In this document: one piece after another, positions 1-64,000 of the stretch | Layout: every line of letters begins with the position of its first letter | Position numbering within the stretch: the first letter of the stretch is position 1 | DNA from: an uncultured virus (IMG/VR IMGVR_UViG_3300009159_000038) | Taxonomy: Duplodnaviria > Heunggongvirae > Uroviricota > Caudoviricetes | Virus record (IMG/VR): IMGVR_UViG_3300009159_000038 | Span: 1-64,000 of that record | Direction: 5' to 3' (one strand) | Length of the DNA: 64,000 nt | Program-made: the position numbers and the translations under genes | Notes under the pieces: model-generated | Seen by the model: only the letters and a program-made list of their open reading frames with translations | The model's database searches: none | Told to the model about the DNA's origin: nothing

Positions 1-696
1 ACCTTGAAAACCAGTAGCACCTTGAAAACCTAATCCACTTGGACCTTGAATACCTTGAAGACCAGTAGTTCCAATTGTACCTTGATATCCTTGAAAACCT
101 AATCCACTTGGACCTTGAATACCTTGAAGACCAGTAGTTCCAATTGTACCTTGATATCCTTGAGCGCCTAATCCACTCGGACCTTGAATACCCTGAGCAC
201 CAGTAGTTCCAGAAGCTCCAGCACCTTGATATCCTTGAAAACCTAATCCACTCGGACCTTGAATACCTTGAATACCAGTAGTTCCGGAAGGTCCGGCAAT
301 ACCATCTGGACCTTGACGTCCTTGTCGACCTTGATTACCAGTTAAACCGATAGGTCCTTGTAAACCTTGAAGTCCAGTACCTACAGAACCTTGATATCCT
401 TGATCTCCTTTAGCTCCTTGAACACCAGATCCTTGATTACCTTGATAACCCTGATCACCTTTAGCACCTTGATAACCTTGATAACCCTGAGATCCTTTAG
501 CTCCTTGTACACCTTGATAACCTTGAGATCCTATACCTGGACCTTGTACCCCTTGAAATCCAGTAGCTCCTTGAAAACCTAATCCACTTGGACCTTGCGA
601 TCCAGTTAAGCCTTCCGAACCAGTCGAACCTTGAAATCCTTGAAATCCAAGTTCAACAAGTAATCCATTTTGTGGGGATCTTGTACCTATTGCCAT
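1..696 (-). CDS. Collagen-like (G-X-Q) fibre protein, runs off the window start
   Basis: ATG at 696-694; reads MAIGTRSPQNGLLVELGFQGFQGSTG... then G-x-Q triplets to base 1; absent from the ORF track because it has no stop in the window. Confidence 0.9.
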   Translation of the reverse strand, partial: MAIGTRSPQNGLLVELGFQGFQGSTGSEGLTGSQGPSGLGFQGATGFQGVQGPGIGSQGYQGVQGAKGSQGYQGYQGAKGDQGYQGNQGSGVQGAKGDQGYQGSVGTGLQGLQGPIGLTGNQGRQGRQGPDGIAGPSGTTGIQGIQGPSGLGFQGYQGAGASGTTGAQGIQGPSGLGAQGYQGTIGTTGLQGIQGPSGLGFQGYQGTIGTTGLQGIQGPSGLGFQGATGFQG

Positions 697-801
697 TGTT
701 AATATACTTTGATATTTTATTATCTATCTCCGGATAAAGAGTTGTTTTTTCGTGGGATGAAAGAAATTTTTATTTGTTTTTATGTGAGAACTGGGTAATA
801 A

Positions 802-860
802 TGTTAATAACTTTTTGTGCTAAAATTTTTTTATACCAACCTTTTTTATTATATTTGTAT
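802..860 (+). promoter_or_regulatory. Putative early (host sigma) promoter, copy 1
   Basis: TGTTAATAACTT at 802 and TATATTTG at 850-857 (Bacteroidota -7 TAnnTTTG), upstream of ATG 883. Confidence 0.65.
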
Positions 861-882
861 ATACAATTTAAAACATATACAT

Positions 883-1413
883 ATGACACAATTACAATGT
901 ACAAGGTTTTCTTTAATAAAGAATACCAAGCCATTAGGCACCGAAGATTTGCTAACAGTTTTAAACGAAATTGCATCTGACAAATACAAAGTTCAAATCG
1001 AAGAAATTCGTAAAGCCGAAAATCCTTCAAAATCTCCTTTGAAAGATAAACTTCCATTATTTACACCGACCGGTATCTTCTCTCATCGTTCAATGGCCGG
1101 ACTAGAATCTTACAATGGTATTATATGCCTCGATATTGATGGTGTATCAAATCCACAAGAACTAAAAGAAAAAGCAAAAACATTACATTGGGTATATGCT
1201 GCTTTTATTACTCCTTCTGGCCAAGGACTTAAAGTTCTAGTAAAAACTAATGCAACTTCCGAAACCTACAAACAAACCGAAATTCTGGTTGCCGAAGCAT
1301 TTTTTAATATAACCGGTTCATCTCGAGATAATCACTGCAAAGATATTGCAAGAATTCAATTCGTTTCACACGATCCAGATATTTACATTAACGAACATTC
1401 TGTAACATTTTAA
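883..1413 (+). CDS. VirE N-terminal (BT4734/BF3469-like) domain protein
   Basis: KLPLFTPTGIF..R, GIICLDID, FITPSGQGLKVLV, D.HCKDIARIQFVSHDP motifs; start moved to the ATG after the promoter. Confidence 0.8.
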   Translation: MTQLQCTRFSLIKNTKPLGTEDLLTVLNEIASDKYKVQIEEIRKAENPSKSPLKDKLPLFTPTGIFSHRSMAGLESYNGIICLDIDGVSNPQELKEKAKTLHWVYAAFITPSGQGLKVLVKTNATSETYKQTEILVAEAFFNITGSSRDNHCKDIARIQFVSHDPDIYINEHSVTF

Positions 1414-1456
1414 TTAATCAAATCAATAGAAAACATCATATAAAATAAAACACAAT

Positions 1457-1750
1457 ATGTATACCGAATCTACATTAGATCCTGCTGCTAAATCAGTATT
1501 GGAACACTTAAAATCAAATTGCGAAGAAGAAATTAAGATGATTGAAGATTGTATTAAGCTACGTCTTCATATGTCAAATGGTCTTACATCGAAAGAAAGA
1601 GAACAAAATCTTTTTGATCCATTTCAACTACAACTAGTTATTCATGATACTTATGATTTAGAAATGCATGCATATGACGTTGGTGCATGGGAAACGCAAA
1701 AACAAACATTAGATACAATTAATCAATTATTAGAATATGAAGTCGAATAA
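1457..1750 (+). CDS. Hypothetical protein
   Basis: ATG with A-rich leader, overlaps next gene. Confidence 0.7.
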   Translation: MYTESTLDPAAKSVLEHLKSNCEEEIKMIEDCIKLRLHMSNGLTSKEREQNLFDPFQLQLVIHDTYDLEMHAYDVGAWETQKQTLDTINQLLEYEVE

Positions 1751-2228
1751 ATCAAGAATTATACTATGCGGTAAAGCTGCATCAGGAAAAGATCATCTTC
1801 GAAAAATCCTCGAAGGTCGCGGTTTTAAGTATGGTGTATCTTATACTACTCGTCCACCACGTCAAGGAGAAATTGATGGTAAAGATTATTTCTTTTTAGA
1901 AGAATCTGAATTTAACGATCTAATCGAACAAAATTTCTTCTATGAATATGTAACCTTTAATGGTTGGTTCTATGGAACATCAAAAGATCAATGGTATAAC
2001 ACCGATGATATATTCATTATGACTCCTTCAGGTATTCGCAAGCTACATGCAGCCGATAGAAAATCTTCGTTTATCATTTGTATTGATATTCCTAGAGAAA
2101 CCAGAAAAGCTAGATTAACTGAAAGAAATGATACGGCAGATTCTATTGATCGTCGATTAGATGCAGATGATCGAGATTTTGAAGGATTTAACGATTTTGA
2201 TATCGTAATCAACAATGAAAATTTTTAA
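1737..2228 (+). CDS. gmk: Guanylate kinase-like protein
   Basis: GKAASGKD P-loop, SYTTRPPRQGEIDGKDYFF, FNGWFYGT. Confidence 0.9.
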   Translation: MKSNKSRIILCGKAASGKDHLRKILEGRGFKYGVSYTTRPPRQGEIDGKDYFFLEESEFNDLIEQNFFYEYVTFNGWFYGTSKDQWYNTDDIFIMTPSGIRKLHAADRKSSFIICIDIPRETRKARLTERNDTADSIDRRLDADDRDFEGFNDFDIVINNENF

Positions 2229-2232
2229 ATAT

Positions 2233-2664
2233 ATGGAAAAGAAATCAAAAAAACCAAGTTGGAACGAAATTATACATCGTCCACAATTACCAGAAGGATG
2301 GAGTGTTATCGAACAACAAACATCTCTTAAATGTTCAACCACCAATTTTGTTAGATGGGGAAAAACTCATCATAATGGACAACCTGAAAGAATTTGGGTA
2401 GTATTAGTGGAACATAATCCTGAATATTACGCTGTACCTTTCGTTGTTCGAGGAGGATTACATGCTAAAGGTCCTTCAGGATTAAGTTACTTTCAAGACA
2501 TTAAATCAGCAACAGAATGCTTGGTTATTATTATGGAAGCTACTGATCGTTGGATTGAAGAAATCAACTCAGAGAAATATATCAAAGCTTACAATGATAA
2601 AATTGAAGCTGCGATTAAAGCTGACGAAAAACGAAGAAAGGATTCATCCGAACTTTATGCATAA
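2233..2664 (+). CDS. Hypothetical protein
   Basis: ORF in operon, ATG just after gmk stop. Confidence 0.7.
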   Translation: MEKKSKKPSWNEIIHRPQLPEGWSVIEQQTSLKCSTTNFVRWGKTHHNGQPERIWVVLVEHNPEYYAVPFVVRGGLHAKGPSGLSYFQDIKSATECLVIIMEATDRWIEEINSEKYIKAYNDKIEAAIKADEKRRKDSSELYA

Positions 2665-3106
2665 TTATTTAGTAGTATCTCAGAGTGGAGATTTTGGCTT
2701 AAACAAGCAATTAGCTCTAAAGGTAATGAGTATATTGAAGATGGAACATGGAAAAGATTCTGTCTATATAAATGCATCTGGCTTTACTAAAGCGGATTAT
2801 GCATTTAATAAGATTATATTCATTATTCCTGAATGGAATGGAACATATCCATATCTATTCAAACAAATCATCGATAATTCAGAATGGCCTTCTCTTTTAG
2901 ATAAAAAGAAAGTTCTGCTTATTGGTACATCAAATGGTAAATTTGGTAATGTTATGGGAGTCAATCACTTTGAGTATACTCTTAATTATGTCGGTTCTTC
3001 CGTCTTTACGAAGAAGGTTTATGTACCTAAATTAACAGAAAATATAGAAAACGAAGAGTATATAGGTTATCTAAAAGATGTACTATTAGAGTTCCATTTA
3101 GCATAA
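2657..3106 (+). CDS. NAD(P)H-dependent FMN reductase-like flavoprotein
   Basis: IIPEWNGTYPYLFKQIID resembles PEYNGS.P..LK..ID; KKVLLIGTSNGKFG; N-terminal FMN-phosphate loop divergent. Confidence 0.7.
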   Translation: MHNYLVVSQSGDFGLNKQLALKVMSILKMEHGKDSVYINASGFTKADYAFNKIIFIIPEWNGTYPYLFKQIIDNSEWPSLLDKKKVLLIGTSNGKFGNVMGVNHFEYTLNYVGSSVFTKKVYVPKLTENIENEEYIGYLKDVLLEFHLA

Positions 3107-3109
3107 AAA

Positions 3110-3176
3110 TGTTAATAACTTTCCGAAAATAAATGTCAAAAAAGTTTTTTATTCCACAAAAAAGTATTATATTTGT
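3110..3176 (+). promoter_or_regulatory. Putative early promoter, copy 2
   Basis: TGTTAATAACTT at 3110, TATATTTG at 3168-3175; near-identical to 21494-21560. Confidence 0.75.
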
Positions 3177-3196
3177 ATATACAAAATAATCAAATA

Positions 3197-5095
3197 ATGA
3201 ACATACGAGAAAAAGAAAATTTATACCTTTTAGCCAAAACTAAATATTACGAAGGTGAACCTATTCTATCCGATTTCGAATTCGATAATCTCGAAGATGA
3301 ATTAAAGCTAGAAAATTCTCAAGTAATTAAAATTGTAGGTTCTCAAGATCTAAAGGATATTAAGTTTAATCACGTATCTCCTATGCTTTCGTTAAACAAA
3401 ATTCAAGTTCAACGAAACGAATCAATCACTGTTGCTAATACTAAATATCTTACATGGTTAACTGCCAATCAAAGTAATACTTCCTTACAAATGGAAGCTA
3501 CTCCTAAATTCGATGGTTCTTCTTGTAATTTGATTTACGAAAATGGTAAACTAACTCTCGCATTAACTCGTGGTGATGGTGCTAAAGGCCAAAATATTAT
3601 TGAAAAAATGAAATTGATTGTACCTAATACAATCTCTTCAAAAGATAAAATCGAAATTCGAGGTGAAGTGGTTATTCCAGTAACTACGTTCGATTCTAAA
3701 TATGCCGCAATATATAAAAATCCACGAAACTTCGTTGCTGGTATTCTAGGTAGGGATATCGTCGATACCTCAATTATTTCAGATTTTCATTTTATAGCAT
3801 TCGAATGCAGAATTCATACAAACACATCTCAACACCATTCAAACACTCTACAATTCTTAATCGATAATCAATTCAGAACTACACCAAAAATGATTATGTT
3901 CGATAAATTCGAATATGCTTATAATGAAATACATAATTATCGAACAAACGGTTCACCTTACCAATTAGATGGTATGGTTATTAAATTCCCAGAAAATTTA
4001 AGAAATGTAATTGGCGAAACCGATTATGCACCTAAATGGGCAGTAGCAATTAAATTTCCTCCAAAGGAATCTATTACCACAATCAAAAAAATTATATGGA
4101 ACGTTGGTATATCTTCTGAATTTACACCAGTTGCAGTACTCGATCCAATCGATTTAGATGGAACTATCGTTTCAAATGTTAATCTTCATAATTATGGTAA
4201 TGTAATACGTCAAGGTTTACTTCCAGGTGCTCAAGTAATTATCGTAAAATCTGGTGATATCATTCCTATCGTTCAAAAAGTTATTAAACCTTCTACTGAA
4301 TCTATCGAAAAATATCTACCTTCTCCGTGTTCTTCTCAATGTAAAATTGAAGTACAAGGTAATATTCACTTAGTATGTACAAATCCTACATGTCCTAACA
4401 AATCAATTCTACAATTAATGCGAGGAATTGGTACCTTCGGTTTTCGAAATGTAGCCGGATCTACGATTAAGAAAATTCACAAAGCAGGTATACAATCAAT
4501 ACATGATATATTCGATAATTCTAAATTCAACGAACAAAAACTAATTGAAAGTGGCGAATTTAAAAAAGGAAGATCGCTAGAAATTCTTCTTAATTCTCGA
4601 AATAATCCAGAAAGAAAAATAACGCTTCCCCTGGTTATTGCATCGTTATCCTTCGATAACGTTGGATTTTCTACTGCTACACAAATAGCTAAGTTATTCG
4701 AAAACAAAACACCTGATTGGACCGGATTATCATCTGCATCTTATTTACCTTTCTTAAATAAACAATCTACTGAATATCTATCAGTTCTTCGCTTAATACA
4801 AACTCTAGAATCTAATGGATTTGCAATACAAAGCGAAGAAGTTCGTACAATTTCAGTAAATTCAATTATCTTTGAAATGACCGGATCACCAAAACCTTAT
4901 GGATTTAAAACCAAGGAAGATTTCTTAAAGTTAATTACCAACAATGGTTATTCTCATGGTGATCTTAATGATAAATGCAAAATATTAATTACTGACGATA
5001 TCAATTCAAATTCATCTAAAATGACAAAAGCTAAAAAGTTAGGTGTTGAAATCATGACTTATGAAGATATTCTTAATAAAATCAAGAATATATAA
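3197..5095 (+). CDS. ligA: NAD-dependent DNA ligase
   Basis: YY.GEPILSD.EFD, PKFDG adenylation motif, TRGDG, EIRGEV, NPRN, DGMVIK, KSGDIIP, Cys Zn finger, C-terminal BRCT (SSKMTKAKKLGV). Confidence 0.96.
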   Translation: MNIREKENLYLLAKTKYYEGEPILSDFEFDNLEDELKLENSQVIKIVGSQDLKDIKFNHVSPMLSLNKIQVQRNESITVANTKYLTWLTANQSNTSLQMEATPKFDGSSCNLIYENGKLTLALTRGDGAKGQNIIEKMKLIVPNTISSKDKIEIRGEVVIPVTTFDSKYAAIYKNPRNFVAGILGRDIVDTSIISDFHFIAFECRIHTNTSQHHSNTLQFLIDNQFRTTPKMIMFDKFEYAYNEIHNYRTNGSPYQLDGMVIKFPENLRNVIGETDYAPKWAVAIKFPPKESITTIKKIIWNVGISSEFTPVAVLDPIDLDGTIVSNVNLHNYGNVIRQGLLPGAQVIIVKSGDIIPIVQKVIKPSTESIEKYLPSPCSSQCKIEVQGNIHLVCTNPTCPNKSILQLMRGIGTFGFRNVAGSTIKKIHKAGIQSIHDIFDNSKFNEQKLIESGEFKKGRSLEILLNSRNNPERKITLPLVIASLSFDNVGFSTATQIAKLFENKTPDWTGLSSASYLPFLNKQSTEYLSVLRLIQTLESNGFAIQSEEVRTISVNSIIFEMTGSPKPYGFKTKEDFLKLITNNGYSHGDLNDKCKILITDDINSNSSKMTKAKKLGVEIMTYEDILNKIKNI

Positions 5096-5103
5096 CTAAC
5101 AAC

Positions 5104-5445
5104 ATGAACAAGCTACCTACATATCAAGAGTTCTTAAATGAATCATTAGTTATCCTTTCTTTGAAAGGTATAATGAAGAATGAATTTATGAACAATATAG
5201 AACTTAAGCAAGAGTTCGAAACCGCTAGAAGATTATTCTTCGACAATGGTTCATGTTTATTCGATCACATTGAAGGCGATCGATTTACGCTAAGAACGCA
5301 TTCTACATTCGAAACTTCGGATATGGATGCACTCATTACAAAGATCAACGACGAAATTGAAAGGTTTTCTTTCAAGAGAGTCGGTCCGGCTAAAAAGAAT
5401 ATCATTAAAGAAAATCTTTGGTCTCTTAAAGCCAAACTTAATTGA
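5104..5445 (+). CDS. Putative internal head protein with capsid-targeting-like leader
   Basis: N-terminus MNKLPTYQEFLNES resembles T4 IP leader MKTYQEFIAE; AATATATA upstream. Confidence 0.6.
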   Translation: MNKLPTYQEFLNESLVILSLKGIMKNEFMNNIELKQEFETARRLFFDNGSCLFDHIEGDRFTLRTHSTFETSDMDALITKINDEIERFSFKRVGPAKKNIIKENLWSLKAKLN

Positions 5446-5493
5446 TACTTTTTAATCATTTCATTCATTTAATTATTATTAATCCCACAAAAC

Positions 5494-6204
5494 ATGACAA
5501 AATACTTTAAGTATTCTGACTTTGAGCAAGCGTTTCTTTGCATTAATGGCGAAATAATTACCAATCCTGAATATCGTTCAACTTCTCGATTAGGTGATAT
5601 GTTAGAAATTCAAAGTCTTACATATGAAGTTGCAGATCCAACAACATATAAATTCACAAACGAAAACATCGGCAGATTAAATTACGATTATGCAGATACA
5701 TTTTATCAATGGATGATATCTGGATCTACTGATAATGAAGCACTTCTTAAAGATTATCCTAATGTTGCAAGATTCATGGAAAAACCTAAATCTCCTGATC
5801 TTCCAGCAAATTTCAATACATTCTATGGTCCTCGTATTCTAGAACAACTACCTCACGTTATCAAAGAACTTAAAGATCATCCTGATACTCGTCGAGCAGT
5901 AATTTCTATCCTTGATAAAAGTGATGTACTTCTTCTCGATAAACCAAATGAAACTCTTGAATTTCCTTGTTGTGATTCTGCAACATTCTCTATTCGTGAA
6001 GGTAAGCTGAATATTCACTTACATATGCGTTCACAAAATATAGGTCAAGTACTTAAGCTGGATATGTATCTATGGGGTAGATTTCAAACGCAAATTGCTG
6101 AAGAATTAGGTTTACCTGTTGGTAGATTCGTTTCAACTGTAGTTTCTGCTCATGTATTCGAAAAAGATATTGCTTACTTAAATGACTTAATTATTAATTC
6201 GTAA
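5494..6204 (+). CDS. Thymidylate synthase-fold dCMP-modifying enzyme (gp42-like, atypical)
   Basis: YGPRI, DTRRAVISI, catalytic PC, MRSQN...D (Asp at the N177-equivalent), SAHVF. Confidence 0.85.
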   Translation: MTKYFKYSDFEQAFLCINGEIITNPEYRSTSRLGDMLEIQSLTYEVADPTTYKFTNENIGRLNYDYADTFYQWMISGSTDNEALLKDYPNVARFMEKPKSPDLPANFNTFYGPRILEQLPHVIKELKDHPDTRRAVISILDKSDVLLLDKPNETLEFPCCDSATFSIREGKLNIHLHMRSQNIGQVLKLDMYLWGRFQTQIAEELGLPVGRFVSTVVSAHVFEKDIAYLNDLIINS

Positions 6205-6214
6205 ATCCAAACAA

Positions 6215-7531
6215 ATGAAAGATAAAAAACTCCAAGTATTCTATGCAGTTCAAGTATCAAACTTTACATTAGTAAATGGCAAACCTAAATGGTTATTGCG
6301 AAATGATGCATGCACTAACATTGCAATCGGAATCATCTCTACGGTTTTAAAGAGATATCCTGATCAATTCAAATTTTTAATTAAACTTCCTTCTGCTTAT
6401 GATACAGTAGATGTGGTTCAATTAGAAGATCTATTTAAACCAGAATTTCATAAAGATATCGAATTTCTTATTGATGATATCCCTCATTCTCCAGTAACTA
6501 GTCGCTATCATTTCGATATGCAACGATATCTCGTTCATCCTGAATATGCAAAAGCTTTCAGCGAAGTAGATCTTATGATTAATGATGAAAATACATTAAC
6601 GAAGAATTGGCGAGTACTTTTCAATGAAATGAAATTAACCATCCCAATCATTTCTACGAATTATTTCCTCGATTCACCTATCGCAAATAAAGTTCCAGAA
6701 AAACTTCGTTATTATGAACGTCAAATGGAATCTTTTATTACATCGGATATTGCTGCATTTCAATGCGAAGCTGGCAGAGTCGAAGCTATGGAAGCTTATG
6801 ATGTTTTATTTAAGACTCGTGAGATTCTAGCTCCTCAATCCGTATGGGGTGTTGGTGCACATTATGCCGAAATCGAAGAATATCATACAGATAAAAAATT
6901 CGAGATACCTACAATTTACTTTGGCAATCGTATTTCGGATACTGCAAATCGTTATACTAATTATGATACATTCGCCGAAGCAATTGGTATTCTATCGACT
7001 ATCACCGATAAACCATTTCGAGCAGTAATGCTTAATCCAACTCGTAAAGTTACTGCCGATCAATTGAATTTAATTGCAGATCTATCTAAACATCAAGTTG
7101 AAGTAATGTCTAACGATGAAAAATTCACTCGTCAAGATTATCTAACATTCATCAACAAATCTCATATTGCTTGTAACCTATTCGTCACCGAAGTTCATGG
7201 TGGTGTTACTCATTGTGAAGCAATGATGGCTAAGAATATTTTGGTAATGCCTAAAGTAAATAATTACTGGCACAAAATGAAAAAGGCTGGTCATGAAGAT
7301 TATCCTCTATTCACTGCACTCGATTCAACGAATTCTCATAAACCAGATGCTCGTGATGTAGCAGAAAAATTGAAGATTGCTCTTAATTATATAGATACTC
7401 CTATAGAAAATCAATTAAGAGAATTATGTCATAATGTCGGTTATAAATACGAATCTTACGAATCTGCTTGTGATCGTATCGTAAATGATATACGTTCGCT
7501 TGTTCTTCCTATCTTGAATAATAAAAACTAA
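6215..7531 (+). CDS. GT-B glycosyltransferase (GT4/alpha-GT-like)
   Basis: YFGNRISD and EVHGGVTHCEAMMAKNILVMP nucleotide-sugar-binding segment; adjacent to the TS-fold gene. Confidence 0.7.
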   Translation: MKDKKLQVFYAVQVSNFTLVNGKPKWLLRNDACTNIAIGIISTVLKRYPDQFKFLIKLPSAYDTVDVVQLEDLFKPEFHKDIEFLIDDIPHSPVTSRYHFDMQRYLVHPEYAKAFSEVDLMINDENTLTKNWRVLFNEMKLTIPIISTNYFLDSPIANKVPEKLRYYERQMESFITSDIAAFQCEAGRVEAMEAYDVLFKTREILAPQSVWGVGAHYAEIEEYHTDKKFEIPTIYFGNRISDTANRYTNYDTFAEAIGILSTITDKPFRAVMLNPTRKVTADQLNLIADLSKHQVEVMSNDEKFTRQDYLTFINKSHIACNLFVTEVHGGVTHCEAMMAKNILVMPKVNNYWHKMKKAGHEDYPLFTALDSTNSHKPDARDVAEKLKIALNYIDTPIENQLRELCHNVGYKYESYESACDRIVNDIRSLVLPILNNKN

Positions 7532-7540
7532 TTAACAATT

Positions 7541-7575
7541 TGACGAGGAGTAATCATTTGGTTACTCCTTTGTCA
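7541..7575. other. Intergenic stem-loop
   Basis: TGACGAGGAGTAATC-ATTT-GGTTACTCCTTTGTCA imperfect inverted repeat; no strong U-tract. Confidence 0.5.
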
Positions 7576-7591
7576 TATAATAATTAAACAT

Positions 7592-8146
7592 ATGGCAAAC
7601 TTAATTCTACTTGAAGGCTTATCCAGAACAGGCAAATCAACTATTTCAAAATCGATTGCTGATGAATTTGGATTTCGTAATTTCTCCATTAAGACTAAGA
7701 TGCCGGATTATGTACAAAATTTACCTGATTTTTATCATGGTATGCACGTTTTAGCAAATGAATTATTCAGATCTTTTCCCCATGAAACTTTCATCTTAGA
7801 TAGATCTTTTTTATCTGAGATGGTTTATTCTCAATTTTTTAACAGACATTCATATATAAATAACGATCAAGTCATTTGCGATTTACTTCTAGATAACAAG
7901 TTTATACTTGTACTTCTAGATAACAATCATCAAAATTATTTAGATCGTGGACCAAAAGATAAAATCACTTATTCTGAACAAGAATTTATTAAACAGAAAG
8001 ATCTTTTCCAATGGCACTTCCATAATTTCCGTGACAAATACGATCCACAATCATGGCGAGATAGATTTTTACACATTGATACATCAATCACAACTCTAGA
8101 AGATACAACAAAACAAATTAAAACAAAGATAAAACAAGTATTATGA
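7592..8146 (+). CDS. dNMP kinase (thymidylate kinase-like)
   Basis: LEGLSRTGKST P-loop, ILDRSFLSEMVYS. Confidence 0.8.
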   Translation: MANLILLEGLSRTGKSTISKSIADEFGFRNFSIKTKMPDYVQNLPDFYHGMHVLANELFRSFPHETFILDRSFLSEMVYSQFFNRHSYINNDQVICDLLLDNKFILVLLDNNHQNYLDRGPKDKITYSEQEFIKQKDLFQWHFHNFRDKYDPQSWRDRFLHIDTSITTLEDTTKQIKTKIKQVL

Positions 8147-9300
8147 AAAATAAAGCAGCGATAGTAACCGGTAGTTCAGGTCTTATTGGTTCGCAAACGG
8201 TTAAATCTCTTATTGAAAAGGGATATTATGTGATTGGCATTGATAATGATATGCGATCATATTTTTTCGGATCCGATGCATCTACTAAAGAATCTGAACA
8301 AAAAATGTTATCTGATTATGGTAGAGAAAAATTCAATCCTGTAAGTATCGATATTCGAGATTATGAAGGATTGGAATTCGTATTCAAATATCTAACAGAA
8401 AATATAACTACTCTTCTTGGAGAACCAGTTGAATTTGATTTTGATTTAGTTGTTCATACCGCAGCACAACCTTCACATGATTGGGCAGCTAAAGAACCTC
8501 TAACTGATTTTTCTGTTAATGCAATCGGTACCATGAATTTACTAGAATTAACTCGACTATATGCACCAAAAGCAACCTTCATCTTTACTTCGACTAACAA
8601 AGTTTATGGTGATACTCCTAATCGTTTGAATTTAGTTGAATTGGAAACTCGATATGAAGCAGTATCTAATCTTTCGAAAAATCTTATCGAGGTAGATGAA
8701 TTTATGTCAATCGACCATACTAAACATTCCATCTTCGGTGCATCTAAAGTTGCTGCTGATATTATGGTTCAAGAATATGGAAGATATTTTGGAATGAATA
8801 CCGTAGTATTTCGAGGTGGTTGTTTAACTGGACCTAATCATGCAGGTGCTGAACTTCATGGATTCTTATCTTACTTAATCAAATGTATTGTTAATAACAA
8901 ACCTTATACCATCTTTGGTTATAAAGGAAAACAAGTTCGAGATAACATTCATTCATCAGATCTAGTAAATATGTTCTGGCATTATCATCAAAATCCTATT
9001 CCAGGTGCAGTGTATAATGCAGGTGGTGGTCGAGAAAACAGCACATCTATTCTTGAAGCTATCGCAACCACAAATACTATTCTTAAAGAAGAAAATCCTG
9101 AACATAAAGATTGGAAGAATTTCAAAATCTCCAATGATGCTCGAATCGGTGACCATCAATGGTATATCTCAGATCTAACTAAATTTAAGACTGATTATCC
9201 ACAATGGCCTGGAATTACAATTTCATTAGATGAAACTATTCGTCAAATAATCAAATTTGAACAAACAAAAACAGCTGAAGTACTAAATGAAGCGAATTAA
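8143..9300 (+). CDS. NAD-dependent nucleotide-sugar epimerase (CDP-tyvelose/paratose 2-epimerase-like)
   Basis: TGSSGLIG, AAQPSHDWA, STNKVYG, HSIFGASK, GKQVRDNIH, RIGDHQWYISD. Confidence 0.9.
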   Translation: MKNKAAIVTGSSGLIGSQTVKSLIEKGYYVIGIDNDMRSYFFGSDASTKESEQKMLSDYGREKFNPVSIDIRDYEGLEFVFKYLTENITTLLGEPVEFDFDLVVHTAAQPSHDWAAKEPLTDFSVNAIGTMNLLELTRLYAPKATFIFTSTNKVYGDTPNRLNLVELETRYEAVSNLSKNLIEVDEFMSIDHTKHSIFGASKVAADIMVQEYGRYFGMNTVVFRGGCLTGPNHAGAELHGFLSYLIKCIVNNKPYTIFGYKGKQVRDNIHSSDLVNMFWHYHQNPIPGAVYNAGGGRENSTSILEAIATTNTILKEENPEHKDWKNFKISNDARIGDHQWYISDLTKFKTDYPQWPGITISLDETIRQIIKFEQTKTAEVLNEAN

Positions 9301-10555
9301 CATTGGCGTAATCATTTATACGAAGATTGGTACTAAAACTTCTATTCTTCTAGGAGAATTCGAGTTTTGGAACGATTTTCAACGAATGAACCCTGATTGT
9401 GACTTCTATTTTATATCAATATCGAAGAACACAACAAAGAGTATTATTGACCATCAACATCTACTTAACTTTCCAGTTAGGATGATACAGGTGTATGATG
9501 TGAAGGATCTTTCCAAGCTAAATAACCTTTCTGGGATATTTTCATATATGACTAGAAATACCTTCTTTGGAGGTCAAATGAATCCATCATGTGTTCATAA
9601 TTACGTGATATCTGCTTACTGTAGCAATACGCTAAACCTTCCTTTATTTATTAGAACTCCTGATTCAGAATATCCCTATTTGGATTATAAGAAAATGGCG
9701 GATGTTCGAATTGAGAAAGCTACACCAAGTACACCTAAATTCATTAGAGAAAATAAACGTTTTCTAGATGTTATGACTGCAGATATCAAATATGAAAATG
9801 TTTATTTTGTAGCCAATGGATCTCGTCATATGTGTGATTGGGTACAAGATATTGTATACCATGATATTCCAGATGTTATGAGAATAATGGAACCTAAAGA
9901 AATTTCTAGAAGAACTCTTTATGTTTCGGATGATGTTCTATTCAATCTTCATATTAATAGAGAGCGTTATGCAAATCTAAATGTTGAAGTAAAGAATAAT
10001 AAGCTTTTGTTTATTGGATTCCTTTCCGGATCAGTTGCAAAAAATCGTTTAGTTGCTTTAACTAAAATGTTGAAGGAAAAAACCGAAGAAATTCCTATGG
10101 ATATTATTGGACCTGGAGCAGATTTGTTGATAGAAGATATTATTCGTGAGGATGTTACTCTTGAAAACCGTTCAGTTTTTGGTGATGAATTTTTCAAGCT
10201 ACTTAATACATATTTAGCTTATGTGTTTATTGGTAAAGGTAATGCGATAAACAAATATGTAAACAAAACAATTTACGATTGTATATCTGCAAAATGTCCT
10301 ATTGTCGTTTACTCTGCATGTGATACTAATCAAGCTATTTTTAAGAGCAACGAATATTATTTCTCTAACGAATCCGAACTAAAAACAACCATGGATAAAT
10401 TAAGAGATCCTGCAATTCGTAATCGTTGGATCGATGAACAGAAAGCTGATATTGAAGAAAAATTAACACATAACGAAGAGATATTTAAGTTCTCTCAATT
10501 CTGTAAGCCTAAAGATCAAGTTGTTAATAACATTAGAATCGAGCCATTATTCTAA
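9287..10555 (+). CDS. T4 DNA beta-glucosyltransferase-like protein
   Basis: NTFFGGQMN vs T4 BGT NFFGGKPN; TPDSEYPY vs FTDIRLPF; C-terminal AYVFIGKGN..YFSNESEL..LRDPAIR colinear with BGT (reference recalled from memory). Confidence 0.75.
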   Translation: MKRINIGVIIYTKIGTKTSILLGEFEFWNDFQRMNPDCDFYFISISKNTTKSIIDHQHLLNFPVRMIQVYDVKDLSKLNNLSGIFSYMTRNTFFGGQMNPSCVHNYVISAYCSNTLNLPLFIRTPDSEYPYLDYKKMADVRIEKATPSTPKFIRENKRFLDVMTADIKYENVYFVANGSRHMCDWVQDIVYHDIPDVMRIMEPKEISRRTLYVSDDVLFNLHINRERYANLNVEVKNNKLLFIGFLSGSVAKNRLVALTKMLKEKTEEIPMDIIGPGADLLIEDIIREDVTLENRSVFGDEFFKLLNTYLAYVFIGKGNAINKYVNKTIYDCISAKCPIVVYSACDTNQAIFKSNEYYFSNESELKTTMDKLRDPAIRNRWIDEQKADIEEKLTHNEEIFKFSQFCKPKDQVVNNIRIEPLF

Positions 10556-10571
10556 TTCATAAAATAATAAA

Positions 10572-11186
10572 ATGAATATATTTGTACTAGATCAAGATCC
10601 GAGAATTGCTGCACAAATGCATTGTGACAAACATGTTCCAAAAATGATTATCGAACATGCGCAAATGATGACGGCTGCATATTATTCTACTTTAGGTATT
10701 AGCCGAAAGAAAGAAATTCCGGATCAACAATTTGTAGTAAATGAAATGTTTCGCGGTTGGCCTAGAAGAAATGCCGATGGAAGTGAATGGCATTATGCAA
10801 TATCACATGTCAATCATCCATGCACAATTTGGACACGAGCTTCAATCGAGAATTTTAATTGGTTACTAGATTGTACTGAAGAACTTTGTTACGAATTCAC
10901 TCGTCGTTGGGGTGGTAAACATTCAATCGAAAAGATCGTAGATTGGATGCGTCAAAATCCTCCTAAATTGCCTTCTTCTAAACAAACTCCTTTCGCAATG
11001 GCAATGCCGGATTGTTTTAGAACTACTAATCCGATTGAATCTTATCGTAGATACTATGGCATGAAAACAACTTACATGAAAGTAGCTTGGATTCGAGGAA
11101 CTCAACCGGATTGGTGGTCAGATCAATTTGCCAAAGATTGCGTTAATCAATATTATATTGCAAACCCAGCCTTGTTGGTTGGATAA
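10572..11186 (+). CDS. Pyrimidine-dimer DNA glycosylase/endonuclease V-like family protein
   Basis: MNIFVLD.DP..AAQMHCDKHV.KM..EHAQM, HVNHPCTIW.R, TPFAMAMPD, YRRYY. Confidence 0.8.
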   Translation: MNIFVLDQDPRIAAQMHCDKHVPKMIIEHAQMMTAAYYSTLGISRKKEIPDQQFVVNEMFRGWPRRNADGSEWHYAISHVNHPCTIWTRASIENFNWLLDCTEELCYEFTRRWGGKHSIEKIVDWMRQNPPKLPSSKQTPFAMAMPDCFRTTNPIESYRRYYGMKTTYMKVAWIRGTQPDWWSDQFAKDCVNQYYIANPALLVG

Positions 11187-11205
11187 ATAAAAAAAACCGA
11201 CACTA

Positions 11206-11811
11206 ATGCGTCTATTAACAAAAACCGAGTTTGATGCTCTTGTGCTTAATGAATCATATGATGATTACAAGAAAAGCATTAATGAAAATATCAAATATCA
11301 CATAGAAAATGAGCTAACTATATCTGAATCAATATTTAGAGTAGGATCTGAAGCTTATTTAGATTTCGTTAATGAAATGAGAGCACTTTGGAGAGATGGT
11401 AAAATATCAATATCCGAAGACGATCAATTTATTTTAGAAAAATTATATACTGGCCAAAAAGGAACTTATACCGACCGAGATACTGATCGAAAGAAAACTG
11501 TTAATTTTGATGATCCTCAATTATCTCCAAAGGAAATTGATACACTCTATTATGTTTATCGTCCATCTCCTTCAGGAGATAAAGATAAAGATACTGGTTT
11601 ACCAAAAGCTATCATGATTGGATTTGGTGAAAAAACTGGTCCTGGTGAAGATGATGTTAGAGATAAACATCAGGATCCAGGTAAACGTGCTGGATTTCTA
11701 GCTAGACAAAATTGCAAAGAGAAGAAAGATGAATATGCTTCTGGTTGGTGGTCATGTAACATACATAAATTCTGGAAACAACTAGGACTTAAAACAAACG
11801 ATCCATGGTAA
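11206..11811 (+). CDS. Conserved phage protein (DUF6321-like) with processed-leader-like N-terminus
   Basis: FLARQNC.EKKD...GWWSC C-terminal motif; leader EFDALVLNES and INE sites. Confidence 0.55.
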   Translation: MRLLTKTEFDALVLNESYDDYKKSINENIKYHIENELTISESIFRVGSEAYLDFVNEMRALWRDGKISISEDDQFILEKLYTGQKGTYTDRDTDRKKTVNFDDPQLSPKEIDTLYYVYRPSPSGDKDKDTGLPKAIMIGFGEKTGPGEDDVRDKHQDPGKRAGFLARQNCKEKKDEYASGWWSCNIHKFWKQLGLKTNDPW

Positions 11812-12134
11812 ATAAAGACTGTAATTGTAAGAATTGCGAATGCAAAGAAAGAGAATCTTTTTATCTAACATTCGAAGATTATAAACCTTTTACTGATAGT
11901 TATTTCAATGGATCTCTTGTTCGTAAATTTCCTAAAGAGACACCGGCTCATTTACTCAAATGGCATATAGACGATGAAGATCGTACAATATATCCGGTAG
12001 AAGAGAATGATTGGAAATTTCAATTTGATAATAAGTTACCTATCTCGTTTGATAGTAAAATTGAAATTCCTAAGGGAATTCAACATAGAATAATAAAAGG
12101 AACCACCGATCTAATCATCTTAATCGAAAAGTAA
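11805..12134 (+). CDS. Small cupin-like phage protein
   Basis: WHIDDEDR, WKFQFDNKLP, IPKGIQHRIIKG. Confidence 0.6.
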   Translation: MVNKDCNCKNCECKERESFYLTFEDYKPFTDSYFNGSLVRKFPKETPAHLLKWHIDDEDRTIYPVEENDWKFQFDNKLPISFDSKIEIPKGIQHRIIKGTTDLIILIEK

Positions 12135-12523
12135 TGGCTATTATACAACAAGAATTTCAACACGATCCATGGAAAATGCTTATAGGTTGCATCATGCTAA
12201 ATCAAACTAGCAATAAAAATGTACGCCAAGTAATATACGCATTCTTCGAGAAATGGCCAAATCCACTTTCCGTTTTACGAGCAAATCCAGATGATATTCG
12301 AGAACACATCAGACCTTTAGGATTCTATAATCGTAGAACTGCTACTATACAAAAATTCTCACAAGATTACATATCTAAATCTTTTAATCGAATAAGTGAA
12401 CTTCATGGCATTGGCAAATATGCCGAAGATTCATATGAAATCTTTATTCGCGGTAATGAAAATGTACAACCAACCGATAAGATATTGATTCGTTATCTTG
12501 CCGGTGAATTTATCGATCAATAA
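12134..12523 (+). CDS. MBD4-like HhH-GPD mismatch DNA glycosylase
   Basis: HDPWKMLIGCIMLNQTS, RPLGFYNRR, ELHGIGKYAEDSYEIF, PTDK match the MBD4 catalytic domain. Confidence 0.85.
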   Translation: MAIIQQEFQHDPWKMLIGCIMLNQTSNKNVRQVIYAFFEKWPNPLSVLRANPDDIREHIRPLGFYNRRTATIQKFSQDYISKSFNRISELHGIGKYAEDSYEIFIRGNENVQPTDKILIRYLAGEFIDQ

Positions 12524-12558
12524 CCGGAATATATAACTAGAAATAAATTCTTTGAATA

Positions 12559-13110
12559 ATGAATAAACATATACCTTCCTTCAATTCTTTCATAAATGAA
12601 GGAAAAGAAATTCCTATTGAAGTGACTAAAGGTCAAGCTGCCTATTATAAAGGTCTTCCTAAATCTACTGCTCAAAAGAAGAAATCTCAAATCACCGCAC
12701 AAGCAGAGAAACCTTCAGATGATCCTTCAGCATATAAAGCTTTACCTGGAGATAAAAAAGCTCAATCTAAAGGAATAGTTAAAACTTCATCTCATGTGAA
12801 AAAATACAAAGAGATGTTTGGTGAATCTGTTATTAATGAAAAAGAAGAGGAACTTAAAAAAGGACCTATCGAAAACCCAGATATTGAAAAAGCTTTAAAG
12901 AATAAGGTAGAAGAAACCGGAGTAGATTTAGATATACTTCGAGTAGTTATGCGAAGAGGAATGGCTGCTTGGAAAGCTGGTCATCGTCCAGGAGCTACTC
13001 AAGAACAATGGGGTTATGCAAGAATTGCTTCTTTTGTTACTAAAGGACCTACTTACAAATCAACTGACTCAGATATGGCTAAAATCGCAAGAGATAGAGG
13101 TCAATTATAA
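12559..13110 (+). CDS. DUF5824-like protein with capsid-targeting-like leader
   Basis: MNKHIPSFNSFINE leader; RRGMAAWKAGHRPGATQEQWGYARIASF. Confidence 0.65.
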   Translation: MNKHIPSFNSFINEGKEIPIEVTKGQAAYYKGLPKSTAQKKKSQITAQAEKPSDDPSAYKALPGDKKAQSKGIVKTSSHVKKYKEMFGESVINEKEEELKKGPIENPDIEKALKNKVEETGVDLDILRVVMRRGMAAWKAGHRPGATQEQWGYARIASFVTKGPTYKSTDSDMAKIARDRGQL

Positions 13111-13143
13111 CTCGAATATATAAAATAACAAAAAAATAGAACA

Positions 13144-13659
13144 ATGCAAAAATTCACCGAATTCGTAAAAGCCCGTGAAACTTCTATTGAAGAAAATGCT
13201 AAAGCAGAAATTGCCGCAAAATTCAATGAATTATACGAAGCAAAATTAAAAGAAATGGGAGCTAAATCTCCTTTAGATCTTACTGAAGAAGATTCTCAAG
13301 TTTTCTTTGAATACCTTAAGAGCTTAAAAGAAGCTGAATTAACTAAAGCTGACGTTAAGAAAGCCGTTAAAGCCGAGACTAAAGGTCTTGAGAAAAAAGT
13401 TGATGCTGCTGAAAAGAAAGCTGAAGCTGCCGAAGATACTGCTAAAGATGCAGAAAAAGATGCAAAGAAAGCTGGTCAAGATGAAGTTACCGATGAAAAA
13501 TCTTTCAGAGAGTATGCTACTAACCTACTTAAAACTGCACATCCTGATGATTTCGATGAGAAAATTGCTAACAAAGTAATTGATGGTATCATCGCTAAAG
13601 TTGAAGATGATAATTGGGGTGAGGCTATTGGCCGTTTAACTTCTGGTCTGGGAGGATAA
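13144..13659 (+). CDS. Putative internal head protein (charged, helical)
   Basis: MQKFTEFVKARE leader; K/E/A/D-rich. Confidence 0.55.
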   Translation: MQKFTEFVKARETSIEENAKAEIAAKFNELYEAKLKEMGAKSPLDLTEEDSQVFFEYLKSLKEAELTKADVKKAVKAETKGLEKKVDAAEKKAEAAEDTAKDAEKDAKKAGQDEVTDEKSFREYATNLLKTAHPDDFDEKIANKVIDGIIAKVEDDNWGEAIGRLTSGLGG

Positions 13660-13683
13660 TCAATAATATAAAACAAACACAAT

Positions 13684-14190
13684 ATGAAACATATTAAAAC
13701 ATTTGAAATCTTCGTTAATGAAGCAGTTAAATTCAATCCAAGAAATCTAGATCAAGGAACTTTCTTTGATTTTATCGATAGTATGGATGCAGAAACTATT
13801 GAAGATTATGGAGTTGAAATGGATAACATGACTAAAGGTTATGAAGCCGTTGCTAAAGAATTAGGTGGTAATTTAAAAAACGTTAGCTTTGGTGATTCAG
13901 AGAATAATGATTATGAATTTTTTAAATTCTTAATGAATGTTTCTTTAGGAAGCATGGCATTTGATAAAGGAGTTAAACTTCCTGAAGTAAAATCTTTAAA
14001 AACTTTTAATATTCCATCAGGTTGGAGAGACGGTGATAATCAAGCTACATTGGTAGAAATTCCAGGAGTAGCGAATTACGTTACTTGGTTAGATGGTGAT
14101 GATTTTTCTAATTTTGATTATTGTGCTTATAAATCTTCGGATCTTCCCAAGATTGCAAAATGGGCTCAAGAGAATTACGTAGAATCTTAA
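13684..14190 (+). CDS. Putative internal head protein
   Basis: MKHIKTFEIFVNEA leader. Confidence 0.6.
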   Translation: MKHIKTFEIFVNEAVKFNPRNLDQGTFFDFIDSMDAETIEDYGVEMDNMTKGYEAVAKELGGNLKNVSFGDSENNDYEFFKFLMNVSLGSMAFDKGVKLPEVKSLKTFNIPSGWRDGDNQATLVEIPGVANYVTWLDGDDFSNFDYCAYKSSDLPKIAKWAQENYVES

Positions 14191-14208
14191 TTCAATTATA
14201 ACTTATTA

Positions 14209-14254
14209 ACAAAGAAGGATTTGGACGCTATGCGACTGAATCCTTTTGTTTTTT
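14209..14254 (+). terminator. Probable intrinsic terminator
   Basis: AAGGATT...AATCCTT imperfect stem followed by TTGTTTTTT. Confidence 0.55.
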
Positions 14255-14296
14255 GATTTCATAATAATAATACGATAAATAGAAATAAATTAGCAT

Positions 14297-14902
14297 ATGC
14301 CTAAAACATTCATGAAATATCAGGATTTCGTTGATCCTAAAAGATCAGGGAAATATCAGAGCATCACGATATTTGATGTTGATGATACGTTAGTCGTAAC
14401 TAAATCTCAAATTAAAGTAATTGATACTAATACCAATAAGTCTTTTACTTTAACTCCGGCAGAATTTAATGAATTTGAAAAGAAATCTCATCATGAAATG
14501 GATTATTCAGATTTCAAAAACCTAGATATTCTAAAGGCCGGTAAAATTATAGAAAATATCTTCTCTATCCTTAAGAAAGAAATGCGTAAAGGCGGAAGAG
14601 TTGGTATTATCACTGCCAGAGACGATCGAAATCTAATCTATCAATTTCTACTTCATCATGGAGTAGTGGTTAATCCAAATTACATATTTGCAGTTAATGA
14701 TCCTGAACTTGAATTTACTGGAAGCGTAGCTGAAAAGAAAAAACAAGCCTTTATAGAATTAATAAAGATTGGATTTAGAGACTTTACATTTTATGACGAT
14801 GATGCTGAAAATATACGAATTGCTAAAGAGTTAGATGGTGAAATTGAAGGTATACATATTAAGACTAAACATGTAAAGGTAAGATGGAACAACAAAGACT
14901 GA
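14297..14902 (+). CDS. HAD-superfamily phosphatase
   Basis: FDVDDT (motif I), TAR (II), K (III), YDDD (IV). Confidence 0.8.
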   Translation: MPKTFMKYQDFVDPKRSGKYQSITIFDVDDTLVVTKSQIKVIDTNTNKSFTLTPAEFNEFEKKSHHEMDYSDFKNLDILKAGKIIENIFSILKKEMRKGGRVGIITARDDRNLIYQFLLHHGVVVNPNYIFAVNDPELEFTGSVAEKKKQAFIELIKIGFRDFTFYDDDAENIRIAKELDGEIEGIHIKTKHVKVRWNNKD

Positions 14903-15363
14903 TACACCGAAACGATCAAAAGATTGATACATTCGCAGAAATCGTTGAATCGATTGCTACTTTATCTGCCGCATCAACTAAGAAAGTTGCATGTATGGCT
15001 ATTCACAAAAATTTTATTAAGATTGCATCCTTTGGATATAATGGATCTTATGCTGGTGCTCCCATCAACGAAACAACTGGAACCGAAGAAGATTCGCTAG
15101 AACCTGGTAATTCAGGATTTATTCATGCAGAAGTTAACATGATTTCGAAATTTCGAGAACATGATCCTGAAAATTATATCGTTTTTCTTACGCTTTCTCC
15201 TTGCAAAATGTGCACTAAGATTCTAGTTAATTCTGGATTTAAAATGGTGTATTGGTTAGAAGATTATCGAGAACAAGAACATCTCACTATTTTCGATGAA
15301 TGTGGAATTCATTATGGTAATATAAACAAACTCAAAAAAGATTATTTCAAATTAGTAAAATGA
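14884..15363 (+). CDS. dCMP deaminase
   Basis: GYNG, HAEVN, TLSPCKMC. Confidence 0.9.
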   Translation: MEQQRLIHRNDQKIDTFAEIVESIATLSAASTKKVACMAIHKNFIKIASFGYNGSYAGAPINETTGTEEDSLEPGNSGFIHAEVNMISKFREHDPENYIVFLTLSPCKMCTKILVNSGFKMVYWLEDYREQEHLTIFDECGIHYGNINKLKKDYFKLVK

Positions 15364-15782
15364 AATATACTCTAACAATTCTAAAACCAGATGCAATATC
15401 TCGTGGAATAGAATCTAAAATCACCAAACACATAACCGATGCCGGTTTTCAAATTGCCGCTCGTAAAAGAATTCACCTAACAAATGAAGAGGCCTACGAT
15501 TTCTATGAGGTACACAAAGACAAACCTTTCTTTAGATCTCTTGTAGATTACATGACTTCTGGAGCTTGTGTATTTATGGTTCTTCGTAATGAGAATTCTC
15601 CTAATGCAATAGATCATTTTCGTAAGTTAATAGGATCTACCGATCCGGCTGAAGCAGAGGAAGGAACCATTCGTAAAATGTATGCAGAATCCCTAGAAAG
15701 AAACTCTATCCATGGATCTGATTCACCGGAATCAGTTATTAAGGAGTGTGATCTTATGTTTCCGGAATTATCGTTCAATTAA
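15360..15782 (+). CDS. ndk: Nucleoside diphosphate kinase
   Basis: LKPDA, FY.VHKDKPFF, GTIR, NSIHGSDS. Confidence 0.95.
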   Translation: MKYTLTILKPDAISRGIESKITKHITDAGFQIAARKRIHLTNEEAYDFYEVHKDKPFFRSLVDYMTSGACVFMVLRNENSPNAIDHFRKLIGSTDPAEAEEGTIRKMYAESLERNSIHGSDSPESVIKECDLMFPELSFN

Positions 15783-15794
15783 AATTAATAAATT

Positions 15795-16157
15795 ATGATA
15801 GGTGAAGAATTAGACAAATATATCCAAAATCGAGTTAAAGAAGTTTTGGATAATTCAAAATTCCCTGAATATGATGACATTCATAGTGATTCATTTTCAG
15901 AGTTAATTGACAAATTAATAATTGTACATATTAGATTATGGTACTTAGAAGATGTTATGAGTGTTGAAAAGGATGCTGATAAAATGATGATCCTTAAAAA
16001 GAAAGCCGATATAACTTTTAAAGAGAAACGTCCTATGTTAGTAAGATCAATCGATAAAATTATCAATAATATGTGTACTGGTAAATTTTCTCCTCCATCA
16101 GAAAGTCCAAAATTATATGTTGGATTTACGGATGACGATGAAAAAATTAATGCCTAA
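15795..16157 (+). CDS. DUF4254-like helical protein
   Basis: SELIDKLIIVHIRLWYLED...R..LVRSID. Confidence 0.55.
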   Translation: MIGEELDKYIQNRVKEVLDNSKFPEYDDIHSDSFSELIDKLIIVHIRLWYLEDVMSVEKDADKMMILKKKADITFKEKRPMLVRSIDKIINNMCTGKFSPPSESPKLYVGFTDDDEKINA

Positions 16158-17023
16158 TGAAATATATCATAACATCAAAAAATGTTCGTTCTGGTACTAG
16201 CGTAGATGATGCCGCTGATCCATTTCAAGTTACCGAAATAGCAACTGAATTAATAATAACTCGGTTGTATTTGATACATCTGTTAAATACCTCGATTATA
16301 GACATTGAAGATACTATCGTATGTATAGGAGATAGACGATGTTTATATACAAACATTTTCAAAAATGTTATGTCATTCGAAGATTATACTAATTCTATTG
16401 ACATCGATAAAAAAGATGTTATAGATCTATTAGAATCCAGCAAATTTAATTCGCTTGCCTCTGGATTAGTAGACTCGAGAGAATTACCATATCTACCTTT
16501 TTATCGAAATTGGGATAGAGATAAAAATCATATTTTAAACGTTGAAGATAGTGATCTATCAGATTATGATTTATCTTCACCGTTCTTGTGTTTAGTTATT
16601 CGAAAACGAAGTGCATGGTCAGAAAAAAACATGTCAAATGATTTTTGGAATGATGTTATATCTGAATTAGAAAATCGAGGAATTAAAATATTCGTATTTG
16701 GAAAAGAAACTGAGGGTTTTTGTACAGAAAAAACGAAGCAAATTAAAACATTTCGAGATTGGTGTTCTATTGTTAAACATGTTAATTGTAAACATGTTGC
16801 TAGTACAATGACTGGTGGAGTATATCCTCTTATCGTATTTGGAAATTCAAATTGTAAAATGACAATAATCGACAATACCAATCTTAAGAAAGCTCATGGA
16901 CACGATCCATCGTTCTATAACTCATGTATAAATTTCTCTAATATCGAAATGAAATTTATCGAAAATATACCAACAATAAAAGAATTTGCCGATGAATTAT
17001 GTAGTAATTACATCAATAAATAA
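16157..17023 (+). CDS. Hypothetical protein, possible glycosyltransferase-like
   Basis: C-terminal Rossmann-like RKRSAWSEKN..W..IFVFG..STMTGG; lies between DUF4254-like and STELLO-like genes. Confidence 0.45.
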   Translation: MKYIITSKNVRSGTSVDDAADPFQVTEIATELIITRLYLIHLLNTSIIDIEDTIVCIGDRRCLYTNIFKNVMSFEDYTNSIDIDKKDVIDLLESSKFNSLASGLVDSRELPYLPFYRNWDRDKNHILNVEDSDLSDYDLSSPFLCLVIRKRSAWSEKNMSNDFWNDVISELENRGIKIFVFGKETEGFCTEKTKQIKTFRDWCSIVKHVNCKHVASTMTGGVYPLIVFGNSNCKMTIIDNTNLKKAHGHDPSFYNSCINFSNIEMKFIENIPTIKEFADELCSNYINK

Positions 17024-17975
17024 TTTAACCGAATCTATTCGAAAATTCTCGGCAATACCGGATTGGCATGTTATTGTTGTAGGCGATTTAAAGAGTAAAA
17101 GATATTCACATCCAAATGTGACTTATCTAGGAGTAGAAGAACAAACGAAACTTAATTTATTTAGTGCATTAACAACTCCATACAATCATTATTCAAGAAA
17201 GAATTTAGGTTATTTGTACGCTATAAGTAAAGGAGCTAATCTAATTTTTGATACTGACGATGATACTATTCCGTATGATGATTGGTATCCAAGAGATTTT
17301 GTATGCGATAAATTGGTAGATGGATCAACCGTTATCAATCCCTATACGCTATTCACTAAAGAAAAATGTTGGCCTAGAGGATTAGACCTATCTCATATAA
17401 ATAAGCCAAATACTTACACGATATCTAATAAAGGCTCAAAGATAGGTGTTTGGCAAGGAGTAATTGATGATGATTCAGATTTTGATGCAATATATCGATT
17501 AACCATAAATAAGCACATAAAATTTAATAAAGAAGATGATGTCGCAATAGGAACACGATGTTACACCCCTTTCAATACACAAAGTACTTTATGGAATACT
17601 AAATTTCATTCTTTGCTTTATGTTCCCATCTCAGTAGATTTCAGATTTACGGATATTCTAAAAGGTTATATAGCTCAAAGAATTATGTGGGATTATGGAT
17701 ATCAGGTGGGTTTTCATTATCCTAACACATATCAAGTTAGAAATGAGCACGACTTCTATAAAGATTTTCTAGACGAGATTTCCATGTACCGATCAATTCC
17801 TTCATTGATGAATACTCTAGAAAGTATAAAACTCAAAAATGAGTCTATTGAAAATGATCTATTTTCGGTTTATTCTGCTTTATTAGATATTGGCATCGTG
17901 AAAGAGGAAGAGATGATAAACCTACAACATTGGATAGATGATATCTCTAAGTTATCTAAAAAGGATTTAAGGTAA
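16992..17975 (+). CDS. STELLO/DUF288-like GT-A glycosyltransferase
   Basis: VVGDLKS, PYNHYSRKNLGYLYAI, DTDDD, WPRG, DFDAIYRL, PFNTQ, FRFTDI. Confidence 0.85.
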   Translation: MNYVVITSINNLTESIRKFSAIPDWHVIVVGDLKSKRYSHPNVTYLGVEEQTKLNLFSALTTPYNHYSRKNLGYLYAISKGANLIFDTDDDTIPYDDWYPRDFVCDKLVDGSTVINPYTLFTKEKCWPRGLDLSHINKPNTYTISNKGSKIGVWQGVIDDDSDFDAIYRLTINKHIKFNKEDDVAIGTRCYTPFNTQSTLWNTKFHSLLYVPISVDFRFTDILKGYIAQRIMWDYGYQVGFHYPNTYQVRNEHDFYKDFLDEISMYRSIPSLMNTLESIKLKNESIENDLFSVYSALLDIGIVKEEEMINLQHWIDDISKLSKKDLR

Positions 17976-18123
17976 TATCTATAAAGGAATATTCCGTTCA
18001 ACTGAGGTCACGAGAGATATCTAGAGAGATCCTTCAGTTTATCTACTATTAACTAAAACATTAAGAAAGATCCTAAAATATTTGGCTTTTCTTTTTTGAT
18101 ATATACTAAAAATACTCTGTCCA

Positions 18124-18660
18124 ATGAATGGAGAAATGCTCGTAGTAGCTAACCAATTTTTAGTAAGACTTAATAAAGTAGGATTCGTTTCTAGCGATAT
18201 TCGAGTAAGATCTATTGCTCATACTGGTAATTATACAACCAGAACGAACTTTGCGAATTATGAGCAATTCTCGACTACGTTTGGTCAAGTTTTCGATTCT
18301 AACAGCCCAACTGATTATATTGGAGATTATCCTTTTATTGAATCAATAAATATCACATATCCAAGATTAGGATATACCAACCTATTTAGATGTTATGACA
18401 TTCTCAATAAACGGAAAATTGTTCAGACGGTAGGTGTAACAAAGAATAGTCAATCTAACAATTCATTAAGAGAAAGAGATCAATCAGATATAGCTAAAGT
18501 GAGAGATTTGGAAAGAGCTCTATCAAATCTAAATAATGAATTTGATACATACAAAATATCAGCTAATTCCACATATGCGGCTATCATTCAATATTATGTT
18601 GATCGTAATTATGTTATTGATGGTTATGTTGATACTAAATCCGATACACTTATAAAATAA
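18124..18660 (+). CDS. Hypothetical (probably virion) protein
   Basis: ORF after a GATATATA motif; C-terminal YVDRNYVIDGYV. Confidence 0.6.
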   Translation: MNGEMLVVANQFLVRLNKVGFVSSDIRVRSIAHTGNYTTRTNFANYEQFSTTFGQVFDSNSPTDYIGDYPFIESINITYPRLGYTNLFRCYDILNKRKIVQTVGVTKNSQSNNSLRERDQSDIAKVRDLERALSNLNNEFDTYKISANSTYAAIIQYYVDRNYVIDGYVDTKSDTLIK

Positions 18661-18672
18661 TTAATATAAATA

Positions 18673-19935
18673 ATGGCTACTGGACCATACACCAATTCGT
18701 TAAACTTTCGTTTAAACCGAACAAAACCTCTAAATTATACAGATTTAGATAATAACTTTAGATATCCAAATCAATGGGGACTCGATCGATCATATCTGTC
18801 AGGTATGATGGTTGTTTCGTATGATTTTGGTTATACTGCATCAGATTCAATATCTATGTATATTGCTTCTAGCGATCATACGAGTACTATGCTTAATGCT
18901 CCAGGATTAACTGGTGCTCAATGGACTGCAATTGCAGTTCCTAGTGCTGGATATGTTGGTCCAACCGGACCTCAAGGTGGAATTGGTGCTCAAGGTGCTG
19001 GATCTCAAGGATCTCAAGGTCCTCAAGGTTATCAAGGTGTTACCGGTTTTCAAGGAGTTCAAGGATCTCAAGGAGCTACTGGTATTCAAGGACATACTGG
19101 ATATCAAGGGGTTCAAGGTACTAAAGGAGATCAAGGTTTTAAAGGAGATCAAGGATTCCAAGGAGCTCAAGGTTATACTGGTAATAAAGGAGATCAAGGT
19201 TTTCAAGGTATTCAAGGAACTGTAGGTAATCAAGGATTCCAAGGAGCTCAAGGAGAACAAGGAGATCAAGGTAACTCTATTACTGGATCTCAAGGAGATC
19301 AAGGATTTCAGGGAGATCAAGGATTTCAGGGAGATCAAGGTACTAAAGGAGATCAAGGTATTCAAGGTATTACTGGGCCAGGAGTTGGGTCTCAAGGACC
19401 TACTGGTTTCCAAGGTATTCAAGGAGCTAAAGGAGATCAAGGATTTCAAGGTATTCAAGGATCTAAAGGAGATCAAGGATTTACTGGATTTCAGGGTAAT
19501 CAAGGACCTACCGGTTTCCAAGGTAATCGAGGTAATCAAGGATATCAAGGAGATCAAGGTTATCAGGGATATCAAGGTTATCAGGGATATCAAGGAGATC
19601 AAGGATTTCAAGGATTCGATACAGCATATGCTGCTATAAATAATCAAGTTTCTAGTTACACATTAGTGTTAGCCGATGCTGGTAAATTAGTGGAAATAGA
19701 TAATGCCGCATCTTCAATTCTTACGGTTCCTTTGAATGCATCGGTTGCTTTTCCTGTAGGTACTCAAATTATTATTGCTAGACTTGGTACTGGTGAGGTG
19801 AGCGTTGTTGGTACTGGTGGTGTAACGGTTGTTAGTGCAAATTCATTTACATTCTTAAATAATCGATACTCATCTGCATCTCTCATAAAAAGAGGTACCA
19901 ATGCATGGTATCTATTTGGAGATCTTAAACCTTAA
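18673..19935 (+). CDS. Collagen-like tail fibre/decoration protein
   Basis: N-terminal LNYTDLDNNF, long G-X-Q array (about 18958-19615), C-terminal YTLVLADAGKLV..FPVGTQI..WYLFGDL. Confidence 0.85.
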   Translation: MATGPYTNSLNFRLNRTKPLNYTDLDNNFRYPNQWGLDRSYLSGMMVVSYDFGYTASDSISMYIASSDHTSTMLNAPGLTGAQWTAIAVPSAGYVGPTGPQGGIGAQGAGSQGSQGPQGYQGVTGFQGVQGSQGATGIQGHTGYQGVQGTKGDQGFKGDQGFQGAQGYTGNKGDQGFQGIQGTVGNQGFQGAQGEQGDQGNSITGSQGDQGFQGDQGFQGDQGTKGDQGIQGITGPGVGSQGPTGFQGIQGAKGDQGFQGIQGSKGDQGFTGFQGNQGPTGFQGNRGNQGYQGDQGYQGYQGYQGYQGDQGFQGFDTAYAAINNQVSSYTLVLADAGKLVEIDNAASSILTVPLNASVAFPVGTQIIIARLGTGEVSVVGTGGVTVVSANSFTFLNNRYSSASLIKRGTNAWYLFGDLKP

Positions 19936-19950
19936 TAAATTTAAAACGAT

Positions 19951-20679
19951 ATGATAATTGGATCTATAGGAACTGTTAGTTCTACTTGGGAACCACCAAT
20001 ACCTATGAGTGGTTTAATGGAATGGTATGAACCTGGTAATACGGCCGGTATTATCATTGCCAATCCACCGACCACGCCTATGGATGAGATGATAAACCTT
20101 GCTAATCCAACAGGCTCACCAAAATATCAACAATTATTTGTTTCTGAATTTGGAAGTGATTTACTTGGAGCTACCACGATAACAACAAATGCAACTTCGA
20201 ATAGTTGGAGTAATTCAACGGATTGGAGTTCTATGACTGCATATACAGTAATTATCATATCTAAATATAACGATCCATCAAATAATCTAGAAAATACTTT
20301 TACAAACTTAGGTGGACCAGTCACGTTTAACTTAGGTAATGGTAATAATGGTGGTCATGGAAAAATAAATTTATGTATAGTCAATGGAGATGTTTTATAC
20401 GCAGGAGATGCCGCCGATATACTTTGGGGAATGTATACTTTATGCGGTAGCACAACCATTAAATTAAATTTTTATAGAAATGCGAATCCAACTTCAATTC
20501 TAAGTCCACCTGCTAATTTCCGACCTCTTCCCGGAGGAACCCTGATTTTTTCATTTGATCCACCTGAAACATCTTCGTCGGTTGGTGCGGTTTTGCTCTA
20601 TAATAGAATAATAACCGATGATGAAAGAAATTCGATATTTCAACATTATAAGAAACAATTTCCTTTATCTGATACTTAA
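19951..20679 (+). CDS. Putative fibre-associated LamG/ConA-like protein
   Basis: PMSGLMEWY near N-terminus and VGAVLLYNRIITDDE near C-terminus. Confidence 0.5.
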   Translation: MIIGSIGTVSSTWEPPIPMSGLMEWYEPGNTAGIIIANPPTTPMDEMINLANPTGSPKYQQLFVSEFGSDLLGATTITTNATSNSWSNSTDWSSMTAYTVIIISKYNDPSNNLENTFTNLGGPVTFNLGNGNNGGHGKINLCIVNGDVLYAGDAADILWGMYTLCGSTTIKLNFYRNANPTSILSPPANFRPLPGGTLIFSFDPPETSSSVGAVLLYNRIITDDERNSIFQHYKKQFPLSDT

Positions 20680-20687
20680 CATACAAC

Positions 20688-20719
20688 AAAAGCTCTAGAA
20701 ATTAATCTAGAGCTTTTTT
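20688..20719. terminator. Bidirectional intrinsic terminator
   Basis: AAAAGCTCTAGA-AATTAA-TCTAGAGCTTTT between a convergent CDS and the tmRNA. Confidence 0.8.
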
Positions 20720-20733
20720 CATTTAAGTGGAAG

Positions 20734-21169
20734 TGGAGCTGGAGGGAATCGAACCCTCGTCTTGTTCAGCTAATACTAAGAATTCATTTACAGGCTTAGT
20801 TTGGTTTATGACACCAACAAACTTTTGTGCATTTCGTTTTTCTTGTTGACTTAATGCTCGGTCAAGTTTACTCTTCGGTATAAGCCGAATTTCACAGAAC
20901 AATTAACAGCGATCTTAATGGGTTACTGATTGTTCTCGGATGGTACTACTAACCCTTTTTCCCGGTGTGCACATTTTTTTAATATCAGTAAGTGCGACTG
21001 ATTGGTTAGGCAGCGATAGCTACTTCACCACCAACGAATGCCATAGCATCTTCGAAGGTAAAAGTTGACGTATTGTCAGTTATTGTTTTGATAGGTAATT
21101 TAAGTGTTTCCATCTAACACTGCCTGCATTCAAAGAACTACGACTGCCAATCGATGCCTGGTCAGCCCC
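20734..21169 (-). ncRNA. ssrA: tmRNA (transfer-messenger RNA)
   Basis: 5' GGGGCTG pairs with 3' CAGCTCC-A (G3.U70); T-arm GAGGG-TTCGATT-CCCTC; ATAACT then tag ORF 21077-21006 DNTSTFTFEDAMAFVGGEVAIAA*. Confidence 0.93.
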
Positions 21170-21209
21170 ATATTAATTTGTGTATGTATTATATGTATAC
21201 TACAGAAAC

Positions 21210-21238
21210 AAAAAAAGGAGAGTACGAATACTCTCCTT
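21210..21238 (-). terminator. Intrinsic terminator of the lipoprotein gene
   Basis: AAGGAGAGTA-TTCG-TACTCTCCTT plus T-run on the minus strand. Confidence 0.85.
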
Positions 21239-21260
21239 AATGCGATTGATGTTGGTACAA

Positions 21261-21428
21261 TTACTTAGTAGTAGCAGTATCAACACAAGTGGCTTTGCAA
21301 GTGGTATCAACCGAAGTTGAATCTGTTGCAACCATCGTAGAATCAGTTGCTGTTGCAGTTGATTCAGGAGCATTTCCACAAGAAGCTAAAGCTACCGTTG
21401 CGATTAATGCGAAAATTACGTTTTTCAT
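21261..21428 (-). CDS. 55-aa Bacteroidota-type lipoprotein
   Basis: MKNVIFALIATVALAS-CGNAPESTATATDSTMVATDSTSVDTTCKATCVDTATTK; lipobox LASC; too short for the ORF track. Confidence 0.85.
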   Translation of the reverse strand: MKNVIFALIATVALASCGNAPESTATATDSTMVATDSTSVDTTCKATCVDTATTK

Positions 21429-21493
21429 AAATTAATTATTTTAAATTGTTATAAGATAGTTATATGTAAGCCTAGGTTCGTTAGTTTTGGTAT

Positions 21494-21560
21494 TGTTAAC
21501 AAGTTTCCTAAAATAAATGTTAAAATATTTTTTTATTCCACAAAAAAGTATTATATTTGT
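21494..21560 (+). promoter_or_regulatory. Putative early promoter, copy 3
   Basis: TGTTAACAAGTT at 21494, TATATTTG at 21552-21559; last 32 nt identical to 3145-3176. Confidence 0.75.
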
Positions 21561-21582
21561 TATAACCAATTAAATAAATTAT

Positions 21583-21783
21583 ATGAGCATCACAAAACAA
21601 ATTGAAGAAAAAATCCAAAATGATCCAATCTTTGCAGAATTATACGAACAACACGAATCTGCAAAATTCCATCGTTTACTCAATAAGACAATAAACATTC
21701 AAGAAGCACTATCTAACTTCTTTAATGAAACTCCCATGAACAAAAATGAAAATCCTTCATATAATAAATTACATAACATATAA
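21583..21783 (+). CDS. Hypothetical protein (putative early)
   Basis: ATG directly downstream of promoter copy 3. Confidence 0.6.
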   Translation: MSITKQIEEKIQNDPIFAELYEQHESAKFHRLLNKTINIQEALSNFFNETPMNKNENPSYNKLHNI

Positions 21784-21785
21784 AC

Positions 21786-22094
21786 ATGGGAAATAAACTT
21801 ACAAAATCTGAATCTGAGCAGATAACTGCACTCGCTAAAGAGTTTGCTCAGTTTTGGGAAACCATCAATGAAAGAGAAAGAGAATTGAATAAAATTGATG
21901 AAAGAAAAACGGAAATACAAACCGAACTTGGATATGTTCTTAATAGAATAAATGAAGTTCGTGTAGAAGAGAAAAAATTTACTGATAAATTAAAGAAAAA
22001 ATATGGAAATTGTGAAATCAATATGGAGACGTTTGAAGTCTATCCTATTGCCGAAGAATCGGCTAAATCAAAAAACAACGTACCTAATGTTTAA
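21786..22094 (+). CDS. Coiled-coil hypothetical protein
   Basis: Helical heptads, LKKKYG..EIN ending. Confidence 0.7.
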   Translation: MGNKLTKSESEQITALAKEFAQFWETINERERELNKIDERKTEIQTELGYVLNRINEVRVEEKKFTDKLKKKYGNCEINMETFEVYPIAEESAKSKNNVPNV

Positions 22095-22392
22095 CGTTTT
22101 TCGTTATCCCTATGGTAAAATGTTATCTGCATCTAAATCAGGTTACCGAGAAAAAAATCCAGGAAACGAAGTATTCTTCAATGCAAATATCTTCACCGTG
22201 GAAGATGGCAAAATTTGGTATGGTGATATCGACTATACTAAGGATCGAGAAACTTTAGAGAAGATCGCAACAAAATTGGAACGAAATCTATACATCCTAA
22301 AGGAGTTAGATGGTCGTTTCGAAAACGAAAAAATTGAAGCTAATCAAATTAAGAAAAAAGCTATTAAGCTTATTCAACCTACAAAATTCTAA
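22087..22392 (+). CDS. Hypothetical protein
   Basis: SKSGY..NP...FNAN...KIWYGDID..LKELDGRF; ATG overlaps previous gene. Confidence 0.7.
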   Translation: MFNVFRYPYGKMLSASKSGYREKNPGNEVFFNANIFTVEDGKIWYGDIDYTKDRETLEKIATKLERNLYILKELDGRFENEKIEANQIKKKAIKLIQPTKF

Positions 22393-22396
22393 TAAT

Positions 22397-22975
22397 ATGG
22401 AAGAGTTAGAAGTAAAGAAAAAATACCAATGGACTTCCGGTCCTAGATCCAATCAATTAGAAGTTTATCTTGCAGAAGACGAAACTCATATCTGGTTTGA
22501 AAGTGGTAGAAATGTACAAAAAGAAATGATGGATGTTCAACTTCGACAAATTGAAGATTCGATGTACAATTCATTAGTTGGTGCACAAACTGAACGTGAA
22601 CGTATACAAGGTTTACTAGGAAATGATGCACCATTGACAATGTCAAATATCACTCCTGAGCAATTGGGATTAAATCAACCGGCACATATTGTTGAAGTCG
22701 CACCACCAGCACCTATCAAAGAAGAAAATCCAATTTCTCTTATTCTAGCCAAACAAAAAAAGCTGGAAGTAGTCGATATCAAAATGAATATGCCGGTAGA
22801 AATTCCTTCGGCTAAAGTTTTCGAATTTCTTACAATGATGTTCGATGAAGAAGAAGTACTTGATATTCTATCGGCTAAAATCACAGAGAAATTCTCTACC
22901 GAAGATATCCAAATCATTGTTAGAAATTCAATCATAAAATATTATACAGAAGAAAATAATTCAAAACCAGAATAA
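22397..22975 (+). CDS. Hypothetical protein
   Basis: ATG just after previous stop. Confidence 0.7.
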   Translation: MEELEVKKKYQWTSGPRSNQLEVYLAEDETHIWFESGRNVQKEMMDVQLRQIEDSMYNSLVGAQTERERIQGLLGNDAPLTMSNITPEQLGLNQPAHIVEVAPPAPIKEENPISLILAKQKKLEVVDIKMNMPVEIPSAKVFEFLTMMFDEEEVLDILSAKITEKFSTEDIQIIVRNSIIKYYTEENNSKPE

Positions 22976-22976
22976 T

Positions 22977-23315
22977 ATGAAAAAACCACAATCTCAAGCA
23001 AGAGCACAACGTCGTGCATATGAATCTTTCCTAAAACAAACTAATCCACAAGCTTATAAGCAATGGAAAGCTGAATCTATCGAAAGAGGAAATCAAATAC
23101 ATGAATCTAATGTTGAGGCTGTTCGTAAAGCAGAGGAAGAACATTATGAAAAATTACAAACTTCAATTATTGAATCAATGAGAGCAGATGGAAAATCTGA
23201 TTCTGAAATTGATGCATATGTTGCTGATTGGGTACAAACCATTAAAGTATGGGGTTCCGGAGAAAGACCTAAAAGAATTAGAGAAATTCACCGAGAAAAA
23301 TTAAATAAAGCCTAA
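22977..23315 (+). CDS. Hypothetical protein
   Basis: Tightly packed ORF. Confidence 0.7.
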   Translation: MKKPQSQARAQRRAYESFLKQTNPQAYKQWKAESIERGNQIHESNVEAVRKAEEEHYEKLQTSIIESMRADGKSDSEIDAYVADWVQTIKVWGSGERPKRIREIHREKLNKA

Positions 23316-23656
23316 TGGTTTCTATCGAATTAACTAATGCTTCGAATGGATTAATCAAAAAAATTACAGATACCAATTATAATGGTGCCGGTGAGCGCTT
23401 TGAGGAAGTTATCGTTTATCAGATAGATAATAAAGAACAACGCTTCGAAGTAATCACTGATTTTTTGTATGAGATATCTGCCGATTTAGGTTTAGATCTA
23501 GGAAGCGATTTTTCTTCGGCTCAATTAAAGATTAATGCGGATTGGGGCGAAAATTATAATCCATCTATAAAAGAGATCGATGATAAAATCAAAGAGTTAC
23601 AAGAAGTAACTAAATTTCTTAAGTCTATTAGGAAATCAAAAGAAGGAAATATATAA
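23315..23656 (+). CDS. Hypothetical protein
   Basis: TAATG stop-start coupling. Confidence 0.7.
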   Translation: MVSIELTNASNGLIKKITDTNYNGAGERFEEVIVYQIDNKEQRFEVITDFLYEISADLGLDLGSDFSSAQLKINADWGENYNPSIKEIDDKIKELQEVTKFLKSIRKSKEGNI

Positions 23657-23659
23657 ACA

Positions 23660-24037
23660 ATGCCGATTCAATCAAAAAACGTTTTTCTTGTCAAATGCGA
23701 AATAGCTGTGTTTGAATCTCTATTCTCAAAAAAGAAGAATTTAGAGGTTATAAACCATCGAGAAATTCGTGAAAAGATGCAGAATTCGGACTATCAAAAA
23801 TTTGAACCATCTGATGATGTGGTTCAACTTCAAATAATCAAGAAAATAAACACATTCAAGGATTGTAAGAGAACCGAAACTCTATACATTCATCGTGAAA
23901 AAGTTGACAAAGACTTTATCCAAAGAATTAAAGGACTTCTTAAATCCTCTCCGTTTATTATCGAATATCATCTATTACATGATGGTAAAATGGAAAGAGG
24001 GATAAAACGAGAATTCGATACCATCAAAGAAATCTAA
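23660..24037 (+). CDS. Hypothetical protein
   Basis: Tightly packed ORF. Confidence 0.7.
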   Translation: MPIQSKNVFLVKCEIAVFESLFSKKKNLEVINHREIREKMQNSDYQKFEPSDDVVQLQIIKKINTFKDCKRTETLYIHREKVDKDFIQRIKGLLKSSPFIIEYHLLHDGKMERGIKREFDTIKEI

Positions 24038-24038
24038 A

Positions 24039-24578
24039 ATGATAACATCTAATATCCTAGATAAAAAATCAATTTGTCATGGATTTATTTCATCCACAAG
24101 TAAGCCAGATGTTTTGATTCCTTTTAAAGGAATTATAGAAGATATTCAATTTCATGAAAACTTTCCCAGATATTCTATTCGAATTATCAAGTTTTACGAT
24201 AACATATACTTCTTAAAAGAATTTTTGACTGATGGATTCTATCAACAAAAATTTGAAGGAAAACCAAAATCTGTTACAATTCCTGCTTCGATAAAAACCG
24301 TTCCTGATCTCGAATCTTGGATAGTCTCTTGCCGATTTGTGGTTGAGAGTAACTTTGTCGTAAAGACTAAAAATGAAATGGTAGAGATATTCACAAAGCT
24401 TCAAGAGTATCTAATTGCAAAAGCCTATCGAGAGATTCAACAATTCTCGGTAAGATCTTTATTAGAATCTCCTCTTAAGCTAGAATCAAAAGTTGAACTT
24501 AAGGCTAGAATTAAGCGAATGTACGGAGATAAGTTCAAATCGATCGAAGATCTCGATTCTTTCTTGGATTGCATATAG
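24039..24578 (+). CDS. Hypothetical protein
   Basis: Tightly packed ORF. Confidence 0.7.
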   Translation: MITSNILDKKSICHGFISSTSKPDVLIPFKGIIEDIQFHENFPRYSIRIIKFYDNIYFLKEFLTDGFYQQKFEGKPKSVTIPASIKTVPDLESWIVSCRFVVESNFVVKTKNEMVEIFTKLQEYLIAKAYREIQQFSVRSLLESPLKLESKVELKARIKRMYGDKFKSIEDLDSFLDCI

Positions 24579-24623
24579 TCTAAGATGGAATGAGAATATA
24601 TAATAAAATAGTATTCACAAATT

Positions 24624-26369
24624 ATGGCAAATGGTAGTACCCCACAGAATATAAATGCAACCGAGTATTATGGTATTGTTGGTGCACCGGAAAATGGTGG
24701 AAAAGCAATAATCGGTTCTTTCTATGATGGAACCTATGATTGGCCAGCACCAAAACCGGTAAAGGCTCAAGGACAAGAAATTACATCTTCTCTTCAAGGC
24801 AGAAAAGCTCCAAGTTCAATATTCAATAGATATGCCATATTTTTCTATAATAATCGAGTTGGATCGGTTGGTACTACAACTGATCAATATCTAGATGATC
24901 CCAAATGGTATACTGATGCAGAAAAGAAGAGAGTTCAAAATCCTACGGCTGCACAAATTATTAAATGGTCAAGAGAAAGTAAACAGGCTAATCAAGCCGA
25001 TTTTGCATGGGAAGATTTCCTTTGGTGTAAGAATTATGGAGTAGTTCCAAATAATTATATGATTACTTTACGTCGTTTTAAGATGCCAGTTAATGATGAT
25101 CTTTTAGATGCTGGAAAAAATCCTGCTCCGGATGTTGGTCGTATGATTGCTTGGGTTGATGGAGAAGCTAATACATGGGAAGCAGTTGGTTTGAAATGGA
25201 CACAAAAATTAAAATGGAAGGATCTTGAATCGAAAGTTAGTGAGGTAACCTCTTCAAGTCAAGCTTCCGGTAATGAAGGTGCCGCTCTTTCGAAAAAGAT
25301 GCCAATCCTCGGAGCTGTCGTACAACAAGGGTCATATTTGTCTCAAAAGGACAATGCACAATCATCTTTAGCCGGAAATAACAAAGGTCAATCATTTGAC
25401 CCATATTCCGATCCATCTAAAATTTATGGAAATATTAATGTAATTGAAAAGATGATTATTAGAGATAGAGGTTTAGACTTTACTCAAGAGATGACTGTCA
25501 AATTTGAATTTGAATTGCGATCTATCGATGGAATAAATCCTAGAATTGCAATGTTAGATTTACTATCAAATGTAATGGTATGCACTTATAATAAAGGTCA
25601 ATGGTGGGGTGGAGAAATTCGTTTTACTGGAGGAGCAAATTCTCGTAACATTAAACCTTTAGGAAATCCTGCGCTATTAGCTTCTGGTGATTATGGTGGA
25701 TATTTAAAATCATTAACCTCTGGAATATCTGAAAGAATTGGTTCATTAACCGGTGGTGCTGGACTTTCTCTTGAAGGTATTGGTAATGCCGCTAAAAATC
25801 TAGGAGGTAATTTGATGGCTAAAATTGCCGGAGGTGCTTTAGATGATATGGGTAGACCGGATCCATCAGCAATGAACGGTATTCAATCTCTTCTAAGCGG
25901 AGCTGATACTGGAGAATGGCATCTTACAGTTGGAAATCCAATGAATCCTATTCTTATGGTAGGTAATCTTGTATTAGATAAAACTGATGTTAAAATACAT
26001 GGTGCATTGGGATTAGATGATTTTCCTACGAAACTAGAAGTTGTATGTACATTAAAACCTGCAAGATCTAGAGATTTAAACGATATTATGGGAATGTTTC
26101 ATAGAGGAGGTAGAACTTATTTAACAAATCCTCCAGCTGCACAAAAATTTGGAGATGGATCGAAACAATTAAATCCAGGAGTTACTCCAAAACATCCTAA
26201 GAAAAATAAAAAATCGCCAAAAGTTGGAAGTGGACAAGATGCACAGAAATTTTATTATGCCGATGCATCATTCTTTTCAAATGATGCTAGAGCTAAGGCT
26301 CGATTCCCTAATCAAACGGATGAAGCTGCAAAAGCAATCCTTCAACAAGTGGCAGGAATGCTAGATTAA
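24624..26369 (+). CDS. Putative baseplate/tail-tube initiator-like structural protein
   Basis: First gene of the structural module; C-terminal WHLTVGNPMNPI..DDFPTKLEVVCTLKP. Confidence 0.45.
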   Translation: MANGSTPQNINATEYYGIVGAPENGGKAIIGSFYDGTYDWPAPKPVKAQGQEITSSLQGRKAPSSIFNRYAIFFYNNRVGSVGTTTDQYLDDPKWYTDAEKKRVQNPTAAQIIKWSRESKQANQADFAWEDFLWCKNYGVVPNNYMITLRRFKMPVNDDLLDAGKNPAPDVGRMIAWVDGEANTWEAVGLKWTQKLKWKDLESKVSEVTSSSQASGNEGAALSKKMPILGAVVQQGSYLSQKDNAQSSLAGNNKGQSFDPYSDPSKIYGNINVIEKMIIRDRGLDFTQEMTVKFEFELRSIDGINPRIAMLDLLSNVMVCTYNKGQWWGGEIRFTGGANSRNIKPLGNPALLASGDYGGYLKSLTSGISERIGSLTGGAGLSLEGIGNAAKNLGGNLMAKIAGGALDDMGRPDPSAMNGIQSLLSGADTGEWHLTVGNPMNPILMVGNLVLDKTDVKIHGALGLDDFPTKLEVVCTLKPARSRDLNDIMGMFHRGGRTYLTNPPAAQKFGDGSKQLNPGVTPKHPKKNKKSPKVGSGQDAQKFYYADASFFSNDARAKARFPNQTDEAAKAILQQVAGMLD

Positions 26370-26370
26370 T

Positions 26371-26964
26371 ATGGTTATTAAATTACTCAATCTGAAAAAT
26401 GAAATGATTCGTAATGGTGAAACCATGGTGGATTTTTTATCAAATAATTTCAAAGTAAATTACTTTGACCCTCAGTTAGAAATAGGTAAAATTATGCTAA
26501 TTGAAGAACGTCACTTATGTAGGTTAGATTTAATCTCATATGAAGCATATGCATCTATTGATTTTGTTGATGTTATAATGAAATTTAATCAAATCACTAA
26601 CCCATTCTCTATGCAGATACATGATTTAATTGTATGTCCTACAAGAGAATCCGCTTCAAGATTCTATCAACAAGAAGCATTACGTAATGATAAATTAATT
26701 CTAGACACTAAAGCATTATTTATAGATCCTAGTAGAGCTAGTCAAAAAGATAAAGCTCGATTAGAACAACTACAAAAAATCGCAGATAAGCGTAAAAATG
26801 GATCGAAAGAAATTAAACCTGCGAATTTACTTAAAGCCGGAGAAGTTCCTTTTATTGCCGATGGTACCGCATTGAGATTTTCACCATATAACTCTAAGGC
26901 TAGACCTTCATTAACGGATTCCACTTCACAGATACCAAAAACCAGTGATAATAGAAACATATGA
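26371..26964 (+). CDS. Baseplate wedge protein, T4 gp53/LysM-like
   Basis: RLDLISYEAY....DVIMKFNQITNPF. Confidence 0.65.
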   Translation: MVIKLLNLKNEMIRNGETMVDFLSNNFKVNYFDPQLEIGKIMLIEERHLCRLDLISYEAYASIDFVDVIMKFNQITNPFSMQIHDLIVCPTRESASRFYQQEALRNDKLILDTKALFIDPSRASQKDKARLEQLQKIADKRKNGSKEIKPANLLKAGEVPFIADGTALRFSPYNSKARPSLTDSTSQIPKTSDNRNI

Positions 26965-28502
26965 GTAATTTTGAAAGAAGTATTGTAACTCTTATAGAAC
27001 CAACTATTAAAGTCGATGCTCTGTTTCTACAGGATTCAGAATCTAAAGAAGCGATTGATAAAAAAAGTTCTGCTGCACCTAGTGGTGATGATAAATTAAA
27101 ACAATCAAATAGACAAGGTTTTACTTCTCCAGTTATCTTTATCAATACGACTAAATTTGAAGAGGCAGAAATAGATAGCTTTGAACTTGATATGTATGGT
27201 CCTGTACCAACAATAAGTTTTTCTATTACTGATGCAACTAGGAAAATGAATATTTCTGGTCCTTTAGATGGTGATGTAATTTCGTTGTATATGAAACCGC
27301 CGGATGATAAGAATCAAAGACCCTTTAGAATGGATTTTGATATAACATCAATGGATCCTTCCGGAGATGCTAATTTTCGTTTTGAAGGATTGATGAAAAT
27401 TCCAGGTTTATATGCCGAAACAAACAAATCATTTCCAAAAGATACTTCATTTAATCATCTACAAGATGTTGCTGAATTTTTAAAAATTGGTTTTGCTTCC
27501 AATGAGACTCTTACTCAAGATAAAATGATTAGACTTTGTCCTTATACAACTTTGAATGAGTTTTTAGATGAAACTGTTAATAGCTCTTATAAAGATGATG
27601 ATTCTTTCTTTTGTTGGTTTATCGATCCATATTACTATTTGAATTTCGTAAACCTAAATAAACAATTTTCATTAGATGATAAAACGGATCCAATCAATAT
27701 AACCAATGGAAATATTGGTTTAGGTTGGGATCAAGGAGAAACAGAAAAATCCGTAAAAGGATCTTTAGTTTTATCGAATAAAAATGATAAAGTCGGAACT
27801 AACGTTTACATAAAAACTTTCTCGTTAGAGAATAATGCCGCGGCAATAGCATTAAGTGAAGGTTATAAAAGATATGCTCAATATTATAATGTAGGTGATG
27901 GTAAGGCTAAAGGCGAATACGTTTCTAATTTTGTAGATCCTTTAACTACTAAAGGAGCAGAAGATAAGCTAATATTAGCTAAAGGAAGAAGAGACGAAGA
28001 TCGATACAAGAAACAAGTTAAATATAAATGGTTAGGTAAACTTTCAGGAGATGTTGATGGAGGAAATATGCATGACAATTTTATATTCTCTGAAGTTCTC
28101 AATCATCAAAATAAGAAAGAAATAACCAAACAATCTTTAAAGATAGAAATGGAACAGGTGAATTTTTACATATATAAATATATGAGAATTCCAATTCTAA
28201 TTTATCAAGGTGCAGAGAATAAAAGTTCATTTAGTAGAGCAGATTCAAGAGATAAAGATTTAGGAGAAAACAAATCAGATGCTGATCCTAATGGTCGTAG
28301 TGATATTCAAGGAAATACTCAAACTGCTCCAGGAGGAAAAGTTGGAGATGACGAAAGAGACGCAATCAAAAACGAATTTTTGAGTGGGTATTATGTAGTT
28401 AGTGGAATGAAATATAAATGGACTTCTCCTGGACCAATAAGCATGGAAATGACTCTTCTTCGTAGAGAATGGCCAATACCAGCTAAGTTGAAAAATTATT
28501 AA
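26961..28502 (+). CDS. Putative baseplate hub protein (gp27-like)
   Basis: Position upstream of the spike gene; C-terminal LSGYYVVSGMKY...MTLLRREW. Confidence 0.55.
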   Translation: MSNFERSIVTLIEPTIKVDALFLQDSESKEAIDKKSSAAPSGDDKLKQSNRQGFTSPVIFINTTKFEEAEIDSFELDMYGPVPTISFSITDATRKMNISGPLDGDVISLYMKPPDDKNQRPFRMDFDITSMDPSGDANFRFEGLMKIPGLYAETNKSFPKDTSFNHLQDVAEFLKIGFASNETLTQDKMIRLCPYTTLNEFLDETVNSSYKDDDSFFCWFIDPYYYLNFVNLNKQFSLDDKTDPINITNGNIGLGWDQGETEKSVKGSLVLSNKNDKVGTNVYIKTFSLENNAAAIALSEGYKRYAQYYNVGDGKAKGEYVSNFVDPLTTKGAEDKLILAKGRRDEDRYKKQVKYKWLGKLSGDVDGGNMHDNFIFSEVLNHQNKKEITKQSLKIEMEQVNFYIYKYMRIPILIYQGAENKSSFSRADSRDKDLGENKSDADPNGRSDIQGNTQTAPGGKVGDDERDAIKNEFLSGYYVVSGMKYKWTSPGPISMEMTLLRREWPIPAKLKNY

Positions 28503-28516
28503 AATAAAAGAAAGAA

Positions 28517-30313
28517 ATGGCATTTTCAGCTAGATCCGCAAAATATAAAGATGGAGCACTTAATAGATTTGTAAAGACTAATTTATTTTTTGAAACAAAT
28601 CCATATATTCTATTTCAGGATCCTACATATCTAGGATTCAAACTATTCTTTTTGGTTAATCAACCGGATAGTAAGTTATTATCAGATGAGCCTTTGCCTA
28701 ATACCGCAATGTCATACTTGTATAATATTGGAGATACCGCTAGAATGCATTATCTTCAAAAATTCGTACAACATTTAGTTGCTATTAATCAACAAACTCC
28801 TTGGTTCTTTCAATCAATTGAAGGTTTAGCAGAGGCATGGAAACATGGTTTTCAAGAAGCAGATTTTAAACCTAAATTAGGTGATGATAGAAAAATTTCT
28901 ATTAAATGTTTGGAAAGTATAGATCTTCGCATGACTGCATTAATAGATCTTTATCGTAAAGCATGTTTTGATTGGCCAAATAGAAGAGAAGTAGTTCCCA
29001 AGAATTTAAGACAATTTACGATGTATATTTATTGTTATGAGAATCGTACTATAAATGTTAAAGGTCAACCTGGCTCTAATTCCCTATCATCTCTTAAAGA
29101 ATATGCCGCATTGCCTGAGGTTAATCAAAGACAAATAGATCAAAATAAAATTTTATTAGGTTTACCATTAAGTAAAGGTGGTGGAGCAAAACCTATTCCA
29201 TCTGCTACCGAAATTACAGCCGGTGTACAAAGTATTATTGGTATAGGAGGAGGAGAAGAGGATGATGGTTTTGATAATGATTCTCAGTTTGCAAATACCA
29301 TCAATGATAATATTAATAGAGTAATGTTTAAATTTGATCTTTGTGAATGGTTACCTGACGAGAGCGGGGTTATTGGTGCTAAAATTAATAACATAACTGG
29401 TGAAGCGGCTGATCAAACTCTAGCATTCTCATATAAAACCGTATATGAAGAAAATGTTTATAATATGTTTTCCGGAATTAGTGTTACCGATCTAAATTAT
29501 ATTCTAGATCAATCATCATTAGATAATGCTGATAAAACATTAACCGGATTAAGATCTAAATTTACTGAAGGTGGTGGATTTGGTTTACAATCCATTACAA
29601 ATGGAAATTTTAATGCACTTACGCCTTTTGCATCTATGGCTGCTGATAGATTAACTGAAGCAATTTCTTCTAAAGCTAAAGGTCTTCTATTAGGTAATAT
29701 ATTTGGATTTTCTCCAGCAAATGTTGCTGGTGCTGCACAATCAATACTTACTGGAGATCCATCCGCGATGGTTCAAGGAGTAACACAATTAGCTAATGCT
29801 GGTGGTGGTGCATCTATAAAAAATGCCACAAATAAAATTCAAGGAGCACCAAACGTATTCGATTCAATTACTGGAGCATTAGGCGGTATCGTCGATAATG
29901 GTGATCTAGGAAACATATTTAATGATAGATCTGCTTCATTGGCAAATGATAATGGACCAGATGCTAAATCTCAAGGAACGGGTAATCCTACGGCTTCATT
30001 GGCAAACGATAATGGACCGGATGCTAAATCACAAGGAACGGGTAATTCAACAGCCTCTTTAACAAATAATAATAGTTCTGGTGCTAAATCACAGGGAAAA
30101 GGCAATGATCAATCTTCTTTATCGAATGATAATGGTTCAGATGCTAAATCCCAAGGAACAGGTAATTCAACTGCATCATTATCTAACAATCCTAGCTCTG
30201 GTGCTAAAACTCAAGGTTCAGGTAATCCAACTGCTTCTTTAGCAAATGATAATGGACCAGATGCTAAATCACAAGGAACAGGTAATGATCGAGCTTCATT
30301 GTCTAATGGATAA
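28517..30313 (+). CDS. Structural protein with C-terminal 20-aa tandem repeats
   Basis: In baseplate module; ASLANDNGPDAKSQGTGNxT repeats. Confidence 0.6.
   Translation: MAFSARSAKYKDGALNRFVKTNLFFETNPYILFQDPTYLGFKLFFLVNQPDSKLLSDEPLPNTAMSYLYNIGDTARMHYLQKFVQHLVAINQQTPWFFQSIEGLAEAWKHGFQEADFKPKLGDDRKISIKCLESIDLRMTALIDLYRKACFDWPNRREVVPKNLRQFTMYIYCYENRTINVKGQPGSNSLSSLKEYAALPEVNQRQIDQNKILLGLPLSKGGGAKPIPSATEITAGVQSIIGIGGGEEDDGFDNDSQFANTINDNINRVMFKFDLCEWLPDESGVIGAKINNITGEAADQTLAFSYKTVYEENVYNMFSGISVTDLNYILDQSSLDNADKTLTGLRSKFTEGGGFGLQSITNGNFNALTPFASMAADRLTEAISSKAKGLLLGNIFGFSPANVAGAAQSILTGDPSAMVQGVTQLANAGGGASIKNATNKIQGAPNVFDSITGALGGIVDNGDLGNIFNDRSASLANDNGPDAKSQGTGNPTASLANDNGPDAKSQGTGNSTASLTNNNSSGAKSQGKGNDQSSLSNDNGSDAKSQGTGNSTASLSNNPSSGAKTQGSGNPTASLANDNGPDAKSQGTGNDRASLSNG
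29933..30310 (+). repeat. 60-nt coding tandem repeat, about 6.3 copies
   Basis: GCTAAA(T/A)CNCA(A/G)GG recurs in the same column of six successive 60-nt lines. Confidence 0.9.
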
Positions 30314-30335
30314 CCAAATCATATAATAGTATACG

Positions 30336-31013
30336 ATGGCAATAAGAGACTTTTCAAAAGACGATTTACGAAACACCTCATGGTTAGGTGAAGTGGTAGA
30401 TATTGCTGATCCTCAAAAAATTGGTCGCATCAAAGTTAAAGTATTTGGTAAATTCGACGAATTAACTAATGATGCTATTCCATGGGCTTATCCAGGAAAT
30501 AATATTTCTGCCGGAAGTGCGGATGGTGGATCTTTCTTTTCGGTTCCTAAAATGGGATCTATAGTTTCTATTAAATTTGATAATGGAAATATCTATTACC
30601 CTGAATATTTTTTCAATCAGCATTTATCACAAGATGCACGTAAAGAAATTGAGAATTCTTATGAAAACGCTCATATAATAGTTTATGATACTGTTACTGA
30701 TGGAAAACTTAAAATCTTCTTTACTCAAGAAAAGGGACTTATGCTAGATTATAAAGAGACTCAAATTAACATCAAACCAGACAAATCTATTGTGATAAAA
30801 GCGGAGAATGTTATAATCGATCAAGCAAAATCAATTGAATTAGGAAAAGGTGCAACGGATCCAGTAATTTTAGGAAATGCTTTCTTGACTCTTTTTAATG
30901 CACATACTCATTTAGGTAATCTAGGAGCTCCTACATCACCACCGACCTCACCAATGACTCCGGCTGCTCATCTTAGTGGTAAAGGATCTACTCCACAAAC
31001 TACCGTAAAATAA
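30336..31013 (+). CDS. Baseplate central spike (gp5 N-terminal OB fold / gpV-like)
   Basis: GEVVDIADPQKIGRIKVKVFG, IPWAYP, FSVPKMGSIV, C-terminal HTH metal tip and GAPTSPP. Confidence 0.85.
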   Translation: MAIRDFSKDDLRNTSWLGEVVDIADPQKIGRIKVKVFGKFDELTNDAIPWAYPGNNISAGSADGGSFFSVPKMGSIVSIKFDNGNIYYPEYFFNQHLSQDARKEIENSYENAHIIVYDTVTDGKLKIFFTQEKGLMLDYKETQINIKPDKSIVIKAENVIIDQAKSIELGKGATDPVILGNAFLTLFNAHTHLGNLGAPTSPPTSPMTPAAHLSGKGSTPQTTVK

Positions 31014-31023
31014 TAAAAAGAAT

Positions 31024-31419
31024 ATGCCTTTAATCCCAATTGCAATAGAAACTCCTCTAGATACTGCGTTTAAAGCATCTAGAAATAAATTCAAAATATC
31101 TTCTAGAAAAGCCTTTCTTGATGCAATGACAAAATTTAAAACAGAATCTGCAGCAGCAGCTGCAGAGAAAACAATTAATAAAGATGGAATTTTTGATACT
31201 GCAGTAGCAGCTGCATCTGATGTTTTTATGAATGAGATGGATAACGCCTATGGCGATACATTTGAAGGTCTAGGTAAAATTATCGCTGCACAAGTAGACG
31301 CTTACATCAGAACAATGACTATCATTGTTCCTCCAGGACAAGTTGTTCTTACTCCTTTTGCTCCATCCCCACTTCCTGGATCAACAACCGCACCTTCACC
31401 TCCAGCAATAATCTCATAG
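31024..31419 (+). CDS. Hypothetical spike-adjacent protein
   Basis: IAAQVDAYIR..IIVPPGQ; follows the spike gene. Confidence 0.6.
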   Translation: MPLIPIAIETPLDTAFKASRNKFKISSRKAFLDAMTKFKTESAAAAAEKTINKDGIFDTAVAAASDVFMNEMDNAYGDTFEGLGKIIAAQVDAYIRTMTIIVPPGQVVLTPFAPSPLPGSTTAPSPPAIIS

Positions 31420-31482
31420 AAACGAGAGATATATAATCTAATAATACAATAATCTATTTATATTCACTTAACAAACAAAAAA

Positions 31483-32652
31483 ATGACAGAACAAATCGAA
31501 TCTTTAATGACTAAAAAAGTATGGACCGACACAGATTGGGAAAACTATGAGTCAGAATCCTTTGGGAAACGAAGAATCAACAAAAAAATTAAACACACTC
31601 TAGGTGACACCTCAAAAGTCTTTTACAATGGGCCAGACGCTCAAAAGATTTATGATTTGTATATGGGATCTCTTTCAAATTTAAAAGAACCTAAAACTGG
31701 AGATGTTGTCCTTGCAACCGTTTTATCGGTTAATCAAGAAAAAAATCATGCTATTCTCTATGTAGGCTGGAGAGAAGATGCTATCCTAGATCTTAAAAAA
31801 GAATTAGCCGAGTACATTCCTAACATTAAAGTAGGAAATCAAATTGAGGTTATCATTGAGACTAAAGGTCAAAATGTGCCTATTACCGCATCTTATTCTA
31901 AAAACATTCAAGCCCTTAAGCGTAACGAAGTATTCGATGCTATTGGCAAAAATGTTGCTTATGCCGCTAAAGTTGAAGAACTTATTCATGGTGGTTACTT
32001 CTTAAACATTGATGGAGTTCGTTGTTTCATGCCAGGATCTCTTGGTGGAATGAACAAATTAGTTAACTTCGAATCTTTAATTGGCCAAACTATTTATGTA
32101 GTTCCCATCAATTACTCAAAAGAGAAAGATTATATCGTGGTTTCTCATCGCGAATATCTTAAAGCTCTGGTTCCTCAAGAAATTGAAAAACTTATCATTA
32201 GTCAAAAATACAATGGTTTCGTTACTGGAACTAGCCGACATGGAATATTCGTTGAATTTAATGGTTGCTTAACTGGATTAATTACCAAATCAGATATCGA
32301 TGATATGAACCTGGTAAATTACAACGAAGGTCGTATTAAACCAGGTGATCCAATTGAATTCTATTTAAAAGAAGTTCTCGATGATACAAAAATCATCCTT
32401 TCTTGTAAACCGGAAACTATTATTAATGAATGGGACGGAATCGAAGATAAATACAAAGTGCCATCGATGGTAACTGGTAAAGTGAAGAGAATCGTGAAAT
32501 ACGGAATATTCGTTGAACTAGAACCTAAAATCGTAGGCTTATTACATAAATCACATCTTAATGAAGATATGCAATTTGAAGTTGGTCAAGATATCGATGT
32601 TAAAATCGTAAAGATCGACAAAGAATCCAAGAAAGTAGACTTTACTGTATAA
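31483..32652 (+). CDS. rpsA: Ribosomal protein S1 homolog (4 S1 domains)
   Basis: GGYFLNIDGVRCFMPGS, IVVSHR, HGIFVEF..LTGLI, YGIFVELEPKIVGLLHKSHL, VGQDIDVKIVKIDKE. Confidence 0.88.
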   Translation: MTEQIESLMTKKVWTDTDWENYESESFGKRRINKKIKHTLGDTSKVFYNGPDAQKIYDLYMGSLSNLKEPKTGDVVLATVLSVNQEKNHAILYVGWREDAILDLKKELAEYIPNIKVGNQIEVIIETKGQNVPITASYSKNIQALKRNEVFDAIGKNVAYAAKVEELIHGGYFLNIDGVRCFMPGSLGGMNKLVNFESLIGQTIYVVPINYSKEKDYIVVSHREYLKALVPQEIEKLIISQKYNGFVTGTSRHGIFVEFNGCLTGLITKSDIDDMNLVNYNEGRIKPGDPIEFYLKEVLDDTKIILSCKPETIINEWDGIEDKYKVPSMVTGKVKRIVKYGIFVELEPKIVGLLHKSHLNEDMQFEVGQDIDVKIVKIDKESKKVDFTV

Positions 32653-32690
32653 TTTCTTTAAGATAAATAATAAAAGGAAATGGTAAGGAA

Positions 32691-34049
32691 ATGGATTATA
32701 ACTCACTTAATTTTACACCTCTATTCGAAAAGAGCTTAGTAAGGGTTACTGCTGAATTTCACAGTGACAAGAGTAATAGTGCAGCACTTGAAACATTATC
32801 GAAGGATCTGAAGCGTAAGGTAACTCCTTCAGATCCTTCTTCTATGTCTTTCCAGTTGAAAAGAGATGAATCCGGAAAATTCACATTTTCTACTGGATTC
32901 TTGTTGTACCGAGATGCTCGGCTTACGTTAATAGATCTATTCAAATGGATGGAACGTAATTCAAAAACCGAAAGAACGGATAATCTTTATCTAGATCTTA
33001 AGTTTATTGATGTAATTTCAGGACCTTTCAAAGGAACTTTGTTTAATACATCTACAAAAATTGATTCAATTGATAAAATCAAATTCGCTTTAGGATTTGA
33101 TGAAGATGCCGTGTATAAAGTTTTCCCATCTAGAAAGAATGGATTTAATTCTCAAACTATTCGAAATTTCGCACCTCAACAAAAGTTTTTAGTGAAAACT
33201 AAATACATAGATCCTACATCATATGATATTCCAAACACTCTTAATAGTGGAGTAAACTTCGAAACTTTAACTGATGGATATGTTAGATTACAATATATTG
33301 GTGGAACTAAATATGAAGAAAAATCTAGTGAAATTCTTACAATCCTTAATCAATTCACGATCACTGCTTGGGATTCGGTTATTAATAAAACTTACACCAA
33401 AGACAATTTAGATAAATTTGTATCTATGTTATCAAGAACAAAAGGTGCAAGAGAAGCCTATTTAGATTATGATTTATTTCTTAAGAATTTTCCAAAAGTT
33501 AAATTTACGGTAGATCTATTAGGTGATAAGAAAATTCTTGAATCTTATTATGGAATTTTAAAAGATCGAGTATATGAGATATTCAGTAATATTACAATTG
33601 AAGGTGATTGCGATCTTAATTATGATACTCTTCTTTGTACGTTTCAAATACGTTCAGCTAAATTTAGAGCTAACAAACTAGTTAAAATAGACTTTATTGA
33701 TTGTGAAATTGCGAGTGGATCTTTTGAAATGTGTGATTTTTATGATTGTCGATTAATTGATTCATCTTTAAATTATTGCAATTTATTTCTACATTCTATT
33801 GTTGATAGATCTAATATATTAGATTCCTTTGCAAATAGAACGGTTCAACTTAAAAATTGTGAAATTGATGGTATGAATACCGTTATTAATTGCGATGTTA
33901 TTGGAGGACTAATTAAAAAATGTAAAGTCGGTGAACATGCTAGCATTGCAAAAGATGTCGTTGTTATCGAATATTCACCAATCAAATCAGGGTATTTTGT
34001 TGCTGGTGATAGAGTAATTATACCTACAAAAAAATTTAATACACTGTGA
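32691..34049 (+). CDS. Degenerate amidoligase-like protein with C-terminal beta-helix-like repeats
   Basis: GVNF...GYVRLQYIGG.KYEEK resembles phage amidoligase GINF..YLEFRY.GG; C-terminal Cys/hydrophobic short repeats. Confidence 0.4.
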   Translation: MDYNSLNFTPLFEKSLVRVTAEFHSDKSNSAALETLSKDLKRKVTPSDPSSMSFQLKRDESGKFTFSTGFLLYRDARLTLIDLFKWMERNSKTERTDNLYLDLKFIDVISGPFKGTLFNTSTKIDSIDKIKFALGFDEDAVYKVFPSRKNGFNSQTIRNFAPQQKFLVKTKYIDPTSYDIPNTLNSGVNFETLTDGYVRLQYIGGTKYEEKSSEILTILNQFTITAWDSVINKTYTKDNLDKFVSMLSRTKGAREAYLDYDLFLKNFPKVKFTVDLLGDKKILESYYGILKDRVYEIFSNITIEGDCDLNYDTLLCTFQIRSAKFRANKLVKIDFIDCEIASGSFEMCDFYDCRLIDSSLNYCNLFLHSIVDRSNILDSFANRTVQLKNCEIDGMNTVINCDVIGGLIKKCKVGEHASIAKDVVVIEYSPIKSGYFVAGDRVIIPTKKFNTL

Positions 34050-34831
34050 TAGACAATTGTAACGATCCAAATTCTCCGGCTGCAATAGCTTACGATCAAT
34101 TCATATCGGATGTTCAACAAGAATTAAGTGTTGCTTGTGCTTTACCGTTCACAACACCAAGACCAGAAATTGAACGTATTATTAAGTATTCTGCTGATTG
34201 GTTCTATAAAAAATACGAAGATGCGGTTGAGGAAAAATACTACATTATTCCTGTAACCTGGTTTAGTTTACCTCAATTTAAAAGAGAAAGATCTATAACT
34301 CTTCCTGATTGTGTTTTTTCCGTTTTCTCTGTTAAAAAGCTAAGAGAAGATTTTGGACGTAATATGACATTTGATGGTACTGCCGATTTTGGTATTGAAC
34401 GTTTGTTCTTATCAGATTCTGTTTCATTAGGTCAAGGAACGGAAAACTTAATGTATTACACATTGAACATGTATTGGTTAGACGTTGCATCGCATATAAT
34501 CAATCACACCATCAGTTTTAATTATAACCGTAATACTCATAAATTATTCTTTCCTGGACAAACTCCGGATAGAGATTGTGTGTTACATACATATACTAAG
34601 CTACCAATTGATATGTTAATGAGAGATGAATTATTCTTTCGTTATGTAGTAGCTAAATGTAAAATGCAATTATCTAGAGTAATTGGAACATTTGACTTTA
34701 ATCTTCCTGGAGGAATAAAAATTAATTTCGATTTGATTCGAGGTGAAGGTGAAAGTGCTCTAGAAAAGATTGAAGAAGAAATCAAATCCGAAGAAGGAAT
34801 GGATTTTTTCTTTACATCTGGAGGATCTTAA
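34046..34831 (+). CDS. Neck/head-completion protein, T4 gp13-like
   Basis: FNYNRNTHKL, FNLPGGIKINFDLIRGEGE...IEEEI; GTG start. Confidence 0.7.
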   Translation: MIDNCNDPNSPAAIAYDQFISDVQQELSVACALPFTTPRPEIERIIKYSADWFYKKYEDAVEEKYYIIPVTWFSLPQFKRERSITLPDCVFSVFSVKKLREDFGRNMTFDGTADFGIERLFLSDSVSLGQGTENLMYYTLNMYWLDVASHIINHTISFNYNRNTHKLFFPGQTPDRDCVLHTYTKLPIDMLMRDELFFRYVVAKCKMQLSRVIGTFDFNLPGGIKINFDLIRGEGESALEKIEEEIKSEEGMDFFFTSGGS

Positions 34832-34898
34832 TATACATCGAGACGATCATACCGGATCATCTAATGAAACGAAAATAAACCTAAAAGAATTAATATTA

Positions 34899-35267
34899 AT
34901 GGCAATTGACATATACTTAAGGATCCCTACCGATCCTAATTATGACCCAACGCAAATTGATGGCGATGACGAATTTCAACAATTTTTACAATTGATAGAA
35001 ATGCTATTGACTACAAAAAGAGGTGAAGTTTTAGGTAATCCTGGTTTAGGTTGTAATTTAGAGCAATTTCTTTGGAATGAACAAATAACGTCTAGTGCAG
35101 TTAAGACTGAGATAATGACGCAAATTTTAGATTTTGGAAGTGATTATGGTACTAGAATTTCGTATGATATTGATGTCAATTTCATTGCAGGACCTATTAC
35201 CGATAGTATTTTAGTAGATGTTTATATTGAAGATCAAAAAGTCTTAGGTATTGCAGCAACCCCTTAA
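34899..35267 (+). CDS. Baseplate wedge gp25-like protein
   Basis: LLTTKRGEVLGNPGLGCNLEQFLW. Confidence 0.8.
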   Translation: MAIDIYLRIPTDPNYDPTQIDGDDEFQQFLQLIEMLLTTKRGEVLGNPGLGCNLEQFLWNEQITSSAVKTEIMTQILDFGSDYGTRISYDIDVNFIAGPITDSILVDVYIEDQKVLGIAATP

Positions 35268-35287
35268 TAACATGAATAGATATAATA

Positions 35288-37063
35288 ATGGCAAAGCTTA
35301 ACAAGATATTCACACCCAATAGGATTGGATACCAACAACTTATTAATGATACATACCTTTACCTGATAGATACTTACTCTCAGGCACAAACTGTATTTTC
35401 TAAGGCTTCGCCTTATGGACAATTACTTGATGTAATTAATAACTTCTCTCAGCTATTCTTCTTATATTTAGAAGATGCGATAGTGGAAAATAACATATTA
35501 ACTGCACAGAAACAAAAATCTATTTATGGATTATCCCGATTAGTTGGGCACAATCCAACTAGAGCACTTTCTGCACAAGGAACTATTCGAGTTAAAATGA
35601 AACCTGGTGCTCAATCTGATGTTAATGCGTCTTACCTTTTATTTCTTAATAAGAGTAAATTAAATTGCATAAATAATGGATTAGATTATTTTGTCCAAAT
35701 GGGTAATGCTCTAGGTAATACTAAAATAGATTCAAACAATATTGGATTTACTAGTTTTAAATTAATTCAAGGTATATTAGATACGCAAACCGCTATATCT
35801 AATGGAGATCCTCTACAAACTTATAATTTCCAAACCGATAGACCTATAGAAAACGATATGGTTTATGTTTTTGTTAATGGAGAACCTTTTGATATTAAAG
35901 ACTCTCTATACGATATGACTAGAGATCAAAAGCAATGTATGGTTAAAACTGGTGTTGCCGGTGGTATTGACGTTATTTTTGGAAATGAAGATTATGGATA
36001 CATTCCTCCTTTTGGTAATAAAATTATGGTTGAATATGTAAAAACTGATGGTTTTCAAGGAAATATTTTTGGAAAAGGTAATTCAATACAATTCAAATGG
36101 GCAGATCCTGCATATACTAATACCGGAGAAGAAATTGATATTAATGAATTTTTTATAACAGAAATAGAAAAACCTCTTATTTTAGGTGCAGATGAAGAAC
36201 CGGTAGAATTAACAAAACTAATTGCTCCTAAAACTTCTAGATCTTTTGTCCTAGCAAATCCAGACAATTACGTTAATTTACTTTCAAGATTTAATTATTC
36301 ATATGTGGATGCATATACTACAAAAGATGATGGATTCGTTGCAGATGACAATGTGATTTATTTATTTTTGCTACCAGATATTTCTAGAAGATTATCCAAA
36401 AATGCAGATTATTTTACAACAGATATCAAAAACTTCTATTTAGATACAGATGAAAAAGATGCAATTATTTCATATATTAATCAAAGTGGAAGACAGATAA
36501 TTTCAACAGAATTAAGTGTTGTTGATCCGGTTATTAAAAAATATGCGGTAAATGTTTTTCTTAGAGTATTTGATACGGTAGATACAACAACGATTAAAAA
36601 TGACGTTATCAATCAAATAACAAATTACTTAATTAATGTTACTCGAAGAGACAGAGTTCCTAAATCGGATTTGGTTGCTATTATTGAGGCAATTAACGGA
36701 GTAGATTCAGTAGATGTAACTTTCGTTTCTCAAGAAAATGAAGATGCAATTATTGATGGATTTTATTATAGAGTAGAAAAGACCTCTTCTATAGTTAGAT
36801 CATTAACAACCGAGACTTTAAAGAAAATAACGGTTGCACCTGGTCAAAATCCCAATTTAGGATTAGACGAATTTGGTGATATTGTTATCGAACAAAATGA
36901 AGTACCTATTATTAGAGGTGGATGGTATGATCGAAATAATAATTTCTATGAAGAAGGATTAAGTGAAAGAGATTTCTCTTCGGTTAACGTCATCATAAAA
37001 AGTGTAATTCCGGAAACTCTATCTACTAGAATAACCATGAAAAATAAAGATGCCATTAAATAA
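35288..37063 (+). CDS. Baseplate wedge gp6-like protein
   Basis: TAQKQKSIYGLSRLVGHNP, VIFGNEDYGYIP, EYVKTDGFQGN, GADEEP, INGVDSV. Confidence 0.8.
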   Translation: MAKLNKIFTPNRIGYQQLINDTYLYLIDTYSQAQTVFSKASPYGQLLDVINNFSQLFFLYLEDAIVENNILTAQKQKSIYGLSRLVGHNPTRALSAQGTIRVKMKPGAQSDVNASYLLFLNKSKLNCINNGLDYFVQMGNALGNTKIDSNNIGFTSFKLIQGILDTQTAISNGDPLQTYNFQTDRPIENDMVYVFVNGEPFDIKDSLYDMTRDQKQCMVKTGVAGGIDVIFGNEDYGYIPPFGNKIMVEYVKTDGFQGNIFGKGNSIQFKWADPAYTNTGEEIDINEFFITEIEKPLILGADEEPVELTKLIAPKTSRSFVLANPDNYVNLLSRFNYSYVDAYTTKDDGFVADDNVIYLFLLPDISRRLSKNADYFTTDIKNFYLDTDEKDAIISYINQSGRQIISTELSVVDPVIKKYAVNVFLRVFDTVDTTTIKNDVINQITNYLINVTRRDRVPKSDLVAIIEAINGVDSVDVTFVSQENEDAIIDGFYYRVEKTSSIVRSLTTETLKKITVAPGQNPNLGLDEFGDIVIEQNEVPIIRGGWYDRNNNFYEEGLSERDFSSVNVIIKSVIPETLSTRITMKNKDAIK

Positions 37064-37311
37064 TGTATAAAGACAGTATCTATACGAAGATGTTAAATGA
37101 ATCTTCTAATTTAAAATATAAAGGATTTGAGTATCAGAATACAAATATAATGGAAAAATTTGTTTCTAACCGAATGACCGGAAATCCAATAATGGCTGGA
37201 TTTCTTAAATTACTTAGTCCAATTTTTATAAATTGGCTAGAATCTGTTAAAAGAGTTCAATTCTTTTACAACTACATAATTGATAAAAACGATAATAGTA
37301 TAAACCGATAA
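37063..37311 (+). CDS. Small baseplate-module protein
   Basis: TAATG-coupled on both sides. Confidence 0.65.
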   Translation: MYKDSIYTKMLNESSNLKYKGFEYQNTNIMEKFVSNRMTGNPIMAGFLKLLSPIFINWLESVKRVQFFYNYIIDKNDNSINR

Positions 37312-40300
37312 TGTTCAAATATCTTAATTTTTTTAGTAAAGATGGTGAATATCTTTCATTTGATTACGACGAGACTACTGATTTTTGGTCTGGTCGAATT
37401 GACATGAATACGGTTTCTCAAGGACTAATAGAAGACTACCAAATTTATATAATGGAAGAGGTTTGGAATCCAAACCCTGGCCAAATCGAATATAGCTGGC
37501 CAAGATTGTCTACGATCGATGGTGTTCGAGCTTACTTCAATGCCGATGGTATAGCAAAACCTCTATCGGATTATTCACCAGAATCATATGATGTTACTCA
37601 GATATTTATGTATGATCCAATATCATCTACTCCGGCAGATGGTTTGAATCAAGTTCCAGAACCTTATGTAAAATCTGATTATGAATTAGGTGGTACTCCA
37701 GGAGCAACAGGAACTTATATAATTAATCAAATATATGGTAATCCTTATTCATCTGGATCTACTGCAGTCGGTCAACAACCAATAACTATAGGTGCAACTA
37801 TTGGATATGGATATAGCAATATAGGAGATTATCAACATGGATCTACCGGAGATTATCCATACATATCATATACAAATAATCCTTATAATAGAGCAATGCA
37901 AATCAATCTGGCTTTTAGACCAGATGATGAAGATGCCTATAAAACATACTTATTTCTTGAAACTTTAGGAGGAACCGCTTTCGCTAAAATTGAAATATAT
38001 GGTGAAGGTCTAAATGAAGATGAACGTCTTCGTGCATTATTAGAAACTTTAGGTTATGATATTCTACCGAGTGATTCTATAATATTTGATTCATCAGATG
38101 TTAATGAACCAAACCCGGATTGGAATTTGATTAACCGAAAGAGAAAAGAACTCATAAATGAACATTCGAATATCTTTCCTTTCTTAGGTTCCTATAAAGC
38201 CCTGATTAATATTATTAAGTTTTATGGATATCAAAATGTAAGAGTTAAAGAATATTGGAAGAATGTAGATTTACAATCTAAGAATTATGGAAAGGTTCGC
38301 CAAACAAATATTATTGATATATTTTCACCAGCTGCTAATTTCAATGATGCTAGAACTTTACCTAGTAAAATATACAAGAAGACTAATCAATTCGGTTTAT
38401 TCTATGACATAACTGAGGCAACTAATGAATTTGATGATGATGGATTGCCTATCGTAAAGGAATCCTTTACTTTTACTATTCAAGAAGTTTTAATTAAGCT
38501 ATTTGCTTTAAAGAAAAAGCTAGAACAATTCTTTCTTCCACTCAATACCAGAATTATTGATATTGTTGGCGAAGCTATTTACTTTGCTAAATATGATATT
38601 AATGTTTGGAATGACCAATCAAGAATTGAAGCTGTTAGTTTAGGAATCAATCCAACAATAAGTATTATTCCTGGAATAACTGGTCAAATAGAAGATCTTC
38701 GTCCTCTATATTTCTATGGAGCGGCAGTTGGTCCAGATCTTACTGTAGGCGGAACTTCTAATTATTACTCATGGAATATTCAAGTAGGAAATACGGCTAG
38801 TACTGTAGGTCCTTTGAGTTCTATACAAACCTATTATTTGGATCTAGTTCCTGCCGGATCTACAACATATTATCGAGTTGCTACTACTGTTAAGACTGAT
38901 GATGATAATGGAAAACAAATTTATCCGGCAAATGTTATTGTTGATAAAATGATAACCGATTGGAAAGGTGCTACTGAATCAGTATTCCGTAATTATAACA
39001 TTTTTCAAGAAGGAGGAACTAGTGGAGTAATGCGAATCGTATCTACAATCGAAGGTGCTAGTGGAACAGTATTTGCTGGATGGTATTCTAATACAACTAC
39101 CGCAATTCCTTCAGGAACTTACCTATCACCTGGACTTACTGGTGGTACTGCAACATATATTGATATTTCCCCAAACGGAACATTCGGTCCAACCGGTGCA
39201 TCTATTGGATATTATGGAAGTGCATTCATTGGATATTTCGATGGATTAAACCGAACAGTATACGAACTTAATGATGAACCTGATATTCCGGTTGGATATT
39301 CAATAGTTCTTCAAAATGATACATTTGATTTAACATGGGATGAAGCTGAAGTATCATATAATCAATTAGATATCGTTGGATCAACCGGTCCAAGTGCTGG
39401 ATCTGGATATACTTTATTCTCATCATTTGATAATAGCTATGAAGTTACTGGATGGACATCGGTGAGTGGTGGACCTACTGGAGCTTATCCTATAGGTGCA
39501 ACCTACATTAGTATACCGGTAGTTCAAGGTGCCACAGATTTTCCAACATCCCTTTATCCATACACAAATCAATATTCTTGGTATAATGTCGGTGATAGAG
39601 GATTCGTTGAATTAGAATGGAAAATTGAAATGGTTCCTGGAGCCGGTGCTACATTTACTCATACGTCACCAAGATTATCTGCAAGAGATGGATATCAATA
39701 TCCTATAATCCTACCTTATGTTGGTAAATATCGAGTTACCCTTAAGATGTGGGATCTTTGGAATAATATGTCAATTAGAGTGAATGATGATTTCATTACG
39801 GTTAACGAAAGTGGAGCATCTGACTTTATTGGATGGTATCAGCAATTACAGAAATCCTACAATTGGAATGATGCTGATAGAAGATATCCAGTACAAAGTG
39901 ATTATTCAATATTATCAGAAGAATGGAAAGATTCACATAAACCAGTTTTACGATGGAAAGATTATAATTCTACATGGGCATTACCTTTCCATCCTAATGA
40001 AGAGATTGGTATGTGTGACCTTACATATGACACATTAGACACAATCGAATTTTATCAATCTAAAACTAATACTAATTACGTCGATAATTACATTGACAAA
40101 TTTCCTTACACATGGGATCTAGTAGGTGATTGGATGTCATGGTTCGATGGTTATCATTTATGGTGGGATGGAACTGGACCCAAGTTCAGTCAAGCTATTG
40201 TAAATTCTTTAGGTTATCAAACTGGATCTACTGGATCTACTGCATATATGTATGTGTCTAGAGGAAACAGTACATTAAATATAAATGAAGGAACTCAAAT

Positions 40301-41396
40301 ACTTTGGACTGATGGTCCAACAGGATTTAGTGGTCCAACCGGTGCTAGTGCTGCTCCATCTGGAGGAACTGGATCTATCATTTATTCTGCATCTAATGCT
40401 AGGGTTTATGTTTGGAATGGAACCGAATGGAAATATAGTAATGAGGATCTAGATGGTATTGCGATTCCTAATGTAACTTCCGGTTCAACTTCAGGATATA
40501 TTGAAGCCATTAAGAAGATAAATGGTATTGGAGAAACTAATCCACATAACGTATTCCCTGATCTAATTGGATATTACGATGAGGTTTATGATACAAGCTA
40601 CATACCTCAACCTAGAATTACTTTAGTATCGAGAGATTATAGTCATAAAGGTCAATATAAATTCAATTATGGATTTAATTATGCTATACCGGCTGGAGGA
40701 ACTATGATCGCTGGTACCGGTACAGTAACTTCATTTGAAACTCCGTTCTTTGGATATGCTGGAGATATGCCCGCCACATTTGAAATTTATGAAATCAACG
40801 GATATTCTTCTATTTTAATAGGACCAACCACTTCAACCGGAATGATAGATCCATTTGTTACTGGAGCAACTAATTTAATAGATCTAGCTAAGTACTTAAA
40901 TGAGGCATCTGATTTAGGTTATCCTGGTTTGATGGAGTATACATATAATACTGTATATTCAGCACCTGGATGGACCGGTGGAGCAGGACCTACTTCGTCA
41001 ATACCTGTAAAAATACAGGCAATTGCCAAAGCCTTTACTTCCCCATTTCATGTAGATGTTGAATATACTGGTAACATTGTAGGTACAACTTATGGAAGAC
41101 CATCAATACAAAATATTGATTGGGATGCTATTAGAATACTTAAATATCGTGAAATTCTACCAAGAATGACACTTTTGAGCTTCTGTTATGATAATTCAAA
41201 AATGAAAGGAAAGAAAAATCCTGTATGGATTATCACAAGAGAAGGAAGTAATTCTACTGAGAATATATACTATAATAATCAGTACTTTTCGTACTTATTT
41301 AGAGATTCAGGAGATTATACAATATCTCTTCAACTTGAAGATACTAACGGAAACATAAGTAAAATAGATAAAAAACAAATAATAAAAATTGTATAA
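37311..41396 (+). CDS. Large baseplate wedge protein (gp7-like) with PKD-like domains
   Basis: LGSYKALINIIKFYGY segment; GKYRVTLKMWD and GDYTISLQLEDTNGN. Confidence 0.6.
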   Translation: MFKYLNFFSKDGEYLSFDYDETTDFWSGRIDMNTVSQGLIEDYQIYIMEEVWNPNPGQIEYSWPRLSTIDGVRAYFNADGIAKPLSDYSPESYDVTQIFMYDPISSTPADGLNQVPEPYVKSDYELGGTPGATGTYIINQIYGNPYSSGSTAVGQQPITIGATIGYGYSNIGDYQHGSTGDYPYISYTNNPYNRAMQINLAFRPDDEDAYKTYLFLETLGGTAFAKIEIYGEGLNEDERLRALLETLGYDILPSDSIIFDSSDVNEPNPDWNLINRKRKELINEHSNIFPFLGSYKALINIIKFYGYQNVRVKEYWKNVDLQSKNYGKVRQTNIIDIFSPAANFNDARTLPSKIYKKTNQFGLFYDITEATNEFDDDGLPIVKESFTFTIQEVLIKLFALKKKLEQFFLPLNTRIIDIVGEAIYFAKYDINVWNDQSRIEAVSLGINPTISIIPGITGQIEDLRPLYFYGAAVGPDLTVGGTSNYYSWNIQVGNTASTVGPLSSIQTYYLDLVPAGSTTYYRVATTVKTDDDNGKQIYPANVIVDKMITDWKGATESVFRNYNIFQEGGTSGVMRIVSTIEGASGTVFAGWYSNTTTAIPSGTYLSPGLTGGTATYIDISPNGTFGPTGASIGYYGSAFIGYFDGLNRTVYELNDEPDIPVGYSIVLQNDTFDLTWDEAEVSYNQLDIVGSTGPSAGSGYTLFSSFDNSYEVTGWTSVSGGPTGAYPIGATYISIPVVQGATDFPTSLYPYTNQYSWYNVGDRGFVELEWKIEMVPGAGATFTHTSPRLSARDGYQYPIILPYVGKYRVTLKMWDLWNNMSIRVNDDFITVNESGASDFIGWYQQLQKSYNWNDADRRYPVQSDYSILSEEWKDSHKPVLRWKDYNSTWALPFHPNEEIGMCDLTYDTLDTIEFYQSKTNTNYVDNYIDKFPYTWDLVGDWMSWFDGYHLWWDGTGPKFSQAIVNSLGYQTGSTGSTAYMYVSRGNSTLNINEGTQILWTDGPTGFSGPTGASAAPSGGTGSIIYSASNARVYVWNGTEWKYSNEDLDGIAIPNVTSGSTSGYIEAIKKINGIGETNPHNVFPDLIGYYDEVYDTSYIPQPRITLVSRDYSHKGQYKFNYGFNYAIPAGGTMIAGTGTVTSFETPFFGYAGDMPATFEIYEINGYSSILIGPTTSTGMIDPFVTGATNLIDLAKYLNEASDLGYPGLMEYTYNTVYSAPGWTGGAGPTSSIPVKIQAIAKAFTSPFHVDVEYTGNIVGTTYGRPSIQNIDWDAIRILKYREILPRMTLLSFCYDNSKMKGKKNPVWIITREGSNSTENIYYNNQYFSYLFRDSGDYTISLQLEDTNGNISKIDKKQIIKIV

Positions 41397-41399
41397 AAA

Positions 41400-41972
41400 A
41401 TGAGTATTTCAATAACCTCGCTTAACGGAACTGATGCACTATCATCATCTAGAATAACCATTAACGACAACTTTGCAACAATTAGTGATGCATTAAATTC
41501 AGTACTCGCTATCATTGATATTTCAACCGGTAAGATTAATAATTCTGCCTATGGAAGTGATAACGATATTGAAACCGAAGATCTAATTGTTAGAGGATCA
41601 ACTGGTGGTGGTATTACAGTTATTACCGGAAGTGTTACAGTCAATAATGGAAATGTAATTTCTGGTGGATATGTTGAATTAGGTTCTGGATCAAATGTTA
41701 GATTTGAAAAAATTAACAGAGTATTTAACAGTTCTCCATCATCTACTATTCCGATAATTAATTTCTCGGGAACTGCTGGAACTGGTGGTGTTGGACCTGT
41801 TGGTGCAATGATTCTTCCTCGTTTAGCACTTGCTGATATTATAGACATTCGTTACCCACAAATTGGTGCGGTTGTTAATGTTGTTACTGGTGCTAGTTGC
41901 TATCCAGTAATATGTACACAATCTGGAACTACTGGAACTTGGAAACCGCTTACCTTAGGTACAGCAATATAA
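41400..41972 (+). CDS. Virion protein (fibre-anchor-like N-terminus)
   Basis: GTDALSSSRITINDNF. Confidence 0.55.
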   Translation: MSISITSLNGTDALSSSRITINDNFATISDALNSVLAIIDISTGKINNSAYGSDNDIETEDLIVRGSTGGGITVITGSVTVNNGNVISGGYVELGSGSNVRFEKINRVFNSSPSSTIPIINFSGTAGTGGVGPVGAMILPRLALADIIDIRYPQIGAVVNVVTGASCYPVICTQSGTTGTWKPLTLGTAI

Positions 41973-41987
41973 TAAAATTAATAATTA

Positions 41988-44033
41988 ATGGCTACACCTT
42001 TATTAAGTCCACTAAGGGTACAAGGAGGAACATTTTATACTTTCACGTCTTCAGCTGAAGACATTTCGAAAACGTTTACTGACGATGATACTCGATTCGT
42101 CTTTTCGAAGTATGCTCTCCTTGATATCCCAGATGTAAGAACTCCATCTAATAATCGAGAAAATTATCTTGTATGGGAAGGGATTGGATCCGTTGCAGCT
42201 GGTGGAACTTCATCCGTAGCCACTTTATCAATAGATGATAATATTAATGCGGCAGAATCTCTTCAAAATTATTTACTTAATTTTGAACAATTAATCCTAG
42301 AAGGAAGTAATACTTTAGCTAGAGGATATAATCAATCTGAACTATACACAGTTTCTGAACGTTTGTTTTGGCGATGGTTAGCTCAAGTAAATGCCATTCG
42401 TTTTAAAAATGCCACTGCATCTGAAAGTGCAGCCGGTACAAGATATACTGAAGAAGATTCTTCATCAGTTTATAATAAAGTTGTTAAATATCTAGGCGAT
42501 ATTGACATTATCAATAATGTATCTAGAGACGGTCATTCATATTCAGAAATTTATTTGAATGTGCCTACTCAACATGGAAATACTCCATTTGCTCTATTCA
42601 AAACTTACCAAGATTATAATTACTTCCCTGGAGGAATTTGGTCTAATGGAAACACTTATATTGATGGTCGTGATTCTGGATCTACTTCACCAAGTGGTTT
42701 AGATTTAAGAGCTTATTATGATAGTGATTTAACTGATTATTACTCTACCGGTGCCACATTTGGTATGGTAACTAACAATTCAGGTTTTGCTAAAATTTCA
42801 GGAGGTAGTGCTAAACCAGTACTCATATCTAATATGGATGGTGCTATCCTGGATTTTGAAGCCGCTTCATATCGTCCTATCGTTGATGATCCAGGTATTA
42901 ATATCATTCCTGAATGGAATGCCAGTGGTGCTGCTGGAGACTTCTCATTTAATGCAGTTCTAGTTTATTATGATGTTTATCAATCATCCAATCCTACAGT
43001 AAGAGCAAGAAACCTTTATGGTATTCTATTCCTAGATGATTATACTAACGCTTCATCTAGTTTCTCATATCTAAAAAGATTCGATAAATACAAACCAAAT
43101 GCCATTACCAAACTAAATGGTAATTCATATGGATTGAAGCTAAATCTAAAATTTGATACATCTGCTGATAATGTTGGAGTTGAAACTGTAATCAATGATT
43201 ACAATACATTTTCTATGGATTTATTCATTGATGCTTCTGTTAGATTACAAGAAGCCGGTGAAATGTTTTTGCGACAAAGAAATGACGTTTCAGAAATCCG
43301 TCAAGAAATTTTAAATTTAAAAAATGTTGCATATTCTCAAGGCGGTTTAGATCTTTTAGCTCAAAGACTTTCTCTTCTGGAAAAACAATTAAATAATGCT
43401 AGATTAGCATTCTCTAGTGAAACTTCGTTATTAGATCTAATTGATAAAAATTCAGAGGATATTAGTAATATTCTTTCTGGAAGAACTAGTATTAGTTTAA
43501 CCTATGATCTTGGTACTTTTATGCCAGGTCCTGGAATTCTAATAGACAAATCAATACCTAATCAAATAAAGATTATCAATCGTAAACAAAATTACGATAA
43601 TTTCGTTATTTGTAAGAATACATCCGGACAATTGCTTACCGATGTAAATAATGGTCGAGTGGTTACTTCAACTACAAACGGAAACGTTTTAACTTTAGGT
43701 ACATTTACCAATTACTTTAAACAAAAAAATACAAATGCTGATCCTGATACTGGTATTGAAACTTTACAAGATTCTTTGTATATAAATATAGACGATACAA
43801 ACGTTAAGTGGAAAAAAGGTCAAACTTTTAGATTAGTATTTAATGACCCTATAGCAACCGATGGCTACAACATGGTTTTCCGAACAGACGCTGCTAATAC
43901 TTTAGGCGGTGGTGCCTATGGAAAAATAATTTATACCGTACTTACATCAGAATTATTATCATCAAAACCTATAATTGAAATTACTTGTACTGATGATAGT
44001 GGTTTCAATTTCGAATTAGACATATTAAGATAA
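41988..44033 (+). CDS. Structural protein
   Basis: In tail module; FSFNAVLVYYD..NLYGILFLD; coiled coil. Confidence 0.55.
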   Translation: MATPLLSPLRVQGGTFYTFTSSAEDISKTFTDDDTRFVFSKYALLDIPDVRTPSNNRENYLVWEGIGSVAAGGTSSVATLSIDDNINAAESLQNYLLNFEQLILEGSNTLARGYNQSELYTVSERLFWRWLAQVNAIRFKNATASESAAGTRYTEEDSSSVYNKVVKYLGDIDIINNVSRDGHSYSEIYLNVPTQHGNTPFALFKTYQDYNYFPGGIWSNGNTYIDGRDSGSTSPSGLDLRAYYDSDLTDYYSTGATFGMVTNNSGFAKISGGSAKPVLISNMDGAILDFEAASYRPIVDDPGINIIPEWNASGAAGDFSFNAVLVYYDVYQSSNPTVRARNLYGILFLDDYTNASSSFSYLKRFDKYKPNAITKLNGNSYGLKLNLKFDTSADNVGVETVINDYNTFSMDLFIDASVRLQEAGEMFLRQRNDVSEIRQEILNLKNVAYSQGGLDLLAQRLSLLEKQLNNARLAFSSETSLLDLIDKNSEDISNILSGRTSISLTYDLGTFMPGPGILIDKSIPNQIKIINRKQNYDNFVICKNTSGQLLTDVNNGRVVTSTTNGNVLTLGTFTNYFKQKNTNADPDTGIETLQDSLYINIDDTNVKWKKGQTFRLVFNDPIATDGYNMVFRTDAANTLGGGAYGKIIYTVLTSELLSSKPIIEITCTDDSGFNFELDILR

Positions 44034-44034
44034 A

Positions 44035-47000
44035 ATGAGCGAAACTAAATATACATTAACTACCCTTCTTAGTGACCTACTGGCATTACAGAATAATGGT
44101 TACGAGATTATGAGTAAACTATCTGAGGTAGTTTCTTCTAAATCAGATACCGTTGAAATACTTGTACTAGATCCTAGTGATCGTAGTAAAATGATGACTG
44201 TTAAAGTTCCATCATTCGGTGCAATGAAAGAGCAAATCTCTGCATTATCGAAAAATGTAGAAGCCCTTTCAGGTGTAGGAGAATCCGCATCTAATGTTCA
44301 ATTATCTGATGGTTCATTTAGAAAAATTTTAGTTAGCGAACTTAAAAAAGAGGCTGCTAATATTCAAAAAGTTGCAAATCCAACTACTTTTAATACACGA
44401 GAAAATTGGTTCTTTGAATCTTTTCTTAATCCTTTAATGTATGTTTCATACGATCTAACTGATCAAGTTAAATTCAATACTGAAAATGTAGATGTTGCTC
44501 GTTACATCCTTAGTTTAGATACTTTTGAAAAAACTCAAGTATTCGAGCAAAGACTTAAAGGTAGATCAGATATTAGTTATGATGATTTTGTAAAGATTTT
44601 AATTGATTATAATATTGCCTATTTCCTAGATAAAGACGTTATCACTGTTCCTCCTAGAGCAGTTAGATTCTATGGAGATTTTTCAGTTCTTAATGTTGAA
44701 GATTCTACAATATCTAATGTTGTAGATGGAGTAACTATACAAAACCGTCAAATCATTGTTCAACTAGATAATCTTTTCTATAATGATTCTAATTCTCCTT
44801 ATTTAGCTACTCAATCTCTTAAATTAGGAGATTATCTAATAATCAAAGGTGGAAGAGGAAATACTCGATATGAAATTACATCAATCGATGGAGGTCAACG
44901 TAAAGTTGCTCTTAAATTAATTGAAGGATTCGATCCAGTTTCAATTGGAGCTGGAGTTTTATCTTTTTATACAGAAGATGTTTCGACGATCAGCATTAAT
45001 ATTAATGTAGGATTCAATGAAAACTGTGTGGTATTCATTAAACCAATTGATCCAGAATCTAAATTAGAAGCTATCAAATGGTCTCCAGGATCTTCTTTCT
45101 ATACAAATGAATTAACTATCGTAGATCAAGCTACAGGAAACTTAATATTCTTATCGGATTATTATAAGAATTCCGTAATTGACTTTGGTGCTTTTCTTTA
45201 TTCAATGTCTAAAGAGAAAGTTCCACCTGCTATTTTCGGATTAGTTCCTGATGCTCCAAAACTTAATGCCGGAGATTTTAAAGTGGTACAAATCAATAAT
45301 CATTTAACAGATACTTCACCGGCTGCTAAATTGAAAGGTCTTCAAGCAGATAAAATTCGTATTTCCGCTGATATATCTTCATTGGATGCATCTATTAATC
45401 AATTGAGATCCAAGATACAAACCGTTAAATATACAACTACTCGTTTAAGAGATGTAGATGAGAATAAACTTAATGCGCTAATAACACAAAAAGATGCAGC
45501 AACTCAGCTATATGGTACTACGGTTAATGAGATCGTTAAAATTGGAACAGATCCAAACTCTGATATTGTTCCTAAATACCGACTTAGAGGTTTCTTTCCA
45601 ATACCACAACCTAAATTATCAGATAGAACAAACCCTCAACAAGTTGTTCAATTCAATATTCAATACCGATACTTACAGAAAAATGGAAGTGCTAATTCAC
45701 CGCAACAAATTCCTTTTACTGATAACAACGGTCAACCTAGAACAGGAACTTTTTCTACATGGACAGAATACAAATCCGAAGTAAGAAAGAGAGCAGTGGA
45801 TCCTACAAGCGGTTCTCAGAAATGGGTGGTTGAAGATGTTGAAAATCCTGATTATGTAAATATCAATCAAATAGATATTGCTATTCAAGCCGGAGAAGCC
45901 GTTGAATTTAAAGTTCAATCTTTATCTGAAGCTGGATGGCCAATATCGCCTTCAACTTCCGTTTATAGCGAAACTATTAAAGTTGATTTTCCTTCAGATT
46001 TAGAAGTAGATCAAGGATTAACGAAGATAATCGAACAAGCAAAACAAGATAAAGTTAGAGTAGATCTAGAACTTGCTCTTATTCAAGATGGAGTTCCTCA
46101 ACATATATCTACATCATTTACTCAAGGAGAAAATTATTGGGCACATAACGCATTCGATATTGCTTCCGGATTCTTAACACCTGAAAATAATATTCTCTCA
46201 TTATTTGATAAAATAAATGATTTACAAACGCAAATACAAAATCTTGCTGCACTTATTACGGTTGCAAAAGGTGTATTAGTAGTTAAAGTTATTGAGGATG
46301 GTGGTACTGAATATAGTGTTGAAGCTAATAAAACGCTTAAGATTTTTGCTGGAAACTATAAAGATGAAGTTGCCGGATTAAACGTTAAGAAAGGCGTTAT
46401 TATGACTAAGAATTATTATGTTCAAATTCAAAATGCCGATACATCTCCATTAGAAATGTATGCAAGAATTTGGGGTTCTAAATATCAAATTGCAAATGCA
46501 TCTTATTCAGAAGGTTTTGGATATTCTACAACGGATTCAGATTATAATACCGTTAGACGCTATGATTATGTTCCTTTAGGACTTTCAAATCCTGCAACCC
46601 TAGATGTTAATAGATATGGAATTATCAATCGTCAACCAGAACAAAGTGCTCAAGTTAGAGGTCAATTTATTAATTCTCGTTTCCTAGCAATCGATGGAAT
46701 TTCTAAATTATTTTCTAATGTTGGTGGTGCTACTTATGGAGTTGAACGTACTGACTTATTCTTACAATATGGAACTGGTGGTCTTCCATCAGCTACTACA
46801 CAAGCAAATGCTCAATATGCCACTTCGTTAGATCAAATGGAATATTTTGCTGGAACTACCGCATTAAGTGCAATAACATCTTTAGCAAATGGACAGGCTG
46901 CCTCAGATTTTATTTGGAAACCTACACCTACGGTAAATTCTAAATTTGTGGTTGGATCTACTTCATCTATTATTAATACATTCTATGATAGTGATATTCT

Positions 47001-47763
47001 AATTCACATTGACCATCCATCAATTATTGATTGGCAAACTGCATGTGCTGGATCTACTGCAAATCTACTTAATATAACTAAAGGTACAATAAGAAATTCT
47101 CGTTTTGCTCCTGTTCAAGTTCCTAATTATGGATATGGAAGACAAAGTGCTCTTTATTTTAATGGTGCTTCTGCCGGTGCAATTGGTGCAACATATTCTA
47201 AGGTTGCCTTTGTTGAATACGATCAATATTTATTAGGTCCTAAATCATGTGGATCTTATCTATTCCTTAATCCAAATACTCATGGAGATGTAGTGGTTGA
47301 TGGTAGCGGATTCGATGCAGTTAAGACTGTGCAATTTGGTGGAGCTAATGCTATTAATATTCCCATCACTTTTCAATATCGAATGACTGATTATTTTGGA
47401 TTTGGAACTTCCGGATTAGGAAAAATTGGAGGAAATCTAAATGCATCTCCGAATGCAAATGTTGAATATTCAAAAACGATTGGTATAGACATTTACACAA
47501 ATCCCAAGGAAACTCAAAGGTTCTCATTTGATATTGAAATTACCGCTAGATATCGTTCTAATTCTATCGTAGGTTCTCTTTTACCAGTAACTACATTCGA
47601 ATCCCAAATTAATACATTAACTAATGTGGTTAAGAACATTAATCCTACAGTTACTCAAATTAAAGGAACTGGTATTAGTCAAGTATCGTCGGCTCCAGCT
47701 CCAAAGACTAAAGCTGGAATTTCGTCTCTTAAGAATCTGATCAAATCTGCTAAAGGTGGTTAA
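44035..47763 (+). CDS. Large structural (baseplate-associated) protein
   Basis: 1242-aa ORF with coiled coils in the tail module. Confidence 0.55.
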   Translation: MSETKYTLTTLLSDLLALQNNGYEIMSKLSEVVSSKSDTVEILVLDPSDRSKMMTVKVPSFGAMKEQISALSKNVEALSGVGESASNVQLSDGSFRKILVSELKKEAANIQKVANPTTFNTRENWFFESFLNPLMYVSYDLTDQVKFNTENVDVARYILSLDTFEKTQVFEQRLKGRSDISYDDFVKILIDYNIAYFLDKDVITVPPRAVRFYGDFSVLNVEDSTISNVVDGVTIQNRQIIVQLDNLFYNDSNSPYLATQSLKLGDYLIIKGGRGNTRYEITSIDGGQRKVALKLIEGFDPVSIGAGVLSFYTEDVSTISININVGFNENCVVFIKPIDPESKLEAIKWSPGSSFYTNELTIVDQATGNLIFLSDYYKNSVIDFGAFLYSMSKEKVPPAIFGLVPDAPKLNAGDFKVVQINNHLTDTSPAAKLKGLQADKIRISADISSLDASINQLRSKIQTVKYTTTRLRDVDENKLNALITQKDAATQLYGTTVNEIVKIGTDPNSDIVPKYRLRGFFPIPQPKLSDRTNPQQVVQFNIQYRYLQKNGSANSPQQIPFTDNNGQPRTGTFSTWTEYKSEVRKRAVDPTSGSQKWVVEDVENPDYVNINQIDIAIQAGEAVEFKVQSLSEAGWPISPSTSVYSETIKVDFPSDLEVDQGLTKIIEQAKQDKVRVDLELALIQDGVPQHISTSFTQGENYWAHNAFDIASGFLTPENNILSLFDKINDLQTQIQNLAALITVAKGVLVVKVIEDGGTEYSVEANKTLKIFAGNYKDEVAGLNVKKGVIMTKNYYVQIQNADTSPLEMYARIWGSKYQIANASYSEGFGYSTTDSDYNTVRRYDYVPLGLSNPATLDVNRYGIINRQPEQSAQVRGQFINSRFLAIDGISKLFSNVGGATYGVERTDLFLQYGTGGLPSATTQANAQYATSLDQMEYFAGTTALSAITSLANGQAASDFIWKPTPTVNSKFVVGSTSSIINTFYDSDILIHIDHPSIIDWQTACAGSTANLLNITKGTIRNSRFAPVQVPNYGYGRQSALYFNGASAGAIGATYSKVAFVEYDQYLLGPKSCGSYLFLNPNTHGDVVVDGSGFDAVKTVQFGGANAINIPITFQYRMTDYFGFGTSGLGKIGGNLNASPNANVEYSKTIGIDIYTNPKETQRFSFDIEITARYRSNSIVGSLLPVTTFESQINTLTNVVKNINPTVTQIKGTGISQVSSAPAPKTKAGISSLKNLIKSAKGG

Positions 47764-47840
47764 TAAGATCTTATAGGTGATATATCATCTAATATCATAG
47801 AGTAGATCTATGAACTAAACTAATTGGATAAATATATTGT

Positions 47841-50800
47841 ATGGCAAATAAGATACTAAAGAGAACCTCATTCGGTCTCATAAGAACTAATCCTAGATTA
47901 TCAACTAACGTAAAAATAGTTGCAAGCTCTTCAGATGAACTTTTTCTGGAGAGTATAGACTCGAATCCAATTTTAAGTAGCTCTTTATATAAAGGGTATG
48001 GAGTACAAGGTTACTATTCACAAGATCTTTTTAATTTTTTCAATCAAGGAAATGCAATTCCTAAAAATCTTCTTTACGAAGTATACGAAGAAGATGGAGC
48101 TATTTCAGTAAAAGATCGTTATAAATTTCAAAGAGATTTCACATATGCTTTAGGATCTTATCCTAAAAATTCAAAGTTATATACCGAAGAATTTGCTGCA
48201 TTTGCTCCTCTTTGGTTAGAACGAGACAATATTCCTGACTATTTTATCATATTTAGAATGGATGGTCCAGTTACCAAGAATATCAATACTGCTGAATATT
48301 CTGGAATTGATAAAGATACTGATCCTATATTGGATAAACTTATTAAAAGTCCAGATCTATTTTTCTCTAATTATATTCAAAAGGCTAAAATCATTGCTCA
48401 ATTTGATCTGACTGGTAACACAAACGTTGGATCATATATTCGTCGACATGTCAATGATCCTAATTTCCCAGAAGCTCCTCTATACTTTTCGCCAGAAGAA
48501 GGAGATTTAACTTATTGGCAAGGAATATCTCTAGATGAAGGCGGATTCACTAGAAAATCAGAGCCAATTAATACTGAATATGTTTTACCAGACAAGACTA
48601 TAATTGAATCTGAAGATTTTATCACGTTTGGTTTTTCTAGAAATTCTATTGTTTGTGCAAATCTATTAAACATGGAATTTTTATTCGATGATACCGAGCA
48701 AGAAGATTACAAATTCTATCGTTACTTTGGTATGTACGTTAGTGAACAGGAATTAGGACAATTCACGATTGATCCAGATAGGCTATATGCCGATAGATTT
48801 GTTGAAAATACTCAATCACCAATTCCTATTCTTCCTAATGTAGGAGATCCAACATTAGCGGAAAATCAAATACAAACAAATCCAAAAGGTCTTAAAGTTT
48901 ATCCTAGAATTATTACAGGTTCTACCGGAATTTATTCAGGTAGATTACTTACATGGGAAGAAACTCAAAAACCGAGGTTTGGTTATTTAAAAGATACCCT
49001 TGGTAATGTTTATTCAATAGACAATAATTATAAATGGGATAGCGAATATCAAAATCCAGGAACAACGGCTAAAGGAGATACATATACCGATAGTTCATTC
49101 TTAAGAGTAAAAGATACTACCGTCAATTGGGCAGCATTTGGCGGATTCCAAGAGCCTTTTAAGTATATTACCACTCAACAAAATGGATTGAATGGAAGTG
49201 CTAATTTTGCATTTGATGTACTAAAAAAACCAAAAGGAAAGGATCAGATTAGAATTAAATATATCAATCCTACTAATTCAAAGGCATCTACTAAAATTAC
49301 AACCGGTAATACCTTTAAAGCTTTAATAGATCAATATACAATTAGAGGAAATTCCAGTCTATCTGCCGGAACTAATGATGGAAATGAATATAGTACTTTA
49401 GGTACAACCGATCAAGTTGCTAGTTCAATAGCATTAGCTATTAATAACATAACATCATTAATTACAAGAGATCCTAGTAATTTCGGTGAAGAAATTTTAT
49501 TTGAAGCGGTTTCGCAAAAATCGACAGTAGTTGTTTATTATAAAAATACATCTGAAATTTTTAACAATATAGAATTTAGTATATTTGCTGACGTTCTTTA
49601 TGCTGAAGATATACCTTATTCCAGTCCTTCCTCTTTATCTGAATGGAATCAAGAACAATATTTAGCATCTCCAATTTTTACATCAACCGGTGCCACTTAT
49701 AATGCATCTCAAATGGGATTTGTTTATAAATATAAATTTGTAGGAGGAAATACGAAACCAGGTACTAGATTTATAATTGAAAAAGATTTTGTTGATAATT
49801 TCCTAGATCAAACCGATAAAACTTATGTTAAAACCGATAAAGGATATTCTACAATAGTTCATGAATACTCGAATTATCTAGATTCTCCTCTTTATGAAGG
49901 AGCTAATATTGTTGGATTTACCGGACTTGATAAATATTATGTTCTATCGATAACCGAGAAAACTCATTCATTAGAAATAGGAAGTGAAGGAAAGATACCT
50001 TTAAGAAAGCTAATAAAAAATTCAGTTGGTTATCTTTCATTAATGCCTATTAGAGATTTTGATTTTGACTTCTTCAATACAGATTACAATAAAGATGGAG
50101 ATGCTTCATTAGACAATCTATTTGAATGGGAATTAGGTGAAGGAGTTTTAGGAGATGGTTATGTTGCCGGTTCTTATGCCGGAGCCACTTCGCTTTTAGT
50201 TACCACTAAAAATGCCTTCACTAATCAAACTTTATATCCTATTCCAGTTGGTGCAAATTCACCTTCATTAAGAGTGGTATTCGCAAAAAGTCCTACTGGA
50301 GAAAAAGGTATGACCGGAGCTCTGCTTAATTTGCATGAAATATACACAACGGTAGATGGCGGAGATACTTGGAACATTTATCAATCTCTACCCGCTTTTG
50401 ATTATATCGATTTAGATTGGGCAGAAAACGATATTTTTATGTCATCTTCATCGGAAGAATATCCTACTATTAGAAAATTTAGCGTTACTTCGACCGGTGC
50501 AAGTCAACTAGCAATTATAAAATTAATGGATTATCCAAATTTTGGAATGCGAACTTTATCGGCTATCAACGAAGATGAGGTTGTTTTTGCTGGAACTAGA
50601 ACATATCCTGAACCAGCCGAATATCCTGAATATTTTCCATATCAAAATCAGAATGAATTGTTCTTCTATAACAGACCTTATGGTAGATGGACTACGATAG
50701 GTGCAACCGCAATAGCTCCAATAACCCGAGCAGATTTAGGTGCTGAAGGTATTCAAGGAGGAATTGGTCAATTTGCAAGCGGAGATCCACAAGCAACATC

Positions 50801-53800
50801 TTATCAATCTGCGTATATTGGCTCAAATTTTGGATTTAAACTTCAGGCAAATTTAGTCAATCCTTTTAATTTTTGTCAATTCGGAATACCGGGTAATACA
50901 GGAGGTGGAACTGCTGGAGATATGCCACTTTGGAGTTGTGGTGACGGAAGATTTAAAGTTGGTCCAGATATCGTCGCATACAATGGATTAGGTGCATTAC
51001 TTACTGCTCAAGATATGTCTGGTGGAGGTGCATCTGCTGAATGGGTATTTCAAAATATTTCGACTGGAGCTACTACTGTAGCAGCGTTTGGTATTACTGG
51101 ATCTTATTCAGATCATTATAATGTTATGGACGGAAAACCAGTAGGTGCCTTATCTTTCTTTAGTGTTGGAGGAGCTGGATCTAGCGCATCCGTATATTTG
51201 GGAAAAGACATGGTGCTCAGTAATTATTTAGTAAGTAATTATAATACAACTAGAAAATATGTTATCGGAAGAAATATGTGGAATCAAAATGATTTTGCTA
51301 CTCAATTCGGTAATTCATTAAATTTAGTATCTGCAACCTTTCCAGAATTCGGAGGAATATTTACTGCAACTTGGAATCAGGGAGATGATCCTATCTATAA
51401 TGCCTCATTTGATATGCCAGGACACTCAATTTACATACCTGAGCAAACTGGATGTGTTGCTGCAATTCCAACCGGTACAAACACCGATTCATCAATATGG
51501 GGCAAAGCGACGAATTTAGATACTGGTTTAATTGGACCGGCAAATCTAACATTCGATTATCGACAAATGTATTGGGATACGATTCCAGCAAGTGCTCCAA
51601 CTGCCGGATATGGTTATGGTTTACCTAAATTTGATGGAATTGATGGTGAATTATACCTTCAAACTGGATATGCCATAGATGCTATTCAATCGAATAATTT
51701 TACTTTTCGATCAATATATCATGTATGGAAGTGGAGTGCTAGTCTAAGTCAATGGCGATGGGAAGATCGTACTCTTTATGATAATGAAATAGCGGTTAAA
51801 ACGGTTACATTTGAAGATAAACCTATTTGGTTTGGTGTAGCTCCTCTAGGAGGAATTGAGGCAGTAGAAGCTAGTGGCACTGGAAACTTAAATACTGGAG
51901 GAACTATTTTCTCATGGGATGAAGATAGAGGAATTCAAGTTCTTTATTATTTTGGTGGAACTGCTACAGTTCAACCAAGAGGTTCTTTGATTGACGATCC
52001 AACAAACTCGGGTTTTCATCGACTTTTCGGTTGCGCAAGTGGAGGACCTTTTAGTCTTGATCTAGATGCCCTTTATTCAACTGCTCTTCCGGCAAATTTT
52101 ATGTTTCCTAAAGATAATACTGGACAATTCCAAGCTAACAACGGTTCGATGTTTACCACAACATCCACTTTTGGAAGTGGTATTTTAGGAGGAATTTCGA
52201 TTGGATCTTCGGCAAATCCTCATAGATTACATGGAGTATCATCCGCTGGAGGAATTGGCGGACAAGGAGTTGTATGGAGCTATGATGCTAATTTACCAAT
52301 TAATGTTAGTACTTCATATCAAGTAGAAGCTAATTTTAAAGGAGCTACAAATGGAGCTAATCCTCTTTATGCTCCATTCCAAGGTCCTGAAGGATTCGTT
52401 TATGGAGATGTTTATAGCGGATCCGATTTTGGATTAGGAGCTCTTTATAAAATTGCTCCGATTGCTCCTACTGGACAGGTTTGGTATGGAAATTTTGACA
52501 CTAATTATATTTCCGGTTTAACTGGATCCGGTACTATATTTGAAGATTATGATGGAGAATCCGAATTCGTTTCGATATCTGCTACTAAATCTGCGCAATT
52601 CCATACTGTTGGTAATACGGTAGTTGCACTATCGAATTATTCAACTGGCCTTATAGGATCTGTAGGAGCTAGTGCTGGTCCCTGGATTTATGGAACTAAA
52701 TTTATAGGTTCCACTTCGTTATCCAATCAATATCAACCAATGGGACCTACTGGAGCCAGTGTTGGAGGTACTTCTGGTGGATACTTCTATTCATTTAATC
52801 GAGTAAAGAATTTCCCTTGGTTAGGATCCACTGCAAATCCGGATTATTATGTTGTAAGTGGACAATCCACATTCGCTAATACTTCTGGAGCAACTTCAAT
52901 TGTAATATCTAGAGGAATTACTGGATTCTCACCTATAACAGATTACGGTATAATTAAACCGATACCTACTAGTCTTAATTTAGGTTCTGGTCCAGCATAC
53001 TCAACATCGGCACATGAAAATGATTTTGGATTATTATCTTTATGGACCTTAACTCAAGGAGGAAATCTTCTAAATTCAGTTATCGGAACAACTTCAGTCA
53101 ATGTGGCATGGGGAAGTATCACTTTACCAGGAGCTACTAATACAAGTCCTTCATTTGGAGAAGATCTAGAAATATTCCCAGTAGATATTCCTGATGAAAA
53201 TCCATTTGTTCAATGGTGGGCGCTTACCGAGGAATCTAGAAACAATGTTACCGAAGCCGTTGGTGCTGAATCTCCTTTTACCATCACTGGAGGATTCCAA
53301 AAACTTATTGGTTTATACAATGAATATGATGATACGGCAGATGACATAACAAATGAATATGATCGTCTAAAAGAAAATGACAATCCTACACTTTCAGTTT
53401 ATTCTAGAGTAGTTCCATTTATAAACAAATGGGTTTATGATAATGAATCAACTGACGTTAGAGAAAATGGATATCGTCTAAATGTCGATCAAGCATTCGG
53501 TATGTTCAATTTTACGCCTTCATTTGATGAATATAATAGAAATCCCAAGCTATTTACTCATGAATGGTATTATCTACAAGAATATCCCAAGTATATGACA
53601 TTCGATGAAAAGCGAAATTCATTTTCATATTTCGATTCAGCAATTATTAATCCTACTGGACCTACTGGTGATTATGCTTCTTATACAGGAATAACCGGAT
53701 CTTCCGGTGGTGGTTTATATAGTATAGTCGATGATTATTTCGTTGATTATTTCACTAGAGAAACGGTGGATGGAAATCCAGTGCCTAGAGATTTTAGATA

Positions 53801-55808
53801 TTCAATATTCAATGGTGGAAACGATTTTGCCTTTGCCGAAGCTTTATTTAGAGGAGCTAAGGTTGCAATTAAAGACCGAAGTGGTACATCTAATATTGAT
53901 TATAATGTTGAGGAAATTAAAACAGTTCCTAGCGCAATATATGATGATTATAAATTCTCAGCAATATTAACTTATGGAGAATCTACTGCAATCAAAGCTA
54001 TCAAAAATGATAAATGGAAAACTTTAACGGTTTTAATCGAAGCTGATATGAATGATCCGCTTTTAACAAATTATGTTGGAGATCGTTGGATTGATCGTGC
54101 TTACTTATACTCGGCAAACGACAAATATAGCTATGTTGGATATGGTGGTGCTTTTCAATATGCCGATATTGTAATTAAAGGATCTATTAATGGTTGGGTA
54201 GATACTGGAGAATATTTTGAAATTTATAGCGGAACGGATATTAATGGAGAACAACCGGATTTTAGAAATGATTTAACTCTTAATCAAGAAGGTGGATTCA
54301 ATTCCGTATACCTAGCTAATACGGTAGGTGTAACTACATACATATATAAATTTGGAGGAATATTTGATATTTCTACTAGATCATTTAAATGTACAACGAT
54401 TGAAGGTCTTCCACTCAATCCAACTTTAACGCCTAATGGTTATAATTCATATGTGAATATTCGAAATGCTTGGCCGGGTTCAGTGAGAGCAGATTATACA
54501 AAACCATTTCAACCAGGAATTGGATCTCGGATATATTATGAATTCGGTGGATATAACGCATATTCTAATATCTTAACCGGTATTAGCTTTGCTTCTATTG
54601 CCGATGCATTTAATAGTGGAGATCCACATGTTCAATATATTCAAGTAAACGATGATGGTACTGTAGAATTTAATACATTTATGCTTTCAGTATTACCACC
54701 GGATGATCTTGTTAAAGCCAGTTATTTAGACATTGCTACATCTCAAGATAAACCTTCTGGTCTACAATCATCAGTTGATATTGGATTCGAATTAATAGGT
54801 GCACCAAGAGTAGAATTATCTAGAATGAACAGATATCGTGGAGAATATGTTCCCAGATGGTATGATGTTATTAAATTTGTAGATGAAACGGATCTTAAAG
54901 AAGAAGGTCTTCAATATCTTAATATTAATATATGGGATGTTCAACGTGGAGGAAGTGGAAGTACGGCTTCGCCATATTACTATTGGAAAGATGAATCGTT
55001 AGGAATTATCCCGAATCTTTATGTTTATAAAGTTAATGTTGAAAATCCAAATATAGTTGGTGGACAAAATATAACTGGCTCAACTCGTTCAATATATCCA
55101 GCAATAGGAGAGATTTCTATTGACCATAAAGACTTCTTTGTATTTCGTTCTAATTGGGATCCGTATTATTATTGGAAATATATACGACGTAATATATCTC
55201 AAGCGGTTATAGGTACAAGAGAACCTAAAGAAGAAAAAGCTTTTTTTGGATCTAAGGTTATTGCTATTCCGGATTCTCCAATTATTGAAAAATTTGATGG
55301 AGGAGCTATTGATAGAAACGATTTTGGTCGAAGATCTACTAGGGCTAAAATCAAAACAATAACTCAAGATATTGTATTTGAAATAACTAATACTACTGCC
55401 ATACAAAAAGAGTTAACCTTAGATGTTTATGTTACATCAGCATTAAGTAAATGGTTAATCTCCGAAGGATTTGGTGCTGAATTTACTAAATATATGGATC
55501 CTGATTATTCATTTGATCAGCGAACAATAGACGACGATATCACTAAATACATCGAAGAAAATATCTTTGATCGGTATGAGGTATCGAACATAACATTCTG
55601 GGAAAAGACTTATCAACCAAATATTGTTGAACCTTTGATTCGATTAGATTATACAGATGCTCAAAAGAAAGATAATGGTTATGTGGTTTCGACTAATTTC
55701 CAAACCGTTCCTTTGGGAAATAACCCATTGAATTTTAGCTTGATATATAAACTACCAACAGACAAGCAAGTGTCTATTTCTTGCACAGTCACATTAAATA
55801 AAAAATAA
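47841..55808 (+). CDS. 2655-aa virion protein with central BNR/GloVer-like repeat region
   Basis: YTTVDGGDTW; F.GATNGANP...GPEGFVYG..SG..GLGALYKI. Confidence 0.6.
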   Translation: MANKILKRTSFGLIRTNPRLSTNVKIVASSSDELFLESIDSNPILSSSLYKGYGVQGYYSQDLFNFFNQGNAIPKNLLYEVYEEDGAISVKDRYKFQRDFTYALGSYPKNSKLYTEEFAAFAPLWLERDNIPDYFIIFRMDGPVTKNINTAEYSGIDKDTDPILDKLIKSPDLFFSNYIQKAKIIAQFDLTGNTNVGSYIRRHVNDPNFPEAPLYFSPEEGDLTYWQGISLDEGGFTRKSEPINTEYVLPDKTIIESEDFITFGFSRNSIVCANLLNMEFLFDDTEQEDYKFYRYFGMYVSEQELGQFTIDPDRLYADRFVENTQSPIPILPNVGDPTLAENQIQTNPKGLKVYPRIITGSTGIYSGRLLTWEETQKPRFGYLKDTLGNVYSIDNNYKWDSEYQNPGTTAKGDTYTDSSFLRVKDTTVNWAAFGGFQEPFKYITTQQNGLNGSANFAFDVLKKPKGKDQIRIKYINPTNSKASTKITTGNTFKALIDQYTIRGNSSLSAGTNDGNEYSTLGTTDQVASSIALAINNITSLITRDPSNFGEEILFEAVSQKSTVVVYYKNTSEIFNNIEFSIFADVLYAEDIPYSSPSSLSEWNQEQYLASPIFTSTGATYNASQMGFVYKYKFVGGNTKPGTRFIIEKDFVDNFLDQTDKTYVKTDKGYSTIVHEYSNYLDSPLYEGANIVGFTGLDKYYVLSITEKTHSLEIGSEGKIPLRKLIKNSVGYLSLMPIRDFDFDFFNTDYNKDGDASLDNLFEWELGEGVLGDGYVAGSYAGATSLLVTTKNAFTNQTLYPIPVGANSPSLRVVFAKSPTGEKGMTGALLNLHEIYTTVDGGDTWNIYQSLPAFDYIDLDWAENDIFMSSSSEEYPTIRKFSVTSTGASQLAIIKLMDYPNFGMRTLSAINEDEVVFAGTRTYPEPAEYPEYFPYQNQNELFFYNRPYGRWTTIGATAIAPITRADLGAEGIQGGIGQFASGDPQATSYQSAYIGSNFGFKLQANLVNPFNFCQFGIPGNTGGGTAGDMPLWSCGDGRFKVGPDIVAYNGLGALLTAQDMSGGGASAEWVFQNISTGATTVAAFGITGSYSDHYNVMDGKPVGALSFFSVGGAGSSASVYLGKDMVLSNYLVSNYNTTRKYVIGRNMWNQNDFATQFGNSLNLVSATFPEFGGIFTATWNQGDDPIYNASFDMPGHSIYIPEQTGCVAAIPTGTNTDSSIWGKATNLDTGLIGPANLTFDYRQMYWDTIPASAPTAGYGYGLPKFDGIDGELYLQTGYAIDAIQSNNFTFRSIYHVWKWSASLSQWRWEDRTLYDNEIAVKTVTFEDKPIWFGVAPLGGIEAVEASGTGNLNTGGTIFSWDEDRGIQVLYYFGGTATVQPRGSLIDDPTNSGFHRLFGCASGGPFSLDLDALYSTALPANFMFPKDNTGQFQANNGSMFTTTSTFGSGILGGISIGSSANPHRLHGVSSAGGIGGQGVVWSYDANLPINVSTSYQVEANFKGATNGANPLYAPFQGPEGFVYGDVYSGSDFGLGALYKIAPIAPTGQVWYGNFDTNYISGLTGSGTIFEDYDGESEFVSISATKSAQFHTVGNTVVALSNYSTGLIGSVGASAGPWIYGTKFIGSTSLSNQYQPMGPTGASVGGTSGGYFYSFNRVKNFPWLGSTANPDYYVVSGQSTFANTSGATSIVISRGITGFSPITDYGIIKPIPTSLNLGSGPAYSTSAHENDFGLLSLWTLTQGGNLLNSVIGTTSVNVAWGSITLPGATNTSPSFGEDLEIFPVDIPDENPFVQWWALTEESRNNVTEAVGAESPFTITGGFQKLIGLYNEYDDTADDITNEYDRLKENDNPTLSVYSRVVPFINKWVYDNESTDVRENGYRLNVDQAFGMFNFTPSFDEYNRNPKLFTHEWYYLQEYPKYMTFDEKRNSFSYFDSAIINPTGPTGDYASYTGITGSSGGGLYSIVDDYFVDYFTRETVDGNPVPRDFRYSIFNGGNDFAFAEALFRGAKVAIKDRSGTSNIDYNVEEIKTVPSAIYDDYKFSAILTYGESTAIKAIKNDKWKTLTVLIEADMNDPLLTNYVGDRWIDRAYLYSANDKYSYVGYGGAFQYADIVIKGSINGWVDTGEYFEIYSGTDINGEQPDFRNDLTLNQEGGFNSVYLANTVGVTTYIYKFGGIFDISTRSFKCTTIEGLPLNPTLTPNGYNSYVNIRNAWPGSVRADYTKPFQPGIGSRIYYEFGGYNAYSNILTGISFASIADAFNSGDPHVQYIQVNDDGTVEFNTFMLSVLPPDDLVKASYLDIATSQDKPSGLQSSVDIGFELIGAPRVELSRMNRYRGEYVPRWYDVIKFVDETDLKEEGLQYLNINIWDVQRGGSGSTASPYYYWKDESLGIIPNLYVYKVNVENPNIVGGQNITGSTRSIYPAIGEISIDHKDFFVFRSNWDPYYYWKYIRRNISQAVIGTREPKEEKAFFGSKVIAIPDSPIIEKFDGGAIDRNDFGRRSTRAKIKTITQDIVFEITNTTAIQKELTLDVYVTSALSKWLISEGFGAEFTKYMDPDYSFDQRTIDDDITKYIEENIFDRYEVSNITFWEKTYQPNIVEPLIRLDYTDAQKKDNGYVVSTNFQTVPLGNNPLNFSLIYKLPTDKQVSISCTVTLNKK

Positions 55809-55812
55809 GTAA

Positions 55813-58365
55813 ATGGCTAACATTTCAATAAAAGAACTTTTTCCAGCGGATTCGCTAATAAATGCCGTTGAAAAAATAAATTTTAACTTCGATCAAGTAA
55901 TTCTTGGTGGCGGTGGCCCTCAAGGAGATACTGGTGTTACTGGTCCTGCTGGTGGACAAGGTCCAGTAGGAGATCGAGGAAATTATTGGTTTGCTGGAAC
56001 TACTTATGGAGGAGTTACTGGTGATGCCTATGGTAATCCATTAGAATTAGGTGATGGATTTGTAAGTAGTGGAGGAACTGTCTACATATACTCTTTTACT
56101 GGAGGTTCAACCGGATGGTACAATACCGGAATTAATCTTGTTGGTCCTAGTGGTCCTCAAGGAGTTACTGGTGGATCATTCGAATGGCAATATTTTAGAG
56201 GAGCTACCGACATTGGTGTTAACTCATGGATTGCTGCTACTGCATATGGTGCAACTACGACGGTTAGTTCAAATCGAGATATTATTTCGTATGTTGGTGC
56301 CGAGAAGAATATTGTATTTATGGGATCTACTGGTTGGGCAATTGACCAACTTTCGGATTTTGGTTACTTCCCGACTGGATCTAATTTACAAAAACAGCTA
56401 CCTACATTAACAGTAATTCAAAGATATATTGATGGAGATAGTGTTAGTGGAATTGCATTTGGTGCAGTAGGTTTAACTTCTGGTACTGCTGGAACACTTC
56501 CTACTTCAGGAGATCTTAATGAACCGGTATCTGCTCTAGATTTTACATATTATGGATTTGAAACTACAACAACGGATCCTTGGTATAACGGAACTCTTAT
56601 ACAAAGAGCGGTTATTCACTCACCTAAAATGCCTATGGCAATTAAGATTGGTGGAACCACTCCTCTAGAAACACCGGCTAACCTTTATATAGAATCTCAA
56701 TTCTTAAAATTTAACGATTATCTAAGTGAAAAATCTTGGTTAACCGGAAACGATTCAACCGGATCTACTCCATTAGGTTTTCATCATATATTTTCAAAAT
56801 CCGTTGGATTAAATCCTCTTTCAACCGGAGTTGGTAAACAAGGTGCTGTGGTACTTCAAGGAATTGATGGAACTTATTCGATAGGATCTTATCAACATCG
56901 ATTGGGAAATACCATTATTGGTACTACTGCCGGTTTAGCTGGTAATATTGTTGCTGGATTAATTATATCAAGAGGAAATACCGGTGGAATTAGTGCATCA
57001 AATAATTACGATTCTCATATATCATTACATGCCGATAACACATCAAATGCAGTTGCAAAAATTATTGCTTCAACTGATGCGAATGGAATTCCTAGAACTC
57101 AATTTGCTTCGAGTCGTTTAGGTATTATTGGTGCTACTCCAGGAGCTACTGGATCTGCCGGATTTTTAAAAGGCGCTTGGAATTCAGAAAATTATACGCC
57201 TAAGGTTCCCTTTCACATCATTCAAGATAGTGGAAATCTAAATACAATTAATGGATCAGGTGCTGGTATATCCAGTTTAACTCTTCCTGCAAATTTATCT
57301 GGTTTAAGAGTTTTATCAATGACTGATGTTATTGATGCTCGAGGTGGTGGTCTTATTCATGGACTTACTCCAGCTTATAATATTACATCTTTATCAGGTC
57401 CAATGGGAGCTACTGTAATTTATTCATGGGATGATATTGTTCTAAGAACATTTGCTAGAGGAGCAACAAATATGTCTCCTAACATTTGGGTTAATCCTGG
57501 AGGAAGTGCAAATGGTGGATCTTTAATAGTAGGTTTAAGTTTTCCAACTACTTCGTCTAATCTTTTAGGAGGAACCGGTCAATATATTAGATCTAAACTT
57601 GCCATTGGTGGATCAATAACTGTAGGAGAGATTGCATGGCATAGAGATTATCAACCACCAACAAATGGTATTAGACTTCAAGGTTCTATATACCAAGGGG
57701 TAACCGCAAATAATCCAGGAGCTTCTGCATCATTTGATGGTTATGGATATTATGGAGGAACCGGAGGAATTGGATCTGAATCATTTTTAGCGATTGGTGA
57801 TTCTACATTTACTGCTAGAGCATTAGGTGGATATAAATATTACCAATCACAAGTTGGAAATGGAGGAATTCCATCAATATTTGCTGGAGCATTCCAAGGA
57901 CCTATAATTATTGAAGGATCTAATAAAACAACGGATGGAGCAAATGGTCAATTACAAGATATTCGTATAGTTAACTCAAGTATGTTTAATCATGCGGCTG
58001 CCTTAATTGGAGGAAAAGTTATTATTGGAGGATCTGCATATTCTCAATCATGGTACACAAAAGACCCGTATTATACCGGTGGTTTAGTTGCTAATGTAGT
58101 TGTAGTTGGAGATCCAATAACCGGAGCTACTGTATCAGGACATGGTTTAGGTTATCCTGAAACTGCTGCTCTATCAGTTAACTCAACAACTAAAGGTTTT
58201 GCACCACCGAGAATGAGCCAGACACAAAGAGTTGCAATGGGATCCGTCGCCCAAGGTCTTATGGTTTATCAAGTAACTGGAACTCCCGGTGCTCCTGGTC
58301 CTACTGGAGAAGGTTTATATATGTACACTAGTGCTGGATGGACTGGTCCAATGAGATTCTCGTAA
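55813..58365 (+). CDS. Tail fibre-like protein
   Basis: EKINFNFDQ N-terminus, short collagen stretch, C-terminal LSVNSTTKGFAPPRMSQTQR..GLMVYQ. Confidence 0.7.
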   Translation: MANISIKELFPADSLINAVEKINFNFDQVILGGGGPQGDTGVTGPAGGQGPVGDRGNYWFAGTTYGGVTGDAYGNPLELGDGFVSSGGTVYIYSFTGGSTGWYNTGINLVGPSGPQGVTGGSFEWQYFRGATDIGVNSWIAATAYGATTTVSSNRDIISYVGAEKNIVFMGSTGWAIDQLSDFGYFPTGSNLQKQLPTLTVIQRYIDGDSVSGIAFGAVGLTSGTAGTLPTSGDLNEPVSALDFTYYGFETTTTDPWYNGTLIQRAVIHSPKMPMAIKIGGTTPLETPANLYIESQFLKFNDYLSEKSWLTGNDSTGSTPLGFHHIFSKSVGLNPLSTGVGKQGAVVLQGIDGTYSIGSYQHRLGNTIIGTTAGLAGNIVAGLIISRGNTGGISASNNYDSHISLHADNTSNAVAKIIASTDANGIPRTQFASSRLGIIGATPGATGSAGFLKGAWNSENYTPKVPFHIIQDSGNLNTINGSGAGISSLTLPANLSGLRVLSMTDVIDARGGGLIHGLTPAYNITSLSGPMGATVIYSWDDIVLRTFARGATNMSPNIWVNPGGSANGGSLIVGLSFPTTSSNLLGGTGQYIRSKLAIGGSITVGEIAWHRDYQPPTNGIRLQGSIYQGVTANNPGASASFDGYGYYGGTGGIGSESFLAIGDSTFTARALGGYKYYQSQVGNGGIPSIFAGAFQGPIIIEGSNKTTDGANGQLQDIRIVNSSMFNHAAALIGGKVIIGGSAYSQSWYTKDPYYTGGLVANVVVVGDPITGATVSGHGLGYPETAALSVNSTTKGFAPPRMSQTQRVAMGSVAQGLMVYQVTGTPGAPGPTGEGLYMYTSAGWTGPMRFS

Positions 58366-58382
58366 TAAAAAATTAAAAAATT

Positions 58383-59162
58383 ATGAAATTTGACTATAAA
58401 AAATTGAAGCTTAATCAAATCTTAATGATTGGATTTGTGATTGTGCTGCTTCTATTTCTTAGACAATGTTCAGTTACGGATGGTCTTAAAGATGAATTGA
58501 TGGTAGCCGGACAAAATGAAAAAGCACTTAACGACTCAGTTAGAGAAACAACTAATAAGCTAGGCGAACAAGTTTTTCTAAAGAACACCTTCATTGCAGA
58601 CGGTAAGAAACTTAAAGAACTTAATGCGGAACTTTATAGAGAAGTTAAAAATCTAAAGGGTGACGTTAAGATGATTACTACCGCCAATGCCGGAATCAAA
58701 TCGGATCCAATTTATCTGACAAATACCATCACTAAATATGCCGATGGAATTGTAGATATTGGTTGGAAATATGATTCCATCTTTTCGAAAGGTAATTACA
58801 GAAAGTTGGCAGGGATATCTAAGATTCAATACGATTCAGCGAATGTTCTAGATAAAGGAACCACTATAACACAAGATGAAATCGGTATCTCGGTGACCAC
58901 AGGTTTGGTTAAACTTGATGGATCTTATCAAATATTTGTAAAATCTAATTATCCTGGAATGACAATTTCTGATATACAAGGATCTATTCTTGACAAGAAC
59001 ATGATTCAATCTGATGAATCTTCTTGGGTATTTGGACCTTATGTAGGTGTTGGTGTTGGTGTTGATCCCATGAATAAAACTATTGGACCTAATGTATCTT
59101 TTGGATTGGGAATTACATATAACTTGAATAAGAAGATTAAAAGGCTCTTTAAGCCCTTCTAA
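58383..59162 (+). CDS. Membrane-anchored protein, possible spanin-like lysis protein
   Basis: N-terminal TM helix, coiled coil, C-terminal amphipathic beta segment GPYVGVGVG..GLGITYNL. Confidence 0.45.
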   Translation: MKFDYKKLKLNQILMIGFVIVLLLFLRQCSVTDGLKDELMVAGQNEKALNDSVRETTNKLGEQVFLKNTFIADGKKLKELNAELYREVKNLKGDVKMITTANAGIKSDPIYLTNTITKYADGIVDIGWKYDSIFSKGNYRKLAGISKIQYDSANVLDKGTTITQDEIGISVTTGLVKLDGSYQIFVKSNYPGMTISDIQGSILDKNMIQSDESSWVFGPYVGVGVGVDPMNKTIGPNVSFGLGITYNLNKKIKRLFKPF

Positions 59163-59175
59163 ATAATAAACGTAA

Positions 59176-61770
59176 ATGGCTACATCTTCAAAATTTATTT
59201 TACTTAATGATGCGGTATTGATGGAATACATCTATGCGGATCAGGCTCAAATAAATGTACCAGGGAACGAATTCCGTATCCCTACTACAACTGCACCGTT
59301 ATGGAAGACTCAAAATCTACATACCGGAGAATATCAAATTCTTAATGATGATGCTTGTGGAATAATTCAGGATGGTCTTCCAGTAGGAACGGCTAATATC
59401 CGAAATCATTCATATGCTCAAATCTCAAGATCTAAAGTTGCAGAATTAGATATTGATCGTATTGTATTCTATAATGATTTCGATACAGATCTTACTTCGT
59501 CTGCTAGTTTACCTATCAGTTTCAACACAGGAAAATCTCCGGTATATGATACTGTCAAATTTCATCTTGTACAAGGATTTAATTTTCAAGGTAATGAAGC
59601 TTTTGCGGCATCAATAAAAGCCAAGAAGAGAAATGGAACTAATCTAATTTTAGCCAATATACTTTATTCTAAATCAGATGCATGGGAAACTCTTAATCCA
59701 TCATCATTCTTATTTGGTGGTAGAGTTTATGATTCATATGTAGAAGTAAGAGTTCTTTCTCTTTACAATCTAGTATATGATTATTGGTATACTACACTTA
59801 ATGGAGATTCAGTTGCTGAAAAAATTACGGATGGATCCGGTTTTGAACCTTCTCAAAATATACAAATAGATTTTAGATTTTTGAATAATCCAACTTTTGT
59901 TGATGGACAAAATTATCTAACTTTTTACGAAGGAGTTCAAGCAGAAATACCTACTAAAGATCAATTCGAATCTATTAGTGCTTATATTGCAGAATCTAAT
60001 GATGGTGATTATATAGAATTTTATGGAAAATTCAATGGTGATATTATCGAGAATTTTATTCTAGATATTAATGCATCTGGTTATGATTACATGTTACTTC
60101 ACGATTTAGTCGTTTCTGAATATGTTTACGATCAAACTAGTGCAACTTATGCGTGGGTACAAACTGCCGATGTTCAACTTTCACAAGTTGACAATTATGA
60201 TTTACCCAATACATTTCGTCCAGTAATTAAGAACACGAATGCAATATCTTTTAAAATAGATTATGTACTTCGACTATATAATAGATCAGATAATTCACAA
60301 ATTTGGAAAGCCTCATCTATGATTTCTAGTAAGGTTAATAAATATGGAAGAGTTCTTAAGGCTATTAATTTAGGTTCAAATCCTATTCAACTTAAAGTAT
60401 ACAATCAATTAGTATCTAAAGAAATAAATTTACAAAGGGCTTTAGATCCAGTCATTAGCAATGTAAGATATTTGACATCGTTCACCGACAATAACGCTAT
60501 TTCTATCGCATGGGATAATATTACTACTGGTGGAACTGCCACTCAAGGAACTATTCAAAATGTGTTACAAAACGGAACTAATCTGAGAATATATCCTCAA
60601 AGTTTAGGAAGAATAATGGTATCTAAAGGAACCTCGTATGTACGTTTTACTTTATATCAGACTAAAAATAATGCTAATACAATTCTAGATCTTTCTGGTC
60701 TAGGTGATGTTATTTTAGAATTTGGATCTAATACTGATGAATCTATTACATTTGATGAATTTCCAACAACGGCAGCCGATAAAGCAAGAGGTCAAGTTGT
60801 ATTTCGTTTAAATGAAACTCAATCAACTAATATTCTAGGTTTAAAAAATCGAGAATTTAATCTTTACATACGAAATGAAAAGGGAACTACTGCCGGTTTA
60901 ACCGGAGTAACTTCTATGGAAATAACCAATACAGCAGCAGCTAATGCTGCATCCTCTAGAGGAGAAAAACAACAACTCTATACTGGTAAATTCTATTCAT
61001 CTAGCGAATATGCTAAATTAAAAGAAATTGATAAAATTGAAGATCTTCTAATAACCATTAACGAAAAAAATGGTCAAATCAGTAGACAAGAAACGATTAT
61101 CGTTGAAAGAAATTCTACCGTTGTTAACAAAGATAATCAAATTTCATCTCTTAATTCTCAATTAACTAAATCTAATTCAGATTTATCTCAGGCTTTAACA
61201 AATAACGCTGCATTAGTAGCAGCAGATAATATAGAAGACGCTGAATTCAATGCAACAATTGCTTCATTATCAAAACAATTATCTACAATTCAATCCGTAG
61301 TAGGACAACAAACTACATTTATACAAAATATAAGTAATGAAAAGACTACATTGACTAACGAGAATAATCGTTTGCTAGCTTTAATAAGTACTCTTAATGC
61401 AACAATCTCTGCTTTACGAGCAGTTCCAGTTCAACAACCGATTCAGACTTTTACTCCTATAGAAGTTAGAAACTTTGGAACTTCTAGTAGTATTTCTGCG
61501 AATACCAATTTGATAAGCTCTCCTACTGCAATAACTAGAAATGAAGTAGCAGTATTACCTCCTTCTTCTTCAGTTATATCTAGTCCTGTTCCTAGTTTTG
61601 CAGTTACTCCAGTATCAGCTCCTAGAGTGGTAACGGTTTCTCCGAATGTAATTGCCGCTCCATCGGTAACAATTTCAGTTCCTGCACCTTTCCAAACTGC
61701 AATTAAAGGAACTAATGTTAAAGGAACTAATGTTAAAGGAACTTCATCTAAAGGAACAAATCAACAATAA
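59176..61770 (+). CDS. Structural protein with C-terminal coiled coil and P/S/T/V-rich tail
   Basis: 864-aa ORF ending KGTNVKGTNVKGTSSKGTN. Confidence 0.55.
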   Translation: MATSSKFILLNDAVLMEYIYADQAQINVPGNEFRIPTTTAPLWKTQNLHTGEYQILNDDACGIIQDGLPVGTANIRNHSYAQISRSKVAELDIDRIVFYNDFDTDLTSSASLPISFNTGKSPVYDTVKFHLVQGFNFQGNEAFAASIKAKKRNGTNLILANILYSKSDAWETLNPSSFLFGGRVYDSYVEVRVLSLYNLVYDYWYTTLNGDSVAEKITDGSGFEPSQNIQIDFRFLNNPTFVDGQNYLTFYEGVQAEIPTKDQFESISAYIAESNDGDYIEFYGKFNGDIIENFILDINASGYDYMLLHDLVVSEYVYDQTSATYAWVQTADVQLSQVDNYDLPNTFRPVIKNTNAISFKIDYVLRLYNRSDNSQIWKASSMISSKVNKYGRVLKAINLGSNPIQLKVYNQLVSKEINLQRALDPVISNVRYLTSFTDNNAISIAWDNITTGGTATQGTIQNVLQNGTNLRIYPQSLGRIMVSKGTSYVRFTLYQTKNNANTILDLSGLGDVILEFGSNTDESITFDEFPTTAADKARGQVVFRLNETQSTNILGLKNREFNLYIRNEKGTTAGLTGVTSMEITNTAAANAASSRGEKQQLYTGKFYSSSEYAKLKEIDKIEDLLITINEKNGQISRQETIIVERNSTVVNKDNQISSLNSQLTKSNSDLSQALTNNAALVAADNIEDAEFNATIASLSKQLSTIQSVVGQQTTFIQNISNEKTTLTNENNRLLALISTLNATISALRAVPVQQPIQTFTPIEVRNFGTSSSISANTNLISSPTAITRNEVAVLPPSSSVISSPVPSFAVTPVSAPRVVTVSPNVIAAPSVTISVPAPFQTAIKGTNVKGTNVKGTSSKGTNQQ

Positions 61771-62337
61771 ATGATACTTCAAAATAGAAATGATCTTTTT
61801 AAAGTTGAGTTACCTAGAATATTCGTACCTCAAGAAATAAAAGATCGATACGCACCATACCTCTTTAGGATGCCAACTCCAGTAACGGATGTGGCCGATA
61901 TTGTGAATTATTCTATTCAATCAATAACTATTCCTAATTTTAATTTTCAACCAATTGAACAGGTTAAGCCTGGTTATTATGCAGAAGCTAAAGGTACTAC
62001 AAGAAGATTTCGTCAAGCTCTATCACCAGAGATGTTAATTGATAGAAACTTCACCGTCACATTTCAGCTGTTAGACGGAAATGTTAATTATTGGATATTA
62101 TTAGAAACATTCTTTCATTATTATAGCTTTGATAATCGTAATCCATATACATTTGATGTTCCTATTGGTATATTTGATGCTGAAGGAAATAAGATGTACT
62201 CATCAATATTCAAAGATTGTTTGTTTACCGGAATGAATCAATTCACACTTTCTTATTCAGAATTAACTCCTGAATTTAGAACCTTCGAAGCTACATTTGC
62301 ATTTAATGAGATAAAATTAGAATTTGAAACTCAATAA
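61771..62337 (+). CDS. Tail tube/tail terminator-like protein (T4 gp19/gp3 fold)
   Basis: IQSITIP, FTVTFQL...NYW, FKDC, TFEATFAFN. Confidence 0.55.
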   Translation: MILQNRNDLFKVELPRIFVPQEIKDRYAPYLFRMPTPVTDVADIVNYSIQSITIPNFNFQPIEQVKPGYYAEAKGTTRRFRQALSPEMLIDRNFTVTFQLLDGNVNYWILLETFFHYYSFDNRNPYTFDVPIGIFDAEGNKMYSSIFKDCLFTGMNQFTLSYSELTPEFRTFEATFAFNEIKLEFETQ

Positions 62338-62338
62338 A

Positions 62339-62977
62339 ATGAAATTTTACAAATATCATGAATTTCTAAATGAGGCATCTATTGCATCGGTGATTGATAG
62401 AATAGGAAATGAAGAGAATATTCAAATTGAAAATATGGATGATTATGTTAATCATTTCATAAATATAGGCGCAAAAAGGATTGCCGGCGGTTCATCTGCT
62501 GAAATACTCGAATACCAAGGTGGAGTTATCAAGATATATGCTCCTATCAATGATCCAGGAATGACTAGATATTTAGCATTTTGTTTATCTAATAAAACGA
62601 ATTCATATACTCCTAAAATAGAAAAAATTCTAAAGGTTTGGGCCAATGAAGAAAGATGGATATTTGCAGTATTCATGGAAAATCTAGAAAAACCAAGTGG
62701 AGATTTTACCAATGAATTAAACATGTATTTAGAAACTCAATTAAAGGGATATCGTTTCGGTAATAATAAAGAGGATACCAACTTTTTTGAAGGTTTAAAA
62801 TCTATTATAATTAAATATTCAAAAGATTCAGATAAAAAATCTTTAAACGATATAATTGCATTCCTTAATGGATCAATTGACAAATATCGATATCAGGTAG
62901 ATTTTGGTCCTCAGAATTGGATGATGCGAAGAGGTCAATTAGTTTTAATTGATCCATTTTGGCCAAGTATGGAATAG
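62339..62977 (+). CDS. T7 gp0.7-like Ser/Thr protein kinase with capsid-targeting-like leader
   Basis: IAGGSSA loop, VIK, DPG..YLAFC, FME, DFGPQNWM, LIDP; leader KYHEFLNEA. Confidence 0.7.
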   Translation: MKFYKYHEFLNEASIASVIDRIGNEENIQIENMDDYVNHFINIGAKRIAGGSSAEILEYQGGVIKIYAPINDPGMTRYLAFCLSNKTNSYTPKIEKILKVWANEERWIFAVFMENLEKPSGDFTNELNMYLETQLKGYRFGNNKEDTNFFEGLKSIIIKYSKDSDKKSLNDIIAFLNGSIDKYRYQVDFGPQNWMMRRGQLVLIDPFWPSME

Positions 62978-63014
62978 GATTGAATATATAAATTAATATA
63001 AAAACAACAAACTA

Positions 63015-63320
63015 ATGAATATCATTCCAACATTTGATGGATTTATTAACGAAGGAAAGATTTCCATCGGAAAAATGAATTTTTTTGTACGAGTTTTTAA
63101 CGATGCAAAAGGACTATACGTACAATTTATACCGGATGGCAAGACTTTAGATAAATTTTCTAAGAATGACATGGTAGAAAATATAAAAGATAAACTAGAT
63201 TCAGCAATGCCTCAATTTGCAAGTGCTCTTTGGTTCGCAATTGACAATCAAGCCACAGGAGTAATTTTCAGATTAGACCCATATAAATTAGAAGAAATAA
63301 TTACAAAAGCTATTAAATAA
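63015..63320 (+). CDS. Putative internal head protein
   Basis: MNIIPTFDGFINEG leader; AATATATA upstream. Confidence 0.6.
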   Translation: MNIIPTFDGFINEGKISIGKMNFFVRVFNDAKGLYVQFIPDGKTLDKFSKNDMVENIKDKLDSAMPQFASALWFAIDNQATGVIFRLDPYKLEEIITKAIK

Positions 63321-63685
63321 TGAAAACATTCAAAGAATATCTTATTGAAAGTAATACTTTCTCTGAAGAAGAAATCAAAGCACTTAATGAAAATCTTAAG
63401 TCTGAATTAACTGAAGCTGAAGAAGCTAAAATCGATAAAGCTATCAAAGAATTTTGTAGTCAATATCTTGATAAAAACAAGAATATAAAAGAATTTAATG
63501 AAGAGCTTACAAATGAAGGTTTTCTAGGATCTATCCTAGGAGGTCTTACCGGTTTTGCTCTAGGATCTTCGATCGGTAAAATTATTGCAAATGTACTAGG
63601 TATTGAGAGAGGCGTAATTTACGATTTACTAACAAGTAGACTTGTTGGAGCTGCATTAGGTGCTGCATTAGGAAAACGTGTATGA
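63320..63685 (+). CDS. Putative internal/ejected protein with glycine zipper
   Basis: MKTFKEYLIES leader; GSILGGLTGFALGSSIG and GAALGAALG. Confidence 0.6.
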   Translation: MKTFKEYLIESNTFSEEEIKALNENLKSELTEAEEAKIDKAIKEFCSQYLDKNKNIKEFNEELTNEGFLGSILGGLTGFALGSSIGKIIANVLGIERGVIYDLLTSRLVGAALGAALGKRV

Positions 63686-64000
63686 TAATAGGAATTGATT
63701 TCTCAATTAACAGTACAGCCGTATCTATAAACGAAGGAGGTAACCTCACTCTATTTTCATTCGTTCCAAATTTTCAATCAGGTAAAGCCGCATTCAGAAC
63801 ACATGATGCAATACGAGAAATTGTCACGGTTGTTAGCTATAATAAAGAACCTAATACTAAAGATAGTTTAGAAGATCAAAGAATTAAGATTCGTAATGCT
63901 AACGAATTATCCGATCAAATAATATCTCACATTAGACCTTATTTAGAAGAAGCAGAATTTATCAATATAGAAGGTTTCTCATTTGGATCTAAAGGAAATT
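63682..64000 (+). CDS. RuvC-like Holliday junction resolvase (partial)
   Basis: ATGA overlap; MIIGIDFSINSTAV ... INIEGFSFGSKG. Confidence 0.7.
   Translation, partial: MIIGIDFSINSTAVSINEGGNLTLFSFVPNFQSGKAAFRTHDAIREIVTVVSYNKEPNTKDSLEDQRIKIRNANELSDQIISHIRPYLEEAEFINIEGFSFGSKGN

Follow-up and report, generated by a model that had tools for sequence, protein, structure and literature searches.

A jumbo-phage gene cassette predicted to make glycosylated 5-hydroxycytosine DNA

Introduction

It was not until 2025-2026 that glycosylated 5-hydroxycytosine (5hoC) was established as a phage DNA base, in coliphages and in one phage each of Acinetobacter and Rhizobium (PMC13326640). The clusters described are RB69 gp45-gp55 with gp3, gp76-gp83 of Acinetobacter phage DLP3 and gp214-216 of Rhizobium phage RL38J1 (Lee et al., NAR 2026, PMC13326640); the Afh genes of HY126 (He et al., Nat Chem Biol 2026) and Mahler et al., Cell Host Microbe 2025 are cited in the same paper. 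All three clusters hold a thymidylate synthase (TS) homolog, a GT-B glycosyltransferase and a thymidylate-kinase (Tmk)-like kinase in one order (RB69 gp48, gp47:46, gp45; DLP3 gp80-79-78; RL38J1 gp216-215-214; PMC13326640, Table 1). RB69 gp48 and DLP3 gp80 have been shown experimentally to make 5-hydroxy-dCMP (5hodCMP). The substitutions L143E, D169N and N177D (E. coli ThyA numbering) are the published signature of such flavin-dependent synthases, with Asn at position 169 proposed as the diagnostic residue, N177D linked to cytosine preference and either L143E or L143D accepted; nine diverse D169N homologs, including some from IMG/VR, all gave 5hodC and no 5hmdC (PMC13326640). According to the Discussion of that paper, glycosylated 5hoC DNA resists restriction enzymes, DNA modifications are reported to be protective against CRISPR-Cas, and other sugar combinations on the same base are predicted.

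Here we describe a cassette in a 64,000-nucleotide stretch of viral DNA, called the window below. It comes from an uncultured jumbo phage, also called giant T4-like, that is related by its portal protein to 'huge phages', Sphingomonas phage PAU and Lak phages. The lineage is not Straboviridae or Pootjesviridae, which is a further difference from the described 5hoC clusters.

Results

The five ORFs of the cassette were confirmed at unchanged coordinates, all on the plus strand, and each has the fold or family that the original prediction had given it (Table 1). They are separated by gaps of 10 and 60 nt, and the other two junctions are overlaps of 4 and 14 nt. The region also occurs, with 100% protein identity, in a 254-kb record (G001) of the same phage.

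Table 1. Features of the cassette and its surroundings in the window
Feature	Position	Strand	Length	Assignment
FMN-reductase-like ORF	2657-3106	+		Flavodoxin fold; Pfam FMN_red, E 1.4e-5
113-aa ORF	5104-5445	+	113 aa	Conserved; directly upstream of the TS gene
ORF1	5494-6204	+	236 aa	TS-fold enzyme, predicted flavin-dependent 5hodCMP synthase
ORF2 (GT1)	6215-7531	+	438 aa	GT-B, GT4-like glycosyltransferase, core transferase of the cassette
ORF3	7592-8146	+	184 aa	P-loop nucleotide kinase of the Tmk-like type, predicted to act on 5hodCMP
ORF4	8143-9300	+	385 aa	Extended SDR, CDP-tyvelose 2-epimerase-like branch, catalytic Tyr replaced by Phe198
ORF5 (GT2)	9287-10555	+	422 aa	T4 beta-glucosyltransferase-like GT-B, variable second transferase
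dCMP deaminase	14884-15363	+		Pool enzyme, as in T4; PF00383, E 5.8e-14; phrog_174, E 3.5e-25
NDK	15360-15782	+		Pfam NDK PF00334, E 3.7e-46

We found that ORF1 matches Pfam Thymidylat_synt (PF00303, E 4.3e-13; score 49.5 bits, cut-off 24.3) and is 53% identical to RB69 gp48 over 231 aa (E 2e-90), compared with 24% identity to T4 gp42 (E 2e-8). Its PDB matches were 9iqu/9iqc (E about 2.5e-76), and MilA and ThyA structures were also matched. In the alignment, ORF1 keeps the catalytic Cys146 and carries L143E, D169N and N177D; its MRSQN segment aligns with QRSCD of E. coli ThyA, and the EFPCC and LKLD segments carry the other positions. Asn169 and Asp177 were present in all seven cassette TS homologs. 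The canonical ThyA of the same phage (204810-205871 of G001, E 1.1e-97) retains Asp169 and Asn177, and T4 gp42 keeps Asp at position 169, where ORF1 has Asn. From these residues ORF1 is predicted to be a flavin-dependent 5hodCMP synthase, which would hydroxylate dCMP with O2. The gp42-type dCMP hydroxymethylase that had been implied is not supported for ORF1, given the Asn at position 169 and the low identity to gp42. Since ORF1 resembles 5hodCMP synthases in both residues and identity, the expected sugar attachment is an ether on 5-hydroxycytosine. This class is already published, so that the 'undescribed base' of the original prediction does not stand for the base and holds at most for the sugar.

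ORF3 is a thymidylate-kinase-type P-loop kinase (phrog_761, E 1.6e-16; Pfam Thymidylate_kin at 18.4 bits, under the cut-off of 27) with 27% identity to RB69 gp45 over 85 aa (E 2e-4) and no similarity to T4 gp1. Its slot is that of RB69 gp45, DLP3 gp78 and RL38J1 gp214 (PMC13326640, Table 1). As foreseen, the cassette thus has its own kinase with an NDK nearby, which could finish the triphosphate, and a MazG-family ORF (196587-196772 of G001) could clear dCTP. Counting against our preferred explanation, the RB69 kinase shown experimentally is the gp1-type dNMP kinase and not the Tmk-like one (PMC13326640); a search of this phage for a gp1 homolog, run without a positive control, found none.

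Two further ORFs lie upstream. The FMN-reductase-like ORF scored 25.1 bits in Pfam against a cut-off of 24, had no match in the PDB or in phage records, and is present in six of eight related loci; its start was placed by aligning the ORF to those of five relatives (PEWNG(S/T) motif). A role in supplying reduced flavin to the hydroxylase is speculative. The 113-aa ORF, which is possibly part of the cassette, has counterparts of 48-53% identity in three related loci (L011, L013 and L015), where they immediately precede the TS gene, and no match in Pfam, PHROG, NCBIfam or the Atlas.

As predicted, the cassette encodes a pair of GT-B transferases, of which one resembles BGT. The GT-B fold of GT1 is most similar to that of MshA, BshA or sucrose-phosphate synthase, and its best fold matches (3mbo, 6kih and 3c4q) are also listed for the DNA arabinosyltransferases of RB69 and DLP3 (PMC13326640). 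A tblastn search with GT1 against 50,697 phage records detected no sequence relative, and comparison with the Marfavirus transferase at the equivalent position (Klebsiella phage EI protein) gave an hhalign probability of 0.1%, which counts against our preferred explanation. GT2 adopts the BGT-type GT-B fold over its full length. Its best match is T4 BGT, 5 Z above other GT-B enzymes, and hhalign gave a probability of 81% (E 1.2e-5) over only 82 C-terminal columns, where BGT Glu272 aligns with the invariant Asp331 of GT2. Conserved residues of BGT have UDP-binding or catalytic roles, Asp100 being catalytic. GT1 is probably the base-proximal transferase, a putative order deduced only from which of the two is conserved.

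We examined eight distinct related viral loci of at least 15 kb, taken from 11 returned by counting each of two duplicate pairs once and leaving out one 4-kb fragment. In seven of them the GT1 homolog has a TS homolog as its immediate upstream neighbour, an arrangement that is not due to chance. The GT1 homolog is conserved in all relatives and the BGT-like transferase in only some; for 12 of 53 GT2 homologs the longest contig had the same size as that of a listed GT1 homolog, consistent with co-location. The sugar genes added in relatives include a Gmd-like dehydratase, extra SDRs, GT2-family transferases, a DegT aminotransferase and an acetyltransferase. Thus, relatives hold a fixed core and exchange the surrounding sugar genes.

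ORF4 belongs to Pfam Epimerase (PF01370, E 6.9e-37), and its best PDB matches are the CDP-tyvelose 2-epimerases TaTyvE (9rl0, E 5e-31) and StTyvE (1orr), with E values of about 1e-30. In SDRs the triad is Thr-Tyr-Lys, and Tyr164 of TyvE is the proposed catalytic base (PMC13098431). This triad is incomplete in ORF4: HSPYGCSK of TyvE aligns with HSIFGASK, so that Tyr164 becomes Phe198, while ORF4 retains Thr151 and Lys202 as well as the TNK segment and NAD-binding motif. ORF4 also differs from TyvE in having PSH in place of the VAM sugar-contact segment and about 30 extra residues inserted within its N-terminal third. Phe occupies the catalytic-Tyr position in all 120 close homologs (at least 73% identity), each of which also has STNKVYG, and in 113 of 150 cluster representatives. 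By its sequence, ORF4 is a member of a large tyvelose-epimerase-like branch with Phe for the catalytic Tyr, a very large Tyr-less family in which we found no characterised member. Among the nearest clusters listed in a Protein Atlas search with ORF4, most were bacterial, which counts against our preferred explanation, as does the loss of the canonical Tyr. The proposal that an epimerase makes a non-glucose donor is uncertain: the catalytic Tyr of the closest solved relatives is absent, and epimerase activity therefore cannot be assumed.

For the sugar itself, neither an RB69 gp55 homolog nor the SIS domain (PF01380) of an arabinose-5-phosphate isomerase was found in any of three records, which are partial genomes (83, 91 and 80% complete), and the incomplete records G001 and G002 held no nucleotidyltransferase (PF00483; bifunctional kinase/uridylyltransferase). 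Gene content thus suggests that the sugar is not from the arabinose route of RB69 and HY126.

Discussion

Our results indicate that the cassette probably makes glycosylated 5-hydroxycytosine DNA, and that DNA cytosine is most likely replaced by 5-hydroxycytosine bearing sugars and not by hydroxymethylcytosine. Besides gene order, the locus shares with the described 5hoC clusters a D169N TS homolog, an adjacent GT4-like transferase, more than one transferase, and a separate canonical ThyA, dCMP deaminase and NDK in the genome. It differs from them in lacking arabinose-5-phosphate isomerase and nucleotidyltransferase homologs in the records searched, in a GT1 with no detectable sequence similarity to the Marfavirus transferase and no hit in the phage records searched, in the BGT-like second transferase and Tyr-less SDR, and in the conserved FMN-reductase-like ORF. 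Compared with the T4 glucosyl-hydroxymethylcytosine pathway (gp42, gp1, alpha- and beta-glucosyltransferase), a hydroxyl would take the place of the hydroxymethyl group, the kinase is of the Tmk type, the first transferase is GT4-like and an SDR is added. The original prediction of a cassette devoted to modifying cytosine at C5 and glycosylating it, and unlike that of T4, is supported.

In the proposed pathway, ORF1 would convert dCMP to 5hodCMP with O2 and reduced flavin, as shown for its homologs; the Tmk-like kinase and then NDK would produce the triphosphate, and the phage's split family-B polymerase would insert the 5-hydroxycytosine nucleotide in place of dC. Once in DNA, the base would receive its first sugar at the 5-hydroxyl from GT1, GT2 would add a further sugar or serve a second set of sites, and the SDR would edit the nucleotide-sugar donor. 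The product would protect the DNA against restriction enzymes and CRISPR nucleases, as shown for RB69 and DLP3 DNA.

A pathway of the T4 type, with ORF1 as a folate-dependent dCMP hydroxymethylase and both transferases acting on 5-hydroxymethylcytosine, would fit the TS fold, the Asp that ORF1 shares with gp42 at the N177 position, the resemblance of GT2 to an enzyme whose acceptor is hmC, and the name dCMP hydroxymethylase that several GenBank records give to the RB69-type homolog. Position 169 and the closer identity to gp48 speak against it, as does the 5hodC obtained from every D169N homolog tested (PMC13326640), and we regard it as highly improbable. It is also improbable, though less so, that only ORF1 and the kinase act on nucleotides and that the transferases and the SDR are merely adjacent, serving for example to glycosylate virion proteins or to build a polymer on the host surface. 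Enzymes of polysaccharide synthesis commonly have GT4-like folds, and surface glycan loci typically contain them together with TyvE-like SDRs. The SDR family occurs with no TS or GT within 12 kb in the uncultured phage LR745206.1, and the phage has other glycan genes, including those for GT2-family transferases, a STELLO-like transferase and Gmd-, Fcl- and RfbH-like enzymes, which adjoin fibre-like proteins and could use the cassette enzymes for non-DNA targets. The commonness of GT4-like folds, the SDR in LR745206.1 and the other glycan genes count against our preferred explanation. Against the adjacency-only reading stand the recurrent adjacency of GT1 to a D169N TS homolog and the best fold match of GT2, T4 BGT, which acts on DNA. 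Furthermore, GT1 sits in the slot that a DNA glycosyltransferase takes in RB69, DLP3 and RL38J1 (Table 1 of PMC13326640), and the cited parts of that paper report no unglycosylated 5hoC DNA for these families.

The part of the SDR is less settled. It may be an altered NAD-binding protein that acts after transfer, for instance by oxidising or reducing a sugar already on DNA, or a non-enzymatic one, with a host nucleotide sugar such as UDP-glucose as donor. The loss of the catalytic Tyr, the change from VAM to PSH and the lack of a nucleotidyltransferase in G001 and G002 favour this reading, which we nevertheless consider rather unlikely: Phe is invariant in the close homologs and strongly conserved among the representatives, which argues for a working enzyme, the other two triad residues, the TNK segment and the NAD motif are retained, and other SDR sugar enzymes work with the Tyr replaced. 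We tentatively propose, at somewhat less than even confidence, the full combination of an undescribed glycosylated 5-hydroxycytosine in which the GT4-type enzyme attaches the sugar, the BGT-like enzyme extends it, the Tyr-less SDR makes the donor and the FMN-reductase-like protein is the hydroxylase's dedicated partner.

If this is true, the orphan Tyr-less SDR family would gain its first testable function, and the hydroxylase and the FMN-reductase-like protein would form a phage-encoded two-component flavin monooxygenase. The locus provides a concrete assay context for this very large family. The same hydroxylase-transferase-kinase core is now seen in another lineage, among uncultured jumbo phages, and, because that core is shared and the sugar genes around it are freely exchanged, these phages offer a natural panel for new DNA sugars and DNA glycosyltransferases.

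Genome setting

The window is the opening 64 kb of a viral record of 133,957 bp, and a simple ORF call placed 138 of 140 ORFs on the + strand. The source genome belongs to a jumbo phage distantly related to T4, and it encodes gp32, UvsY, UvsW, a gp20-type portal, a T4-type terminase, ribonucleotide reductase and a family-B polymerase in two parts. Uncultured 'huge phages' have the most similar portal (LR756500.1, 57.7% identity), with Sphingomonas phage PAU and the Lak phages next. We found that the proteins encoded in the first 15.5 kb of the window are 100% identical to those of G001, a 254,393-bp viral record that appears to come from the same phage. All five ORFs named in the original prediction are present, closely packed and with two overlapping junctions.

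Positions of the cassette genes and other features (window and genome coordinates refer to the source record; L-numbers are fetched loci)
Feature	Position	Remark
FMN-reductase-like flavodoxin-fold ORF	window 2657-3106 (listed ORF 2555-3106)	PEWNG(S/T) motif; PEWNGT in the window copy
orf113, 113 aa	window 5104-5445	three relatives also have it immediately before the hydroxylase gene
ORF1, TS homolog	window 5494-6204	
GT1, GT-B transferase	window 6215-7531	
ORF3, kinase	window 7592-8146	
ORF4, SDR	window 8143-9300	
GT2, BGT-like transferase	window 9287-10555	
phrog_624/Pyr_excise-like ORF	window 10572-11186	downstream of cassette
HhH-GPD protein, 129 aa	window 12134-12523	downstream of cassette
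STELLO-like glycosyltransferase	window 16986-17975	
Collagen-repeat protein, 420 aa	window 18673-19935	
2655-aa ORF without Pfam match	window 47841-55808	within tail and baseplate region
609-aa GT2-family protein, then PA14/GLEYA and LamG-domain proteins	genome 64321-68446 (L006:321-4446)	
Split family-B DNA polymerase, two ORFs	genome 79565-80965 and 85023-86231	about 4 kb apart, ribonucleotide reductase genes in between
TROVE/Ro-like protein, SmpB, CCA-adding/poly(A) polymerase-family enzyme	genome 114595-117833 (L008:10595-13833)	clustered
Fpg/Nei-like gene	genome 121407-122225 (L008:17407-18225)	
GDP-L-fucose-synthase-like, RfbH/DegT-like and GDP-mannose-4,6-dehydratase-like proteins	G001:174637-176715 (L036); G001:245801-246781 (L033)	far from cassette
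GT1 homologs in two relatives	L014:8296-10130; L018:6114-7184	adjoin peptidase-U32-family protein, cf. RB69 gp50

A predicted 5-hydroxy-dCMP synthase

ORF1 scored above the Pfam thymidylate synthase cut-off, and its best relatives were TS homologs from RB69-like and Marfavirus phages and, in the PDB, entries 9iqu, 9iqc and 9ir2. Alignment with four references (E. coli ThyA, T4 gp42, RB69 gp48 and the Klebsiella phage EI homolog) showed that the catalytic Cys146 is kept and that ORF1 carries Glu at 143, Asn at 169 and Asp at 177; in the same alignment T4 gp42 retains Asp169. Both Asn169 and Asp177 were found in all seven cassette TS homologs examined. A canonical ThyA that retains Asp169 and Asn177 is separately encoded in G001, so the role of dTMP enzyme does not fall to ORF1.

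According to Lee et al. (NAR 2026, PMC13326640), RB69 gp48 and DLP3 gp80 are flavin-associated 5-hydroxy-dCMP synthases, D169N is proposed as the diagnostic residue of such enzymes, and all nine diverse D169N homologs, some of them from IMG/VR, made 5hodC. We searched the supplement text of that paper for IMG/VR identifiers and found none. The original prediction had the cassette modify dCMP at C5, phosphorylate it and glycosylate it. This was right in outline but wrong in its base chemistry, as judged from Asn169 and from the identity of ORF1 to RB69 gp48 (53%) versus T4 gp42 (24%).

Two ORFs upstream of the cassette were also considered. Six of eight syntenic loci have a copy of the FMN-reductase-like ORF, placed a few kb before the hydroxylase gene, and searches of the PDB and phage records gave no match; the protein could supply reduced flavin to the hydroxylase. 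For orf113 there was no family in any library searched and no Atlas match.

Kinase and transferases

ORF3 is a P-loop kinase of the thymidylate-kinase type, with weak similarity to RB69 gp45 and no relation to T4 gp1. The TS-GT-kinase order of the cassette is shared with RB69 gp48, gp47:46 and gp45, and Table 1 of PMC13326640 gives the same order for DLP3 gp80-79-78 and RL38J1 gp216-215-214. As that paper reports for RB69, phosphorylation of 5hodCMP was demonstrated for a gp1-type enzyme. For the Tmk-like gene this role is only predicted.

Sequence searches with GT1 and GT2 against Pfam, PHROGs, NCBIfam, the PDB and 50,697 phage records returned no match. Metagenomic homologs (162 for GT1 and 53 for GT2) gave confident models, with pLDDT of 90.8 and 92.0, respectively. 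The two transferases were unrelated to each other by hhalign, as were GT1 and the Marfavirus GT at the equivalent position, and a fold search of BFVD with GT1 found generic viral GT-B matches only. In profile comparison GT2 was weakly homologous to T4 BGT over the C-terminal domain of the latter, and the earlier description of GT2 as BGT-like holds at the level of fold. We take GT1 to be the base-proximal transferase because it is the one conserved among relatives.

A probable nucleotide-sugar enzyme

Among solved structures, ORF4, an extended SDR, is most closely related to the CDP-tyvelose 2-epimerases 9rl0 and 1orr. The catalytic triad of tyvelose epimerases is described as Thr124-Tyr164-Lys168 (PMC13098431). 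We found that Phe198 of ORF4 aligns to Tyr164 and that PSH replaces the VAM segment. Phe occupied the catalytic Tyr position in all 120 close homologs. Of 150 sequences representing clusters at 50% identity, 113 carried Phe there, 9 carried Tyr, 5 carried Leu and 2 carried Met, the motif being unrecognisable in 21, and PSHD was present in 79 of the Phe forms. Phe-type SDRs form a branch that is large and conserved and that appears to be uncharacterised. Two relatives (L013 and L015) have, next to the Phe form, another SDR of the conventional kind with Tyr, and we therefore do not accept as shown that an epimerase makes a non-glucose donor. ORF4 probably edits a nucleotide sugar; the epimerase role was over-confident in view of the change from Tyr164 to Phe198.

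Conservation among relatives and genes elsewhere

Eleven related viral loci were fetched, giving eight distinct loci of at least 15 kb and one fragment. A TS homolog lies upstream of GT1 in seven of the eight, the exception being L014, which has none within its 15.7 kb. The Phe-type SDR occurs in six and GT2 in two. Replacement sugar genes include a GDP-mannose dehydratase-like gene, GT2-family transferases, and a DegT aminotransferase with an acetyltransferase. L014 and L018 both have a U32-family and a UDG-family protein, and L014 also has a DAHP/Kdo8P-synthase-family gene. Overall, hydroxylase, GT1 and kinase make up a fixed core, and the sugar genes around it are exchangeable.

Several further genes were sought in G001 and in two other records, G002 and G003. 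T4 gp56 dCTPase, ThyX, T4 gp1 kinase and, as markers of arabinose-5-phosphate isomerase, RB69 gp55 and the SIS family were not found in any of the three, nor was a nucleotidyltransferase in G001 or G002; the records searched are 80-91% complete, so these absences are provisional, and the single-protein searches had no positive control. G001 has a MazG-family ORF, which could clear dCTP.

Nth- and Nei-type glycosylases classically act on 5-hydroxycytosine. The phrog_624/Pyr_excise-like ORF and the HhH-GPD protein are kept in five of eight loci, and the Fpg/Nei-like gene is a third DNA glycosylase-like gene; given that activity, a link of the three to the modified base is conceivable. The 609-aa GT2-family protein with the genes that follow it and the STELLO-like transferase may make up a set of their own for glycosylating proteins or a surface. 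Within the window, no tRNA genes were found.

Collectively, these sequence comparisons place the locus as a predicted variant of the systems for glycosylated 5-hydroxycytosine that were published in 2025-2026. It differs from them in its one BGT-like transferase and its orphan SDR, may differ in its sugar, and may include a flavin reductase dedicated to it.

Follow-up and report, generated by a model that had tools for sequence, protein, structure and literature searches.

In thymidylate synthase (TS) and in the T4 enzyme gp42, residues E58 and D169 (E. coli ThyA numbering, used for all homologous positions below) serve folate activation, that is, methylenetetrahydrofolate chemistry, and an Asp at the N177 position confers specificity for dCMP. 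Flavin- and O2-dependent 5-hydroxy-dCMP synthases of the AfhB type have reportedly been described by He et al. in Nat Chem Biol in 2026. According to Lee et al. (NAR 2026, PMC13326640), RB69 gp48 makes 5-hydroxy-dCMP (5hodCMP) with oxygen derived from O2 (18O2 is incorporated) and co-purifies with a flavin, given there as "FMN or related", versus "riboflavin" and "FAD" in the title of PDB entry 9iqc. In the same assay in which gp48 gave 5hodC, T4 gp42 gave 5hmdC (PMC13326640). That article also reports that DLP3 gp80 makes 5hodC, names D169N as the diagnostic residue, and states that 5hodC was made by all of nine further, diverse D169N homologues, among them sequences from Pootjesviridae and IMG/VR. 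Judged from its sequence, the protein analyzed here is a further homologue of this described flavin/O2 branch of the TS family, which makes 5-hydroxy-dCMP for sugar-coated phage DNA.

The window, by which we mean the whole 64,000-nucleotide stretch of DNA analyzed, belongs to an uncultured, distantly T4-like jumbo phage of ~254 kb, the capsid protein of which is closest to those of huge phages and of phages of Bacteroidota; the host is probably a member of the Bacteroidota. Megablast of window positions 1–20000 against isolated phages gave no match. The features considered are collected in Table 1, with the genes around the TS-fold gene being tightly packed on one strand.

Table 1. Features of the window discussed in the text, with assignments graded as candidate or predicted where indicated.
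Feature	Position	Strand	Length and basis
NAD(P)H-dependent FMN-reductase-like flavodoxin-fold protein; candidate reduced-flavin supplier	2657–3106	+	~149 aa; PF03358
Conserved protein without assigned function	5104–5445	+	113 aa; directly upstream of the TS gene
TS-fold 5-hydroxy-dCMP synthase (dCMP 5-hydroxylase; AfhB/RB69 gp48 family), predicted	5494–6204	+	236 aa; PF00303, PDB 9iqu/9iqc, residue signature
GT-B (GT4-like) glycosyltransferase; candidate DNA 5-hydroxycytosine glycosyltransferase	6215–7531	+	438 aa; Foldseek
P-loop dNMP/thymidylate-kinase-like kinase; candidate 5hodCMP kinase	7592–8146	+	184 aa; phrog_761, E 1.6e-16
Extended SDR, CDP-tyvelose 2-epimerase-related	8143–9300	+	385 aa; PF01370, E 6.9e-37
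Protein of unassigned family; possible second DNA glycosyltransferase	9287–10555	+	422 aa; ESM-feature lead
MBD4-type HhH-GPD DNA glycosylase domain	12134–12523	+	129 aa; PF00730, E 2.3e-12
dCMP deaminase	14884–15363	+	phrog_174, E 3.5e-25; PF00383, E 5.8e-14
Nucleoside diphosphate kinase (last phosphorylation step)	15360–15782	+	PF00334, E 3.7e-46

The TS-fold protein matches Pfam PF00303 with an E-value of 4.3e-13 (49.5 bits, against a cut-off of 24.3) and phrog_160, "thymidylate synthase", at 1e-35. In a sequence search of the PDB, 9iqu and 9iqc come out on top (E 2.5e-76, ~52% identity), followed by MilA at 6e-12 and by classical TS at 1e-11 or weaker. The AlphaFold2 (AF2) model (pLDDT 81.2, with loops 95–109 and 151–156 below 50) is matched by Foldseek to TS-family structures, with TM-scores of 0.87 to 9iqc, entitled "Monooxygenase dependent on riboflavin with dCMP and FAD", and of 0.82 to 9iqu, "phage HY126 dCMP hydroxylase-AfhB". 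In the tree, the D169N sequences form a clade (support 99/95) which contains the query, while the query falls outside the subclade containing RB69 (support 99/99).

To map the active site, the query was aligned by MAFFT with E. coli ThyA, T4 gp42 and RB69 gp48. The alignments place the motifs TFYQW (residues 69–73), FPCC (157–160), RSQN (179–182), KLD (188–190) and HVF (220–222) such that F70 corresponds to E58, W73 to W61, A92 to W80, E156 to L143, C159 to C146, R179/S180/Q181/N182 to R166/S167/C168/D169, V186 to G173, D190 to N177, H220 to H207 and F222 to Y209. The original prediction, made by eye, of a retained catalytic Cys in FPCC, an Asp at N177, an Asn at D169, a Phe at the E58 position before the conserved Trp, and HVF for the HxY motif (Y209 to Phe) is thus borne out at every position. 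The query therefore has both the dCMP-specificity Asp at N177 and a Glu at L143, which are non-discriminating, since the Asp and an acidic residue at L143 are common to the gp42 and AfhB families. What is replaced are the gp42-type folate residues (Glu at E58, Asp at D169 and Trp at W80); as aligned here, T4 gp42 retains all of E58, W80, D169, G173 and Y209. The Asn at the diagnostic D169 position is present, and the eight-position signature FAECNVDF (F70, A92, E156, C159, N182, V186, D190, F222) is the same in the query and in RB69 gp48, the two proteins being 52% identical.

This pattern is stable within the family. A family alignment of 52 sequences shows no variation at E156, C159, R179, S180, Q181, N182, D190, H220 or F222, and 51 of the sequences have Phe at the F70 position; the catalytic Cys is found in 52/52 relatives there and in 48/48 among the related loci described below. 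We also considered D68, two residues before F70, as a shifted stand-in for E58, but rejected it because it is Asp in only 40 of the 52 relatives (N, S, V or G in the others). No equivalent acid takes the place of E58.

To place the signature in a broader context, we used a set of 50 related IMG/VR loci, 48 of which have a TS ORF (one locus, L006, is the window's own duplicate), and a wider sample of 150 cluster representatives. Among the 48 ORFs, 47 have N at D169 together with F or Y at E58, and the sole sequence with D at D169 also retains E58, W80, G173 and Y209. In the wider sample, D169 is D in all 35 representatives with E at E58, and all 35 retain W80 and G173 as well; conversely, Glu is absent from the E58 position in all 81 representatives with Asn at D169. 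Loss of E58, accompanied by that of W80 and G173, thus goes hand in hand with D169N and offers annotators a second, independent marker. Many database records still label such enzymes thymidylate synthase or dCMP hydroxymethylase. We note that some representatives have Ser, Cys or Asp where D169 would be, yet lack E58, so that the chemistry may vary in the wider clade, and we flag these as enzymes of possibly different chemistry.

Taking these data together, ORF 5494–6204 very probably encodes a 5-hydroxy-dCMP synthase, a TS fold in which folate chemistry would have been exchanged for flavin/O2, because it has the same signature as, and belongs to the same family as, RB69 gp48 and HY126 AfhB, although the nearest assayed enzyme is only 52% identical. 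The original prediction had proposed that C5 may receive something other than a hydroxymethyl, for instance a hydroxyl, or that the enzyme may draw on a different cofactor. This reading is supported because RB69 gp48 and AfhB, homologues that carry the signature, have been shown to do both; as far as the sequence can tell it is correct, but it had already been published (2025–2026).

In the mechanism that we propose, dCMP would be held by R133/R134, R179, S180, Y111 and H220, the phosphate and base ligands that have been kept, with D190 picking cytosine, and Cys159 would attack C6, activating C5. A reduced-flavin/O2 species would then hydroxylate C5, occupying the site of methylenetetrahydrofolate in the classical enzymes, where the folate-handling residues would have been swapped (E58 to F70, W80 to A92, D169 to N182 and G173 to V186), and Cys159 would be released in the final catalytic step. 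The resulting 5hodCMP would be converted to the triphosphate by the adjoining kinase and the nucleoside diphosphate kinase, incorporated by the phage polymerase, and, once in DNA, glycosylated by the GT-B protein, perhaps together with the 422-aa protein; less firmly, the FMN-reductase-like protein might regenerate the reduced flavin. No T4 gp56-type dCTPase turned up in either of two incomplete records, of 134 kb and 254 kb, in a search that had no positive control.

Several features of the query could instead point to an enzyme of the D169N clade that uses a flavin but yields another C5 product or takes another nucleotide (CMP or dUMP) as its substrate: its jumbo-phage lineage differs at some positions from the assayed enzymes, it lies outside the RB69-containing subclade, the wider clade includes the S, C and D variants at D169, the adjoining sugar genes are unlike the arabinose set, and the query has a Cys at the H147 position that it shares with few others (3 of the 47 D169N relatives from the loci, one of these being L006). 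We nevertheless regard this as improbable, as all eight signature positions are those of RB69 gp48, the Asp at N177 is invariant, and the diverse D169N homologues that were assayed made 5hodC in nine cases out of nine (PMC13326640). Furthermore, the TS genes of two close relatives of the query, L010 (59% identity) and L012 (66%), adjoin an arabinose-type SIS and NTP-transferase/kinase module.

The TS fold, the catalytic Cys, the Asp at N177 and the acidic residue at L143 would also suit a classical dCMP hydroxymethylase that depends on folate, as T4 gp42 does, in which case the DNA would carry 5-hydroxymethylcytosine, and several phage GenBank records for Mosigvirus homologues indeed read "dCMP hydroxymethylase" or "deoxycytidylate 5-hydroxymethyltransferase". 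However, T4 gp42 is merely 20% identical to the query and lies outside the best 60 PDB sequence matches, the E58, W80, D169 and G173 residues of gp42 and of the 35 representatives with E at E58 and D at D169 are all substituted, and it is gp48, with the same signature as the query, that makes 5hodC where gp42 makes 5hmdC (PMC13326640), which renders this explanation highly improbable. A catalytically dead or purely nucleotide-binding protein, as might be imagined from the loss of several residues essential in classical TS, is the least credible of all, given that neither the nucleophile nor any residue that binds phosphate or base varies among 52 relatives of 62–91% identity, that 284 of 544 candidate proteins match the query at E 1e-10 or better, and that homologues carrying these substitutions have activity (PMC13326640).

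The gene context agrees with a 5-hydroxy-dCMP synthase, as a GT-B fold protein adjoins and a kinase, a nucleoside diphosphate kinase and a dCMP deaminase lie nearby. The 113-aa protein has no Pfam or PHROG match and, by BLASTP, no similarity to RB69 gp49; in L007, L008/L009 and L011, too, its orthologue immediately precedes the TS gene. On the other side, the GT-B gene directly follows the TS gene in L007, L008, L011 and L013. This 438-aa protein has no Pfam or PHROG match and only chance-level hits in a PDB sequence search, but its AF2 model (pLDDT 75.6, with low-confidence stretches at 150–211) has a two-Rossmann-domain GT-B fold (Foldseek probability 1.00, TMq 0.44–0.63), matching sucrose-phosphate synthase, PglA, MshA, BshA and PimA at E-values of 1e-12 to 1e-10, and its ESM lead is likewise to GT4 clusters. 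Compared by hhalign with the Mosigvirus transferase beside gp48, the GT-B family shows no detectable sequence similarity (probability 0.1%). The 184-aa kinase, present in 10 of the 50 loci, falls under the cut-off for PF02223 (E 0.0019) and resembles the RB69p045 "thymidylate kinase" weakly (27% over 85 aa, pairwise E 2e-4).

The SDR matches PDB entries 9rl0 and 1orr (E 5e-31), but the catalytic Tyr of its YxxxK motif is replaced by Phe ("SIFGASK" versus "SPYGCSK"), with the Lys retained; the Phe is found in 5/5 sequences, namely the window protein and 4/4 orthologues. The 422-aa protein, which has an orthologue in L013, has no Pfam or PHROG match, only chance-level hits in a PDB sequence search, and no similarity by BLASTP to the 438-aa protein; its ESM-feature lead is to T4 beta-glucosyltransferase clusters at 0.95–0.96, and hhalign against that enzyme gives a probability of 8.6%. 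With a GT-B protein, a Tyr-to-Phe SDR and a second candidate transferase, the sugar module of the query locus is not of the arabinose type, and this swapped module provides a lead on the number of different glycans on 5-hydroxycytosine. The MBD4-like protein (E 3.7e-27 to MBD4 glycosylase domains in the PDB) is conserved in L007 and L008/L009, and its gene adjoins the TS gene in L052. By analogy, it may remove deaminated 5-hydroxycytosine; the analogy draws on Xp12-type phages, in which MBD4-like homologues adjoin a cytosine-methylating TS homologue.

The mechanical ORF of the FMN-reductase-like gene begins at 2555 with TTG, but homologue lengths of 153–162 aa make the ATG at 2657 the more likely start. 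The protein is just above the cut-off for PF03358 (E 1.4e-5, 25.1 bits against 24), and nearly all of its 107 relatives have a precomputed PF03358 match. Its profile matches YieF, NADPH-FMN reductase and azoreductase in the PDB at E ~1e-7, in an alignment that spans positions 46–135 only and starts at profile position 32–48, leaving outside it the N-terminal loop, which is conserved among five phage sequences. The gene occurs in 8 of the 50 related loci, all from the jumbo-phage group that comprises the nearest relatives of the query, and in L010 it adjoins the TS gene divergently, with other flanking genes differing. A tblastn search against 50,697 isolate records of isolated phages gave no match. 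Among the eight longer TS-domain representatives scanned, none is fused to FMN_red (four have His_Phos_1 and one MazG), so that gene fusion of the Rosetta-stone kind lends the reductase link no support. The link is drawn from the genes lying close together in related genomes that are largely syntenic, a pattern for which common descent would suffice. The phage-borne reductase-like protein is a lead on how the hydroxylase obtains reduced flavin. A composite reading, in which the TS-fold hydroxylase would be one half of a phage two-component flavin monooxygenase with a dedicated reductase, a non-arabinose sugar would be handled by the Tyr-less tyvelose-epimerase-like SDR, and the MBD4-like glycosylase would remove deaminated 5-hydroxycytosine, is tentative and, taken as a whole, rather unlikely.

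Among the described systems, MilA (mildiomycin CMP 5-hydroxymethylase; PDB 5jnh, 5b6d) is cytosine-specific and next-best after AfhB (TMq 0.79) but, unlike the query as we read it, is folate-dependent, keeps the acidic residues, and is longer (318–342 aa), with 24–25% identity. T4 gp42 has the TS fold, the Cys nucleophile, the Asp at N177 and the acidic residue at L143 in common with the query, and both would be the first step of a cytosine-replacement pathway, but gp42 keeps the five residues that are F, A, N, V and F in the query. Closer in signature is the homologue from Rhizobium phage RHph_I1_9 (Pootjesviridae), which shares D169N, N177D, L143E and E58F despite 34% identity and insertions, but retains the Tyr at Y209. 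We use it here as a relative of the RL38JI-type 5hodCMP synthase, also from a Rhizobium phage of the Pootjesviridae, the system with non-arabinose glycosylated (hexosylated) 5-hydroxycytosine. The closest likeness is to HY126 AfhB, RB69 gp48 and DLP3 gp80 (PDB 9iqc, 9iqu, 9ir2), which agree with the query in fold, length (234–238 aa; 52–53% identity), all of the signature at E58, W80, L143, C146, D169, G173, N177 and Y209, and in having a glycosyltransferase and a kinase adjoining the gene. They differ in that W61 is Trp in the query versus Phe in the RB69 subclade, and in that the query locus, unlike RB69-type loci, is without the SIS/NTP-transferase arabinose module and the U32-peptidase-like gene, and its phage and relatives have an FMN-reductase-like gene that RB69-type phages do not. 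The jumbo phage of the query is also unlike the phages of these three enzymes, and with the predicted synthase the folate-to-flavin/O2 switch of this TS branch would extend to uncultured jumbo phages whose hosts are probably Bacteroidota.

We consider the 236-residue product of the thymidylate synthase (TS) gene most likely to be a 5-hydroxy-dCMP (5hodCMP) synthase acting by a flavin/O2 route, by analogy with RB69 gp48 and AfhB of phage HY126; its fold, residues and family placement are established, and its chemistry we infer from those two enzymes. The protein scores 49.5 bits (E 4.3e-13) with the Pfam Thymidylat_synt family (PF00303), whose cut-off is 24.3, and also matches the thymidylate synthase group phrog_160 (E 1e-35). 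In an alignment with E. coli K-12 ThyA, T4 gp42 and RB69 gp48, taken from annotated records, its motifs TFYQW (69-73), FPCC (157-160), RSQN (179-182), KLD (188-190) and HVF (220-222) place F70 at ThyA E58, W73 at W61, E156 at L143, C159 at C146, R179/S180/Q181/N182 at R166/S167/C168/D169, D190 at N177, H220 at H207 and F222 at Y209, with A92 at W80 and V186 at G173. The phosphate and base ligands R126/R127, R166, S167, Y94 and H207 (ThyA numbering) are retained. The original prediction of a TS-fold enzyme that keeps the catalytic Cys of FPCC, carries Asp at the N177 position, and has Asn for D169, Phe for E58 and HVF for the HxY motif is thus borne out residue by residue, whereas T4 gp42 retains E58, W80, D169, G173 and Y209 in the same alignment. 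Nor does a conserved acid stand in for E58: D68, two positions N-terminal of F70, is acidic in just 40 of 52 relatives.

Lee et al. (PMC13326640; Nucleic Acids Res 2026) describe the conversion of dCMP to 5-hydroxy-dCMP by RB69 gp48 and Acinetobacter phage DLP3 gp80, with O2 as the oxygen source from 18O2 labelling and an FMN-like flavin co-purifying with the enzymes, and name Asn at the D169 position as the diagnostic residue of 5hodCMP synthases; all nine of the additional D169N homologues, which came from IMG/VR, Shewanella phage Thanatos and Rhizobium phage RL38JI, produced 5-hydroxy-dC. The paper credits an HY126 crystal structure with flavin to He et al. (Nat Chem Biol 2026) and also cites Mahler et al. 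2025. This chemistry of RB69 gp48 and AfhB, published in 2025-2026, supports the earlier suggestion of a C5 hydroxyl and a non-folate cofactor. RB69 gp48 is 52% identical to the window's protein and agrees with it at all eight signature positions (FAECNVDF at E58, W80, L143, C146, D169, G173, N177 and Y209). By sequence, the closest solved structures are those of 9iqu and 9iqc (E 2.5e-76; 234-238 aa), followed by MilA (6e-12) and classical thymidylate synthases (1e-11 or weaker); the best 60 solved-structure matches listed do not include T4 gp42. An AlphaFold2 model built on the 52 relatives (pLDDT 81.2, pTM 0.81) matches 9iqc ("Monooxygenase dependent on riboflavin with dCMP and FAD") with TMq 0.87 and 52% identity, and 9iqu ("phage HY126 dCMP hydroxylase-AfhB with substrate dCMP") with TMq 0.82.

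In the mechanism that we propose, the enzyme would bind dCMP, with D190 selecting cytosine; Cys159 would attack C6, a reduced-flavin/O2 species sitting in the former folate site would hydroxylate C5, and 5hodCMP would then be released. Residues 97-115 are strongly conserved in the 52-sequence alignment (K97, P98, L103, P104, N106-T109 and Y111-I115 are invariant), form in part an insertion relative to ThyA and T4 gp42, and are of low confidence in the model; we suspect that they belong to the predicted flavin site.

Across the 52 metagenomic relatives (62-91% identity), no variation is seen at E156, C159, R179, S180, Q181, N182, D190, H220 or F222, and 51 of them have Phe at the F70 position. 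This alignment retrieved 50 IMG/VR loci, 48 of which gave a TS ORF (the matches of L051 and L054 are cut by the contig end); Asn stands at D169 in 47 of the 48, with Phe (46) or Tyr (1) at E58, although these rows are not independent, because L006 is a second copy of the window and L008 and L009 are the same. The single exception, L055 (430 aa, 29% identity), has E58, W80, D169, G173 and Y209, as does T4 gp42. An exhaustive profile search over 1.84 billion cluster representatives yielded 4695 proteins at E ≤ 0.001 (1024 at ≤ 1e-10, 46 at ≤ 1e-30). Among the best 150 of these 4695, Glu occupies E58 in 35 rows, all with Asp at D169 and with L143/G173/Y209 reading D/G/Y, and Asn occupies D169 in 81, none with Glu at E58; in a minority without E58, P0153, P0171 and P0144 among them, the D169 position holds Ser (8 rows where Phe replaces E58), Cys (4 such rows) or Asp (5 such rows), and a few further rows belong to this minority as well. 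Because E58 loss co-varies with D169N and this minority also lacks E58, E58 loss seems, from these alignments, to be the more general mark of the branch, and the published D169N rule would overlook or misassign the minority. Fused forms also occur in the hydroxylase branch (P0123, P0124, P0125, P0128, P0186): of eight long representatives scanned, four end in a histidine-phosphatase (His_Phos_1) domain, and another includes a MazG pyrophosphohydrolase domain.

In a maximum-likelihood tree of 44 distinct rows, midpoint-rooted only and built without duplicate rows or the truncated L049, the D169N proteins group in a single clade (support 99/95) and the T4-like set containing RB69 a subclade of 33 rows (99/99); the window's protein and those of L007, L008 and L010-L013 fall outside that subclade as a grade without resolved branching, and very long branches lead to ThyA and T4 gp42. 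Matches occur in 986 isolated-phage records, the best in Mosigviruses, relatives of RB69 (53-54% identity), where the gene occupies the T4 gene 42 position, between DNA polymerase and uvsX, and adjoins SIS and NTP-transferase genes. The Pootjesviridae homologue (Rhizobium phage RHph_I1_9) is 34% identical, with N169, D177, E143 and F58.

A possible source of reduced flavin lies nearby. The FMN-reductase-like protein clears the PF03358 cut-off by a narrow margin; its five-sequence profile matches YieF, NADPH-FMN reductases and azoreductases at E ~1e-7, and nearly all of its 107 relatives have a precomputed PF03358 match. Eight of the 50 loci, exactly L006-L013, the nearest relatives of the window's protein, have a homologue no more than 8 kb from the TS gene, and none of the T4-like loci does; among syntenic relatives such co-location can reflect ancestry alone. 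In L010 the two genes directly adjoin one another, divergently, and the remaining neighbourhood differs. We found no homologue of this protein in RB69, in three T4-like IMG/VR records (two at least 93% complete) or, at E 0.001, in 50,697 isolate records, and no TS-reductase fusion among the eight long forms. We judge that the chances that this protein is a dedicated reductase for the hydroxylase are roughly even.

The genes around the TS gene are all on the + strand, slightly overlapping or separated by short gaps, and the order Gmk, unknown, FMN reductase, ligase, 113-aa protein, TS, GT-B, (second SDR), kinase, SDR is conserved in the jumbo-phage loci L007, L008/L009 and L011, and partly in L013.

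Features of the window, of related loci (L prefix) and of G000, the record of the phage genome extending past the window
Feature	Position	Strand	Remarks
Collagen-like tail-fibre protein	1-696	-	
Guanylate kinase (Gmk)	1737-2228	+	
FMN-reductase-like protein	2657-3106	+	PF03358, profile match
NAD-dependent DNA ligase	3173-5095	+	
Conserved 113-aa protein	5104-5445	+	no Pfam or PHROG match
TS-fold hydroxylase (predicted)	5494-6204	+	
438-aa protein	6215-7531	+	model (pLDDT 75.6) matches GT-B/GT4 transferases
P-loop dNMP-kinase-like protein	7592-8146	+	
SDR	8143-9300	+	nearest CDP-tyvelose 2-epimerase, E 5e-31
422-aa protein	9287-10555	+	language-model lead to T4 beta-glucosyltransferase only
MBD4-type glycosylase domain	12134-12523	+	129 aa; MBD4 glycosylase domain, E 3.7e-27
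dCMP deaminase	14884-15363	+	
NDK	15360-15782	+	
329-aa protein	16986-17975	+	STELLO glycosyltransferase match in C-terminal third, PF03385, E 6.5e-11
Collagen-like tail-fibre protein	18673-19935	+	
Very large ORF	37311-41396		1361 aa
Very large ORF	44035-47763		1242 aa
Very large ORF	47841-55808	+	2655 aa
SDR orthologue	L007:11594-12724		
SDR orthologue	L008:10605-11750		
SDR orthologue	L011:11729-12892		
SDR orthologue	L013:11422-12537		
MBD4-like gene	L052:8758-9156		
MBD4-like gene, Xp12	L064:5914-6396		
Trimeric-dUTPase-family protein	G000:78832-79323		PF00692, E 2e-15
Family B DNA polymerase, ORF	G000:79565-80965		phrog_2062, phrog_1918 (the two polymerase ORFs)
Family B DNA polymerase, ORF	G000:85023-86231		

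In L010 and L012, whose TS genes share 59-66% identity with that of the window, the genes downstream of it encode instead a 542-551-aa protein of unknown function, a SIS-domain protein and then an NTP-transferase/kinase protein. With these two module types beside related TS genes, gene content indicates that the sugar module was exchanged within the jumbo-phage lineage and the hydroxylase retained, and the window's phage would probably decorate 5-hydroxycytosine with a different sugar. The window's SDR has Phe in place of the YxxxK Tyr ("SIFGASK" vs "SPYGCSK"), as do its four orthologues in L007, L008, L011 and L013, five of five in all; the second SDR paralogue of L007 and L011 retains the Tyr. 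The 329-aa STELLO-like protein is a further candidate sugar-transfer enzyme near nucleotide-metabolism genes.

Homologues of the MBD4-like protein occur in only 16 isolated-phage records, nine of them Xanthomonas phages, including Xp12, in which C is replaced by 5-methylcytosine and the gene lies two genes upstream of a TS homologue; in L052 it lies directly downstream of a D169N TS gene. The protein may clear deamination products of C5-modified cytosine.

The source record, a virus contig of 133,957 bases with an estimated completeness of 47%, contains one TS homologue; a 254,393-base IMG/VR record has 18 of 18 ORF products identical to those of the window over its first 14,181 bases, the part compared. 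The genome encodes T4-type replication (gp32-, gp41-, gp44-, gp46/47-, gp55- and UvsX-like) and morphogenesis proteins (portal, prohead protease, major capsid protein, terminase, sheath, tube). The capsid protein is nearest to that of an uncultured 462-kb phage (54%), then to those of Lak phages of Prevotella (40%) and of phages of Tenacibaculum, Chryseobacterium and Flavobacterium, a relatedness that makes a Bacteroidota host likely. The family B DNA polymerase is split into two ORFs, and ribonucleotide reductase genes lie in the ~4 kb that separates the two. A T4 gp56-type dCTPase was sought in the 134-kb and 254-kb records, both incomplete, and none was detected, in a search that had no positive control. 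The two tail-fibre proteins match many PHROG tail-fibre families (E down to 1e-62), and the very large ORFs of the baseplate/tail region match only PHROGs of unknown function.

The TS gene adds a new member, from a jumbo phage, to the 5hodCMP synthase family, whose chemistry itself is known (published 2025-2026); the mildly novel features are a putative flavin reductase carried by the phage itself, a sugar module of non-arabinose type that includes an unusual SDR, and a glycosylase resembling MBD4. The RB69 cluster includes a U32-peptidase-like gene, whereas the window's phage is without one in the 134 or 254 kb searched, and the downstream module of L010 and L012 is of the RB69/HY126 arabinose type, from which that of the window differs.

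Follow-up and report, generated by a model that had tools for sequence, protein, structure and literature searches.

A predicted minimal kinase of the T7 gp0.7 family with a T4 capsid-targeting-like leader in an uncultured T4-like phage

The gene at 62339-62977 on the plus strand of the window that we analysed, a 64,000-nucleotide stretch from an uncultured, T4-like freshwater phage, is, as judged from its sequence and a predicted structure, a minimal kinase gene of the T7 gp0.7 (T7K) family. Its product keeps the N-lobe, the hinge, the catalytic loop and the Mg-binding Asp, and would probably be active as an enzyme. It also opens with a leader that closely resembles the capsid-targeting sequence of T4 IPII and IPIII. 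The best overall explanation that we can offer, and we offer it tentatively, is that of a T7K-family kinase that would be made late, packaged by means of its leader and ejected to act before phage transcription.

The open reading frame runs from an ATG at 62339 to a TAA stop at 62975-62977 and encodes 212 amino acids. We place the start at this ATG because all 20 of the full-length homologues that were aligned begin there; a longer version given by the ORF caller, from a TTG at 62324, was dropped for the same reason. An earlier note on this DNA had called the product a T7 gp0.7-like protein kinase, a description that is now supported by profile comparison, fold and conserved catalytic residues. 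The strings that it quoted all occur in the product (VIK at 63-65, DPG at 72-74, YLAFC at 78-82, DFGPQNWM at 188-195 and LIDP at 203-206), and those that it gave for T7 are found in NC_001604 (VIKV at 91, DSG, YTAFC at 105, DMHSGNIM from 195 and ITDP at 211-214).

The relationship to T7 gp0.7 lies beyond the reach of pairwise comparison. BLASTP of the product against T7 gp0.7 was not significant (E 0.33), and a profile of 21 near relatives aligned with it by hhalign at 3% probability (E 0.014, 69 columns). This near-family profile fell short of T7 gp0.7, and it was therefore widened. The resulting 110-row family profile, which includes the product itself, matched residues 53-222 of T7 gp0.7 over 159 columns with a probability of 98.8% and an E value of 6e-17 (hhalign), in an alignment that spans the whole T7 kinase domain at about 14% identity. 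At the family level, then, these alignments indicate significant homology to the T7K kinase domain. The earlier note had suggested comparing the product with gp0.7 by profile and by AlphaFold; the first comparison gives this match, and the second, described below, finds kinases.

Other searches agree on the family and also delimit it. The product alone matched PHROG 15752, a gp0.7-type kinase group that is sister to PHROG 2828, T7 gp0.7's own, at E 0.0038. Among the 21 near relatives, 17 matched PHROG 15752 (best E 4.5e-9) and a single one touched PHROG 2828, at E 0.095. Direct tblastn with one family member, P0036, matched 30 records in which T7-like or Munch-like phages carry an annotated kinase, and the same search with the product itself gave no match among 50,697 phage records. 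The near-family profile found nothing meaningful among PDB sequences (best E 0.15, MxiA), Pfam assigned the product to no family, Pkinase included, and PADLOC assigned none to the product, P0028 or P0036. Compared with the RAF and CK2 kinases, the family profile aligns only in the Gly-loop and VAIK region, at E values of about 0.007-0.05.

The residues expected of a kinase are in place. The equivalent of the Gly-rich ATP loop occupies residues 49-56 (AGGSSAEI, 62483-62506) and aligns with the Gly loop of RAF and CK2. The putative ATP-anchoring lysine, Lys65 of VIK (62531-62533), aligns with Lys93 of T7K, and the predicted catalytic loop, Asp188 to Asn193 (DFGPQN, 62900-62917), aligns with Asp195 to Asn200 (DMHSGN). 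In the family alignment Asp205-Pro-Phe (62951-62959) stands in place of the T7K DPV (213-215), the DFG equivalent, making Asp205 the counterpart of T7K Asp213. Across the 110 sequences there is no variation at Gly51, Asp188 or Asp205, and conservation is at least 90% at Lys65 and Asn193. No canonical alpha-C Glu could be assigned in the product. The product, which reads DPFW, lacks the Ser that directly follows the DPV of T7K, a residue that every variant is reported to keep (PMC13645617); the Val of the DPV motif is reported to be less conserved outside Autographiviridae (PMC13645617).

Structure prediction points the same way. The AlphaFold model has a pLDDT of 84.5 and a pTM of 0.79, with values of 51-65 for residues 1-20 in the leader region. 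A Foldseek search of the PDB gave 63 matches with E values of 1e-3 or below, and among the matches listed almost all are protein kinases. The best BFVD match had an E value of 6.6e-9 and a TM score of 0.68, and many of the BFVD rows carry a phage 'protein kinase' name. In the wide VIA-align search the best 50 rows were dominated by kinase domains at Z 5.5-7.7; each Z is below 8, so it is the agreement among the rows, combined with the sequence evidence, that carries the case for the fold. These matches cover model residues ~20-210 and, on the side of the kinase domains, their first 150-200 residues. The model ends with a strand at 200-203 plus nine residues, and the C-lobe of a canonical, full bilobal kinase is absent, as is a match to Pfam Pkinase. 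The product stops five residues past DPF and is therefore without an activation segment or C-lobe.

The predicted kinase resembles T7 gp0.7 in having a homologous kinase domain with a collinear Gly loop, VIK, D(S/P)G, Y(T/L)AFC, D-x4-N and a DP in place of DFG, in being truncated past the DP motif, and in being found in phages rather than cells. It differs in that the C-terminal shut-off and DNA-binding domain is absent, the product ending seven residues after Asp205; in reading DPF for DPV, without the Ser directly after; in having Gly where the DMH of T7 has His (DFG…N); and in carrying an N-terminal T4-type leader. Its gene belongs to a putatively late tail operon in a T4-like myovirus, whereas T7, a podovirus, carries its kinase gene in the early region. 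Short stand-alone T7K homologues without a shut-off domain have been reported from the jumbo phages Munch (Salmonella) and G17 (Escherichia) (PMC13645617), and homologues of this type were reached by tblastn of P0036 at E 9e-10; unlike the gene described here, which sits in a structural operon, that of Munch sits among small hypothetical genes. A further comparison is offered by Kinase-PolyVal (PF18762), a domain of the Ser/Thr/Tyr-kinase superfamily described as having lost the whole C-terminal subdomain while keeping the active-site residues, just as our product appears to have done (PMC5512222, Iyer et al. 2017). It is reported in phages and prophages of Bacteroidetes, with stand-alone versions, and has been proposed to modify host proteins like the T7 kinase; its group features include an insert between His and Asp and a Glu before strand 2 (PMC5512222). 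PF18762 did not match the product at E 0.1 or better, and three of the 110 family members match it weakly (best E 5.8e-4).

In T4, IPI, IPII, IPIII and Alt are cargo that bears a capsid-targeting sequence, is trimmed by gp21 and is injected with the DNA, and the capsid-targeting sequence itself has been defined experimentally. To our knowledge no kinase belongs to this internal-protein cargo. The earlier note had remarked on an EFLNE leader, and residues 1-12 of the product (62339-62374) are indeed MKFYKYHEFLNE, which reads …YHEFLNE and terminates in an [LIV]-x-Glu motif (L-N-E); all 21 relatives keep Glu12, and cleavage would probably follow it. The N-termini of T4 (NC_000866) begin MKTYQEFIAE in IPII and IPIII and MKTFKEF in IPI, and those of this phage include MKTFKEYLIE and …YQEFLNE besides that of the kinase. 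As in T4 IPI, IPII, IPIII and Alt, the leader is 10-15 residues long and follows the pattern aromatic, x, acidic, Phe/Tyr, aliphatic, x, Glu. T4 gp21 is reported to cleave the internal proteins and Alt after Glu (ITE-6, LTE-619), and Alt is a precedent for an injected enzyme that modifies the host (PMC5694885).

The leader appears to be a portable tag, heading proteins that are not otherwise related, as in T4. In its strict form the motif is N-terminal in 15 of 145 ORFs, compared with 0.2 expected and a maximum of two in 200 shuffles. We considered a single paralogous family of leader proteins and discarded it: when the 20 leader proteins were compared past residue 18, only one of the 190 pairs was similar. 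Members of the wider kinase family align with the near-family profile starting no earlier than about position 20-45, which points to the leader as an add-on. In the phage of a 44%-identical homologue, the kinase and an ATP-grasp protein share another flavour of leader (…YTINE and …YTLITE). The ORFs of this phage that carry such leaders include, on the plus strand, one of 113 amino acids at 5104-5445 (…YQEFLNE), which has its own ATATATAA and lies among nucleotide-metabolism genes, one of 183 amino acids with DUF5824 at 12559-13110, with ATATATAA upstream, and one of 168 amino acids at 13684-14190 (…FEIFVNE). Two more follow the kinase, one of 101 amino acids at 63015-63320 (…FDGFINE) and one of 121 amino acids at 63320-63685, whose leader, MKTFKEYLIE, is close to the start of T4 IPI and IPII. 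Several leader-tagged ORFs sit among early-type genes.

The phage also encodes a T4-type head. We found Gp23 (E 4.1e-36), portal, head closure and DNA end protector genes, a gp55-like sigma factor, and a 633-residue protein (101702-103603 in the phage genome) that belongs to Peptidase_S77 (PF03420; E 6.3e-13, 49 bits compared with a cut-off of 27), the kind of protease that accompanies such leaders in T4. Three of nine internal matches to the leader motif fall in the scaffold-like C-terminal part of this protein. A complex prediction that paired it with residues 1-45 of the kinase scored 0.00, a value that counts neither for nor against binding.

The kinase ATG lies 1 nt past the stop of an upstream ORF on the same strand (61771-62337), and between the two genes no plus-strand terminator, promoter or intergenic gap was found. 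The earlier note had the kinase following a tail gene. This ORF does close the baseplate/fibre block, and to that extent the description stands; its own assignment as tail tube is weak (phrog_45, E 2.2e-4), and BLASTP gave no significant match to the true tail tube protein of the phage. Relatives do not share this placement of the kinase behind a tail gene. RNA-library contigs of close relatives carry different sequence in exactly the kinase slot, diverging at 62337 and 62995, and the 44%-identical homologue is located elsewhere, near a capsid gene.

Just past the kinase stop, at 62984-62991 on the plus strand and 23 nt before the next leader gene, lies ATATATAA, a putative late promoter. This 8-mer occurs within 45 nt upstream of 16 starts; the genes concerned include the prohead protease, the tail sheath, eight leader genes and the one at the head of the structural block. 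It precedes eight of the 20 leader genes compared with eight of 125 other ORFs (p 2e-4). A late-promoter role is suggested by the choice of genes that bear it; its spacing of 3-27 nt to the ATG is loose. The T4 late-promoter word TATAAATA, with 12 plus-strand sites in no pattern relative to gene starts, was dropped in favour of ATATATAA. None of the three upstream motif classes of the genome precedes the kinase gene itself. A sigma-70 scan of 58000-64000 gave 30 sites compared with 30.9 in shuffles. The operon position and the ATATATAA pattern suggest that the kinase gene, which lies in a late-looking operon, may be expressed late. Five metatranscriptome runs contain 5-9% of the sampled words. 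Contigs from four runs are 90-99% alike and come from relatives, leave parts of the stretch without cover and are uninformative on timing, strand or level. One relative's RNA-library contig runs across the boundary between the upstream ORF and the kinase gene, and such contigs may contain DNA.

We infer the following course of events. The kinase would be produced late, from the final cistron of the baseplate/fibre operon, and its 12-residue leader, acting like a T4 capsid-targeting sequence, would bring it into the scaffolding core of the prohead. There the gp21-type protease would cut the leader off after Glu12. The mature, roughly 23-kDa kinase would stay in the head, be ejected with the DNA and phosphorylate host proteins ahead of the transcription of any phage gene. 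Its likely targets, by analogy with T7K, would be defence and nucleic-acid-handling proteins; the host defence or translation proteins named in the earlier note would likewise be an extrapolation from T7. Packaging and injection are plausible, if still tentative, because the phage has a T4-type head with its protease, the leader is both portable and like that of T4, and the gene directly follows one of the baseplate module without a promoter of its own. Counting against packaging, a cargo of 20 tagged proteins out of 145 would be large, and several of them are encoded among early-type genes; T4 has a handful, compared with about 15-20 tagged ORFs here, and the cargo in this phage would include a kinase.

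A T7K-type identity and a late gene position would also fit a kinase that is never packaged and acts late in infection in the cell that produces it, for example by phosphorylating host or phage proteins so as to restrain defences, control lysis timing or shut out superinfecting phages. The leader would then provide a translation-start context, a recombination handle for cassette swapping or a helix for a cytoplasmic partner. The divergence of relatives' contigs exactly at 62337/62995 and the displaced 44% homologue do look like a swappable cassette, a late unpackaged role has been proposed for a HipA-like phage kinase (PMC8008677), and the size of the tagged set speaks for this reading as well. 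We regard it, with the roles it gives the leader, as possible, if on the doubtful side. Set against it are the close likeness of the leader to a capsid-targeting sequence established by experiment in T4, its ending in the Glu motif of a protease type that the phage encodes, and the recurrence of the motif in a scaffold-like protein. Moreover, the benefit of a kinase active only in the minutes before lysis is less obvious.

The remaining two readings would change either the timing or the chemistry. The kinase could be an early or middle host-takeover enzyme like T7 gp0.7, expressed from a promoter that lies within the upstream ORF and escaped recognition, with a leader irrelevant to its role. 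T7K and its tested homologues are reported to act early (PMC13645617), and the Munch homologue sits among small genes of early-region type; by analogy both points would count against a late packaged role, and the promoter scan covered sigma-70-like sites, not Bacteroidota-type or phage-specific promoters. Such an early role is nevertheless improbable, with all three motif classes missing before the gene, an ATG so tightly joined to a baseplate-block gene and sigma-70-like sites no commoner than in shuffles. It is also distinctly unlikely that the product is something other than a protein kinase, whether an enzyme that phosphorylates small molecules or a kinase-fold protein, ATP-binding or inactive, that serves as an internal or structural protein of the head. 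The failure to find a Pfam protein-kinase family, the loss of the entire substrate-binding C-lobe, the presence of Fructosamine-3-kinase among the fold matches, and the matches of 21 of 110 family members to YrbL-PhoP_reg (kinase-like, substrate unknown) and of one of 110 to APH would fit such a protein. All the catalytic residues are conserved, however, the best fold matches are protein kinases, and T7K, the only characterised relative in the source consulted, is a bona fide and very promiscuous protein kinase that shares both the truncation and the DP motif.

The late, packaged and ejected kinase may also be part of something larger. It is tempting to speculate that the whole set of 15-20 leader-tagged enzymes, including the T7K-type kinase and a RimK-type ATP-grasp ligase, is loaded into the head and injected with the DNA as a ready-made protein-modification kit that disables host defences ahead of the reading of any phage gene. 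The tag would then be a general, phage-specific capsid address, and related tags would join tandem mini-kinase modules in the polyproteins of other phages (P0025, P0027), to be cut there by the head protease. We think this broader scheme somewhat unlikely.

The T7 kinase needs prior transcription and translation before it can act, and T4 Alt and IPI* act from the first second of infection. A kinase made beforehand and injected would, if our explanation is true, be active from that first second, like Alt and IPI*, and would add protein kinases to the types of effector that phages are known to inject. The T7 kinase has recently been shown to disarm many bacterial defences through mass phosphorylation (PMC13645617). 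Within the limited literature that we searched, we found no paper linking a capsid-targeting sequence with a protein kinase. Roughly 220 T7K homologues have been reported (PMC13645617). With 812 cluster representatives found by our family search at E 1e-3 or better, the family is much larger, and it extends into T4-like phages of Bacteroidota-type hosts.

The kinase gene runs on the plus strand from an ATG at 62339 to a stop codon at 62975-62977 and encodes 212 residues. An automatic ORF listing gives a TTG at 62324 as an alternative start, and the ATG position is the start of all 20 full-length homologues in our near-relative alignment (A1, the window protein with 20 near relatives, the fragment P0017 left out). 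The motifs that an earlier note had quoted from this ORF are present in it, and those it had given for T7 gp0.7 do occur in that protein (NC_001604). Taken singly, the window protein has no match in a Pfam scan, aligns weakly with T7 gp0.7 (BLASTP E 0.33), and matches PHROG 15752, described as gp0.7 kinase, at E 0.0038. A word-indexed search recovered 21 metagenomic relatives at E <=0.01 among 87 candidates (41-86% identity), none of them with a Pfam domain. When the 21 rows of A1 were scanned singly, 17 matched PHROG 15752 (best E 4.5e-9) and one matched PHROG 2828, the family of the T7 kinase itself (T7K), at E 0.095. The 45%-identical homologue P0020 carries the source name 'hemerythrin', which the alignment does not support.

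The relationship to T7K becomes clear at the level of the wider family. The A1 profile did not reach T7 gp0.7 (3% probability, E 0.014) or any PDB chain; against 1.84 billion cluster representatives it matched 812 proteins at E <=1e-3, 84 of them at <=1e-10, most being 160-250 residues long and matching from about profile position 20-45 onward. From these we built A2, a 110-row alignment in which 10 near relatives and 99 of the best 150 of the 812 representatives join the window protein; fragments, long multidomain proteins and any row matched in two separate pieces were omitted. The A2 profile aligns with T7 gp0.7 residues 53-222 over 159 columns at 98.8% probability (E 6e-17), and by tblastn one member, P0036, matches kinases annotated in T7-like phages and in jumbo phages of the Munch type (30 records). 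Every row of A2 has Gly51, Asp188 and Asp205, and Lys65, Glu114, Asn193 and Pro206 are conserved in at least 90% of rows; Lys65, Asp188, Asn193 and Asp205 align with T7K Lys93, Asp195, Asn200 and Asp213. In T7K, Asp213-Pro-Val stands in for the DFG motif (PMC13645617), whereas the window kinase has Asp205-Pro-Phe. The Gly loop and VxK region of A2 also align with their counterparts, Gly loop and VAIK, in RAF and CK2 kinases (E ~0.007-0.05), and all 60 matches listed are protein kinases.

The predicted structure agrees with this assignment. AlphaFold2, with A1 as input, gave a pLDDT of 84.5 and a pTM of 0.79, with low values (pLDDT 51-65) at residues 1-20. Foldseek found 63 PDB matches at E <=1e-3, and those listed are nearly all protein kinases (CK2, PKA, Mps1, MK2, PknB), plus fructosamine-3-kinase; the larger size of the targets keeps their TM scores low, at 0.3-0.4. 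The best BFVD match reaches E 6.6e-9 with TM 0.68, and many of the BFVD rows are labelled phage protein kinase. Kinase domains also dominate a fold search independent of Foldseek, covering model residues ~20-210 at Z 5.5-7.7; single values are middling, and the case is carried by the consistency of the rows and by the sequence evidence. As the model ends directly after the DP motif, the protein would have no activation segment or C-lobe, a truncation common to T7K and the 'polyvalent-protein' kinases of Iyer et al. (PMC5512222). The A2 match, the conserved residues and the fold matches together uphold the claim of a T7 gp0.7-like protein kinase, and the ORF very probably encodes a minimal kinase of the T7K family, one that is quite likely to be catalytically active.

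The first 12 residues of the kinase resemble a capsid address. In T4, a capsid-targeting sequence brings internal head proteins into the core, where N-terminal propeptides are trimmed off by gp21 behind a Glu, with Alt cut at ITE-6 and LTE-619, as described in PMC5694885. The N-termini of T4 IPII and IPIII read MKTYQEFIAE and that of IPI reads MKTFKEF (NC_000866). A strict pattern, [FY]xx[FY][LIV]xE starting within the first 13 residues, occurs in 15 of 145 ORFs of this phage, against a mean of 0.2 and a maximum of 2 in 200 shuffles, and looser variants counted by eye bring the leader ORFs to 20. Such sharing might signal descent from a common gene. We rejected paralogy, since once the first 18 residues are removed just one of the 190 pairs that the 20 proteins form shows similarity at E <=0.01; the leader therefore behaves as a portable tag. 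It travels with a DUF5824 protein and with a 501-residue RimK-type ATP-grasp enzyme (PF08443, E 2.1e-34; leader …YFSDFVNE) encoded outside the window, at 109141-110646 of the whole contig G000 (L004:5491-6993), which is possibly a second packaged protein-modifying enzyme.

Internally, the pattern occurs nine times against 4.7 expected, and three of the nine fall within a 633-residue protease protein (G000 101702-103603), in its C-terminal part, which is acidic, helical and scaffold-like. The protease domain of this protein occupies the first ~190 residues and is followed by an acidic helical region of ~440 residues rich in aliphatic-x-Glu sites. The interval from the portal gene to the capsid gene holds no scaffold gene of its own, and the protein looks like a gp21-gp22 (protease-scaffold) fusion. 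The capsid protein start contains …LINE-S and …IIE-S. The leader that the earlier note reported on the kinase gene is indeed there, and it is kept in all 22 full-length near relatives, with Glu12 invariant. Distant family members are without it; 43 of 147 (P0023-P0169) start instead with M[KR]xxE[LIF], for example MKLNEL, MKVxELF or MRAxEFI, a tag absent from the 145 ORFs of this phage. On L009, a contig with a 44%-identical kinase homologue, the kinase and an ATP-grasp protein carry another flavour, …YTINE and …YTLITE. This single case would fit an address specific to each phage.

The genomic setting points to late expression. The upstream ORF (61771-62337, plus strand) stops 1 nt before the kinase ATG and is the last gene of a plus-strand block of baseplate and fibre genes that starts at 24624; no plus-strand terminator-like site lies between it and the kinase. 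Sigma-70-like sites occur at chance level. The 8-mer ATATATAA occurs in 24 copies on the plus strand, 16 of them within 45 nt 5' of a start codon. Among the genes that follow it are those for the tail sheath and prohead protease, the first structural-block gene, one that lies ahead of a virion structural protein gene, and eight leader genes (8/20 leader ORFs vs 8/125 others, Fisher p 2e-4). One copy directly follows the kinase stop, before two further leader ORFs. Replication genes are preceded by CATATAA instead, and we infer that ATATATAA is a late promoter. A 301-base contig from a relative's RNA library (record 22) spans the junction of the upstream gene and the kinase, which is weak evidence because such libraries can hold DNA. 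The kinase is probably made late.

Early-looking intergenic regions have a TTTG…TAnnTTTG-like pattern, which we take to be the Bacteroidota promoter type. Three classes of upstream motif can be told apart: an early-type element, CATATAA at replication genes, and ATATATAA at structural and leader genes (examples at window 3107-3196 and 20680-21582, and at G000 111105-111346, 112965-113159, 116677-116774 and 119001-119099). The early-type element is long and conserved, …TTTTTTTATTCCACAAAA…TATATTTGT…, lies in large intergenic gaps and is Bacteroidota-promoter-like.

That the gene follows a tail gene holds in this genome, where the baseplate and fibre block precedes it, and fails as a family trait. 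On L009 the kinase homologue is five genes beyond the capsid gene, preceded directly by the tagged ATP-grasp gene and followed by the clamp loader. Contigs of close relatives from two RNA-library runs (X2, X3) match to 62337 and again from 62995, with unlike sequence between, so the kinase is a cassette occupying a variable slot. The slot is bounded by the upstream stop codon (62337/62338) and the next ATATATAA (62994/62995). The runs are labelled lake water or freshwater sediment metagenome.

Relatives offer hints about function. T7K is reported to phosphorylate most proteins of host and phage and to counter several defence systems (PMC13645617). One distant relative, P0028 (1769 aa), has three kinase-like stretches fused to an Acb1 anti-CBASS domain (E 2.8e-23) at its C-terminus, which links the family to counter-defence; it is a polyvalent-type counter-defence protein. 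Others, P0025 (1021 aa) and P0027 (813 aa) with five kinase-profile stretches each and P0037 with three, are tandem mini-kinase modules within one polypeptide. Most modules start at …LNEL.GYK junctions that repeat the protein's own N-terminal tag, and the arrays may represent polyproteins processed at the tag, or simply tandem genes that have fused.

Several parts of this picture have precedents: T7K together with homologues from jumbo phages and prophages (190 proteins viral, 32 bacterial; PMC13645617), the capsid-targeting sequence of T4 along with Alt and other injected enzymes (PMC5694885), and truncated kinases of polyvalent proteins, which have been proposed to enter with the DNA (PMC5512222). 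In the literature as partly accessible to us, we found no paper linking a capsid-targeting leader with a protein kinase. Our leading reading is that the kinase is made late, loaded by its leader, trimmed and injected; we regard this full chain as tentative, a little short of an even chance. The finding is testable; the evidence behind it is circumstantial and comes from a phage that is uncultured.

The window makes up the first 64 kb of its parent contig, a single sequence of 133,957 bases (33% G+C) on which a simple greedy script called the 145 ORFs. PHROG and Pfam scans identify a T4-type phage, with a gp23-type capsid protein (PF07068, E 4.1e-36), gp20-type portal, Peptidase_S77 prohead protease (PF03420, E 6.3e-13), gp4-type head closure, gp2-type DNA end protector, gp55-like late sigma factor, sheath, tube, baseplate hub and wedge, UvsX, UvsY, gp41-type helicase, clamp loader, gp46/47-type nuclease and gp32-type SSB. 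The closest capsid proteins in the phage collection (32-54% identity) belong to uncultured huge phages, Prevotella Lak phages, Tenacibaculum phages pT24 and PTm1, and Sphingomonas phage PAU. Two IMG/VR contigs, L007 and L008 (207,040 and 254,393 bases), carry a kinase gene 100% identical to ours; as both far exceed 133,957 bases, our contig may be incomplete or they may be concatemers. Collagen-like repeat proteins with strong tail-fibre PHROG matches are encoded at window 1-696 (minus strand) and 18673-19935 (plus strand), the former at the contig start and oriented against almost every other gene. The family-B DNA polymerase is encoded in two pieces, ORFs of 466 and 402 residues (G000 79565-80965, L002:15266-16663; and 85023-86231, L003:1223-2428), and the ~4 kb that separate them hold both ribonucleotide reductase subunits.
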